From Rhynchobatus australiae (Eukaryota): a stretch of DNA of 64,000 nucleotides. The notes under the pieces were generated by a model. It was not told the DNA's origin. It saw nothing but the letters and a program-made list of their open reading frames with translations, and did not search any database. Of the stretch, positions 1-64,000 are shown piece after piece. The stretch spans positions 4,863,936 through 4,927,935 of the forward strand of contig JAUZTB010000084.1 of NCBI GenBank assembly GCA_034780895.1, written 5' to 3'. Position 1 is the stretch's first letter. Every line of letters begins with the position of its first letter. The position numbers were made by a program, and so were the translations under genes.

Positions 1-388
1 TTTTCCTCTTAAACCTTATTACCTTAAACCTATGCCTTCTTGTTTTAGACACCTCTGATAAGGGGAAAAGTTCCCCTCTGATAAGGGGAAAAGGGGTAGG
101 AGACTGAGAGGAGATCTGAGCAAGATTTTTTTTCAGCCAGAGGGTAGCTGGAATCTGGAACACACTGCCCGAGAGGTAGTGGAGGCAGAGACTCTTTATG
201 AATGCTGGAGCAACAAACAATCTGCTGGAAGAACTCAGTGAGTCTAGCAGCTTCTGTGTGAGGAAAGGAATTGTCGACATTTCAGGTTGAAACTCTGCAT
301 CAGGACTCCTCTCTATGAATTCTTGCTGATTTGAGGTTGATGTTGCCATTTGGAGATAAACTGGTAACTTTTGCTGTTATTTCTGTAG

Positions 389-510
389 GGGTATCAATCA
401 AGCATTGCTCTGAGGAACAGGTACCAATTCCAATGGTCATCCTTCCCTTCATGCCACACGGAGACCTCCGCAGCTACCTTCATAATGCAAGGCACACAAG
501 AAATGCCATG
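389..510 (+). CDS. TAM-family receptor tyrosine kinase, kinase-domain exon (first exon in window; gene begins upstream)
   Basis: ttctgtag acceptor and ATG|gtaacc donor. Encodes (G)VSIKHCSEEQVPIPMVILPFMPHGDLRSYLHNARHTRNAM; PMVILPFMxxGDL is the TAM hinge motif. Confidence 0.92.
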
Positions 511-2418
511 GTAACCAGATCTGAATTGCACTGAACCTCTGAAACTCCCTCCACATGAAGTGCTCCAAACCTGAGCATTTCTCACGCGGCTCTGGGACAC
601 TTCTCTCACTTTGTAAAATCTCCATTAGAAGGTGACAAAGCAGGAGAAGGGTTATGCAATTTCCATGCCCTTTTGCCACAGACTATTGTGTCCGTAGATT
701 CTTACCATACACTAGTGCAGAACTCTCCAGACTCAATGACAGTAGACTGCTTTAAAATAGATTCGTTAGTATCCCAGGGCCCTTCATGGGAACAGTAATG
801 AAACAAAATTCAGCACCAAGCCACATAAGATTATGAATCAGTTTAGACAAGGAGATAGGTTAAAGGAGCATCTTAAGGAAGGAAGGGCAAAACTGTCCAT
901 TGGCTTGAGTGTGACAACTCACAGAGAATCAAACAGCAACAAACATTCTGCTGGAGGAACTCAGCAGGTGGAGCAGCATCTGTGGAAGGAAAGGAATTGT
1001 CAACCCTGCATTAGGACCGAGAGTGGAGAGGCCAGAGGGCCAGTATTAAAGAGGAGAAGGGGAGTGGTGAGGAAGGAGTCTGAGATGATTGGTGCACTGA
1101 GGAGAGGTATAAGATGACAGGTAGGGAAGGGGAGCAGGGGTGAAGCTGGGAAACAGTCACTGATGACTGATAGATGGAGGCAGACAGAGAGAGAGGATGA
1201 AAGACCTCACAGAGGAGGATGTTGGGTGGTTAATGGTGGCTAATGATTACAGTCTCAGAACATTATCACAGGAGCCCCTCAGGCAGTCTCCTTGGTCTAA
1301 CTGCTTCACCAATACCTTTCTTCTACCATAAGATCATAAGTAGGGGTGTTCATTGACTCCACGATGTTCAATTCCATTCACAACAGCTTGGACAATGGAT
1401 CAGCCTGTGCCTGCAAGCCCTAAACAAGATACAGTCATGGGCTGATAAGTAGTAAATATTCGCATGACATAAATACTGGCCAATGACCATCTCTGACACA
1501 AGACAGTCTAACCACCTGTCCTTGACATTCAATAGCATTACCATTGATGAGATGCCCACCATCAGCACCCTGGGGGAGGTCATCATTGATCAGAAAATTA
1601 ATTGGACCGCCAGCCATGCAAATGCAGGAATAGGTCAGAGACTGGCCATCTTGATGAGTAACCCAACTCCTTATTCCCCAAACCCTTTCTGCCATCTACA
1701 AACCAAAAGTCAGGAATGTGATGGAATACTGTTCATTTGCCTAGATGAATGAAGTTACCAATCAAGACAAAGCATCCAAAAATCTGGCAGAGGGTCTTCT
1801 ANNNNNNNNNNNNNNNNNNNNNNNNNNNNNNNNNNNNNNNNNNNNNNNNNNNNNNNNNNNNNNNNNNNNNNNNNNNNNNNNNNNNNNNNNNNNNNNNNNN
1901 NNNNNNNNNNNNNNNNNNNNNNNNNNNNNNNNNNNNNNNNNNNNNNNNNNNNNNNNNNNNNNNNNNNNNCAACTCTCAAAGATTTCTACAGCAGTATTTA
2001 TAAAACCCACAACCTCTTTCACCCAGAAGTGGGCACATGGGAACATCACCAACTTTAAATTCCCATCCAACTCATACAGAGTCCTGATTTGGAAATAGCT
2101 GCTTTTTTTGCTGAGTCTAAATTCTGAAATGCTTTACCTATCGAAATTTGTGAAAGGACCTTTAAGGTACAAGTTGGCAGGTTTTAAGAAGTTGGGTCAC
2201 TAACACCTTTTCAGGAGAATTAGAGATGGGTGTTACAGCACTACCTCAGTAGGCAAGGGAGTGTCAGCCTGGACTGGGACTTGATCCTGCAACCTTCTGA
2301 CAAACACAAAAGATAATGCCCTCCATTGAGCTACAACTGACATTAAATCATGTGTGGGGACCAGTAACTGGAAGAGTTATACCCATGGTAAGGTCATACC
2401 TTTTTTCTCTCTTACTAG

Positions 2419-2528
2419 CATTTACCAGCGCAGATTCTCCTGAAGTTCATGGTGGACATTGCCTCTGGGATGGAGTATCTGAGTAATCAAGGCTTCCTAC
2501 ACAGAGACCTGGCAGCTCGAAACTGTAT
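2419..2528 (+). CDS. TAM-family RTK exon, catalytic loop
   Basis: cttactag acceptor and AT|gtaagt donor, 110 nt. Encodes [36 protein letters not shown](M). Not in the ORF track; translated by hand. Confidence 0.95.
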
Positions 2529-3760
2529 GTAAGTAGAGGGTGGGAGGAAGTAGAGTATAGAGGAGGCTTGATTTCCTCACCATGTGGCCATCAGCTATTG
2601 TTCAGGGTTGAGCTAAGTGACACATATTTGGTTTATAGTAAATACAACAGAGTAGTCAAATACTTGGGAAAGAGGAAAAGAAGCTCAGTGGATCCTGCCC
2701 CCCACTGCTATACAGTGACTTCTGTTGGAAAGTGTCTGAATATGGATGCTGAATGAGCATATGATCAGGGTGACATCTTACAGATCGAAGCTCGCTTTAT
2801 TTAATTAATTTAAATTTACACTGTCCCGTCACACACTCCCAGAACAGGTATAGCATCGGTTAGACAGAGAGTAAAACTTCTCCTACACTGTTCATTCAAA
2901 TATTCCCTGCTCAGGTATAGCACATTAGATACAAAATAAAGCGTCACCTGTACTGGAGTGAAAAACCAACTGCTGCAGTAACTCAGCGGGTCAATTTGGA
3001 GCAAAAAAACAAACTGCTGAAGGAACTCAGCAGATCAGGCAGCATCTGTGGAGGGAAATGGACAGTCAACGTTTTGGGTCAAGGCCCTTCATCTGGACTG
3101 GATGAAACATTGACTGTCCATTTACCTCCACNNNNNNNNNNNNNNNNNNNNNNNNNNNNNNNNNNNNNNNNNNNNNNNNNNNNNNNNNNNNNNNNNNNNN
3201 NNNNNNNNNNNNNNNNNNNNNNNNNNNNNNNNNNNNNNNNNNNNNNNNNNNNNNNNNNNNNNNNNNNNNNNNNNNNNNNNNNNNNNNNNNNNNNNNNNNN
3301 NNNNNNNNNNNNNNNNNNNNNNNNNNNNNNNNNNNNNNNNNNNNNNNNNNNNNNNNNNNNNNNNNNNNNNNNNNNNNNNNNNNNNCGATCTTCACTGAAG
3401 AAGTTTTGCAAGGGACCAATCAACTCTACGCGTTGCAGGGTACAAACCAACAACCTCCAATGAAATGTATGTCTCCATACAGAGATATCAGAAGGTAGTA
3501 ACAACTTGGATTTATCCATTCCTTGCATATAGTGAAATATACCAACTTCCCACAACATTGCTGAGTTGACTAGGTTTGTACTGTAGGAACTGCATTGCGA
3601 CTGAAACAAGCTTGTTTGACTGTCATACTGAAAGTGATAACTCTCCACACCCCATCACAGTGGATAGAATTGGATGAAAGCATTCTGCCTTAAGGCACTA
3701 ATAGACTCCTCTCTCTAATATCCATTCCACAATGCTCCCATCCTCACCCACCCCCTGCAG

Positions 3761-3920
3761 GTTGTGTGATAGCATGCAGGTTTGTGTTGCTGATTTTGGT
3801 TTGTCTAAAAAGATCTACACCAGCAATTACTATCGTCAGACGGCAGTTTCAAAGATGCCAGTGAAATGGATGGCAATTGAGAGCATGGCAGAGATGATCT
3901 TCTCAACTAAAAGCGATGTG
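3761..3920 (+). CDS. TAM-family RTK exon, DFG motif and activation loop
   Basis: cctgcag acceptor and GTG|gtaagt donor, 160 nt. Encodes [53 protein letters not shown]. Confidence 0.95.
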
Positions 3921-4109
3921 GTAAGTTGAACTTTAATACACTTAGCAGAGTTGGAGGGTAATTAGTATTCNNNNNNNNNNNNNNNNNNNNNNNNGCTGCT
4001 TCAGTGTTGAAACAGCTTTTGTTGAGTTGTGGCAGGAATTCACAACTACAGCACCAATTAACCTCTGGCAGGCATTAGCAGGTCAAGTTTGGTCTTTGTA
4101 AGAAAGGAT

Positions 4110-4590
4110 TTATTAGTATCAAGAAGAGATATACAAGGCTAACTCCTTGGATGACAGGGTTATCCTATCGTGAATAGTTAAAAAGGTTAGATCTGTATTC
4201 TTTGTAGTTTAGGGTTAATCTTACTGAAACATTTAAGATCCTGAGGAACCATGATAGAGTAGATGTTAAGGTGGGAGAGTCTTGAACAAGGGTCTACTAC
4301 AATTAAGCGGGTGGTCATTTAAAACTGAGGTGCAGAAGAATTTCTTCTCATGGAAGGTGGTCAATCCCTGGAATCCTCTACCTCAGCGGGCTGAAGGGGG
4401 CTAAATCACTGGAGGTATTTAAATGGGAGCTAAATACACTTGTGAAAGTTCAAGGAATTGAGGACTAGGGCAACGCACAGCAGATGGGTTGACAGGGGTA
4501 GAGCAGCCATTATCATATGGAATGGTAGGGCAAGCTTAAGAGGCTGAGTGGCCTACTCCTATTCCCATTTTCTTGTGTTCTTATGTTCAC
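4110..4590 (+). mobile_element. CR1/L2-type LINE 3' remnant
   Basis: Decayed RT C-terminal coding sequence (LSY..RL..L.LYSL) followed by the tggcctactcct...ttcttgtgttcttatgtt tail seen repeatedly in this window. Confidence 0.6.
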
Positions 4591-5820
4591 AGCAGTAGGG
4601 AAACGTCAACAAGATTCTTCAGCACGAGCCCAGTTAGTGCTGGTGAGTGAAAGGAATCACAGATTAACCAAAATCCTGTCCCCTTCTCAAAGGATTGCCC
4701 TGTCACCAGTGGCTATAGAAAGCAAACACCATATTGGCCTTCAATACTAGGGGATTGAAGGAAGTAGATATATTTTTGAAAGATCATGTATGTGGAACTG
4801 ACACAGGAGTTGGGACTTGGGGCAGATTCAGCCATGATCATATAAAATGGCAGGGGCCATTGTCTCGAGGGGCTGAAAGCCCTGTTTCTGCTCCTATTTT
4901 CTTTGGTTCTTCTTTGACATCATAGTTTCAAGTGGAGAACACTGGTTAGGGGACAGGAATAGATAACTTTGATCTCTTTCTTTCCCTCGCTGAAGAAGTT
5001 TTGCAAGGGACTAATAAACTCTACGCGTTGCAAGGTACAAACCAACAACCTCCAATGAAATGTATGTCTCCATACCTTATCAAGTAGTGGTTTTGCCTAC
5101 CATGATATTAGGGAATGGATTGGGTGCCAACCTCTAATCTTTTTACAGATCTTGACTAGTGTACAGAGGCATCAGAAGGTAGTAACAACTTGGATTTATC
5201 CATTCCTTGCATATAGTGAAATATCCTAAGACCCCTCGTAGTGAGAAAATTCATATATATACTGACACTAAAAGCCACTTAAGGGGATATTTGATTGGTA
5301 ACCAAATGGTTGGTCAAAAGGTAGGATTTAAGGATGTTTTAAGGGAAGAAAGAGTATGGAGAGGCTTAAGAAGAAAATCTAGAGCTTCGTGTCCAAGCAG
5401 CTGAAGGTACCACAACCAATCATGTGACAAAGGAAGTTGTGATATAAAGTGGTCACAATTAGAGGAACAGAGCTTTCAGAAGTTTGCTTGGCTGGATGAT
5501 GACATGGAGATAGGGAGGGTCAAGGCCATGGCAGGCATTGAACTCACAGGGAGTAGAGGTAACTTTATGTGCAATGTTGGATCTAGAAGCAGTGTTCAGT
5601 CAGTGAGAGGAGAGCTGATGGGGTAATCAGCAATTAATGCAAGTTGGGATACAGGGATGGGAATGCTTCTACTGAGTTTATGGAGGATTAGTCAATGGGA
5701 TGATAGCCCAAAGGATGTCGGTGTAGTCAGACCTGATGGTTACCTCATTGGTCAACTGCGTGGGAATGAGGCCACAATGCAGCAGGTCCTCTTTAATCCC
5801 TATCTCTCCCCTGTTCACAG

Positions 5821-5957
5821 TGGGCCTTCGGGGTGACGATGTGGGAGATTGTGACTCTGGGAAAGACACCATATCCTGGCATACAGAATCATGAGATTTA
5901 TGACTTCCTACATGCAGGGCATCGGCTGAAGCAACCTTCTGATTGTCTTGACAAACT
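5821..5957 (+). CDS. TAM-family RTK exon, kinase subdomains IX-X
   Basis: ttcacag acceptor and CT|gtaagt donor, 137 nt. Encodes [45 protein letters not shown](L); phase matches both neighbours. Confidence 0.95.
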
Positions 5958-7088
5958 GTAAGTACCACCATCTCCCCTTCTTCATACTAATGTGATTCTC
6001 TGATTGATAAATGGAACAAAGCACGTGTAACCTGGAAGATCAGTTAAGCAGAGACTGTCAGAGCTGAGTTTGTTCACCCTAGAGCAAAAGGTCTTGGGGA
6101 GAATTAACAGAGGTTCTGAATTCTAAAGGATATTAAGAGAGTAAAGGAGGTTGTTAACCGGGGGATGCAGATATACAGTAAGATAATTGGCCAAAATCCC
6201 AGTGGGAAATGAGAATTTTTGGTTTACACAGCGAGCTGTTGTGATCTGGAATGCATTGTCTGAAAGGACAGTGGAAGCAGGTCCAAAAAGAATGTTGAAA
6301 ATGGAACTGGGTGAAAGTAAAAATTGTCAGGGTACTGGGAGAGCAGGGGGAGTGGGGAGAGGCTTATGATGGCCTTGCAACATGGAAGGAAGGCATTTAC
6401 TTCATCAGGTCTATTGGCCCTCTGATCATTCCCATCAATCCCGTTCATTCCCCGCTTATTTCCCTGTAACATATTCTCCCCCCCCCCCTTGCTTATCAAC
6501 TCCCCCCATTCTCCTACCACTTACACACACAACGTAATTTACAGTGGCCAATTAACCTACCAACCCATCTTTGGGATATGGGTAGAAACCAGACTATCCA
6601 GAGGAAACCAACATAGTCACAGAGAACATGCATATGCTACACAGGTGGCACCAGAGGTCAGGACTTCACCTTAGAAATTGTGACCAGGATAAATTTTTGA
6701 TTAGTTGCATCATTTAGAGGAACCTTATTCTTTGGTTCATCACCTGTGAGACATTAACATGGGCAGAAACTAGTTTTAAAGACAGGCCCATGGCCAACAA
6801 ATACACAGCTGGTGAATAAGAGTGGGGATTCATGTCACTTAACCCTTTATCAGTTAATAGATTGATTATAACTCCAGGTGTCTGTCCAGTTTACAATGGG
6901 CAGAACTATACCCATGCCCTGTCATTTTGCAACCATGTTGTAATTGATTGTTTCCAGTAAAGTTTAAAGATTTCCTTTTCAACATGGGTAGCCCTAGAAT
7001 TGTTTCATGACATACTTTTTAACAGATGACCCTGGGTTCAGGGTTGAAATAGGAGCTCTCTTTGCTGACTTCTGTAATCACTTTGCAG

Positions 7089-7353
7089 GTACCACCTTAT
7101 GTTCAGCTGTTGGTTCCTGAAGCCAGAGCAGCGACCAACCTTCAGTGAGCTCAGGCTACAACTCCAGGAGCTCCTCTCCACCCTGCCCTCCCTTGACAAC
7201 CAGGACGTGGCCTACTACATAAATATTGAGGCAAATGGGGTGGTGACCAATGCGATGGGCAAGCACATTGACCAGGCAGATGAGATGGAGAACATTTGTG
7301 CAGTGAAGTTGGATGATGATGAAGAGAGGAAACTCTGGGAAGGAAAGGTTTGA
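7089..7353 (+). CDS. TAM-family RTK terminal coding exon
   Basis: tttgcag acceptor. Encodes YHLMFSCWFLKPEQRPTFSELRLQLQELLSTLPSLDNQDVAYYINIE...LWEGKV*, with subdomain XI and a YxN docking motif. Confidence 0.9.
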
Positions 7354-8609
7354 GCACCAGATGAAAACAGCACTGAGCAGATTATGGAAGTGAATCTTGT
7401 ACTTATCTAACAAAAGTGGATTGAACCTTTGGAGCATGCAGTTGAACATAATTATTCCTGTTGTTTTTGTTCCTTGAAAGTTATACTTTCAACAGAGGGA
7501 AGGTTCATGATGATGATGCATGAAGAGGTGGCAGTTAGCGCCGTATCTGAATGGACAATAAGGTCTCCTGCTACATGCAGCCAACCATCTGCATGCTGTC
7601 TGAAAACGAGTGCAAGACCTTCACAAAGATGGAAGGGGGCCCTAATGAGCTTGTTTTCCAGCTTTAAATTCACAGCAAGCATCTGTGGAAAGAAAAGCTG
7701 CTAACATTTCAGGTTGAAGATCCTTTCTGTTTTTATTTCAGGTTTCCAGCCTCTGCAATTTTTTTCTTGTTTTTTTGTGCTCTGTAATTCCCCTGCTTCC
7801 AAAACTCAGACCTGGTTGCAGAGACAGCAGCTCAGGGGATCAAAAAAAAACAGAAACAAATTAGTTTAGGTGTTGGTATTGACAAGAAACAACCAGCAGG
7901 TCTGGTGGCACCTACAGGGTGATTGCTTCAGTGTTGATAATGTGTGCCATTGTAATACCTTATGAATGCCACCAAGTGGTGCTGTTGCAGTGTTAATGCA
8001 CAGATCACTCATTCATACTGTGCAAAAAGAGGCCATTTGGCTCACTCTGCTGGCAACCTGAAAGCCCTCTCCCACTGATCGTACTTTCCTCTTCTCTGTC
8101 TCCACAGACTTTTTGAGGTCTTTATTCTCTATCGAAAGTTCTGAGTGAATCTGCTTCCACTGCCCTTTAGGCAATCCAGATCACAACAACCAACTCTGTA
8201 AATAAAGAAAAGCTCCTCATGTCTGCTCTAGTTCGTGTGTAAAATACCTCATATCTACGTCCTTTGGTTGCTGGTGAAGACCAGACGTTATGTTTGCACA
8301 TCAACTCATGTTTAGTTATTTAATGTCTGAACTGGTGGAATAGCATGTTATTTCCTTTAAGCCAGGTAACTGCTCCCAGTGCCAGCACTGAGGGCGAGCT
8401 GTACTGTCAGATGTTCTACCTTTAGGATGAGAAAGTAAACTAAAGGGGCTGTAGATATTCTCACAGCATCATTTCAAAGGGCAGCAGAGTTGTCCTTGGT
8501 GTTTCCAGCCAGTATTTATTCAAACAATACAAAAGATGGATTATCAGCTTATTAACTGTGTTGTTTGTGGGATCCTACTGTGTATAAACCAGCTATTAAA
8601 AAGAAACTA

Positions 8610-8973
8610 CAGTAAAAGTCTGATAATTCAGCACTCTCAGGACTTTGGTCGTGCAGGGCTGGCAGATTTTCCACACTATTGGGCATTATTCCTATTAATA
8701 TACTAATACACTTTTAATTCAGCTTTTTAAAAATGTTACGCAGTATTATAATAAATTTTGCAGTGAACCCGTTAAGTTTAAAGGAAGTGCAAAAATGGGA
8801 ATAGGGTTCTGAACAGCTTAAAGAATGCACCACCACTGGGTCCTTGGTGATTTGGAAGGTAGCACAGGAACCAGGGCCCCAGTGAGTCAGAAGGGAACAT
8901 GACAGACATCACCTGGTGAGCCAGATATCAAACCACTGGGACATCTACAGAGTTGGATATTGGAGTTCTACTG
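8610..8973. mobile_element. Tigger/pogo-like non-autonomous DNA transposon (MITE), decayed
   Basis: Imperfect terminal inverted repeats: CAGTAAAAGTCTGATAATTC at the left and GGATATTGGAGTTCTACTG at the right; preceded by TA. Confidence 0.55.
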
Positions 8974-11900
8974 CACTTTCAAAAATACTTCATTGTTGTG
9001 AGAACTTCTGGGTCTCCGGAGGTCATGCAGGACACTATTTAGATTCAAATCTTTCTTTCATTCATTGGAACACTGGTTCCTTGTTATGAACAACAGTTTC
9101 TAACCTCCAATTCAGTTAGGGAAATTCTCAGACTATTCCTGGTCAGTCAGTCAGCCTTGAGCAATAAAGGGTCAGTCCCATAGTGGAGTTTGAATTCCAT
9201 AATGGTAGGTGGAGAAAATTAAATAATTCGGCATTCCAGTACTAGGGTCCAACCAAAATCTAATTGTCTTAAAAACTCATCTGGTTTATCACTGCATTTC
9301 AGGGAAAGAAATCTGCTACCCCTACCCAATGGTTCATGTGTGGTTCCAGATCCGTGCCAATGTAATTGACTCTTACTTGCAGTGTCAAATTTTCTGGTAA
9401 GCCAGTTAATTCAGGCCAATTAGGAAAAATATATACCGCACTTACCAGCAATGTCTATGTCTCTTGAATGAATAAACAAAGGTGATTGTTTTGGATCTCA
9501 AGGTTGGCCTTACCAATATTGTTGCTGTGTGCTACTTGTTAGCAAGCTGATGAATGATATTGTAGCAAAAACAGTTTCTTCAAATAAAAGCGCTGCACAG
9601 TTTAAAATTGGCTTCATTGGAAGGAAAGTAATATGGTTCACATTCCTGGGTGTCCTGAAACCTACTGGGAAGTTCAAACACTGCTTTTCTTTATGGCAGG
9701 ATTTTCACTTAACCCAGCACTATCTTACTGGCATTAAACTTCTCCAAATGACGTTAGTAATAGTGCGACACCCAAAACTTATCTCCAGTGACCTGACTAA
9801 ATGACCATTCTTATTTATGCACAGAATGACCTGCTCTCATTGACCCTGTATCCTGCAAAACAATGCTATTTCAAGGGCTAAGACCAAAACAGCATTCTTT
9901 GCAAATAAGTGGAGTAACACTGGAGTTTGGGTGTTCTTGCACATGAAACACAAAAGGTTAGCATGCAGGTGAAACAAGTAATTAAGAAGGTAAATGACAC
10001 GTTAGCCTTTATTTCCTGAGAAGTTGGCGTTTAAAAATAGAGAAGTATTGTTGCAATTGTACACTGTGTTGGCGAGGCTGCACCTGGAGAACTGTGTACA
10101 ACTCTGGTCCTCTTAAGGCTTGAGTGGCCATGTAACTTACTCCTGCTCCAATTTTCTTCAGTTCTTGTCCTCAATGAGATATGTGATCTTCTGCTGGTCC
10201 TCAAAACAGCCTCACTTTTGTCCTGAACTGTGTTCTCAATGAACGTCAGGGTTCACGGTCACTCTTGGCTTCCTTGCTTCATGACCATTCCAGGCTGCTG
10301 CTGCTAGTCACTTCGGAACTAGGGAGATCACCCAAGTTCCATTCTCAAGGAGAGCAGATGTTATCTAATTTTCCTTGTGTAGACACAGAAATTTCCCACT
10401 ATTGCAGGCTTCCTCAAATAGTCTGAAATTACATTCATATTGTATTACTTCTCAGAATGACTTGCCAAGAGTGGTTAGCTTTGAACTGAGGATGTCTGCA
10501 GGTTATTCACCAATCTGCCTAGGTCCCCCTGATGTTCTGGGATCACTTTCCCGAATCATCATTGCAGTGTCTATTCTTCCCTGCTCAGAGGCTGAAAGAG
10601 GACTGCTTGTAATGTGCACTGCACTTTCTCTGTACTGTATACACTTTACTCTGTACATCAGCGCACTCTGTACTGACCCAATGTAACTGCACTGTGTAAT
10701 GAATTGACTTGTATGATCGGTATGCAAGACAAGTTTTTCACTGTACCTCAGTACAAGTGACAATAATAAACCAATACCAATACCTCCCTTTAAGGGATGA
10801 CAGCCGAGGTCCAAGATGAAAGATCTTGGAAAGGTCAATAGAATTGCACGTGCAGAAAGAGACAGAGCATTGGTAAACCAAACAATGTTGTCTGGAACCC
10901 TACACCTGAAGATTACATTGTTGATGAGACTTGGTTACAATATCCCACAACATTGTCTTAATGCCTTTCCTGCACCCCAATCTTTTAAGATAAAGCTCAC
11001 ATCTAGTCTATACCATTCATATAGACTAGAGCCGTGTGCAGACACAGGTGTAGACTTCACAAGGGGGCCCTGTGGGCATTCTACCTGGAACAGCAGATCA
11101 TCTATCACAGGTAAAACTGTGACTGAGAGTAAAAATAAGTGACAATGGAGATAAGAGACTGCAGATACTTGAATCTGGAGCAACAAACAATCTGCTGGAG
11201 AAACTCAGCAGGTTGAGCAACATCTGTGGGAGGGGTAAGGAACTGTTGACATTTTGGGTCGAAACCCTGCAGAAGTGACAATGGCTTCATTAAAAGAGAT
11301 AAACACGGTATCAAGTGCTGGATAGCAGCTGCATGTTATGTATGGTTACAGCCATTTATTCAATTATTTTTAAGCAAACGATAAAGATATTACAAAAACA
11401 ACAATTAGTGACAATAGATTTTGAGGTTAATATTAAGAATTATTTGTTTACAAAGTTGTAACAGTAGTATTTTAGAGTTGGAGGAAGTTTAACATTAAGA
11501 ACAAGAAATGGTGAATCAACCAGAATACATTAAAGAGTTCCTGCCACCTATCCCTCAAAACACTCTATTCAGAAACAACTTTTCTGGCCAGCATCTCACT
11601 ACCCAAGGTAACCATGGCATATGGGATTGGGTGGAAAAGTGGATCTTGAGATCAAAGATCAGCCTTTGGATGGGAAGCAGACTTGAGGGGCCATGTGGCC
11701 TACTCCTACTTCATATGTTCTTATGCTGTGCTCAAATTGGCTGCCATGTTTCTTACATTGCAACAGTGGCTACACTTCAAAACTTCATTGGCTGTAAAGC
11801 ACTTTGTAATGTCATGGGGCTGTGAATATCATTATATATAAATTTTTAACTGAGCAGCTTTTCCTTTTAGTGGAAACCTAAATTTTGCTAAAAATGCCAA

Positions 11901-14673
11901 TCCCTGTGTCTTGAAGAGGTAGTGGTGAGCTGCCTTCTTACACCACTGCAATTTGTGTGCTGAAGACATATTGTAGAGGAGTTTGCAAGATTCCAACCCA
12001 GTGCTAACGAAGGAATAACAATACACCTCCAAGTCAGAATACTGTGTGATTTAGATGGAAATGTGGAGGTGATGGTGCTCCCGTGCACCCGCTCTCCTTG
12101 ACCTTTTAAGTGATAGAGGACACAGATCCAGGAGATGCTGTAGTGGGAAGCACCTCCACTGTAGCCACAGTGATGATGGGAGTGAATGTTTAGGGTGGTA
12201 GATGGACTGCCATTCAAGCAGACTACTCTAGCACCAAGCTTCTGGAGTGTTGTTGGAGCGGCATTCACCTAGTGAACAATATGCTGTTGGACATTGCTTG
12301 TGGCTCAGTGGGTTACATCATTGCCTCTGTGTCAGGCGGCCACGGATTCAAGTACAAATTGTGAGATCAAGAGTGACAGCCCAGTCTGGCACTGTGGAGG
12401 TGTAGCAATGCAAAAGCTTTTGGATGAAATGTTAATGTGAGGCCCTGTTTGCTTTCTTAAGTCAAAATAAAAGATCCACGGCACTATTTTGAAGATCAGG
12501 GATTTCTTTCTGGTATCTTGGTGAATATTTATGCTTCAAGCAACATCAGTGCACAAAATCTTATCTGGTCTTCACCGCATAATGATGCTCAGTGTGAAAT
12601 AGCTGTTGGGTTTTCTGTATTACAACGGTGAGTGCACTTCAAAAAGGTACTCTCAGATCTTCTGAAAGGCACTACAGAAATGCAAGTCTTTCTTTATTAC
12701 ACTTGGGCAATGCAGCTTACTCATGAAGGATTTAGAGCGATGGAACTTCTTTGGCCAGGTGTTGACTCAATACATGTGTAGAACACTGCCTTTACAGAGA
12801 GGTCTTGAAGAGGTTTTTAAGCAACATACCCATTGTAGTTTATAACTGTCTGCTCAGTCAATACAATCTATTTATCAAGCTAGCTGAGTAATGTGCATGT
12901 TCCTCTCTGTAGACAATTGGATCTACACTTATTGCAGTAATAGCCTCCTCAATTTATGGCACTCCAAGGAATATTAAACCAATGTTAAACAGTCATTAGT
13001 TTCTCCTAGTTACTGCCTGTTGGCATCAGTCTAGACTCTTTCTCAGTCGGGGCTATCAGGAGCCATGACTTTAATTCTTTACTTTTAGTTTCTTTCCGTT
13101 GCTGTCACTACATCAGGGAACATTTTGCTGTATCTGTATGTTTATATTGTTGTTTCTGGGTCCAATACAGATATGGATATTTGTAGCATTGAAAGAGCCC
13201 ATTTGGCCCATCTTGTTCATGCCAAAGGAAAAAGGGCTAAATAATTCCAGTTTTAGGTTCTTAGTCTGTAGCTTTGTAAAAGGTACGACAAGTCAGGGGC
13301 TTATCCAGGTACTTATAATACATGAAGACAGTTTCTGCCTCCATTGCCCTTTCAGGCAACAAGATCCAGATGCCCACAAACATCAGTGAGAAAATTTTTT
13401 TTTCACCTCCGCTCCATTCCAACTATTAAATCTAGATTTAACCTGTCTACAAAGAAAAGGAGTCCTAATTCATCCTGTCTAGACCTCTCATACTTTTGCA
13501 CCCCTATTAAATCTCTCCTCACGTCTCCTGATCTCTACAGAAAACAGCCCCAACCCAGCCAATCTTTCCTCACTCCTGCCAACATCCCCATAAATTTTCT
13601 CTGCACTGTCTCTGTATATCTTTCCTGTAATGTGGTGCCCAGAATTGTGTGCAGTGTTTTAAGTGTGGCCTAACGTTTATACTGTTCTAACGTGGTGTAA
13701 CTGCAACTATTGCGATAGGTCTCTTACATTGGACATGGGTGTGTGTTCAAATGTCAACAAATAAAATTACAAGTAAAACCAAATAAATATATTGAGATAA
13801 AAATAGAAAATGCCAAAAACACTCAGTAGGCCAGGCAGCTTCTGCGGAAAGACAAATAGTTGATGTTTCCGGTCTGAGACCCTTCATCAGATTTCCAGCA
13901 TCTGTAAATTTTTTTGATCTTTAAATAAATTGAGACATGCTCAAGCTTCTTTCATGGAGTACAAGTCATCTAAGGTACTTCTCACAGAGTTTACAGCACA
14001 GAAACAGGCCTGTGGCAAGGCTTAGTACTTCACCATCTCTAATGTGCTTTTAAGGATCTTCTAAAAGAAGAGTGACAGGTTTCTGGAGGGAATTCCAGAC
14101 CACAGCTATCAATGATGGGGCAAAGGAAACCAGGGATGTACAAGTAATCACAGTTGAAGGAAGAAGTGTCCTCTGACAGTTATAGGGCTGAAGGAAGAGG
14201 TAGGGAGGGATATCAATTTGAAGGATTTGAACACAAAGATGAGTTTTATGTCTGAGGTTTGATAAATTGTTGCTCCATCTCATCGACTTTCATCACTAAA
14301 TTAGGCAACTTATCAAACTTGTCAATTTGCTCCTAATTGGTACTGTACAAACCAGACCACCTCATACCCCAAGAATGTGAGGCTCACTACACTGTACCAT
14401 CAGACAAAACTAGCTTTTATTTCATAGGAATCCAGACAAAAACACACTGCACCACAATCGGCTTCAAGAGGAATGCAAAATGCACCAATTGAACCTGCTC
14501 AGGGAGTTAGCAGTGACATCAGAATGGGACTTTTTTTTTGTGGCTTCATGTCAAAATTGGTTCAAAGGAATCCCCTGAAGCTCCCTAGGGCAATTTGTGA
14601 CATTAAAGGTGGTGTAAGCTGGGAGGAAAATCAAAATAAACTTCAGATACAAGAAATGTGAAATACAAAAACC

Positions 14674-14882
14674 CAGAAAATGCAGGAAACACTCAGCAGG
14701 TCTGGCAGCATCTGTAGTTAACAAAAAAGTGAGTATTTTAGGTTGGGACCATTCATCAGAACTGGGAGAGAGAGAAACTGCTCTCCTTCTCAGTTCTGAT
14801 GAAAGTCCCTGGACCTGAATCGTTAACCGTTTCTCTTTCCACAGATGCTGACTGACCTGTGAGTGTTTCCAGCATGTTCTGT
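14674..14882. mobile_element. Palindromic (fold-back) element made of two inverted Penelope-type terminal segments
   Basis: Left arm gcaggaaacactcagcaggtctggcagcatctgt...ttcatcagaactg is the reverse complement of right arm cagttctgatgaa...acagatgctgactgacctgtgagtgtttccagc. Confidence 0.7.
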
Positions 14883-15239
14883 TTTTTTATTAATAAAGCT
14901 GGGAGGATTTGGGTGGTGGGGAGCAGTATGGTACAAAATCTCCCTTGGTCAGTCAACACCAGTGCTCCAGTCACAGATACTGCTGCCTACTACAAAAGTA
15001 ACCTTCCAACTTTGCACTTTCACCAATGTGTCTGCTCAAGGGCAAAACTGCTCCACTGTACGGACTCTGCACTTAAGGTCCAAGTAGATAGAAAGGTGCA
15101 TGGAAAGAACAGACACACATAAAGATCAGGAGCACAGGAGAAATAATGTATAGGAAGAGCAGGTGCACAGAGGAAGGTAGACAGAAGGGGATATGCTCAG
15201 GACAAACAAGTGCACGGGAGGACCACAAGCACACAATGT

Positions 15240-15540
15240 CACAGCTCCAGTGACCCAGGTTCAACCCTGCACTCTGGTGCCACATGGTGTTTACTTTCTC
15301 CCTGTAACTGTGTGGGTTTCCTTTAGGGTGCTTGGCCATCCTCCCACATCTCAAAGATGTGCAAATTGGTAGGTTGATTAGTCACTAATAAATTGCTCTA
15401 TTGTGTGGGTACCTGACAGAATCAGGAGAGGGGGGAGGGATTTGTGGGGAGAATAAAATGGGATTAGTGTAGGATTAGGGTATATGGGTGTTTGTTGGTC
15501 GCCACAGAGGGCCTGTTGCATTGTGTGACTCTATGGGCAG
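15240..15540 (+). mobile_element. tRNA-derived SINE (HE1/V-SINE-like)
   Basis: cagctccagtgacccaggttcaac (B-box-like) followed by the gtgggtttcc...ctcccacatctcaaagatgtgc body shared with other copies in the window. Confidence 0.6.
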
Positions 15541-18500
15541 TTGCGCAGGCNNNNNNNNNNNNNNNNNNNNNNNNNNNNNNNNNNNNNNNNNNNNNNNNNN
15601 NNNNNNNNNNNNNNNNNNNNNNNNNNNNNNNNNNNNNNNNNNNNNNNNNNATGGGCAGTTGCGCAGGCAGACCAATGCATAGCTGGAGCGGGAGTATAGA
15701 GAGAACAGGTCCTTCAGAGCAGTTGCTCAGGAAGAGCATGTGGTCAAGGGGAGCAGGTGCTTGGGTGGTCCAGATTCACCAAAGGACCAAGTACAAAAGA
15801 GCACCAGATCCTCAGGGAGAAAACGTTCACAAGAAAGGTGCAAAGCCCTGTTCAGAGAGCACCACTGTGGGTCACTTTCCCAAGATCCCAGCTGCAGCAG
15901 TGTAATGAAATTCCACTTTCACCCTTCAGATAAGGGGAAATGTGAGAAACCTTTGTTTAACTCCCTCAAAGATGTTCTCAGAATCAGAATGGCAGCAGCA
16001 AAGTTTCTCCTTGATAATGCTATAATGCTTCCTCTTGTTATCAACCCCTAACATGACACTATCACTTCATTACATTATGCTGTCACATGTGCTTTACCTG
16101 CCTGTAACCATACCACCTGTGACCACACCTCCAAGGTGTGTCTCCCTGTGATCATACTCATCATCATCGACTCTCTTTGCTTTGTTCACTTGTTATACTG
16201 AAACATATAATTCATTTCCCAAAATAGGTGAGTGCTGATCAGCTCTCTGATATCCAATAGACTAAAAGCAATTCCTTGCAGGCATCTTTTGATGTTCATT
16301 CTGCTATTGTTCTGACAGGTTGATTTAAGCTGTTAATGGAGCGACTCACATTGTGACATCTGTGTGTTTAAAAATAGCAAAGAGAAAGCGCCACGCCAAG
16401 ATTTCTGGGAATGTGGCCTAATTTATTCATTAATCTGTCCAGATTCCTGCCTGAGTCACTGATTTACAATGTGCCTTTAAAATCCTCCTCAGGGAAAAGG
16501 ATATTTTGTTCTGGTGAACAGCACAATTATCATGTGTCATGAAGGACGTAGTTTGTCTGATAAAGGCAGGATCACCACAGCAGGGTTCTGACAGATAGAC
16601 TAATGCACTGGAATATTTTTAGAAATCACAAATTGAACTTGTTGGACTAACAGCATAGAAACTAATAATAATAAAGGAAGGCGTGCATTTATATGACCTC
16701 AGGAATTAAAGTGCTTAGTAGTCAGCTAAGTACTTTTGATTGGATGACCACTATGCTCAGGCCATGATCATGACCCCAAGTGTCTAATTAGCATCACATC
16801 AATTCCCTGTCCTGCTCCCACTTGATCTTCTTGTTCTCTGTATCCTATACTATTCCAGTGAACGTAACATAATTTTGAGGAACATAACATAATTTTGAGG
16901 AACAGCACCTCAATTTTTGTCTGGACAAATTACTACCTTTCAGATTCAGCATTTGCTTTAATAATAATTCATAATTCCCATATATACTTCTCTAAATTCA
17001 CCTTTTGCTTCTCTATTTTTACTATTACCATTCTCTTTCACCTTGCATTAGCATTCCTTTGGTCATTTCTCCCATCTTCCACCATATCACAGACCTCAAT
17101 CCCACCAAAACATCACCACAATCCCTCCAATTTACCTGTCACCCATTTACACTCAGGACAACTTATGGTAGCCAATTAACCTACCAAGTAGCATGTCTTT
17201 GGCAAGTGGGAGGAAACTGCAGCACCTGGGTACCAGAAGCTAGGATCAGACCTGGGTTGTTGGAGCTGTGAGGCAGAACTGCTAATCGCTGCATCTTCTG
17301 TCACCCATCTCAAATGTGGGGTCGGCTTGAAAGGGCAGCTGGTTTGTTCCTCAGCTGTTCACTGAGTCCAGTGAGATACTACACGGCCATTATGAAAAAA
17401 CAAGATAAAGCACCTTTCATGATACCCCAAAGCACGATACCCTTAACAAAGTACTCCTAAGCATAGTCATGGTTGTAATTAGGAAACACAGCAGCTATTT
17501 TGCACACAGTAAACATGTGATGATGACAGGGTTACAGCTTTTGTACAGTGTGTAGTGGGTCAATAGATTGGGTTACACTCCCCTCAATATTTAGTTCTTT
17601 TGTGTACATTAAGACAGGTCACAATTTTTAAGTGATGGGCCAAGCTTGAGGGTTTACTTGATGCACTCTGAGCTTGTGAAGGCTTTGCTGTGGACAACAT
17701 CCTCCAGCACAGCCTCCTCCACGGGGACAAAAGTAATTCAAGATATGTACCTTGGTGAACTCCAGACCTGAATTTCCTGTGTGTGAGCACTGCACCGTAA
17801 TAATCTGAAAGCATAGTTTATTAATGCTTGCGTATGCATATAATTTTATGCCATTTCATTTTGCCTCAATCTGTTCTACTGGGACCAGAAATGGATGGAA
17901 GGTAAAAGGTCAGGTTTCATTCAATTGGCCCACTACTATCCTGGTATTCAGATAAAGCATTTATAATTGAGTTGTTGATCAAACTCTATAACAGAGATGC
18001 ACATGAAACCCTTCTAGTAGAAAGCTACGTGACCCATGAATCCAAGCTCACCCGTTCCTTCCAACCATGCTAAACTCAACCCACATTTCAAATTGCTCAC
18101 ATATTCTTACCTCAAAAATAATTCAAAATTTTGAATGAATAGAACCAATGGTTTCTGCCATCTGCCAAAAATCACACTCCATTGGCTAACCACTTGGTCA
18201 CTGATTAACAGTCCCAATACTTATGGAGAAGCAGGAAGACAATTGAAAGGTTGAAAGTGACTGAAGAATCCAGCAAGAGTGGGAATATCAACAGCAAAAG
18301 GCCACAGCTGAAGATCCTTGGTTTCCAACAATTGGGAAAAGGGCTACAATCATTTTATTGGAATGAAATGGTGAACGAGGAAGTAGGAGAGAGGTATGCA
18401 ACTGACAAGGCTGGGAAATCAGGGAAGAAGAAGATGGTGATTAGAATTAAGGGATATGTAGGCTTCCTGAAGGGACTTGGAGTTTGTGGCAAAAGCTTTA

Positions 18501-19809
18501 CTGCTCTTCCTGGTCCATGACAGATGCTGAAAGGGCACTCCCTCCTCCCTTTCATTGCTAGGGTTCCCAAACCCCTAAAAAAAAGCAAGCAGCAATATGT
18601 TTTTCACCCCACTCTCTCCATTTCCCCCAGCACTCTTCTATGAGTCATGGTAGAAAGGGCTAATAAAGAAGCATTTTGAATTTGAACCATTTTAACATTG
18701 CCTATGTCCTTTGCATCCACTCTTCTGGACAAAGCAACATAACTTATAATGGTTAATGTTATTTGGAATCCTAAATCCAACAATCATAGATCCTATCACA
18801 TCTTTTTTGCCGATGAGACTATGTTCCATTTACATAACCACTTCTCTTATTACAAACCCTTCATCTCCTCCATCAATCTGGTTATTCCCTTCTGTAACTT
18901 CTCAATAGACACAATATATCAGTAAAACTGAGGTTACCAGAGGAGTTCAGGCTATTCCAAGTGCCTTTGCACCAATCATTTGTAAAGTGATAGCATTACC
19001 ACACAGTTTTGCCTCAATATTAATCTTTTTAATACATGATTTGCTTTACTCATCATTATAGAGTGTTGATCTGATGAGCCAGAAAGAGATGGTGCCTTTA
19101 AGGAAGAAAATTACCTCGGACTTGGGGGAAGAAGGTGGAAGAATATCCATTGCAAGCAGTTGTTCTGAGCTTCTGAGAAAGTGAGATGATTGAGTCAGCT
19201 CCAACTACTCAGACCAGCCAGCATTTGTCACAGTAAATTTAGAAGCAGTGTTGTGAAAGAAAGCAACCAATTCATGAAAATTCCCCAAGGAGCAGTTACA
19301 AACTGTTAGGCCAATACAAAGACCAAACATACTGTGGCTTAACGAAGAGTGACAGTTCTAAACTGACCACACACCTCAGAAATATGGCTCTGGCTGTCAA
19401 TATTTCCTGGTTAACTTTCTCCGCTCTCTGACTCCTTACAGCCTCACAATGATCCCCTGTGATCTGGGCTTTATCTTTCACTTGGAATTCCAAGAAATCC
19501 ACTGTAATTATTCCAGTAATTTTTCACCTTCTCTACTGAAACCTCTGAACATGTTTCGGCTGGTTTTAATTCTATGTAAATAGAGTAAATAAATTTTTTC
19601 CTCGTGACCTTGGATATTGCAGCCAATAAAGTACTTTTTAAAGTATAGACACCGTTGTAGGCAGACAATTTTCTACATAGCAGGATCCCAAACACAACAA
19701 ACAGACATCCCACGTGCTGTCCACACTCAGTCCCCTGCACTGGACCTGAGGATTGAGCCATAACAGGAGCCTCCATTCCACCCAGAAGGGGCCATGAGTG
19801 GCAAATATA

Positions 19810-20285
19810 AACACAGAGCAGTCCAGCACAGAAACAGGCCCTTCAGCCCATAATTATGCTGAATTAAACTAAATCTCTTCTGCCTGCACATGATCCATAT
19901 CCCTCCATTCCCTGCACATTCATGTGTCTATATAACAGCCTCTTAAATGTCACTGCTTCTGCTATCTGCTTCCACCATCACCCCTGGCAGCCTGTTCTGG
20001 GCATGTGTCACTCTCTGTGTAAAGAAAACTTGCCCACACATCTCCTTTAAACTTTCTCTCTCTTACCTTAAATGCATGTCCTCTAGTACTTGAAATTTCT
20101 ACCTTGGGAAAAAGATTCTGACTGCCTACCCTGTCTGTGCCTCTCATTATTTTATAAACTTCTTTCAGGTCTCTGCTCAGCCTCTGACACTCCAGAGAAA
20201 ACAACCCAAGTTTATCCAACATCTCCTTATAGCTCACATCTTCTGATCCAGGAAGCATCCTGGTAAAGCTCTTCTGCGCCTTTTC
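19810..20285 (-). mobile_element. CR1 LINE 3' fragment
   Basis: ORF 19962-20258 reads MLPGSEDVSYKEMLDKLGLFSLECQRLSRDLKEVYKIMRGTDRV, the CR1 ORF2 C-terminal signature. Confidence 0.85.
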
Positions 20286-20984
20286 TCAGGTACTAGAATC
20301 TGAGGTCCTACTCATTCGCCAACAATCTCAACTGTGATGGTCCCTGGAAGCTTTAAATGTCTCTGATATTGTGATATTTAACTGAAATTGAAATGGACAA
20401 ATAATTTAAAAAAATAAAAATTTAAATTACAAAAATAAATTTTGTTCAGGATACATTAACCTACTGTAAACCAACTAAAAACTTAACCTGCACTTACCTT
20501 TTTGTTGGCTTCCAGTGTATTTCCAATTTCCACTTGACATCAGAGCTCAATCCAACTGATAAGCTAACTTACCATGCTCGTAAAGGTCAGGAAGACAGGG
20601 TATAACTCTCTAGCTCCTCTCTGAAATAGTTCCATACGATCTTTTACCTGAGATCGCATATAGTTTTGGTTTAATGTTTCCTTTGTGATTGGGACTGGGA
20701 AGAATCAGCCTAGATTTCATGCTAAGGGCTTTGAAGTGGGGTTTGATCCCAGACTTTTCTCACTTAAAGGTGAGACGTCAGCTTTACACTGATTGCTACC
20801 TGGCTGCTTCACAGAGGAACATATGGGTGCAGGAACCCAATCTTTTTCAGCCTGAAGCCATGCACACAGATTGCAGCAGTAGTCGCTGTTGGGAGGATCA
20901 AGAGAGGGAACAGTGATGGATTTTGCCATCCCCATTTAAAGGCCCTCATTATTCCCTTGTGTGAGATCGGTCAAGGCAGTTTAT

Positions 20985-21600
20985 TGAATATAGAACAGTA
21001 CAGCACTGGAACAGGTCCTTTGGCCCACAATGTCTGTGTTGACCATAATGCCAAATGAAACTAGTTGCATCTACCTACATATGATCCATATCCTTCCATT
21101 CCCTGTCTGTTCATGTGCCTGTCTAAATGCTTCTTAAAAGTTGCTATTGTATCTGCTTCAACCACACCCTGGCAGCAGATACCAGGTACCTACTGCTCTC
21201 TGTGTAAAATCTGGCCTTGTAAATAAACTTTCTTCCTCTCACCTTAAAGCTATGACCTCTAGTATTTTACATTTCCACCCTGGGAAAAAGACTGACTATC
21301 TACTCTATTTGTGCCTCTCACAATTTTATATATTCCTATATGGTTGCCCCTGAGCCTCCGAAGCTCCAGAATAAACAATCCAAGTTTGTCCAACCTCTCC
21401 TTATAGCTAATACTCGCTAATCCAGGCAACATTCTGGTACACCTTTTGGTTACCCTCTCCAAAGCCTCCACATCCTCCCTGTAATGTGGTGACCAAAACT
21501 GCACAGTATTCCAAATATGGCCTAACCAAAGTTTTATACAACTGCAACATGACTTCCCAACCTTTATTCTCAACAACCCAACCTATGATGGCAAGTGTGC
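20985..21600 (-). mobile_element. CR1 LINE 3' fragment
   Basis: ORF 21259-21576 reads VQFWSPHYREDVEALERVTKRCTRMLPGLASISYKERLDKLGLFILELRRLRG. Confidence 0.88.
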
Positions 21601-22727
21601 TGTATACTTATTGGATCTTAGCAAGTTCTGATGGAGAGCTGGCTTGTAGAGATATTCCTCTTTGTTTACTGGAATTGACATGCAGTGAAGAAATTATATT
21701 ATTATATTATTCAAACAGTTCAGATGAACATTTCATTTCCTGACCTGATGCTGTACTTAAGTCTATTTTCTCAGATCAGGAAGAATTGTCAGATTTAATA
21801 GAAGTGTTCAAAATCTTGAGAGGTTTGATGTTATAAATAAGGAGAAACTATTTTCAATCACAGAAGGTTGGATGGCAGACCATTCAAGAGAACCGGTGAA
21901 GTTCTTTTTAAATCAGTGACTTGTTGTGATCTAGAATGGATTGTTTGAACATGCAGAAAATTCAAGAGGATTTCAAAGAGAAATACAAACTATAGGTTTA
22001 AAAATGGGGAAGTTGGACTAATTAGAGAATTCTCGCAATGGGTCAACACAGCATGATGGATTAAATGGTGTCTTACTATGCTCTGTCATTCTATGATTCT
22101 AGGTTTAGATTCCTGACAACATTGTTTCATTGTTTTCCTGCATATTCATGGTGAGCAAATAGTTAAAATTTATCTAACTTTGACATATGCATCAACCCTA
22201 GTGAATTAGATTTGCCACTATAACACCAGAGTTTCAAGTTAATCTGTTTCCCCACTGACATTTACACAAACACATTTGACCATTCAGTAGATCTGTGGTG
22301 TCATCCCAATGCCTTTGTTTTAAGTCAGTTTACTTCAAAATGGCACGTGAAATGTCTCAGCTTCCCTGCACAACAGTGACTATAGTTCAGAAGTATTCCT
22401 TTGACCACGAAGCACTGGAGCAACCTGAGAATGCAAATAAATATTGTTTGTTACAGTGGACGTAAGCATCAACGAAGAGGCCAGCCTTTCCAGATGGTCA
22501 ACTTGGTGTCTTAATTCCTGCTTTGTACTGCATTTCAATAGAAATTGGAAAACCGAAAGCTATCCCTGGTGAACACTCAAGGATCATCCACATGTTATAA
22601 TCTTGAAATGTGAAGCTTGTTCACCGATGCTGTAGTTAGGGTAAACATTGTTGACTGGCAGCAAGTCTTGGTCACAAAGCAATGAGTCTAGTTGTTGAGT
22701 CAGGACATTTCTGAAATTGTATTTCTG

Positions 22728-22874
22728 TTAAACAGAAGTGTAAATGTAGACAAAAATGATCACAATCAAGTTCAGGATGGTCCCAATAATCCCCATCAGG
22801 GCTAGAATTGACTCCTCCCGATCTTCTTTGCAATCCCACCCAGTGTGGTACTCGGTACCAGAAGAGCGCTCCAT
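22728..22874 (-). CDS. TUNAR: TUNAR/megamind-family 48-aa transmembrane micropeptide (pTUNAR/BNLN-like)
   Basis: ATG at 22874 gives MERSSGTEYHTGWDCKEDREESILALMGIIGTILNLIVIIFVYIYTSV* (48 aa). The C-terminal 29 aa match my recollection of human pTUNAR (EESVLAMLGIIGTILNLIVIIFVYIYTTL) at 24 positions, and the total length is the same. A strong acceptor (cttttctctctttcaccag) lies 33 nt upstream of the ATG. The symbol denotes the family; one-to-one orthology is not established. Confidence 0.85.
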   Translation of the reverse strand: MERSSGTEYHTGWDCKEDREESILALMGIIGTILNLIVIIFVYIYTSV

Positions 22875-23554
22875 TCTAGTGGCAATCAGATGCAGCTTTA
22901 ACAGTTTCTGGTGAAAGAGAGAAAAGTTACGTTCACTTTCCTCTGCATTAGACATTGTAGGGAAAATAGTAAAGAGCAAAAAAGCAAAATTCAGTAACTC
23001 AACAATCAGACAATCACTATCTTCCATTGTGGGCTGGAAGGAGACAAGGGAGTAACTCTACAGAACCTTATTTCAATTAGTTGAGCTCATTTTATATCTT
23101 CATGGACAGGTGAATGAGGAGAACAGTCTTGTTTTCTTTGCATTGGTACTGATTATTAGTTCCTCAACTCCCACCTCATCCTTTCATTTTCTCCACTTAG
23201 CTATCCAGTCATGACTGAATCTAGCTCAAGTAGCCCATCTGATGGAGGCCAGCAAGCAACCAGCATTCCCAAGAGCAAGATTACACCATCACTGAGTTAT
23301 GAATCCCTAACCACTGGTATTGAATAGTAAGCTGGGGCTCATTTGATTCTGAATCAGACTATTGTAGTTTTAAGTCCTTTTCCAGAAATGACTATATAAT
23401 CTATGTCAACACTCCCACTGGGGCAATTCTGCAATGTTAGGATTACTGTTTATTAAATGTTGTCTGTCTGATCTTTCAGGGAGTGGTAGAAGGTCCCAAA
23501 ATTCTCCCCGGTGACCAAGGTTCAATGTTTATCTCTGAACCAATTTCAATGATA

Positions 23555-23835
23555 AGATATCGTTATTAGTCACATGTAAATCGAAACACACAGTGAAATG
23601 CATCTTTGCAGACAATGTTCTGGGAACAGCCCGCAAGTGTCACCACACTTCCGGCACCAACATAGTATGCCCACAACTTCCTAACCTGTACGTCTTTGGA
23701 ATGTGGGAGGAACCGGAGTACCCGGAGGAAACCCATGCAGACAACCCATACAAACCCCTTAAAGACAGCAGCCAGATTTGAACCCGGGTGACTGGCGCTG
23801 TAATAGCGTTATGCTAACACTAATCTACCATGCCT
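23555..23835 (-). mobile_element. tRNA-derived SINE (HE1-like)
   Basis: Reverse complement of the SINE family at 48335-48598 (gtctttggaatgtgggaggaaccggagtacccggaggaaaccc...gaacccggg...ggcgctgtaatagc). Confidence 0.75.
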
Positions 23836-24859
23836 GCATAGATTATCTCATCATTACCACACCAATGTTTACTGGAGTATGAAAAGCTCTGGCATATCAT
23901 AGCAAGTACTGCTGTTTAAGGTGGCCTTGCTATTGAATAGTAAGCTGGGGCTCATTTGTACTGCCGTTTAAAGAATCCCTAATGTCACGTCCTCTCTTTT
24001 CCTCTGACTTGTAGGTAGGTGTACAATCCATTGGCGCTGGCTTCACTCAATTCACCTTATTTCATGAGTGAGAGCACACAGGCCACTTAACTGTAGAGAG
24101 TGTGAAGAATGAATGCAATTCTGAACTCATCAAGTATACAGTCTCGCTTTTCCTGGGGCTACTGGAATAGGACTGGGATAGATTTTTAGATATTAAGGAA
24201 ATCAAGAGATTTGGAATTAGTGAAGTAAACAATCAGCCATTGAATGGCAGAGCAGACACAAGAGGCCAAATATTCCTGGTTCTATTTCTTATGTTGTTAT
24301 GTCCCAAACAGACTCCTCTAGCTGCCTTGTTGCACAAATAGGAATGACTCAACCCAGCACTAGGCAATGTAGTCTTTAACAGGGGTCCTGACCATGCTTC
24401 ATTTTGTAGAGAAGAAATGTAACACTTGAATGAGGCTTACGCAGCTGCTCAGCTACCCACTGAGATATTTACACATGTAAATCCCTCATCACCAACAAGG
24501 CTTACCCTATACATAGTCTTTGTTGCTGCCCTGGAGGTATAGCTCACGTTTATATTGTGGCTCATAACATAGTAAACATCCAAAAGTGCTTTTAAACAGC
24601 CTAATACATAGCATCTGTGCATTGTGATCATTAATTATATGGTTCAAAGCCCAGGGATTTAAGTAATGGCCTTGTGCACAGGGAAAATTGTTTTCCAGTG
24701 ATTGAACCTGTTTCCTTCCACATTCATTTGCTTCCCTTCTGGAATGCTGTTCATGCAGTGGATGTCCTTTTGCTTAATGTAACTAAACACGAACACCCCA
24801 AAACAGACTATCCAATAACTAAAACACAGATAAGTCAGTGGAACAAGTTGAACCATTTT

Positions 24860-25580
24860 TTCCCTGGTTGTATGCAGGAGCTGGCAATGAGATATACATG
24901 GGCCACACAGTATCAGACTGGATAGAATTGCTCCCTTTCCCATGTACAAGAAACATTGAGGCACACAAGGTTTGTATGGTGCCAGACAGGAAAGAATTAT
25001 TCTTATTTTAAGCACTTGTGTACTATACATGTACAGGAGTCACTGAGGTATTTGAGCATTTCATAGAACTAGGCTGGAGGGAACTGCTTCCTTTTACCTG
25101 CTGCGTACTATACATATGCTGTATACATACAGCAACTGACACTGAGATACATAAGGGCCATAAGAAACCAGGAGGATGTGAATTGGTCTCTTTGACCCAC
25201 TGTGTACTGTACATATACAGGATTCACTGATTCACACAAGAGCTGTATAGTACCAGATGGCAGAGAATTTTTCTCTTTCACCTACTGGATGCTATACATG
25301 TACGGGAACTAAAACGGTCACACATGTGGATATACTGAACCAGATGGGAGCAAATTATTTCCTTTCAACCGCTGTGTACTATAAATGTATAGCAGCTGAC
25401 CACATACACAGCCCATGCAGTTACTCACTAGTGGATTATTCTCTCTTACACACTATGTACCATACATATATAAAGAAACCATTGAAGCACACATGGCCTG
25501 TACAGTACCAGATAGGGGAAATTAATTCTTATACCATATATACAGCACATGCATAGGAGCTGACATTGAGCCACACACAT
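24860..25580. repeat. Diverged tandem array, ~85-bp period, about 8 units
   Basis: Landmark tgtgtactatacatgtacagga and its variants recur at about 25017, 25102, 25201, 25286, 25373, 25454 and 25538. Confidence 0.75.
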
Positions 25581-25800
25581 TCAGATCCAACTTATATTCT
25601 GGATTTATATAGAAATATTATCCCTGACAAATGAATACACTGCATTAGAATCAGGCAGGGAATTCNNNNNNNNNNNNNNNNNNNNNNNNNNNNCTAATGA
25701 AAACATCCAACCTCTGGTGAAAAGCTAGAATGATTTCAGAATAGGTAAATAATGATAAAACTCATATAAAATAAATATAGAGGAGAATGAGCAAGCTTAC

Positions 25801-26237
25801 CTCACAGTGCAACAATAGATGAATAGCTTTAGGCATACTTGGGAGCCAGTTTGGACATATAAAGCAGCCTACGTTCAGAAGTACAGTTATGACAACCTAA
25901 GGTGATTTTTCAGGAAATGATGGCTGGTTGAAGCATAATATTGTTTTCATCCCGCCTACACACCAAGAAAGATATTCCTCTGGGAATCCCAATCTAAATG
26001 CAACCTATTTAATTAAGCATTAAATCATTCCTTTTTTTTGGTTAGAGGAGCTAGAGAGACCTGTAGGCATCCAAAATTTGCAATCCAGCATGAAAATAAT
26101 CGCAGGGGGGAAAAATGATGGCATGTTTGCCAAGAAGTTCTGACTATCACTTTACTATAAATCTTTTTGTGTTGTTCATGTTTTAGTTGAATCTGGATGC
26201 AATACTCAGAGCGCCTCCCCGATACACAAACTGAGCA
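25801..26237 (-). other. Candidate non-coding upstream exon of the TUNAR-like gene (5' boundary unknown, runs into a gap)
   Basis: Strong minus-strand donor GAG|gtaagc at 25801/25800 upstream of the acceptor at 22908. Sequence looks unique and abuts a gap and a GA tract. Confidence 0.35.
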
Positions 26238-26433
26238 NNNNNNNNNNNNNNNNNNNNNNNNNNNNNNNNNNNNNNNNNNNNNNNNNNNNNNNNNNNNNNN
26301 NNNNNNNNNNNNNNNNNNNNNNNNNNNNNNNNNNNNNNNNNNNNNNNNNNNNNNNNNNNNNNNNNNNNNNNNNNNNNNNNNNNNNNNNNNNNNNNNNNNN
26401 NNNNNNNNNNNNNNNNNNNNNNNNNNNNNNNNN

Positions 26434-26504
<71 letters not shown>

Positions 26505-26523
26505 GAGAGGGAGAGAGAGAGAG
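26434..26523. repeat. (GA)n microsatellite
   Basis: Pure GA dinucleotide run extending out of an assembly gap. Confidence 0.97.
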
Positions 26524-27879
26524 CGCAGAGGGAGGAGCAAGCTGCCTTTTGAAAATGTGCTGACTGATTCGTGAGCTGACAAGAGCTTAAACCAAGACAG
26601 AGGCATAGCTGATGCTGTTGATACAGCTTCAACGAGACAGTGGTGGAGCAAATTAGCTAGTGTGAAATGGGAGGATTAAGATTGTTATATCAGAGTACTC
26701 TTGGGTTGTTGGTACCTCAAACACTAGGTTTCAAAGGGACAAAGAGTAATGTGTGCTTTTTTTTCATCAAAGGAACAAACTTATTAATAACTATGCACAT
26801 ATGCATATACTATATGTATGGAATCACACGTGTTGAAATAGTAAAATAATTCACTGCTTTATGGCATTATACACTGAGAATATGTTTCTCAGATCCTATA
26901 CCTGTCTGCTACTGTAGGGTTAAAAGGAACAGTAGATAAAGGATTGTGTTGCAGGTTTATTTCCAGTAGGAATTGGTTTGATACTGCTCACACTTTTTCA
27001 TGGTCAACCAGAAATGCCTTATCAGTTTCCCTGTCTTGGCTGAATGGTTGACCCTATTAGCTTTGCGTGTGATATCTGTGCATGTATATTTCTTAAACAT
27101 TTCAGGAAAACATTCCTTCCCTTAAAAGTCTGAAGGCCCTAGAGGGCTGATTACCCAATCAGATATCACAAAGTGGTCATAACCTGGCATGCGTGGGATG
27201 TGAATGTTACTTTGCCATCATCAGCTCACCAGCTTGAACGCTGTCCAAGATCCCACTGCATGTGGGCATGGACATCTTTATTATTTAAAAGGCTGCACAA
27301 ATAGAACACATTTATCAGCTGACATCCCCACTCATGAAGAAGGGAAGATAATTGATAAATGAGCTATGGTGATAGCACAGGAGTTAAATTAGTGAATTTG
27401 AACTAATAATCCAGAGGCTTTAACAAACAATCCAGAGACCCAAGTTCAAATCCTACCATGGCAGCTCTAAAATTTAAATAATCTGGAATTTGGGGAGAAA
27501 ATAACCTCAGCAATCAGTTTTGTTATGATAATGATGGCCACAAAACAACCGGATTGTTAAATTGAGGTTCCCAAATGCCTTTTAAGGGNNNNNNNNNNNN
27601 NNNNNNNNNNNNNNNNNNNNNNNNNNNNNNNNNNNNNNNNNNNNNNNNNNNNNNNNNNNNNNNNNNNNNNNNNNNNNNNNNNNNNNNNNNNNNNNNNNNN
27701 NNNNNNNNNNNNNNNNNNNNNNCAGTCCTAGTCCGTAACAGCACGAACTGAATTCCGTCACAAAAAAGTTGCTTCCAGCCCAATTGGTGACTGGTGACTA
27801 AATTAAGGGAGCTCTCCCACTAGCTGACATAGTTATATGCACAGAATAATATCTTACAATGTTACATCCTGGCCAACCA

Positions 27880-28170
27880 GCTGGATAGACTCACCAGAAA
27901 TGACAGTATAGTGGGATCTAGGGGTGACGGAATTGGGGGGGGGGTGGAGGGTCGGGGGAAGAAGGCTGTGGCCTGACTCCAGATCCATGGGCAAGAAAAC
28001 TTATCCTGATTGCCCCTAGCTTCCTCTCTCAGTTGATGAAACCGTGGTCTTCCACGTTGAACAACACTGGGAAGAAGTACAGAAATTAGCAAGGGTACAG
28101 AACGTACTCTGAGTGGGGCCTTCAATATCCATCACCAAGAGTGGCATAGATGAGAGTAGAAGAGATACCA
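27880..28170 (+). mobile_element. Decayed non-LTR retrotransposon endonuclease fragment
   Basis: Translates in pieces to FHVEQHWEEVQKLARVQNVL*VGAFNIHHQEW, resembling the APE 'GDFN' motif region. Confidence 0.5.
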
Positions 28171-31100
28171 TAATCATCAGCATTGAGAGGGAACACAGCA
28201 CAGGTGATGGTCAGACAGGAGGTCTCACAGAGCAGGCTATTTCACAAAGGAAACAGAGTGAACATTTCAAGTCACTTGTTTCTCCCCGCATTGTTGCTGC
28301 CTAACCTGTTGAATACTCCTGGTATCTGATTTTATTCTAGATTTGTATTTCACTTTCATTCAAAGATATTTATCAAATCTGCAATATTCATTGCCTCTTT
28401 TAAACATCTCAGAACAATCCATAGCTTTTGTTATGTTCCATGTAACTGAAGTACCACATCCTTGGTCCCAGTGCAATAATTCTCCTCTGCCTCCAGGCTT
28501 TCCAATGGTCTTGCTGATTGTAACATTTTTGATTTATTTGTTGTATTTGGGGTATAGCACGATTGAAGTAACTTTCTCAATGATACTCAATATGACACTC
28601 TAATAGTGTTTTGTGCTCATCTCTTCTGTTTTTTCTTCTCAGGCCTTACAGATGCACAACCTGAGGAGGGGAACTCCCCTTTTAAGCATGTATTTTCCCT
28701 TGTCCTTGCCCTTCCATGCTCCCCCTATGGTTTCTGGAATGAATTAGCGGGCTCTGCACTGGGCATCACATTCAATACAAGTTACTGGGAGCAGTCTCGG
28801 AGGGAAAAGCCATGATAACATCTCACTGGAAGAGCTACTCAGCTGAAGAAGGCAGGATTGCAGACACTGGAAACCAGCCACTTAAAGAAAGTTACTTTCT
28901 ACAAACTACCGCCTGTTCAAGTTGCAACAAGGGAGCTTTTGCTACATGTCCAAGATTATCTCTGAGCTGAAATACCCCAAATCAGATGCCCAACTGATAA
29001 ATACTACAAGCAAGGAGACCATTAGACAGCAACAACACAGAAGAGATTTAAAGGGAGAGGTACCAGAACAGTACAAATGCTGGAAATCTGAAATGAAAAC
29101 TGAAAATGTTCAAAATACTCAGATCAGGTAGCATCAGGCAAAAATTGACGAGTGGCAAAAAAAAAGGTGTCAGGAGAAATGTTTTCATGCAGGAGTTTGT
29201 TGTGATGTTAGAATGCACTCCTGACAAGAGTGGCAGAAGTAGATTAACAGTAATATTCAAAAGGAGTTTTGTTCTTTAACATGAAGAAAAAAACTTCATT
29301 GTGTTAGGAGAAGGGCACGGAACTAAGTGAGGAACTCTTTTGGAGAGCAGAATGGGTTCTGTCTGTGTTGCAACTTACAATTATTCTGTGGTAGGCCAGA
29401 GACAATATTTTACTGCCATGTGGTTTTCAAGAATGGAATCTTTCCAATGTAACTTCTGCTGGCTCCACCAAAGAATATCAGGTGACTGCAGAATGTGACA
29501 CTGATCAGCTATGTCTTACTGAATGGCAGAGCAGTTGCAAGGGACTGAATGGCTTGCTTCTGCTTCCATTTCTTATGTTATTTTGTTTTCATTAGATAAA
29601 GGCAGGCACCAAAGGTTCAATAGACCCTGTTTAAACCAAGACAATGGAAAACATGATAAAAATGTCATGAATTTCTTGCTTTCTTTGGGTCAAAGGAAGC
29701 TGAGAAATTTGAAGTGTTCTAAGTTGAGGGGCGTAGGTAGAAGAGCAGGAAGGACCTACATCCCTTAGCTGAGAGTCAATAACCAGAGAACTGAGGGAAT
29801 GGGGAGAACTGTTTTTTCACACAGTCAGTGATGGAGTTCTAGCACTCACAGCCTGAGAGAGAGGTGTGGCCAGAAACCTTCATCAAATCGAAAAAGTACC
29901 TAGAAAAGGACTTTATGTGCCATTACCTATTTATAAACTTTTGGCATGAATATGGTGTTGAGATAGAGGTTCAGTTTATAATCGTACTGAATGGTAGAGC
30001 TGCCTCAGAGCACGGTCTATTCCTATACTTCAATGTCAATACAGAATTTTGAGAGGAGTGTTAGGATGGATAGCTCTTTTTCAGTCCACTTGGAGACAAT
30101 GGTCTGAATGGCCCTTTGTACTGTAAAGTTGCACAGTTATATAATTAGCACAACTCTAACCTCAGTTTCTTGTTCAATGTCCTCCTTTCCCTCCTGTAAA
30201 GCACTCAGAAGTTGTCCCATTTAAGTGCAAGGTAATCTGTCACCTGTAAGAAATGAGGAGAAAGAGGACAAGTCTGAGAAAGGACATGTGTTGTCCGAAG
30301 ATGAAAACAGACAAGTTCAGAGCAATATTTTATAATCCATTTAAAACCAGCAGGGCAGATATTTGGAGGTTATATTAAATGTCATTAAATTTGTTAACAC
30401 ATGCAAATAATTTGATAACAAATCCAGTTACATCAACACGAAACAACTGGCTGATCAATCATACATGTAGAGTAATCATCTGCTCCAAATATCTGCGACA
30501 AGGAAGTATAAACAATGAAAAAGAAACCCTTGCATTTCTATAGCACCTTTCACTACTCAGAAAATCTCAAAACCAATGAAATAATTTTGATGGAACATAG
30601 GAAATGTAGCTGTTTATTGTAGCTTGTTATTGTTTTTACCCTGTTCTACCTCAATGCGTTGTGTAATGAATTGATCTATACAAACATATGCAAGACAAGT
30701 TTTTCACTGTGCCCTGGTACAAGTGACAATAATAAACCGATACCAATGTTTGTTTTGCTCTGGAAGCTCCCGCAAATAGCAATGTGGTAATGACCAGATG
30801 GTCTATTTTGGTGATGTTAGCTTGTCCCAGAGAGGGGCGAGATGGCACGATTCTCCTGCTTCCAGTTGTGGTCATAGGACTTTTATTTCAACAAGTGATC
30901 AGGTGGGCCTTAGTTTGCCACCTTAATCGAAAGGCCACAACTTCCTCAGCCAGCATAAGGCTTTTATGCTGTTCTTGCTGGAGTGTGACAAACCTGAAAC
31001 CCCTTGACTGAAGAGCGAAGATACAACTGGCTAGGAGATGGCTGATGTGAAAAGGCTGGAGAAAAGACAGGCTTACAGGAAGGATGATTTCATCAGCTGG

Positions 31101-31499
31101 CAATCAACAACATCTTGTATTTGTACACCACCTTTAACATTGGTGTTATTTTCAAATATTTGGCAGGGTCACATAAATTGATATTAGGACAGGCAACCCA
31201 AAGTCATGTTGGATGAGGGATTTTAAGAAGTCATGTATATTAAGAGAGGTGGAGGGGTTTCCAGAGCCTGGGACCCAGGCAGCTGAAGGCTTCCTAGAAA
31301 CTAACATGCTAATAATTCAAAGTAGGATCAGGCTCATTCCCCCATGGTATTCCCTTCTCAGCTGGGCCTTGGGTCTCTGGAAACTATGTTAGTGTCGGTT
31401 GCCATGGAAGCACATTTTTCTGAAAGCAAGTAGATTGACAGTGAAGGGACGGTGTTGGGATGTGGGTGCAGTTTGTGGAGCAGTGTGTGGGGTTGTGAC

Positions 31500-32310
31500 T
31501 CTTCCCTTCCTCGACTTCGCCATCCACTTCTCAGGGGATAGGTTGGCAAACGTTTTCCATTGGAAGTGCACCAGTCACCGGTTCCAACTCTTATCCTGGC
31601 CACACCTCCGGCGAGCCTCATTCTGTCAGAACGTCATTCCATCTCCTCAGTTTCTCCAGCTGTGTCACATCTTCCCCTGGTGATGGGACCTTCCATTCAC
31701 CTATCTGTGGCTTCCTCTCTACCACGAGAGTAGGGCGGACAACTCCATTGCCCTCACTTCCGCTCCCATCCACCCAGAGCAAAAACGGGGTTTCCCCTTG
31801 ACATCACCTTCCACCCCACCAACCTCCACAGTTGTTATCTTTGCCACCTTCAATGCGATTCCACCCACTGATACACCTTCCCGTCCAGCAGAAACCCTTT
31901 CCCCTTGCTTTTCTTCCTTCCCTCTTCACCCCCCACCTTCACATGCAACCATAGGAGATGCAACACCTTCCCTCCCCAACATCCAGGGACCCACTGGTCC
32001 TCCCAGGTGGAGCAGAGATTCACTTGCATTTCTTCCAGTTAGATGCACTGTTCAGTCGCGGTGCCACCATGTGGTCTCTGCATTGGAGAAAAACAAGAGC
32101 AGCTCGGGTGACTGCTTTGCAGAATATCTCCGTTCAGTCCACAAGGGTGACCCCAAGCTTCCAGTTGCCAGTCACGTCAATCCTCCATCCCATTCCCAAT
32201 CTGGCCTCTGACTCCCCCCCCCCATTGATCCAACGAGCACCAGGGAAGAGCACCTCAGTATCCGACTTGGAATGTTGGAGGTCCAGAGACTCAATAGTGA
32301 ATTCAACTGG
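31500..32310 (+). mobile_element. Penelope-like element remnant (RT C-terminus plus GIY-YIG endonuclease)
   Basis: Frameshifted CIGE..K..SGDCFAEYLRSVHKGDPKLPVASHVN matches the GIY-YIG motif YIGETKRRLGDRFAEHLRSV...PVA.HFN. Confidence 0.75.
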
Positions 32311-32655
32311 TAACCAGTTAGTGCCAGAACTGGCCAGTTCTAACACCTGTTATGTGAAGCTAATAGCGTTGCTGTTGAGTGACGAGATTTGATGATGTCT
32401 TCACCGACTTTGGTCACACTTGTCATAGAACAGTGTAGCACAATACAGGCCCTTCGGCCCACAATGTTGTGCCGACCTTTAAACCTCGCCCAAGACTATC
32501 CAACCCCTTCCTCCCACATATCCCTCTATTTTAAATTCCTTACGCTTATCAAGCANNNNNNNNNNNNNNNNNNNNNNNNNNNNNNNNNNNNNNNNNNNNN
32601 NNNNNNNNNNNNNNNNNNNNNNNNNNNNNNNNNNNNNNNNNNNNNNNNNNNNNNN

Positions 32656-34290
32656 AAAATAAAGTACATGGCATGAGGGTGAGGTATTGACATGGATAGG
32701 GAACTGTATGGCAAACAGGAAACAAAGTGTACAAATAATAGATTATAGCTGAACGGGAAGCATCGCCGAAGAGAAACTCGGAGGCGAGGAGTGTTGAACC
32801 AAACATGCTTTACTAAGACAGACGGTAAATGCACACATGCTATAAGACTACCCGAGAGCCTCTCTAGCCCGTGGGGCGGATGTGACGCGAGGTCTCTGCT
32901 GGAAGGCCTGCCCCGCAGTTAGTCAAAACGTGCTCCCGTGTGTCTGCCCACAGCCGCCGACGGCAGTTCGAAGTCCATGTGTGCGGGCCACCACCCCCCA
33001 GAAATGTCTATCGGGGGCATGGGGCCCCCAGCCCGTGTGGGCTGCCTCGCCGGCACGGTGTGGGTACCCTCATCGGTTGATCAATGTCCAAATGCGCTGG
33101 TTTGAGGCGGTCCACTGTAAAAGTCTCTTCTCAGCCACCCACTTCCACGACACATGTAGATCTGTTGTGCCAGATCACCTTGAAGGGTCCTTCGTATGGC
33201 CACTGTAGAGGTGACTTGTGCATGCTCCTGCAAATGAAAACGTACTCACAATCCCGGAGGTCCTAGGGGATGAAGGACGGTGTGGTGCCATGCCTGGAGG
33301 TCGGGACCAGTGTCAGGGTCCCTAGCTTGTCCCGCAGCCTCGTCAGCTCCTCTGCTGACTTTCCTGCTGAACCTCAGGCCTCTGGCATGAACTCGCCCGG
33401 GACTGTCAGGGGAGTGCCGTAAACCAACTCCGCCGAGGAGGTGCCAAGGTCCTCTTTGGGGGCTGTGTGGATGCCCAGTAACACCCAGGGAAGCTCAGCT
33501 GTACAGTTGGGGCCCCTGAGGCGCACCATCAGGGCTGACTTGAGGTACCTGTGGAATCACTCGACCAAACCATTGGACTGAGGATGGTATGCCATGGTGT
33601 GATGCAGCCGGGTGCCTAGGCGCAGCGCCAGTGCTGTCCACAAACCTGACGTGAACTGCGCTCCTCTGTCAGAGGTGTCTGCTGGAAGTCAGAACCTGGC
33701 GATCCAGTTTGTGATGAGCGTCCTGGCACAGGATTCGGTGGACGTGTCTGAGAGCAGTACGGCTTCCAGCCATCTGGTGAACCTGTCGACCATGGTAAAG
33801 ATATACCTGGCGCCCCGGGAGACAGGCAGGGGGCCAACGATGTCCATGTGGATGTGTTGAAACCTCCTGAGCGTCAGCTGGAACTGCTGGAGGGGAGCCT
33901 TCACATGCTGCTGGACTTTGGCGGTCTGTCAGTGTACGCAGGTCCTGGCCCAGTGCCCGACTTGCTTGCGCAAACCGTGCCAGACGAATTTGTCCGCTAC
34001 CAGTTTGATGGACGCCCAGATGGACAGGTGGGCCAGGCCATGTAGCGTGTCAAACACCCGGCGCCTCCATGCTGCTGGTACCACGGTCCAGGGTCTGCCA
34101 GTAGACATGTTGCGCAGGAGCCGAACCATTGTCAGGCCGACAGGGACATCCTCCAACTGGAGTCCCAAAACGGCGGTGCAGTAAGCCGGGATCTCGGTGT
34201 CCAACTTTTGTGCTACCGCCAGCGCTTTATGGTCGATCCCTGGAGACAAGATGGCCACTGAATGGATGTGGGGGCGGGACAGCATGTCTA
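32656..34290 (-). mobile_element. Ty3/Gypsy LTR retrotransposon fragment (integrase, PPT, part of 3' LTR), disrupted
   Basis: Broken ORFs give VFDTLHGLAH...FVWHGLRKQVGHWARTCVH (HHCC zinc finger), FQHIHMDIVGPLPVSRGARYIFTMVDRFTRW (rve core), YHPQSNGLVE and a PYEGPF (GPY/F) motif. A G-run PPT at 32994-32999 is followed by a TG start. Stops and frameshifts are present. Confidence 0.92.
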
Positions 34291-35184
34291 ACCTATTTCC
34301 AAATAGGCTTTTGTCTCACACCCCACTCCTTTCCCTACTTCTGTTTTGAGAAATGTAAACCCTCCACTCTCCTCCCAGTTCTGAGGAAGGGACACTGACC
34401 CGAAATGTTGACTGGTTTCTCTTTCCACAGATGTTGCTTGACTGCCTGAGTTTTTCCAGCATTTCTGTTCTTGTCTCAGAACCCACCATCCGCAGATTTA
34501 TTTGTTTTCCAGTTAAGGAAAGAAGCCTGAGTAAGGGCTGAAACAAAGACTGTCCTATATCTCACAAAAAGATAGGTGTAGCTTGGGCCCACACTCCCAA
34601 AGGTACATCCATGATCTGAAGAAAGTGGTGTTGAAGGAGAAGTTGTTCAACGTGACGTTGAGGTCAGTCCAGCAAATGAAGTGTTGTTGAAAGAAGTGAA
34701 GGGAACTCAAACCATTTCACTGTGGGATGGAAGTGCAGAAGGACTGTACATCCATGGTAAAGAATTGGGTCCAGGGAACTGGAAACTGTCAAAATGGTGG
34801 AGAGTGTCAGAAGTACCATTTATTTTTTCCTCTCTCAACTCAATCTCATCACCCATTGTCCCATGATGGGACAGCGAAGGCTGAAACAATGGGTCTGCCC
34901 AGATAGAAAATGCTGGAAATACTCACCAGATTAGGCTACATCTATGGGAAGAGAGACTGAGTTAATGTTTCAGGTCAAATAGTCCAGATAGTCCTGCTTG
35001 TGTAACTTGGTCAGGAAGTAGAAGCAGGCAGTGTGGGGCTGGAATGAAATTGGGCTAGAGGTTGTGCAAGAAATAAGATCTGTGACTATGTGAAAGATCA
35101 TAGCCTGACATCAATAGAGGGGTCAATGGCCCAGAGGGAAATATGAGGAGGTGCCTGAGAGCTGTGAGACTCTGTGAGACAGAG

Positions 35185-35692
35185 GTCATTATGGCTCGAT
35201 ATGGTAACTGCTCTGCCTGTATCTGCAAGAAACTGCAGAGAGTTGTGAACACAGCTCAGCACATCATGGAAACCAGCTTCCCCTCCATGGACTCTGTCCT
35301 CACTGCCTCAGTAAACCAGCCAGCTTAATCAAAGGCTCCACCCACCCAGGACATTCTCTCTTCTCCCCCCTCCCATCAAGCAGAAGATACAAAAGCCTGA
35401 AAGCACATACCATCAGGCTCAGGCTCAAGGTCAGCTTCTATCCCGCTGTTATAAGACAATTGAATGATAAGATGGACTCTTGATCTCACAATCTACCTCG
35501 TTATGACCTTGCACCCTATTGTCTGCCTGCACTGTACTTTCTCTGTAGCTGTGACACTTTATTCTGCAATCTGTATTGTTTTACCTTGTACCACCTCAAT
35601 GCACTGTGTAATGAACTGATCTGTATGAACGATAGGCAAGACAAATATTTCATTGTACCTCAGTACAAGTGACAGTAATAAACCGATTCTAA
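35185..35692 (+). mobile_element. Rex1/Babar-type LINE 3' fragment
   Basis: Encodes KKLQRVVNTAQHI...HPGHSLFSPLPSSRRYKSLKAHTIRL. The 3' tail (gtacaagtgaca.taataaacc) also occurs at about 10610-10782 and 30630-30746. Confidence 0.75.
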
Positions 35693-35719
35693 TTCAGTTG
35701 GCAAGTGAACCATAACAGC

Positions 35720-36530
35720 ACCACCTTAGTCACAGTCTTTTGATGATATCCCCGTTGGTTCCTGGTGAGAGGAGTAGTTAGCAAAGAGAAGTAGTTATCA
35801 TGAGGGGAATCTGGAGGTGTGAGAAAGGGTCTGCAGTCTGGGATGACGGCTCCTGGCTAAAGAAAGGGACATGGAGGCAGAGGAAGAGAGTTCAACATCA
35901 TGTAGGACTGGAAATTCATTAAGATGGCTGATAGAGGGACAAAGGTGGGGACTGATAATTCAGGATAGGAGAGGGTGAAGTCAGAAGGGCGGTGAAAAGT
36001 GGCAGGGTGTGGAACTGGGGGAAAAAGTAGGGTCACAGGAAAACGAAGGGGGAGAAAGGTCAGTAAAGGCATCAGAATCCAAGAGCTGCCGAATTTGCGA
36101 TCGTTGACATCTGAATGGAAGGGAAAAAGTCGCCGGTAGCAGCGCCAAAGTCGGCGAAAGTAAAGCGGAACTGTGAACCTGTACAGCTTTTTGAGACAAG
36201 AGTGAATCCGTGCGGTCGTGAGAAGAAATCGAAGACGTTCATGTGCCCACACATGGGAATAAACATGGAGCTCAGGAAACGATGAAAAACACTGGATAGT
36301 TCGACCATACCTGCGATCCTGGGCGGGTCCGAATTGTGAAGGGTGGAGTTTGAGTCCATGTGGGATGAGATGGATCCAGAGACATTTGCTAAGGAAGGAG
36401 ATGTGTCCGTGGAAGCAAAGACCTGGTCAACACCTTATCCAAGACAAGAGCAGAAGCAGAAACAATTGAGGGGAAAACAAGGCAAAAGAGGCAGATGGCG
36501 ATCTGGCTGTTGGGCGAGAACTTCTTCTTG
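35720..36530 (-). mobile_element. Penelope-like element remnant immediately upstream of the FRMD8 promoter
   Basis: Decayed N-terminal PLE-type coding sequence (FLSSMFIPMCGHMNVFDFFSR; LYFRRLWRCYRR), recognised by resemblance only. Confidence 0.5.
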
Positions 36531-36609
36531 ACTGGCAATGAATTCAACAGTAAATGGAATTAAAAATAAACCTTACTGGAAATCTGAAATAAAGACAGAA
36601 AATGTTGGA

Positions 36610-37150
36610 AACACCGCCGGTGTAAACATGTCCGGGATTCGACGGCACACGCGATGGAGTAAAACGACAACCACAAGACACTACAACTCCCAGTGAGCTC
36701 AGCGGCTGAGGCGCAGGCGCACAAGGGTCGGCTGGAGAAAGGGCGGGAGCAGGCAGAAGGGCGGGAGAGAGAAGGCAGGGGGCGGCAGCCGGCGCGCGGG
36801 TGCTGAGGGCGCAGGCGCGCTTGGACAACGAAGGACTGGGGGGTGGGAATCAGCAGGGCGGCGCAGGCGCAGAAGGTCGGAGCCCCGAGCGAGGAGGTAG
36901 GGTTGGTTTGCGCGCAAGCGCGGAAGAGGAGACGGTGGGGAAATAGAGTGGTGAAGAAGTTTTGTTGGTGGCGCCGGTCGGTGGTTGGGCTGGCTGGTTT
37001 GTTGAGGAGAGGGAGCGTCTCCCTTCCGAGTTTCGGGAACGATTTAGACTTGCATTGTGAGTATCCGATGGGCATTAGTGCTGAGGTGGCGGAGTGCTGG
37101 AGGTGGAGGGTGTGAGGGGTGGTGAGGTCGAGGGAGAGGTGGTGATGAGG
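36610..37150 (+). promoter_or_regulatory. CpG-island promoter of FRMD8
   Basis: The clearest GC/CpG-dense stretch outside the Gypsy fragment. Contains ACTACAACTCCCAG (ZNF143/THAP11-type, 36680-36693), three GCGCAGGCGC NRF1-type motifs (36711, 36809, 36861), GC boxes and a CGGAAG ETS core. A candidate non-coding exon 1 ends at donor ATT|gtgagt (37056). Confidence 0.85.
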
Positions 37151-40100
37151 GGGGGAATTTGGCCCTAGGCTTCAGACCCTGAGCCTGGCTGGACTAGCTT
37201 CTGTAGCCCACCCCTACCCTATGCACTCCCTCAAACCTTCAGTATCCTTCCTCCACTCCTCTCAGCATTACAACAGTGACCAGGTATACATTGTCATAAA
37301 GCACCTTAAGACGTCCTGAAAAATATAAATGCTTTTTATTTTCTTTCGGTACTTTCGTCCAAGGGAAAGATTTACGTATAAACCCAGCTTTTCACTTCCT
37401 TTGAATGCCCCAGGCATACAGCCACTGAAGTACTTTTGAATCCTCACTAATTTGAGCGGTATGGGAAAAGTACTCCACGTCAGTTTTGTTTTGTATTTCA
37501 TAAGGATTGCTGATTAAAAGAAAGGCTTGCTTTTATGTACTGTGTTCTATATTCCTCGTGATGACTATTACAAAAAATGCTTCATTCACCGTAAACTGCA
37601 TTGACGTGCCTCACGGGATGTTTTGTATGAATGTAAGTTTTCTCTTCACCAGAATATGCTGAAAGAAAGAGTAATATTATCTTTCAGGATGCTCCAAATT
37701 AAGTTCTTTTTTTAAAGTGTGGCTATTGTGTGCTAGCCAGTTTCCACAAGCAGCACTTTGATCAACCTGATATTCATTGGGGGGGGGGGGGGGGAGAAGT
37801 GTACTCAAGGAGAGTAGAGCTTCTCTCGTCTTGTAAAGTGTCATGGAGTCTTTTTAGAGACACCTGAGAGATCTTGCAATGTCTTTAAGTCCAGCCTGAA
37901 AAATGCCACTTCTGACATTACAGCACCTTCAGACGTGCACTGAAGTCAAGTCAAATCTCTAATCTCCAGAAGTGAATGCAAGGGAAGCTTGACTGGTTCA
38001 TGCTCTTTGTGAACTGGCCTATACTTGTTAGACTGTTCTTTCCACAGATGCTGACTCTGCCTCCTTTCTGTTTTGTTTGAATGCAATATTTTCCCCAGCA
38101 CTTTGGTTTTAATTTCTGTTTTGCATTTTGTTTTTGTAATTTCAAACATCCAGTATCTTGTTTCTGCCAGTTTCATAACTTTTGTTTCCTCCCAGTACCA
38201 CAGCTGTTCTCGTGTTTGTGCAATCCTTCTGTTCAGCATTATTGAGTGAAAACATTCATTCTTACTTCCTGTGTTTTTGTTTTTTTTCTTTTCCCTTTCT
38301 ATCAGTGTACTTGTTTATTTCTAAAGAAGGACGTGAATCAGATGCTGCATGTTTCCTGCTGTGAGTGACTCCCACTTTTTGTAGTATTTTGTGGTACGTT
38401 TTGAAATCATTTTTGACTCACTACTTTTGGTGGTTTTGGTTACTCAGTAATGAAAGTTGGAGATTTGCAGAGTTTTTAGAAAAATGTAGCACTGTCAGAA
38501 GCAGAATCTTTAATAGCTTTTGAAATTGAAGTTTGACTTTTTTTCCCAAATATTAATGCTTGGCTGTAAACGGGAGATTCTGTGGAATATGGGCATTCCT
38601 AATTGCCCTTGTTGGTGGTGAGCTGCCATTTTGAGCTTCTGAAGTCATTTTATGAAGATGTTTCTACAATCCTGTTGGCTTGTGAGTTCCAGGATTTAGC
38701 TCAACTGATGTATTTCCAAGTCAGGACTGTGAGCAACTTGGAAGGGAACCTTTCGGTGCTGGTGTTCCTGTGTGCCAGTTACCTTTTTTCATTAGATGGT
38801 TGCTGTGTCTGGGAGATGCTGTAGCTGTGTCTCCATGAGTAACTGCAGTTCATTTTGTATTTGGTGCACCCTGCAGCTGCTAATGGGGTAAATGGTTAGA
38901 GTGGTCGATGGATATCATTTGGGCGTACAGCTTTGTCTTGGAGTTGCCCTCACCCAGGCAAGGTCAGACGGTTCCATCACCTTAAGGACTTGTGGTTTGT
39001 AGATTATGGAAAGTTTTCAAAGTGTCAGGAGGTGAGTCACTCATCACAGAATACCCAATCTCTGATCTGTTCTTATTGTCACAGTATTTATGTGGCTGGT
39101 TCGGTTGCTGGTCAGTGGTGAACCCCGTGGGTATTGATAGTTGATGGTATGTAATTAGACTGTCCTATTGAAAATGGTCTGCTTGATATTTGTTTGCTGT
39201 GAAGGTTATTTCCCATGAATCATTTCAGTGTCTGAACATTGTCCAGGCCTTGCTGTCTCATTCTCTGAGAGTGCTGAATGGAGTTGAACACTGTGTAATC
39301 ATCATTGAACGTCCCTGCCAGGACACTGCCCTGAGGTATTTCCTGGAGCTGTGCTGATTGAGCTCCTACAACAATGTCTTTGGGCCAGGTAGGATTCCAG
39401 TCTGTGGAGTGTTTTCCCCTTTGGAACCCATCCAGTTTTGTCAAGTTATCATGGGTCGACGGGAATGTAGAGTTGAGGTTGCAGTCAGATTGGCCATCTT
39501 CCTGAATGAAAGAGCAGGATCAAGAAACTGAGGGGCCTATTCCAGCTAATTTATGTCCCTGTGTATCCTTGATGACTGCTCAGGCAAACAATCCCTTGTT
39601 CTCACTCTCGCCATGCTCTGGAATTCAGCTCTTTTCCCCACATTTGGACCAAGACTGTAGTGGCATCTGGAGCTGAATGGTCTTGGTGGAACAGGACACA
39701 AGTAATTTGATATCTGTTAGGTGCTTTGGAACATTCTGAAAAAGATGCATATGGTGCTACAGAAATGCAAATTTGCCTTTGTGTTTTGTATGTTGGTGAC
39801 ACGATGCCCCTCAAAATAATTCTGTACTTGTTGCTGTACAGATCACGGCAACAATTTTAAACAATATATTACGCAGCCTGATAGACCCTAGGCAAGTATA
39901 TGAATATTGGTTTAGTTTGAGGGAGTGACATTGGCCAGGGGAACTCCATAATTCTCTTATAATATTTCCATAGCAACTTTAACATCCATTTGGGATGGCC
40001 AAACCAACTTTTGCTTGACCGTCTTGTCTAAAGGCACTTCTTAGAGCTCAGATGCTAGCCTTGAGCAGATGTTTCACTTTGCTGATATCCAAAACTGGAG

Positions 40101-41779
40101 ATGGGTCTAAAAAGAGATGCATTGATATTTTGCAGAGTGAGCATGGAAATCTATGGAAGGCCTACTTAAAATATTATCCTATGTTCTGTCATGCAGCTGT
40201 AGAGAGAGAGCGTGTAACCAGGCTCTTTAACCCACAGAGTCTGCACTGACTATCGACCATCTATTTACATTAATCCTATGTTAATGCCATTTTTTTTATT
40301 CTTGCCACATTGTAATTAACTCCCCCACAGATTCTACCACTCACCTACATGCTAGGGGTAATTTAAAGTGGCTAATTAACCTGCCAACCCACACGTCTTT
40401 AGGATGCAAGAGGAAACCAGAGCATCTGGAGGAAACCCATGTTGTCACGGAGAATGTGCAAACTCCACACGGACCAGTCATCAGGACTGGACCTGGGTGT
40501 CTGGTTTCTTCTAGTTGTGCCATCAAATGTCCACCAACTGTTCTACAGATAATGCAATGTGCAGATTTTAATATATTTTTTGCTTAAATTGTCTTTTCCA
40601 GTCATTCCCATTCTTTGATTGCGCATCAAATATTTCTCCAGATGTCCATGACACTGTACCAGTGTACTGCATATCCAAGAACTAATGTGGTTTTGTTGGG
40701 CAAACTCACTGATAATTTTCTCCCTGCCCCCTCTCCTGTTTGGGGGAAAGTGCTGAGTTAATAATCTGTAATAACATTTTGTTTTTTTTTACAAGGTGTT
40801 ACAAAGTATGTGGAATTAACTGTGATGGACCAGATGCTCCTTAATCTTCCTTGTTTTAAACAGTTCTTTAGCTGTTCTGATTTTCCTAGCAGTAATGGAT
40901 CTTTTTCTCAGCAGTCAATTAGTCAACCAACTCTCTTTAGAGATAAAGGCAATAGCAACTAACCTAACAACCATGGAGTGCCTTCACCACATAGACTGCA
41001 GCTGTTTCAGAAGCCAATTCTCAAACTGCTAGGGAAGAGGAATAAATGCTGGCCTTGCCAACAACATGTACCTCCTTTGAATAAATAGTGTAATAAGCAA
41101 AAAAAAAGGAATGTTACCTCCACTCGAGGTAACAGTCAGATCAGCCATGATCGTATTAAATGGTGGAGCAGACCTGAGGGGCTGAGTGGCGTACTCCTAA
41201 GTTATGTTCTTATGCATGTTTGAATGCATCAAATACTGCAGGTCAGACAGCATCTGTGGAGAAAGGAACAGTTAATTCAGGTGGTTGATCTTTCATCAGA
41301 ACTATTTTTATAACCAATTCAAGCTTGACCATTTCCATAGATCCTACGGAAATGTGGATTTTCTTGGGGTGTTGGGGGTCTGTAACAGTGAAAGATCATC
41401 AGGGACAATCCTAAAAATGAGTGTCGTAGTGGATACTAAATTGGGCCAGAATCTTGAGAAAGCAGTTTTTGCTGAAGCATATGGGATCCAATGTACAAAA
41501 GTAAGGTTACATTGATTCCCTTCAAAAAAAAATTGGTTCAGCTACAGCTAAATATTGCATCCAGTTCTGGTAACAGCATTGTAGGAAGGACGTGAAGGCC
41601 CTGGTGAGGATGCGGGAAAGATTGAGTCAAATGGTCCCAGGGTTGAGGACTTCTGTTACCTGGATGTGCTGGGGGAAACTGAGGCTGTTCTGAGGCAGAG
41701 AGGAGATTTGGAAGAAGTATTCACAATTGTGAACAGTGTTTCTATTGAAACACCAAGGGGACAGGTTTAAATTTTTTAC

Positions 41780-41990
41780 AGCATGGTAACAGGCCCTTCC
41801 GGCCCAATGAGTCCGTGCTGCCCATTTTTAATCCCCAAATTAACCTACCCGTATGTCTTTGGAATGTGGGAGGAAACCCACACAGACACAGGAGAACTTA
41901 CAAACTCCTTACAGGCAGCGGCGGGAATCGAACCCCGGCCACTGGCGCTGTAATAGCATTGTGCTAACCACTACGCTACCGTGCCGCCAT
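41780..41990 (-). mobile_element. tRNA-derived SINE nested in a CR1 remnant (about 41500-42060)
   Basis: gtctttggaatgtgggaggaaaccc...gggaatcgaaccccggccactggcgctgtaatagc interrupts CR1-like sequence. Confidence 0.7.
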
Positions 41991-42291
41991 GGTGACTGGC
42001 AAAGAGCCAGTGATGATATGAGGGAAATAGTTCTCTTGCAGCAGCAGTCATGATCCAGAATGGTGNNNNNNNNNNNNNNNNNNNNNNNNNNNNNNNNNNN
42101 NNNNNNNNNNNNNNNNNNNNNNNNNNNNNNNNNNNNNNNNNNNNNNNNNNNNNNNNNNNNNNNNNAGGGAATTGGATGGCTATGGGTAACACATTGTGAA
42201 AGATACTGGCTGGACCATTCTTGGAATTGGTGGTTTTATGGGCTAAATTTCCACCTTCTATACTTGTTAATTCTGAGATTCTCTATTACAG

Positions 42292-42373
42292 ATGGATCCA
42301 AGTGAAATGACAACTACATTGGAACAGGCTGGGCACTCACAGCGGGGGAGTGTATCATCTTCTGCAGCAAGGC
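42292..42373 (+). CDS. FRMD8: FERM domain-containing protein 8 (iTAP), coding exon 1
   Basis: ttacag|ATG and C|gtaagt. Encodes MDPSEMTTTLEQAGHSQRGSVSSSAAR, similar to the human N-terminus SHRSSVSSVGAR. Confidence 0.85.
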
Positions 42374-42939
42374 GTAAGTTGCACAATTCTGCAAAAGCCA
42401 GTTTCTGTTTGATATGCACGTGCCAGAATGGAAAGAGAGACCTTTTTGCTCCCGTGATATCTCCTTCATTGAAGGTAGCCTGTATCTTTCTGACTGGCAT
42501 TAGCACTCCACTCTCTGTCCTGCAGTGAGCTATCAGGCTTCATCTAAGAATGGTTTGTAGACATGTTGTCCACTGGCAAAGGATAGAATATAATAGTTTT
42601 TCCACTTGCTTTTCAGCAGCTACCATTGGTTAGCAAATACATTTGTGTGACCAGATTGGGGTTGTCTGTGTTGCCTTTTCAAGTTGTGGGAGGTAATTCA
42701 GCACTTGATTTTAAAGGTGAATTGGATCAATAATTGGAGAAAAATATTGTGGGGATTTGGAGAAAGACTGAAATATTTGAACATAAGCATGAGAAAAGCA
42801 GGATGCAGTAGCNNNNNNNNNNNNNNNNNNNNNNNNNNNNNNNNNNNNNNNNNNNNNNNNNNNNNNNNNNNNNNNNNNNNNNNNNNNNNNNNNNNNNNNN
42901 NNNNNNNNNNNNCATGAGAAAAGCAGGATGCAGTAGCGG

Positions 42940-44400
42940 TCCAATCAGCTCCTCGAGCCTGCTCTGATGTTCAGTGAGTCCAAGGCTGATCCAGTCTTGG
43001 CCTCAACATCACTTTCCTTCTCACTCCCCATATCCTTTTGACTTATAGTTTACATTTCTGTCAATCCTTGCTTTCGGTATTCAAAAGGACACCCTATTTG
43101 GGGAAGAGAAGTGCAAAGGTTCATTCCCCTCTAACAAAAGAAATTCCCCCTCAACTGTCTTAAATTGGCAACTTGTTTTTCTGCAACTATGCCTCATAGT
43201 TCTAGATGCTCCCACCATGCTCTTCAGGATCTTCTATTTAAATAAAATCACCTATCATCTGTATGCCCAACCTGTTCATTCTTCTTTCATATACAAATCC
43301 TTTCAACTCAGGAATCAACCTAGTTAACCTTCTCTGCACTGCTTCCAAAGCAAGTGTGTCTTGTGTTTCACCAGGGCTCTTTAAAGTTGCATCAGAGCTT
43401 CCCTAACTTTTTTTTTAAACATTGTACCGATCGCAATGACGGCCAAAATTCCATTTTACTTCCTTATTGCTTGCTGCACCCGGATGCTAACTTTTTGCAT
43501 TTCATGTACTAGTGCTCACAGAGTACAGCAACATTTTGTCATCTTGTCCTTTTAAATAATAGCTTTTTATTCTTCCTTCCAAAGTGGATAACTTCACACT
43601 TTCCCACATTATGGATCATCTGCCAACTGCTTGCATCTTATATCACCTGCTTCCCTTTGGAAGCACTGTGTCCTCCACAGTTTGCACAGTTCTTTGTATC
43701 ATCAACAGATTTGCTACAGTACACTCGATGCCTTCATCCAAATCATTAGTATAGATCATAAATAGTTAAGACCCCTGCACTGATCTTTGTGGCAGCCCAT
43801 TAGTTACTGATCGCCAGTCTGAAACTGACCCATTTATCTTTTGTTTCTGTGAGTTAGCCATTCCCCTAACCCTGCATATGTGCTATCCCTAAACTACACT
43901 CTTTATTTGTGCAGTAAGCATTTATATGGCACGTAACTGAATGCCTTCTGGAAATCCAGATACATTCTATCCACTGGCTCACCCTTTCCACCTGTTTGCC
44001 GCAGCCATAAAGAACTCCAGTAAATTTGTCAAACACAGCTTCCCTTTCATAAGATAATCAAGCAGAATCATGGTTCTAAATGTCCTGCTATTTGTTCAAT
44101 AACGTTATTCCAGAATTTTCCCCATCAGAAGTTAGGATAATTGGCCTATAATTTTCTGCCATCTGTCTCCCTACTTCTCTGAATTGCCATTACATTTTTT
44201 TTTCATTTCTCTGGGAATCTCCAGAGCTAGGGGTTTTTTATAGATTATTGCCAATGTATCCACTGTCTCTGCAACTAATTCTTTCAGATCCTAGGATTCT
44301 GGCCAAGGGGCTTATCATTGTCTAGTCCCATTAGTTTGCCTAGTATCCTTTATCTCGTGATAGAGATTGTAAGTTTCTCCATTCTTTTAGCCCCTAGAAC
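42940..44400 (-). mobile_element. CR1/L2-type LINE ORF2 remnant in an FRMD8 intron
   Basis: Reverse strand carries decayed RT motifs (YLDFQKAF, SGLPQRSVQG, VANLLMIQ at the position of FADDTK) and a 3' tail near 42950. Confidence 0.7.
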
Positions 44401-45196
44401 AAATATTTTTAGTGGGGTGTTTATGGTGCCTTCTTGATAGAAGACAGATAGATCTGTATTCTANNNNNNNNNNNNNNNNNNNNNNNNNNNNNNNNNNNNN
44501 NNNNNNNNNNNNNNNNNNNNNNNNNNNNNNNNNNNNNNNNNNNNNNNNNNNNNNNNNNNNNNNNNNNNNNNNNNNNNNNNNNNNNNNNNNNNNNNNNNNN
44601 NNNNNNNNNNNNNNNNNNNNCTTGTTATAAATGTTTTAGTCAGCCTTTGGTTTCTAAAGATTTCTATTGTCTGTCCTTATAATGTTGTAGGCCTTTTAAC
44701 TTCCTTTACTCAGTCCTCAAAAGAACTGAAGTAGGCTCGATGCCCTGAATTACTTCTTGTCCCCATACTTCTATTAATAGCCTGTCAGTGTGTGAAAAAT
44801 GGTTACCATGGGTCAAGAAACTTTGACAAAACCTGGTAAGAGCAAAAAGCAATCTGTTCTTCTTCCAGTAAAACTGTCGCATTAACATTTCAGACAAAAT
44901 AGAACCAGCTGGAAATAAAAGAAACAGCAGTTGAGATAGAATCAGAGTTAGTAATCATCAGTATGATCCCTTTTCTGTTGTGTAGTTCTATTAACAGCCA
45001 GTAAAAGCAGCTAGTTAAAAACACCCAGAAGAGTGTGCCAGCTTTGGAAAATTAAAAACAAATGTTGCCTTCTGTGCAGGTGTGTGCATTCTTAAGATTT
45101 CATTGTCCAGATTTTCCCATTGTATTTAGATAAGTGATCTTGTATCTTAATAAAATGATTCTATGTTAATTTATTTTCCATCCCTGCATTTTGCAG

Positions 45197-45364
45197 ACTC
45201 AGAGGTTCTGATTTACCTGATGAACAATTCGGTCATTCAGCGCTCTGTAGAGAGTCTGTCATCTCTCACGGCAGGGGAGCTGGCCAGGACTGTCCGGGAG
45301 GCATTGCAGTTACCTGATCAGGCTTGCGAGGTTTTCTCATTCTGGCTCATCTCTCCCTTTCTTG
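45197..45364 (+). CDS. FRMD8: FRMD8 coding exon 2
   Basis: ttgcag acceptor and G|gtgagt donor. Encodes SEVLIYLMNNSVIQRSVESLSSLTAGELARTVREALQLPDQACEVFSFWLISPFL. Confidence 0.93.
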
Positions 45365-47299
45365 GTGAGTCTCCACATTTTTTGTTAGTTTTGTTGACTC
45401 GAGGTGGTTTCCTGTTGGTTGACTTCCTTTGTGGCGTGAGAGCATGGGATTGTGGGTGTTTTGGGCAAATCCCGTCCTTGTTTGCCCTTGGATGGCAATG
45501 CTTGCCTTCAACTGCTATAGTCCATGTGGTGAATGTTCTCCTTCAGTGCTATCACCTGGAGTTTCAGAATTTAAACCCTATGCTGATGAAGGAACAGCCC
45601 ATATAATTCCAAATCAAGAAGGTGTGTAACCACCAGCTGCCCTTGCCCTTCTAGGTGTTGGACATCACATCTCTTAAAAGTTGTTGCAGTGTACTATCTA
45701 AATGGTACACCCTTCAGCAACTTGTGTACCAGTGGTTGAGGGATTGAATGTTAGGGTGGCGGAAGGCTGTCAAACAACAAGATGGCTTTATGTTGGGGGT
45801 ATCGACCTTCTTGAGTGTTGTTGGAGCTGCACTCATCCCTTTCAAGAGTAAATATTTTTTCATAAGCCTGAACTTTAAACGGTGGGTAAGAATCTAGAGG
45901 TGAGTTACCTGTGCAGAATATCATCTAATATGGCTCGGCATCAAATTTAAATAAAAACTGAGAATGCTAGTAACTCTCAGCAGGTCAGGCAGAGTCAGTG
46001 GGAAGAAAAACATTTTAGTTAGCATTTGAGGTTTGATGGTGGCATTTCAGGTCTGTCAGGTTTCATTTGATAGCGCTTCAGAGAGTCTTGAAGTTGTTGC
46101 ACATTAAAAGCATTGTTTAAATGCAAATTATTGTCTCAACCAAACTCTTAAACAACTTCACAAAGCAGCTTGTGTTTGGTAATAATGATCTGGCACATAT
46201 ACAGCAGCTTGAAGAAATGGGGATACATTGCATGGGTGAGGAATGGGCTTCTTTAGATTGGAATTGAAGACTCATTGATTCCACAGCGTAGCCAGCACAC
46301 TACCTCACCTGGTGGGCACTGAAAGGTGACTGAAATAGGAATGTTTTCTGTAACGTGGTGAACACTCTTCACACACTCATGGGCCTCTTGCTTGGGAGCA
46401 ATGATTACTGTACAGTGAAATGTAATAAATAGAAATTGTTATTCCAGAGAGAGAAGGAGAGGAACAAATATCTAGAAGGCATCTTGCGGGCATAATGTGC
46501 ATATAAATATACAACACACTGAATTTTTTAGTTGTGAAGAAATTTCATGTAAAATATTGCACCCTCAGGGATTCAGCATCCAAAATGACTTCACCCACAG
46601 ATGCTTAAATACCACTGGTTTCATTGTGCACAATGGCTGCATTGTGAAGGTTTCTTTGGAAACCATTGTGAGGTAGGTGCCAGAAAGACATTGCTATGAC
46701 CCTCTGCCTATAACAGAAGGTCTAGTTTTCCCATCATTGCAGGGATTACATTCTCACCATTGATACGGTTGAATTGTTTCATTTGCTATTTAAAGCACAA
46801 CTCTGATTATCTGAAGTGTAAATTCCACCTACCGATGGAGCCTACACACAAAATCAATTCCGGGCAGCTCTCTGAGGAGTTGAGATGCATGTTTTTCCTA
46901 GCAGTTTTAATATGGGCAAGCTTGTATGAAGGAGAACTTTGTTTTTGAGGGTTTGGTGATTGCAGAGATGTAAAATGATAAATTTAGGCCAATATTGAAC
47001 TTGAGCATTAGCTCCATACAGTTCTGACCATTCAAAGATAAGGAACTGTAGATTTAAACTAGAATTAACTGGGACTGATATTAGGAAATTTTTAATGCAA
47101 GGATTGCATGTACTTTTCTACCTAAGAGAACAGCAGATATTTAGTTATGGCATATACCAATAGAATCTTATAAATTTAAAGAACAGAAGGAGGTTATTTG
47201 TTTGACTCGGGTTGAAAGCAGACAAAAATGGAGGTACTTAAATTACTCCCACTTCCCAGCTCTCCATCCATAGCCTTGTACATTACAGCATCTCTGGTT

Positions 47300-48050
47300 C
47301 TCATCCACATTTCACGCCATCTTCCACCCCCCCAGCTTCTAATTTCAACAGGTCATCCTTCATCCTTTCTGCCAGCTCCTATACGATTTCATCACCGGAT
47401 GCCTATTTCCCTCCCCTTTCAGCATTTCCAAGGGCTGACTCCTTCTGTGAATACCTGGTTCTCACCAACTACTCTCTGCTGTATTTCTCATTGGAGAAAC
47501 CAAATGCAGATTGGATGATCACATGTGAAGGTCATTCACCTGAGGAATGACCTTCAGTTTCCAGTTGCTTGCCACTAATTCCTCATCCCACCTACACTGT
47601 TACAAAGAGGCTCGGAGAACAACACCTCATCCTTTGTCTGGGCACATTGCAGCCTGTAGGACATAGTATTTAATTCTCCCACTTTAGATAACTTGCTCTT
47701 TCTATTGGATTCAGGACTGACCATTTCTGCCTATCACCCATCTCTTTCTTTTTCTTTCATTTATACATTCTGGCCTGCAAGGCATGTCCCAGTAGACCAG
47801 ATGATACGACATTACCCAGACGTTACAACATTAGCAACACATTACACAAAGGACCTTAACTGCTTCATTATTTCACTCTATCAGAGAATTTCCCTTTGCC
47901 TCATCCAGTGGCCTCCCCACTATCTCTGCTACCTACACTTACTTATTTTCTCTCTTTCCTAGTTCTGATGAAGGGTCTCAGACCTTAAACATGTACTTCA
48001 CCTTCCATAGATACTACCGGACATACTGATGTCTTCCAACATTCCTGTTT
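47300..48050 (+). mobile_element. Penelope-like element 3' remnant with terminal hammerhead-like motif
   Basis: IGETKCRLDDH...PVACH...EQHLILCLGTLQP (GIY-YIG C-terminus), then ctgatgaagggtctcagacc at about 47965. Confidence 0.7.
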
Positions 48051-48334
48051 TAATTATTCCTCGTGTTCATTCACGAACTACCAACTGCAGACAGTCAGGC
48101 AGCTATGTACCCTGGATGACTGGCTTGGTCAGTGCTGGTGCTGTTAATCTAATCTTCATGAAGTTAATTTAACAGCTCCTGCCCAGAGAACGTTGTGTTA
48201 CTGTTTGCTAAAGTGATGCTTCAAATGAGATCAGGCTTGAGGGGCCCGGTGGTCTACTTCTGCTCCTATTTTCTTATGTTCTTCTGTTTGCATCTTCTAG
48301 TGCCCAGATCTTATATCCATTGTTTCCCAGTATT

Positions 48335-48598
48335 GGTAGTGTAGCAGTCAGCATAATGCTATTGCAGCGCTAGCGACCTGGGTTCAATTCGGCTGCTGTC
48401 TGTAAGGAGCTTGTACATTCTCCCCGTGCCTGTGTGGGTTTCCTCTGGGTGCTCCGGTTTCCTGCCACATTCCAAAGATGTGCGGGTTAGGAAGTTGTGG
48501 GCATGCTTTGTTGGCGCTGGAAGCATGGCGACACTTACAGGCTGCCCCCAGAACACTACACAAAAGATGCATTTCACTGTGTGTTTCGATATACAGAT
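48335..48598 (+). mobile_element. tRNA-derived SINE (HE1-like)
   Basis: ggtagtgtagcagt (A-box-like) and gacctgggttcaattc (B-box-like), then the shared body gtgggtttcctctgggtgctccggtttcctgccacattccaaagatgtgc. Confidence 0.8.
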
Positions 48599-49583
48599 NN
48601 NNNNNNNNNNNNNNNNNNNNNNNNNNNNNNNNNNNNNNNNNNNNNNNNNNNNNNNNNNNNNNNNNNNNNNNNNNNNNNNNNNNNNNNNNNNNNNNNNNAA
48701 TTACAGATGTGTTTTGATACTCTGTGTAGCCCACAGCACAACTGCTGCCCCTGAAGACTGATTGTTGCAGTTTTTCACTCTGAGGAAGTGGAGACCAAAC
48801 TGGGGCCAAGCCTTGGAATAGATAGAAATTCTTGTATGCTTCATGGTTATTCTGCAGTTGCTTTTCCTTCATTATCTGAGCACAGTCAGTACAGGCCCAG
48901 CTGAATTTATCGCGAAGTCTCCAGGGCTGATTTTTGGACTGTGTGGAGCTTGCAATTCCTGGTGGTCCATCTGTCCCAGGAGTGGACTATCAGCCAAAGT
49001 CCATGGTTCTAGGTCACTGATCCTCCAAGGACAGTGCTGTGCCTGGCTGAGCACCTTCACAACCTCTAGACACTCCAGCCTCAACCACTAGATACAGACA
49101 CTAGGCAAAAGCAACTGAAGATTGCTTCAGCCAGTGGAGCCATTTGCAAGTGAATCTGTAGCTTCGAAAGGATATGCACTAGGCTGCAGAGGTGGAAGCA
49201 ACTTGGTTATAGNNNNNNNNNNNNNNNNNNNNNNNNNNNNNNNNNNNNNNNNNNNNNNNNNNNNNNNNNNNNNNNNNNNNNNNNNNNNNNNNNNNNNNNN
49301 NNNNNNNNNNNNGCCGGTGCGGGGGGGACAGGTCAGGTGCAGGGCCATGGGGGAGGGGGCAGGTGAAGTATAAACAGATTGTACATGAGAGAGCGATTCT
49401 TGATTAATTTCTTGATAAATATAACTTAAAAGAAATAATCTGCTTTAAGTGACTGGGTGAGTGAATGAAATAATGAATGAAAACCCAGAGAAATGCAATT
49501 TGGAAACTGAGGAACCAGAAGGCAGACTGAGTGTCGCCCATGCATGTCCATACTTCACCTAGTTTGCTTTTTTTTTCTTGCAG

Positions 49584-49685
49584 AGTTGCAGCTCAAACCC
49601 AAGCACTGTCCATACAAGCTCAGCCGGCAGTGGCCGGACCTCCTCTTCCGCTTTACCAAATGTTCCGCAGATGACATTGTTCACG
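49584..49685 (+). CDS. FRMD8: FRMD8 coding exon 3
   Basis: cttgcag acceptor and G|gtgagt donor. Encodes (E)[33 protein letters not shown]. Confidence 0.93.
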
Positions 49686-51692
49686 GTGAGTGTCGCCATG
49701 GCTAAGAACTTTGTGTAGAAATGGGAAATGGCGAGTGTCAAAGCCTGTCTATTTTGTATGTTCTTCAGTTCCAAGTCTCTCCAGATATTTTGTCAAGTCT
49801 TTATCCTGTGTTACTATAGTCTGGGCCCCTAACACTGAAAGATGGTATTTGGAACAGCAACTGTGTGGGTTATGTTAAGGGGTAGGGTAGGATGACAAGC
49901 TGGAGACAAGAACTTGGGTGCCATCAAGGTAGCTGAGGAATTTAAATTCATTAGATAAATCTGAGTTAAAGGCTGGTTTCACTCATGGAGCCTGTGAAAT
50001 TATAAAACTCCATCTGGTTCATTAATGTTATTCAGGGAAGGAAAATTACTGACCTTGCATGTGTGTGATTCCAAGACCTCAGCAATATGGTTTACTCTCA
50101 GTTGTCCTTTGGGTGGCATGGCTGTTAACCCTGCTACTTAGTTTCAGGGAGCTAGTTTTGATCCTGAACTTGGCTGCTGTGTGTATGGAGTTTTCACGTT
50201 CTCTCCATGATTATATAGGTTTCCTCTGGATGTTCTGGGTTCCTCCCTTATCCCAAAGGTGTTCTGGGATTTATTGGCTGCTGTAAATTGCGCTAAAGTG
50301 GTAGGAAAAAAATCTCAGGGGAGTTGGTGGGCATGTGTGAGAGAAAATAGGTTGCAGAACGACAGGGGAACGGGATTGATGGGATTCCTCTGCTGGATGC
50401 CAGCATGAATTAGATGGGCCGAATTGCTTCTTTCGGTGTTGTGATATGTGGGTAAATGATGGAGCAGTTTGGGCTGTAAATGCTGGCATTCTGTGAATGG
50501 GTTTAGCTGCATACTGTGGTTTCTTGGGCTCTTCCTTCGCCCACCAATACTGATATCAATTACAATGCACACTAGGGTTGAACCTAAGCCTCTGTCCTCC
50601 TTGCTGAGATCACAGTGAATGGTGCAGTTGTCCAGTATAGGTTGAACTTTCAATGTAGCTTGCTGGATCTTGGATTGGAGTTGGGTATATATTGATTTCA
50701 TGTCCTGAGGAAAGGAATAGATGTTTTTTTTTGCACCAAAACATGGGGAATTAATCTTGGATAGCTGGCTGAGAAACGTTGAAGTCTGAAGCCAGGTTAT
50801 AGAAACTGGCCATTAGTTTGGCAATTTCTTCCCCTTGCAAGGATTGCAGATGGTGATTTTTGGTATTGTAGACCTCTCTTCACAATGGTCCATGTTCCTG
50901 GTTGTGTCATTTGAAAGCTGTATATGTGAATAGAGAGTGGTGGTGTGTTAGGGTTGAGAAGAAGGCAGGCCTGTTAAAGTCAAGTGAGTTATGCAGAGAA
51001 AAGTTGAGGGGAGAGTCTGAAACTTGGAGGTTCGGATTCAAGGTAAGGGGTCAACAAGTTAAGACTGAGTTTTGTTCCCCATTCTTTGGAATCCCTGAGA
51101 ATATGCTGTAGGGAAATGAGGGTGGAGGTGTGGAGTGTGATGCAGGATTGCTCCCCTGAGTGCTGGCATGGGTGTTGGGCTGAATGGTATGTATAAGAGG
51201 GCTGTGGATGCTCGGTCACTGAGCTGAGATTAAAGGTCTTTTGGACATGGCATTGAGGAATGGGCAGGAAAGCTTGAGGTAGGAGATCCGGGAATGGCGG
51301 AATGGTAAACCCCAACTCTGCTCTGGTAAAATCAGCATGCCCCAGATAATGTGAGATGGAGAAGTTAAGATGTTACTCCCCAGTGACTGTTGCACCCTGT
51401 GTGCCACTGTGCTAAGGACTGCTGATTTGATGTATGGACAGAGGAGCTTAGAGTCAGCCAGTTGCAGCTACAATTGAAGGTGGCATTTTGGGCTAGGAAG
51501 GGAAACATCAGGGTTTACTCTCAATCCGCTTCCCAGTCAGGGAACATGGATTTTGGGTCAGAAAGTCTGCATTCTCTGCCCTAAACATCCTCCTTTCACT
51601 ACATACTTGTGACCTGGTACATGGAAAACCTCAAGATGATGTCCAAGCTGTGTTCATTGGGTATTCATTAACCTTGTCTCTCATACTCACAG

Positions 51693-51751
51693 ATGAACCA
51701 ACCTTACAGTATCGAAGGAATGTATTCTTCCCCAAGAGCAAAGAGTTACAG
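51693..51751 (+). CDS. FRMD8: FRMD8 coding exon 4
   Basis: ctcacag acceptor and CAG|gttagt donor. Encodes (D)EPTLQYRRNVFFPKSKELQ. Confidence 0.93.
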
Positions 51752-52262
51752 GTTAGTTGAATACAATTTAATGATCTTGATGCTTCATTCTGATAATCAA
51801 ACTGCTGCAGATATGACAGTCTTCACTCCAAATCTCTGCTTTTTGAGATTTTTTTTGAAAGGGGAGGACTGCAGATGCCTTTTTTAAAATCTGATTCCAA
51901 GATAAAACCTAGGAATCTGATTATCTTATCAGTTCTATAAAATGCCTTGCATTTTGTTTCTTCCTGTATAATTTTGATTTTTCACTCAAGTCGCTGGGAA
52001 CCAGTATACAAAGCAAGAATTGGGATAAAAAAATTAAATGTTCTCCAAAGGCAGTGATTTCTTTGTTTTAGTAGCATTAAAAGACCTCATTTAGTATAAT
52101 CTGCCTCCTTGGGAGCATCAATGCTGGTCTTGGTAGGATTCCTATCAGTCTATAGAATCTTTTGCTGTGCCCTGTGCTTGAAATATTCTCTTCCATCTGT
52201 CTCTCCACAGACAGATTCCTGGTTAAACAGGTTGAATGCTGAACCTAAGTTTGATATTTCAG

Positions 52263-52429
52263 ATCAAGGATGAAGGCATTCTCCGTCTGTTGTATGAAGA
52301 GGCCAAATGTAATATTCTGGAGGGCCGGTATCCCTATGACTTGGAAGACTGCCTTCAACTGGGGGCCCTCGCTTGTCGAATCGAGCTTGGCCCCTTTGAT
52401 CAGGAGCAGCACAATCTTGCTTTCTTCAG
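52263..52429 (+). CDS. FRMD8: FRMD8 coding exon 5
   Basis: tttcag acceptor and AG|gtgagg donor. Encodes [55 protein letters not shown]. Confidence 0.94.
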
Positions 52430-53121
52430 GTGAGGGGAGCAGTGTTGTTGAAACAGGAAAGCATTGAGGGGTTTGGGCTGAATAATTGGGTTTGAAGGTG
52501 CAGGTCTGTGTTAGCATTGAACTCGTCTCTCAGTAGTATTTGGAGTGCAAAAGCCAAGCTTTCTATCTTATTGTGCTTTCCTTAAAGTTGTTGGTTGGGT
52601 GGTGAGAAGGTCAAAGTTGGGCATTAAAGAGAAATAATTCAGGAAAGGGCACTGTTCCTGGATTAGGAAATTTTACAATTAAGAAAAGGTTATTTCGCCT
52701 CTCTATCAAATTCTCCTGCCAGCACCTCCAAAATCGTAAATTGGTTCCTTTATACCTTAGCTGTTTCTGCACTTTACTGTGTACACCTTTTGGTTGACTC
52801 GTCTCAAAGTACTTAATTAGCAGCAAAGTACTGTGGCTCATCCTGGGGTCGTGTAAGAGGCAAACCTAAACCTTTCTGGACAATAAAGATCCAACAACTC
52901 CTTCTTTGTAAGGTGCTGAAGCAAAGGTTTATTCCCTCAGCTGACATCATTAAACACTTGAACTGGTCAATGCCATATTGCTGTTTGTTGGAGCTTGTCA
53001 TGTTGGAGACTTTCCTCAGTTACAAAGTGACCACATTTCAAATGTTCTGTGAAGCTTTGGGGTGTCCTAAGTGGCAATGGAAGATCAAATCTTTTTACTT
53101 TAACCTGAAAATTACTTCCAG

Positions 53122-53340
53122 GGGGAAAATTGACCTGTTCCTCCCCACGCACCTGTGCAAGAAGCATGGTGGGTTACTGTCAGCATTCCGATCCCGAGGA
53201 GCCAAGCAGCATGGCTATGAAGAGATGCTGCTCGAGTCCTTCAGGCAGCTGGTGGATGACGCTGCATGTGAGGAGACTGAGGCACTGAAGTTACTCTACC
53301 GCCAGTATCTACAAAAGTGTCACCTGCTGCTGTATTATGG
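53122..53340 (+). CDS. FRMD8: FRMD8 coding exon 6
   Basis: ttccag acceptor and GG|gtaaga donor. Encodes GKIDLFLPTHLCKKHGGLLSAFRSRG...YRQYLQKCHLLLYYG. Confidence 0.93.
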
Positions 53341-55312
53341 GTAAGACATGATGGGTTACAGTGAATCCTGGAAAATAATAAAAGTACAAGTTGAAAAGAG
53401 GTATACTTGGGTTAAGTTGCATAGTCAAGGTCTTCCTCGCATACAAAACCAATTGCTTAGGGTCCTAGTAATTACTTGGCAGATGTCAGGAATAAGGGGT
53501 CATAAAAATTAGGCTGTTCAGGAGTGATGCCAGGAAGCACTTCTGAGATACAAAGAGTCACAAGGCACAGAAAGAGGATCTTCAGCNNNNNNNNNNAAAT
53601 TTGATAATGGAGAATCATAGTTTTATTTTAGTTGGGTTGGGGTTTTCATTCATTTTTGATTTGGGACATGTGCATTAGTGGAGTTGTCTTGACTGAGCAC
53701 CTTGTTGGACATAAAAATGCTCAATGTGCATTTAATGCCCAACCCCAATTGTCTTTGAGAAGATGGTGGTAAGTCACTTTCTTGAGTAGCTTCAGTTCCT
53801 CTGAGTGCTATTAGGTAGGGAGTTCCAGCACTAGGAACTGCAATATGTCTTCAACTGACAATTCTGTGCAACTTGGAGAGGAATGTGCAGATGATGGTGG
53901 TACTTTGTCTCCACTGCCATTGTTCTTCTTTGCAGCAGAAATTGTGGATTTGGGAGGTGCTGTTGGAGTAGCAGTGTTTTGTTTTCATAGATGGTGCTCA
54001 CTACTGCTACTGCGTGCTGGGTGTGGACGGGGTGCCAGTCAAATGGGTAGCTTTGCACTGGGTTGTTTTGAGCTTCTTGTATTGTTGGAGCTGCACTCAT
54101 TGAAACAAGTGGAGAGTCCTCCATGTTCCTGGCTTGTGCCTTCTAAAGACAATACAGAAGTTTTGGGACAAGTTACTCATTGCTACAATGACAATAGTGA
54201 AGGCAATGAAGTAGTTTGTTAACTGAACGCAATCAATCCAATCCTATCCTATCCCAGGTAAAATAACCACTTCTACCCTCTTACAAGTATAAAGCTCAAT
54301 TGGGGTTCAGTTTCAGTGTCTTTGATCAGTTGGTGGTCACTGGTGCTAGTTAACGATCCTAATTCAGTGAGGTAAATGGGATCCCTCTGGGTAAATGTGC
54401 ACAGGTATGGAACAGAAAATGCTGGAGGTACTAAGCAGGTCAGACAGTATCAATGGAAAAAGAAACTTGGTGCTTTAGATTGGAGACTTTTCATCAGAGG
54501 TCAAGTAATGGATGTCTGTGTCCTTGGCTTCCTCTATTACCTACATTTGGGATGTTGCCAGGAATCCTCTTCCTCGACTTGGGTGAGAATTTATGTATAC
54601 TAGGCATGCATTCTATTGACCTTGTAAGATTAAAATGTAGTGTGTTTTTGATTTTGATAGAAATTAATGGGGTATTTAAATCTCTTCTGTTTGTAGAGAA
54701 TATCTTTGACAGGGAATATATCCTCAAAAACCAAACTGGGGTACACTGGCTTCAGAGACTTNNNNNNNNNNNNNNNNNNNNNNNNNNNNNNNNNNNNNNN
54801 NNNNNNNNNNNNNNNNNNNNNNNNNNNNNNNNNNNNNNNNNNNNNNNNNNNNNNNNNNNNNGCTTCAGAGACTTTTTGGGTAAAGGCTGGTTGAATTCTT
54901 TCATGAAAAGCAATTAATGCAAGGTTCAATAAATTTAAATCTGAATTGTTTTTTTGTACTCACTCAGGGTTTGGAGAGAGCAAGGGATTACCAAGTTCCA
55001 CATTCTGTGTGAATAAGAAAATTGCTTTTCAATTCTTGTTATGTTTATGTGACTGTCTTGGTCTCCAGTTTGAGTTTAAGAATCCTTCATATTGAAACAT
55101 CTTCCCATTTGAACATTTTCATAACTTGTATCAGGCCATAACTCACACTTTTCCTGTTACTATTGCTTCTCAGGTCAGTTATTGCCCTTCTAAATCTCTC
55201 TTGCAACTTTGACTTAAGACCCTTTTTCAAGTAAGGGAGATGAATGATACTTGTGCAGTGAATGAGTTCCTGCTATTGCTCTGTACCCACTCACTTACTC
55301 CTGTGCTTTTAG

Positions 55313-55436
55313 CTCCGCAGTATTCACAGGCCAGATTGATAAACCAGTTCAGAGCTTTCTGCAGCGGAATGGACGCAAACCAGTAACCATAGCGATCAGC
55401 CTGGATGGTGTGTCTGTCATGGACAACAAGGAAAAG
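55313..55436 (+). CDS. FRMD8: FRMD8 coding exon 7
   Basis: ttttag acceptor and AAG|gtatat donor. Encodes [41 protein letters not shown]. Confidence 0.93.
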
Positions 55437-56611
55437 GTATATTTTAGTAATTCTGTGAATATATCTCCTGCTACGTGGTGGAAATTGTAGTAAAACTTGG
55501 TTGTAAAGGAAAGGACATTAACTCATATCATCTCAGCCATGGTCCATTTAATGTCAAGTCCTATGATATCCACTCCACTGATGATAAGCCAATTATAATA
55601 AAAAAGATAGCAAAATTCACCACTGCTGGTATTATTAAAATTGAGGGTACATGTTTCTAAGGCAAAATAGAAGTTTTACTCTGTGCCCAACCTTTGCCTT
55701 TAGTTTCATTGCCTAATTTAACGACATGACTGGTCTCTTGTACATTGATGGAGGGAGCTCAGATGCAGACTGGTTCGGAATGATTGAAGAAAACCACTGA
55801 AGTTCTAACTTAACTCCATCCCTCTGGGTAGTGTGGAGGTAGCTTTAATCTGTAACCCATGCAGTTCCTGCTCTAGGAGTGTAGAAAGAGCTTTTAATCC
55901 ATTCTGAACTTGGTTAAACATCTTGTGTTGTTTCTGATGAGCAGCATTATTTATCCATCTTTTAGTTTGGCTTCTTGTTCTGCTGTTCCCATGTTCCCAG
56001 CTTCTACAATGCTACATTTTGGAGCAATCTATTGCCAAATTAAGAGCCTGATAGAGAATTTCTGAGGCTTAGGATGGGGCAACAATGGCATATGGGACGC
56101 AACAGTTCAGATGAGGTCTTCCCCTCAAGTGCTCCTTTGTTGACCATTCAAGGAGGGAGGCATTGCCCTGCTCAACCATTGTCTTGTCTGAATGAGTGAA
56201 ACAGGCTTAAAGGACTGTCACCTTGTTGCTTTGCTAACAAAAGTATGAGGATGTCAGGTGAAGTTTTGCATGATGTTTGCTGAGTTAGTGCATACAGTCA
56301 TCACACACTTCCAGTTTACAAAGAGTGAGAGGTTCATTTAGTAACCCTGGCCCACACACGGGCCTGTGGAAGTGGGTGTGAAGGTGGAATTTCATGGTTG
56401 TGGTGATCTGATGCCATGCCATCATTGCCCACTGCTGATGCAGTGTGCGGACAGGGCTGGCCGGAGAGACCTCAGTGCTAACAAAACATTTCTGGAGAAT
56501 CTTCAGGAGAGAGCAAGTCAAAAGGGCCTTTAAACTTTCTAGAGCTGATCAACGGGTATTATGAGCATCAATTGAGATGAATCTATGCTGTCTCTCTGCC
56601 TTTTTTCTCAG

Positions 56612-56761
56612 TGTGTGCTCTTGGCTCTGCGTTTCCATGAGCTCTCGTGGGAATATACCTCCTCTGAGGATGAAGACTCTGATGACATCTTGTGGCTGGA
56701 ATTTGATGGAGAGGAGGGGGGAGCTGTTGTAAACAAGCTGCTGAAGATCTACTCCAAACAG
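56612..56761 (+). CDS. FRMD8: FRMD8 coding exon 8
   Basis: ttctcag acceptor and CAG|gtacca donor. Encodes [50 protein letters not shown]. Confidence 0.94.
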
Positions 56762-59700
56762 GTACCATGAGCTTCTCATTTAAAATGCACCAGTGTTTGT
56801 AAATGATGAGTAATCTTCAGGGCCTTTGCTGTGCTGTTTGTTCTTTTTTAAGCCCTGCGAACACTCCTTGTGAACCATGTTTACTTTGTACTCTCTAAGC
56901 ACACAGGAACACAGAATCATAAATGCACACACAGTATTTTAATGATCTATTGTCACCGCCTCGATTTCTTATTGATGGGAAAAAAATTGGATTGCTTACT
57001 CTGAGTGCTGAGGCAGATCTTTAAATACTGAATGGTCTAAGTGTTTGCTTAATTAGAGATGAGCAGTTTGATTAATTCTTCCTGAAGGTGTATTTCCAGT
57101 GATTTCGATATTCTAAAGGAAATTAAGGGATTAATTTCAGGTTAATCAATTCATGATTCCTATTGCTGATCGTAACTGATTTGGGGAGTGGTAGAGAGAG
57201 TGCAAACCCCCTTCATCCTTTACTCATCAAATGGTGTCTGTTTTGCTATCGGAGCTCGCTGAGCTTTGCCATTTCCTTTTGAAACATATGACTGTATTGG
57301 ATTGTAACTTCCTGTGCAAACACTAATGTGTTTACACCCATTAACTCTGTTTTGCTCATCAATTTTGAATATGAGTAATGACCAGTTTAACTGGAATGGG
57401 TTTAAATTTCATGTCTTAACCAGTAGAAAGAAAGCACAACCCTCTCTAACCCAGTGCCAAATGTTGGTCAAATGATTTGTGGATGGTTTGGGTTTGTAAA
57501 CTGTGGAGTAAAAATTGGATTTGATGTGATGTATCATAAGGAAGTGAATTTGTACAGATTCAGCAACTAAATCTTTCAAGTATTTGATATGTTTGGCATC
57601 ATCAGTCAAGAGAGGAGCAATAGGCAAAGTCACCCTTGATCCACTGTGGGGTTGCTATCTGAAGATGCCATCTGGACTGAGCTGATAGTTGGGGTAGGCT
57701 GCAAATGTTCTGCCTTCACTGGCCATTTAAACACACATAATCAGGTAGTCAATGGCATGGAGATTTTTTTGTGGGATATAGGGCTTGCTGGCAAAAGAAA
57801 CAAGTCCAAAGAAGTTCACTGGGGAAGCATGGGCATACTATGTCACTTGCAGTTATAAATATCTGTACAGATGTACAGGCTCTCTCTTGCACGAAAGTTT
57901 AGAACTAGGGTCCATTATAATAAGATGGTCACTGATAAATTCTGTTGTAAATTTATCCAGAGAGTGCGGATGTTGAATTTGCTCCTTCAGGGGTGGTTGG
58001 GCCAGGCATCAAATGCATTTGAAGAAATTGGATAAATGCATAAAGGTGAAAGGAATGGAAGGATATGGTGCTGGGAAAGCGTGAACGAATCACTAGCACA
58101 GAGCAGATGGGCCAAATGGCTTATTTCTATGATCTGCTCTGATTAATGTCCAAACTATTTGATCCAGACCACCCCTGGTGGAAATGTGAGTGTTTAAAGG
58201 AACTGCAGTAAATGTTCTGTAGAGATTTCAAATGACATGGTTTAAGACCTGTAAATCCCCATTTTTAAGCCAGTATCTTGCCTTCCCTATGGACCTGCTG
58301 CAGGTTCACAGAATTTTCAGTCTCCAGCCTTCTGTGTTATTCAAAAGAACTGAAAGGTTTTTTTGGGAGCGGCTGTGAAAGAATAATGGATTGGTCAGAG
58401 AATAATTGCAGGTGACTACTTTCTCAAGCTAACTGGAAAATTAACCCTCTAATTATTTAAAAAATATGAGAGCCAATATCTTTGGTAGTCTGCATGTAAA
58501 GTTTGAATTTCTTTCCCTCACATTGTTTAAGTGCGTGTAGATAGGCCAGAAAATAGTATATAATTGCCCACAATCTCCAAGTGTTGAGGTTGAGTGACGA
58601 CATGTTAAAGTGTCAATCTGGCTGGGATAACCAGTTGGTGCTGATCTCAGTCTATTTGGATGGCACAATTACACCCTATCCTGGGTAAAGAACGGGGAAA
58701 ATCCTGGGGTCTGGATTGCTACTTGGAGACCTAATTGATTGAGATTTTGTGTCAATCGTGTTAGGCCATGAGTACCATAGTTCAAGTCTGCCATCACTTG
58801 TCACTTGGGTACGGAGAAGTTTTCAGGCAAATAAAACTATGGATATTTTTGTTTTTCATTCAGTGTTGAGAAGATCAGCATTTATTGCCCTCTTTCAAAA
58901 ATAAATGTTTATTAAATATTTACAATGGGCACATATTCAGCAGAATATTTACAAAATTTAAATTCAATTAAAACACAGCCATCCTTATCCAGGATGCACT
59001 CCAGCCCCAGAGGTACTCAATTGTCACAGAAGACCTCCAAGCCAGTGGACATCACATGTTCTCTCTCTCCGGGTACATCCAGCCATGGACGTAGCCTCAG
59101 ATATTGCCCTTGAACTGAGTGAATGGCAGAGAACAGTTAAAAGTCAACTATGTTTTTATGACTCGAGTCCAGACAGTGGTAGATTTCCTTCTGAAGGGCA
59201 TTGAGCCAGAAAGCTGTTAAACCAGCTTTTACGATACTACCTATTTAAAATGCCAACATCATGAGTACCCAACAGAGCACTGGTTTGTTATTGTACTCTT
59301 GGTCTTACAATCTGAAGGCTTGTAGGTACTGTACTTGCATACTGGTGTGCTGGGACCTGCAGCAAACCCTTGCCCTCTGGTGCTCTTGCATCAATGAATT
59401 GCCCACGGCTTGGTGTGAGGAGGTAGTCTCTGAGGGCTGGTGTTGGGTGGGGGTGCAGCTACTTGTGCTGAAATGTGGAATTTGGGTCAACACTTTGGTC
59501 GCAACAGTGGGTGAGGGAAAGGGGCTAGTAGTGGCTGCTTAGTGTTGATGGACCACCGAACTCCTATGATCTTTGTCATCACCACATGTTGGATGTGTTG
59601 GAAACTGCTGTCTCCCCCTCACCTTGTGGCTGCCCCAAGGCCACCCACCATCATTGAACTTGGTACCATAGAGAAGTCCCTGAATGGGGAAAGAAGCCAT

Positions 59701-60196
59701 ACCAAAAGGGGGAGAAGCAGTTGCCATTGTATCCAATAAAGGAGACCCTAGAATCCAGGCAGTTTGTCAACAAAGGAGTCAGTGCTGTTAGTTCCCAGCA
59801 GTAGGCCACATGCCAGCACAGAGTGTCACACTGAGCTGTGGATGATTCATTGCTGGATTTGCACCAGGTTTCCGATATAGCAACGTGCAACAGCAGAGGT
59901 TCAAGCCGGGATCCTTGCACACAGCACTGACAGTAATGCACCTCTCTGTATCATTGCCGTAATGACCCCTTTAGCACTGAGTCCACTAATGTTCTTATTC
60001 TTAGAAACGAAGCCAAAGCACTAAGAGATGCTGGTGCCACTAACCAACTGCATTGATAGGATTTGAACCCATCTCTGGATCATCGCTTCAGGTTCTTTGA
60101 TTGTTTGCAAATTGGGCAACAGCACCCCCTGTTGCTCCTTCAGATTCTCAGACAAGGGAGCATCAGATTGAGACTAATGATGGTGTTTGTGCACAG

Positions 60197-60386
60197 GCAG
60201 AACTGATGAGTGGGATGATCGAGTATTGCATCGACTTCAACAGTGCCTCTGAGACACCACCGGTGCAAGACACTGTGGCTGCAAAGCCCCCAAGACCAAA
60301 GGAGAAACGCGGCAAACTGAAGCGGCAGAACAGTGTGGTGTGCAATCGGATCCAGCAGCTCTCGACCATTGACTATGTGGAGGAGG
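60197..60386 (+). CDS. FRMD8: FRMD8 coding exon 9
   Basis: gcacag acceptor and G|gtaggt donor. Encodes AELMSGMIEYCIDFN...RGKLKRQNSVVCNRIQQLSTIDYVEE. Confidence 0.94.
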
Positions 60387-62131
60387 GTAGGTGGCCTTAT
60401 AGGATGTTAACTGATTAGTCTTCAATTCGCCTCGGTCAGGTAGTTGATCACAGAATTGTTGCCGCACAGAAGTGGACTTTTTGGCCCATCAAGTCTGTAA
60501 TGGTTGTTTTTAGAGCAATCTATTCCATTCTGTAATCCTGAGATTATTTGCCCATGTGCCCATGCAATTCTTTTTTAAAAAATCCCAAACGACTCTGTTA
60601 CACAGTTATGTGTGGAGTTTGCCCACATGGGTAAAAGGCTGGGGTGCTCCTGTGTTCCTCCTGCATACTTCAGGATGCTTCCCTGTGAACACTGAGAACC
60701 CTTGGTTTGCAGTGTGTGGTCATGTTTCCGTTTTACCATGTCTTGACATCAGAGGGTGCTGCTCCATTCTGAAAGAGTTCAGCCATTCCAAGCAGTGCAA
60801 AAGGCTGCANNNNNNNNNNNNNNNNNNNNNNNNNNNNNNNNNNNNNNNNNNNNNNNNNNNNNNNNNNNNNNNNNNNNNNNNNNNNNNNNNNNNNNNNNNN
60901 NNNNNNNNNAGCAGTGCAAAAGGCTGCACAGACTTGGTGATCTGCCAGTATTCAAAGGCAATTTAACCTTCAAGTATGTATAAATCTACAAGAAACAATA
61001 GAATTTTTAAAGGATAAGTAAACTCTAATCATTCACTATTCTGAATAAAATAATGATTTGAAGATAACTTATTAGCAAAATGCAGTGACAGCTCTGGATT
61101 GGTTCCAGGGCTATAGGGAAATGGGACTAGACTAATGATTCAAAGACGAGTTCAAATCCAGCTACTTTGGCTGAGGAATTCCAGCTGTTAATTAAATCTG
61201 GAGCTGGCTTCAGTGATAATGTTTGCTAATTGGGGCCTATATGTGACTCCAGCCCCACATTGATGTGGTCGACTGGGCTATTTCAATGCCCATTTAGGAA
61301 CTGGGAGTGAGTGCTAGCCTATCCATGATGTCCCTTGCTCATAACGTTGGCAATGCAATAGCCTCTGTAGTATCTTGTTAATCACTGGCATCTCCGTCAT
61401 AGTTCTTAAAGTCCTCTAGTCCAATGAGACAAGTTCATGCTTTTGTACACTCCTGATCCTTGCATCACAAAGCTTGCTTGCCTTTACACTGTGATGTGCA
61501 CTACCACTGCAATATGTTAAGAAGAAATTCTCTGCTTCTGACCATATGGTTCAAAAACACTGCTGAAGGTCCTTGCCTATCTCCATTACGTGACCTAATG
61601 TGGTTGTGCTGCCTCAAGATCTCTTTTTACAAAAAAATTCTTTTTAATTATGGAAAAGGATATGCCATTGTTTTTTCAGCTTGCATCACATGTTCGCAGC
61701 ATTTAAGTGACAGTTGTTCCTTGTGGTGGGACTTTAACCCTACCTCATTTGCTGAATGCCCAGATGTTGTATGTATGTAATGAGTGTCCTCCAAATGGCA
61801 GCATGGAAACTTATTTGTTCAAGTCTCAATCCAGGCCAGAATGGTCAGGATGGGAGATTCCTTTCTCTATAGATCACTAGGGAACCAAAGGAGTTCTTGT
61901 GATCATCTGATAGTTTCATCCAAACCATGAAATTCCAGATTTATTTTGAATTATTTGAATTTAAATTTGCTTGCTGCCATGCTAGCATTCAAGCTCTTCT
62001 CTCCAGACCATTGGCCCGGATTCTAGATGCCAGTCCATTAACTGGTTCACTTGGCTGTGTAGTGCCTTTTCGGAATGCTGCAAAAGGTACTCAATAAATG
62101 CAAGTCTTTTGCACATATTTTCCACTTTCAG

Positions 62132-62250
62132 GTAAAGAAATCAAGAGGGTGAAACCCAAGAGAGCTGCATCGTTCTTCACAAGACAGCTGTCCCAGGGCC
62201 CAGCCTCTTACAGTGCTGTGGAAGTCACAGAGACGTTGGAGCAGGGCTGA
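62132..62250 (+). CDS. FRMD8: FRMD8 coding exon 10 (terminal)
   Basis: ctttcag acceptor. Encodes (G)KEIKRVKPKRAASFFTRQLSQGPASYSAVEVTETLEQG*. The ten exons sum to 1380 nt (459 aa plus stop) with all phases compatible. Confidence 0.94.
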
Positions 62251-64000
62251 GGCGGTCAACTGAGACGGAAACTCCTCTGAGAAATGAAAATAAATTCCAA
62301 AAGTGGACTGAAGAGGGTGGGGGGTGGGGGGGAGTGAATTTTAAGCAAAAAATGTTGCCAATAGCCAAAAATCATTTGGTGTTTCAAAGAAGCAGTAAGC
62401 CCATGGCTACTGTAAACAATCTCTGAAAGCAGGTGCCACAGTATTTGGTGATCCCCATTACCCAGTATTGTACCCGGCACCTATAGGAACCATGTAGAAA
62501 AAGATTGCAATATGTATAATATATAATCTTTTATTTAAAAAGACAATGAATGCAGATGTAGATACATAGTGATTTATAAAGTGCAGTGGACCCTGCACTC
62601 CTTGGTCCTTTTCATTTCTAGGGGGAAATCCAACCATTGCTCTCAAGGTAAGGATCTCCTCATTATCCTGACTGGGTCTCCTATGCAGAAATGCATTGAG
62701 AATAGCTCTTCCTCATTGGATCCCAAGCTCCATGCTATCTGACACTAAATCAATGGCCTCTCTGATTGTGGGGCTAGCAAGTTTGCTATATAGACCTCGT
62801 GAGGGGTTGGGCAGGGGGGAGTGGGAATCACTTTTTCAAAGTAGTAGCCCTTTCTGGGACAGAGCAGGGGATTTAAATTGAAGCGAAAACAAAAGCAGGG
62901 TAATCTGTTAGCCCCTGGAGAAAGGGGACTCTTCACATTTGTCCGTGAAGTCATTAAAACCTGGTACTTGCTTTTTCCTCGGTGTTACGTCCAGCATGAC
63001 CTTTTGGTTCACATTTCTGTGCTTTTTTTTAATGCATTGGATTTTTCTTCTGGATGCCAACAGGTGCAGGGAGAGGAGAGGGAACAGAAGCTTGACCCCC
63101 AATGCTGTTAATGTGAATGTTGAGATTTACTTCTGATGTACATCAAAAGATGACTTCTGGTCTGAGCCCAAACACTTCACTACATTCCTGATTTAAGTTT
63201 CCATTTCCTTTGCAACAGTGTAGCGAGTGATCTTATTGGGTGGACATGCATGGCTTTGGTCTGATTTGTGTTGATGTTTGTGTGGAACCCCAGAAAGATC
63301 TGCCTCCAGCATCCAGCATTCCCAGCCTCAGTCCTATTTGTAAATGGCAACTCCATGGCACCAGCATTTTGCAACCTCTTCCTGCTTCCTTCAATTTGGC
63401 AAACAACCAACAAAAAATAAAATAGTGGCCTTGGAATGGTGCAGTGGGGATCTGTGACCACTTAACAGTTTGCATAAATCACCTGCTATTTAATGACACA
63501 CCAACAGCTTGGAAAGCTAATGTTATGGCTGTCGTTACAGGCTGAAAGTTTAATCAAAGCTGGAAAGGGTTAAAGGTATTATTTCAGTAGCATTAAAAGA
63601 TATATTACATTCCTAATAGACTACTTTCAATGCTCTTAAACTTTGCGCAGGGAGTTCTGGTGCTCTAGCGAACTGTCAGTGAATATATAATATCTCTTTC
63701 CCTGGAAAACACATCTAAAGATGGAAGTTCTGGACTGCACTGAAATTAATCCAAAGAATGCTGCTGGGTGCTGTTTCCATTTCTGATTGCACTACATAAG
63801 GTAACTGATTTCAGAATAATAGTTTAGGACTTTACTTTTTTTTTCCCCAGGTGGTTTAATCTGCTGTGTACAAAATGATTTGTGGGATGCTCCTACTAAT
63901 TGTTAATGCACATGTTTCTTAGATTTGCAATATTCATATTTCTTTCTACTAATGTGAATTAAAAAAATCACTTTTTATAGCTCTTTTGGGTGTTTTTCTT

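Follow-up and report, generated by a model that had tools for sequence, protein, structure and literature searches.

A TUNAR-family micropeptide gene beside FRMD8 in Rhynchobatus australiae, one of four copies and a probable ohnologue of TUNAR

The window analysed here is the whole stretch of 64,000 nucleotides of Rhynchobatus australiae DNA (contig JAUZTB010000084.1 of assembly GCA_034780895.1, positions 4,863,936 to 4,927,935; hereafter C84). It contains a short gene on the reverse strand, placed between an exon of a TAM-family receptor kinase and FRMD8 (Table 1). One FRMD8 exon was 96% identical to FRMD8 of the sawfish Pristis pectinata and 81–87% identical to that of five other sharks and rays; with ten coding exons mapped, the assignment of the locus to FRMD8 in the initial annotation was confirmed. 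No solved-structure relative of FRMD8 was found by sequence, and a Pfam scan of the 50 kb beyond it (100 of 378 frames) yielded no credible gene. The kinase exon is likely Axl-like, and exons of this type (last kinase exon) occur four times in the genome (C84, C1, C2 and C82). The available part of PMC4898815 describes Axl-like as a fourth TAM gene, reported lost in tetrapods but surviving outside them. Rfam gave no match in 144 kb (window plus flanks, upstream exon of the short gene included), and thus no MALAT1-type element was found near FRMD8. The repeat-rich stretch between the short gene and FRMD8 holds an integrase zinc-binding fragment of a retroelement (PF17921; 33932-34315, minus strand).

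Table 1. Features of the micropeptide gene and its neighbours (window coordinates).
Feature	Position	Strand	Basis
TUNAR-family frame, 48 codons plus TAA	22728..22874	-	ATG at 22874; frame reading, Pfam match
Hydrophobic helix at the C-terminus (residues 23-45), a predicted single-pass membrane segment	22740..22808	-	Hydropathy; conserved residues on one helix face
Opening 33 bases of last exon; 11 codons without stop in the frame of the ATG	22875..22907	-	Covered by spliced contig
99-aa unspliced call (artefact)	22728..23027	-	First 40 codons intronic
GT..AG intron of 2893 bases; phase 0 relative to the long form	22908..25800	-	Run X1 contig joins 25801 to 22907
12 codons from in-frame ATG at 25836, putative 71-aa long form	25801..25836	-	Frame reading; leader comparison
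Upstream (leader) exon	25801..26060	-	26057-25801 in contig; acceptor AG 26062-26061 predicted
3' untranslated region, extent reached by run X1 contigs	21931..22727	-	Contig coverage
Candidate poly(A) signals beyond the 3' UTR coverage	21799, 21568	-	Candidates by sequence only
Frame that contains the final kinase exon of a receptor kinase of the TAM family	7078..7353	+	Best solved-structure matches MERTK, TYRO3, AXL
FRMD8 (ten coding exons), arranged head to head with the TUNAR-family gene	42292..62247	+	Exon mapping

The 48-codon frame is an intact TUNAR-family micropeptide. Its product matched the Pfam TUNAR model (PF21954) with 68.9 bits (E 3.4e-19) at a curated cut-off of 27 bits, and no other family was reported. 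The net charge over residues 1–21 is −4, and the highest 19-residue hydropathy value, 2.76, begins at residue 23. The peptide therefore has the PF21954 layout of about 48 residues with an acidic stretch and one C-terminal hydrophobic helix, as the initial annotation had described it. All 19 columns that are invariant in an alignment of 23 sequences are kept. The same domain was recognised in 93 of 93 database candidates of near-equal length and in all of the best 120 of 123 longer matches. We consider it very probable that the peptide is translated.

A contig of 690 bases assembled from run X1, derived from a relative of R. australiae (organism A), places its first 257 bases on 26057-25801 and the remainder on 22907-22491. 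This contig is taken as a spliced transcript, because its junction meets the predicted acceptor exactly. The acceptor AG lies at 22909-22908 and 15 of the 17 bases directly before it are pyrimidines. The evidence for splicing is one contig from one run of one study in a related species; the run is labelled 'RNA? (probably DNA)', and among the matching runs listed none is recorded as RNA. The strong acceptor with a junction at 22907, foreseen from the genomic sequence, is thus used in a related species; the upstream exon and the long isoform described below had been overlooked. On the same single contig, the spliced transcript carries the frame at the beginning of its last exon, as in the PF21954 type. 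Read depth over 22939-23541 was absent in run X1 and present in both other runs. The frame had correctly been said to be buried in a longer call of 99 residues, starting at 23027. That call is an artefact, since the spliced contig joins 25801 to 22907 and removes the start, which falls within the intron.

Within the piece of the last exon that could be compared with organism A there were 16 differences, of which the 14 listed comprise 2 in the frame (one silent, one T-to-S) and 12 in the untranslated region. The deficit in the coding part has a p of 0.016 with the 2 listed coding changes and of 0.12 if the 2 unlisted ones are coding as well; the sum counts 28 UTR bases twice. In run X3 (organism C), which also covers the frame, none of the listed changes or gaps falls within it. 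The upstream exon, a single-copy sequence in the genome, differs from organism A at 1 of 257 bases, compared with 50 of 825 bases in the 3' UTR (p 2.6e-5). It contains five short upstream frames, starting at 26028, 26020, 25950, 25936 and 25858, and our guess is that translational control by these frames accounts for the constraint. No RNA structure was detected in the exon, as 197 of 200 shuffled sequences folded at least as well. Searches with blastn and nhmmer did not find a counterpart in the 200 kb around the other three copies (see below). The single candidate from a motif scan, located in the BIRC6 intron, was weak (score 9.7 vs 14.6); upstream of the copy on contig C1, 38,349 of the 73,613 bases scanned read N. 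As a separate observation, the conservation of the leader exon (25801-26057, minus strand) far exceeds that of the 3' UTR and is higher even than in the coding frame. Some 400 bases further upstream, a long CT repeat (26434-26640, minus strand) borders on an assembly gap, and may mark a first exon or promoter region.

The gene also has the upstream in-frame start for a long isoform that is typical of PF21954. When compared with 57 distinct database leaders, its 12 leader codons ranked first of 1225 donor-adjacent windows (score 14.6, next 6.6) and none of 5000 shuffles reached this score, although the database leaders were chosen by a pattern set after the likeness had been noticed, a selection that favours the result. 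In database TUNAR proteins of 73–74 residues, a leader of 12 or 13 residues precedes a junction, and the usual start follows 13 residues after that junction. For the extension of 23 residues as a whole, a local profile test was not significant (125 of 2000 shuffles) and a global test was (1 of 500). In mammalian TUNAR the 48-residue start is the essential one according to the accessible text of PMC8416971, and a 65-residue form is translated about three times less in that of PMC8758570. Conservation of the leader exon points to an old and perhaps relevant long isoform, a form that the mammalian studies left aside. Separately, the copy in the BIRC6 intron (contig C76, excerpt L002 around 1647-1700, minus strand) carries a stop in frame, seven codons ahead of its ATG. 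This seems to block a long form comparable to the catshark isoform of 67–68 residues, unless another acceptor is used; the run of five A in front of this ATG may be genuine or result from an assembly error.

A genome-wide search with both the peptide and the Pfam model gave four strong matches, on contigs C84, C76, C1 and C82; these were the only 4 of 23 scored candidates over the Pfam cut-off, and all four are open frames of 48–52 residues. The C1 copy is TUNAR proper, the positional orthologue: C14orf132 follows it 89 kb downstream on the same strand, an HHIPL-type exon is 290 kb away and GSKIP 2.1 Mb, and the N-terminus of the C1 copy groups with canonical TUNAR (z 8.0). The C76 copy lies antisense between two consecutive BIRC6 exons, which is the place of zebrafish megamind in the available sections of PMC3668355. 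The intact C82 copy (52 residues) is found near 5.315 Mb (excerpt L004:1450-1608, plus strand), 30 kb from an exon of a TWIK-type channel. Near the C82 and FRMD8-linked copies no HHIPL-type gene was found; one such exon is on an unplaced contig. The FRMD8-linked copy is thus at neither the TUNAR place beside C14orf132 nor the megamind place in the BIRC6 intron, both of which have copies of their own. This excludes a translocated TUNAR orthologue and agrees with the separate paralogue that had been proposed, although the C82 copy, which completes the set of four, had been missed. Among the family copies in this genome the FRMD8-linked core is closest to that of C76 (27 of 31 residues identical). 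Over the 31 core codons pS ranged from 0.63 to 0.92 and pN/pS from 0.08 to 0.31 in all six pairs of copies. The four copies are therefore old and under purifying selection as proteins, with the helix kept and the silent sites saturated. A retrocopy or an assembly duplicate is excluded by the retained intron and the saturated silent sites.

The chromosomal surroundings of the four copies were then compared through paralogue sets. All ten EML HELP matches (six genes by position) fall on C84, C76, C1 and C82, which make up 14% of the genome. DPF genes are present on C1, C84 and C82; the C84 exon, the only one compared with human DPF2, is identical at all but two of 54 residues. For ATG2, searched with a stricter first-pass filter, C1 and C84 were the only contigs with matches; on both, ATG2 lies about 2.1 Mb from the TUNAR-family copy, in the same order and strand, so that the ATG2 paralogy expected between the FRMD8-linked and TUNAR chromosomes is present. 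Over the four contigs the sets are thus represented 4/4 (EML), 3/4 (DPF), 2/4 (ATG2) and 3/4 (TAM kinase exon, with one more on C2). The FRMD8-linked locus shares no close-range neighbour with the other three loci, and the synteny is of chromosome scale. The human counterparts of the four contigs would be 14q32, 2p, 19q13 and 11q13, which together form a known set from the two rounds of genome duplication (2R); the gene names ATG2A/B, DPF1/3, EML1-6, KCNK6 and HHIPL1 are likewise presumed assignments. Overall, the data make it highly probable that the FRMD8-linked gene is a true 2R ohnologue of TUNAR. The reading we prefer, with a probability of roughly 0.8, is that of an intact TUNAR-family gene, spliced in a relative, which is one of four copies on four paralogous chromosomes, is likely the ohnologue of TUNAR and would tune SERCA.

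Relatives in databases were collected by a profile search of 1.84 billion representative proteins, which gave 134 proteins at E values up to 0.001. A protein atlas queried with bird TUNAR returned three TUNAR clusters, with no other entry above 0.9. The bird protein (P0006) is identical to the FRMD8-linked core at 25 of 31 positions. In the first 16 residues, aligned on an ungapped anchor, it shares 6, and the C1 positional orthologue shares equally many. The N-terminus had been called completely different; 10 of its first 16 residues do differ, but with 6 of 16 identical to bird TUNAR the difference is not complete. None of the 320 other proteins fetched was an orthologue with the FRMD8-linked N-terminus (best local score 32, first 19 residues). 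The C76 copy has an annotated shark orthologue (P0040), the C82 copy has annotated orthologues in two sharks (P0230, P0315), and a canonical-type protein of Heptranchias is in the databases (P0075). The family also reaches lamprey, and a further group has members in gecko, newt, sturgeon and teleosts, so that its extent had been assumed too narrowly. This last group consists of predicted proteins from Gekko, Pleurodeles, Huso, Megalops and Alosa with an arginine after the EE pair. A tree of 91 sequences over 32 columns leaves the FRMD8-linked copy unplaced. No literature on TUNAR paralogues in cartilaginous fish, or on the FRMD8-linked copy or the four-member set, was found by title or abstract; the original megamind study is outside the coverage of this search. 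Ulitsky 2011 reportedly classed the megamind homologues by locus and may already list this one. The FRMD8-linked gene would otherwise be a new member of a known family.

In principle, the gene could be a real ohnologue that extends beyond cartilaginous fish, with the arginine-after-EE group as its orthologue, unrecognised in databases; the FRMD8-linked paralogue may then equal one of the megamind classes of the 2011 paper. The variable part of the FRMD8-linked peptide does score above shuffles against this group (z 4.5, 0 of 300), but the score leans on four residues just before the core and comes from 40 comparisons between groups sorted by eye. The survival of the likely neighbour Axl-like outside tetrapods (PMC4898815, in the part available) would fit as well. 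In the core the group stands closer to the C82 copy, with 25.2 of 29, whereas the FRMD8-linked copy reaches 20.5 of 29, and in the tree the group joins the C82 copy with a weak support of 60. The loss beside mammalian FRMD8 and the confinement to cartilaginous fish, both proposed initially, are conjectural. We regard this extension as possible but rather unlikely.

The systems closest to the FRMD8-linked gene are members of the same family. Mammalian and tetrapod TUNAR (pTUNAR, BNLN; PF21954) has the same 48 residues, last-exon start, phase-0 intron and longer in-frame form. The FRMD8-linked gene, in contrast, is on the contig of FRMD8, DPF2 and ATG2 and not beside C14orf132, and its acceptor is 11 codons from the ATG, compared with 13 in TUNAR. 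Zebrafish megamind (linc-birc6) belongs to the BIRC6-intron type, represented here by the C76 copy, and the N-termini of this type and of the FRMD8-linked peptide are unrelated by score (z 0.3). The shark proteins XP_067875302.1 and XP_072405182.1, annotated automatically as 'protein TUNAR' or 'TUNAR-like', are members of the four-copy set, but they are orthologues of the C82 copy (tree support 98) and not of the FRMD8-linked one. Outside the family, the regulins and DWORF (phospholamban, sarcolipin, myoregulin, endoregulin and another-regulin) are small single-pass ER peptides that act on SERCA. The FRMD8-linked peptide differs from these in that its transmembrane helix has no xLFxxF motif, and the available text of PMC8758570 likewise finds TUNAR without apparent sequence similarity to regulins.

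The mammalian TUNAR peptide, whose frame is also at the start of the last exon (PMC8416971, available text), has been linked to SERCA in two studies that disagree on the sign of the effect. In the accessible part of PMC8758570 it localises to the ER, co-precipitates with SERCA2 and behaves as an activator, with faster clearance of calcium; in that of PMC8416971 it binds SERCA3 and lowers ER calcium, and is a possible inhibitor. Among 77 distinct cores, the kept positions E21, L24, G28, G31, T32, N35, V38, V42 and T46 fall within 60 degrees of one helix face and the variable ones lie opposite, the conservation of N35, V38 and T46 being partly fixed by the anchoring pattern of the core alignment. 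Methionine at position 27, as in the FRMD8-linked copy, occurs in 1% of these cores. By analogy with the mammalian peptide, we think it reasonably probable that the FRMD8-linked peptide acts on SERCA, and it likely works in the manner of a regulin without itself being one. Scanning ribosomes would pass the five short upstream frames and start at 25836 (71 residues) or at 22874 (48 residues), the latter matching the start used in mammals. The product would insert as a tail-anchored ER protein with its acidic N-terminus in the cytosol. The face formed by E21, L24, G28, G31, T32, N35, V42 and T46 would pack against the pump and change the rate of calcium uptake, and the divergent N-terminus together with the leader exon may set isoform preference and dose.

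Alternatively, the peptide could be made but act on another membrane partner, or as an oligomer, rather than on SERCA. The missing regulin motif is consistent with this, as are the opposite effects in PMC8758570 and PMC8416971, both of which, in their available text, relied on overexpression and co-precipitation; a plasma-membrane pump is not excluded in the sections available of PMC8758570. Against this, SERCA isoforms were found by two independent groups, one through an unbiased pull-down (same sources, as far as available), and the FRMD8-linked copy keeps every invariant column of the alignment. A partner other than SERCA is thus a minority prospect, and SERCA remains the target that we favour.

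It is improbable that the gene arose within the shark-ray lineage, by duplication of one gene or of a segment, and reached its place beside FRMD8 by chance. Such an origin could draw on the variable part, which resembles canonical TUNAR too (z 3.7, reached by 1 of 300 shuffles), on the equal length of 48 residues and on the fact that no immediate neighbour is common with the C1 locus. However, each of the four EML-bearing contigs has exactly one copy, ATG2 is placed at equal distance, order and strand on C1 and C84, the silent sites are saturated relative to all three other copies, and the intron is retained, which rules out a retrocopy. Slightly less probable still is that the locus acts mainly as an RNA or regulatory element, with the upstream exon under selection and the peptide secondary or redundant: the conservation of that exon relative to the 3' UTR, the RNA function ascribed to TUNAR (PMC8758570 and PMC6886504, available text) and a zebrafish megamind mutant without phenotype (PMC6347452, available text) speak for it, but the exon folds no better than shuffles and has no Rfam family, and between the copies the amino acids are kept while third codon positions are scrambled, for which selection on the peptide is the sole explanation.

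The gene next to TUNAR proper may belong to the same story. Its product, C14orf132, has a C-terminal helix that can be matched to that of TUNAR in an ungapped alignment (probability 76.8, pairwise E 2.1e-5), while its N-terminus is unrelated and the Pfam TUNAR model misses it. None of 1000 shuffles matched this likeness in any of three sequences, a comparison made without a background of unrelated membrane helices. The genome has one C14orf132 match, on C1 near 142.372 Mb (excerpt L046:1501-1725, minus strand), where it adjoins TUNAR. Going by sequence, C14orf132 is a possible ancient tandem paralogue of TUNAR. The only paper found to name both genes is, in its available part, a clinical genetics report.

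A wider reading, which we put forward tentatively and consider less likely than the alternative of its being wrong, is that TUNAR, rather than standing alone in mammals, is the survivor of a complete four-member ohnologue family that is whole in cartilaginous fish and not yet described, with the FRMD8-linked gene as its fourth member. The two-start design (leader exon of 12 codons plus core of 48 residues) would then predate the doublings, C14orf132 would be an older tandem sister that shares the helix face, the whole would form one so far unrecognised family of ER calcium-pump regulators, and hidden paralogues would explain why deletion of megamind is without effect. Such unrecognised paralogues offer a testable reason for megamind mutants that have no phenotype. 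Micropeptides have rarely been traced through the vertebrate genome doublings, and four natural variants with a fixed helix and differing N-termini make a panel for finding whether TUNAR activates or inhibits SERCA and which part of it decides this. The family and its likely function were already known, which limits the surprise. In addition, the profile search brought up two very divergent groups of the TUNAR family (P0293-P0314, mostly unnamed Logan records), 46–66 residues long and seen by that search only.
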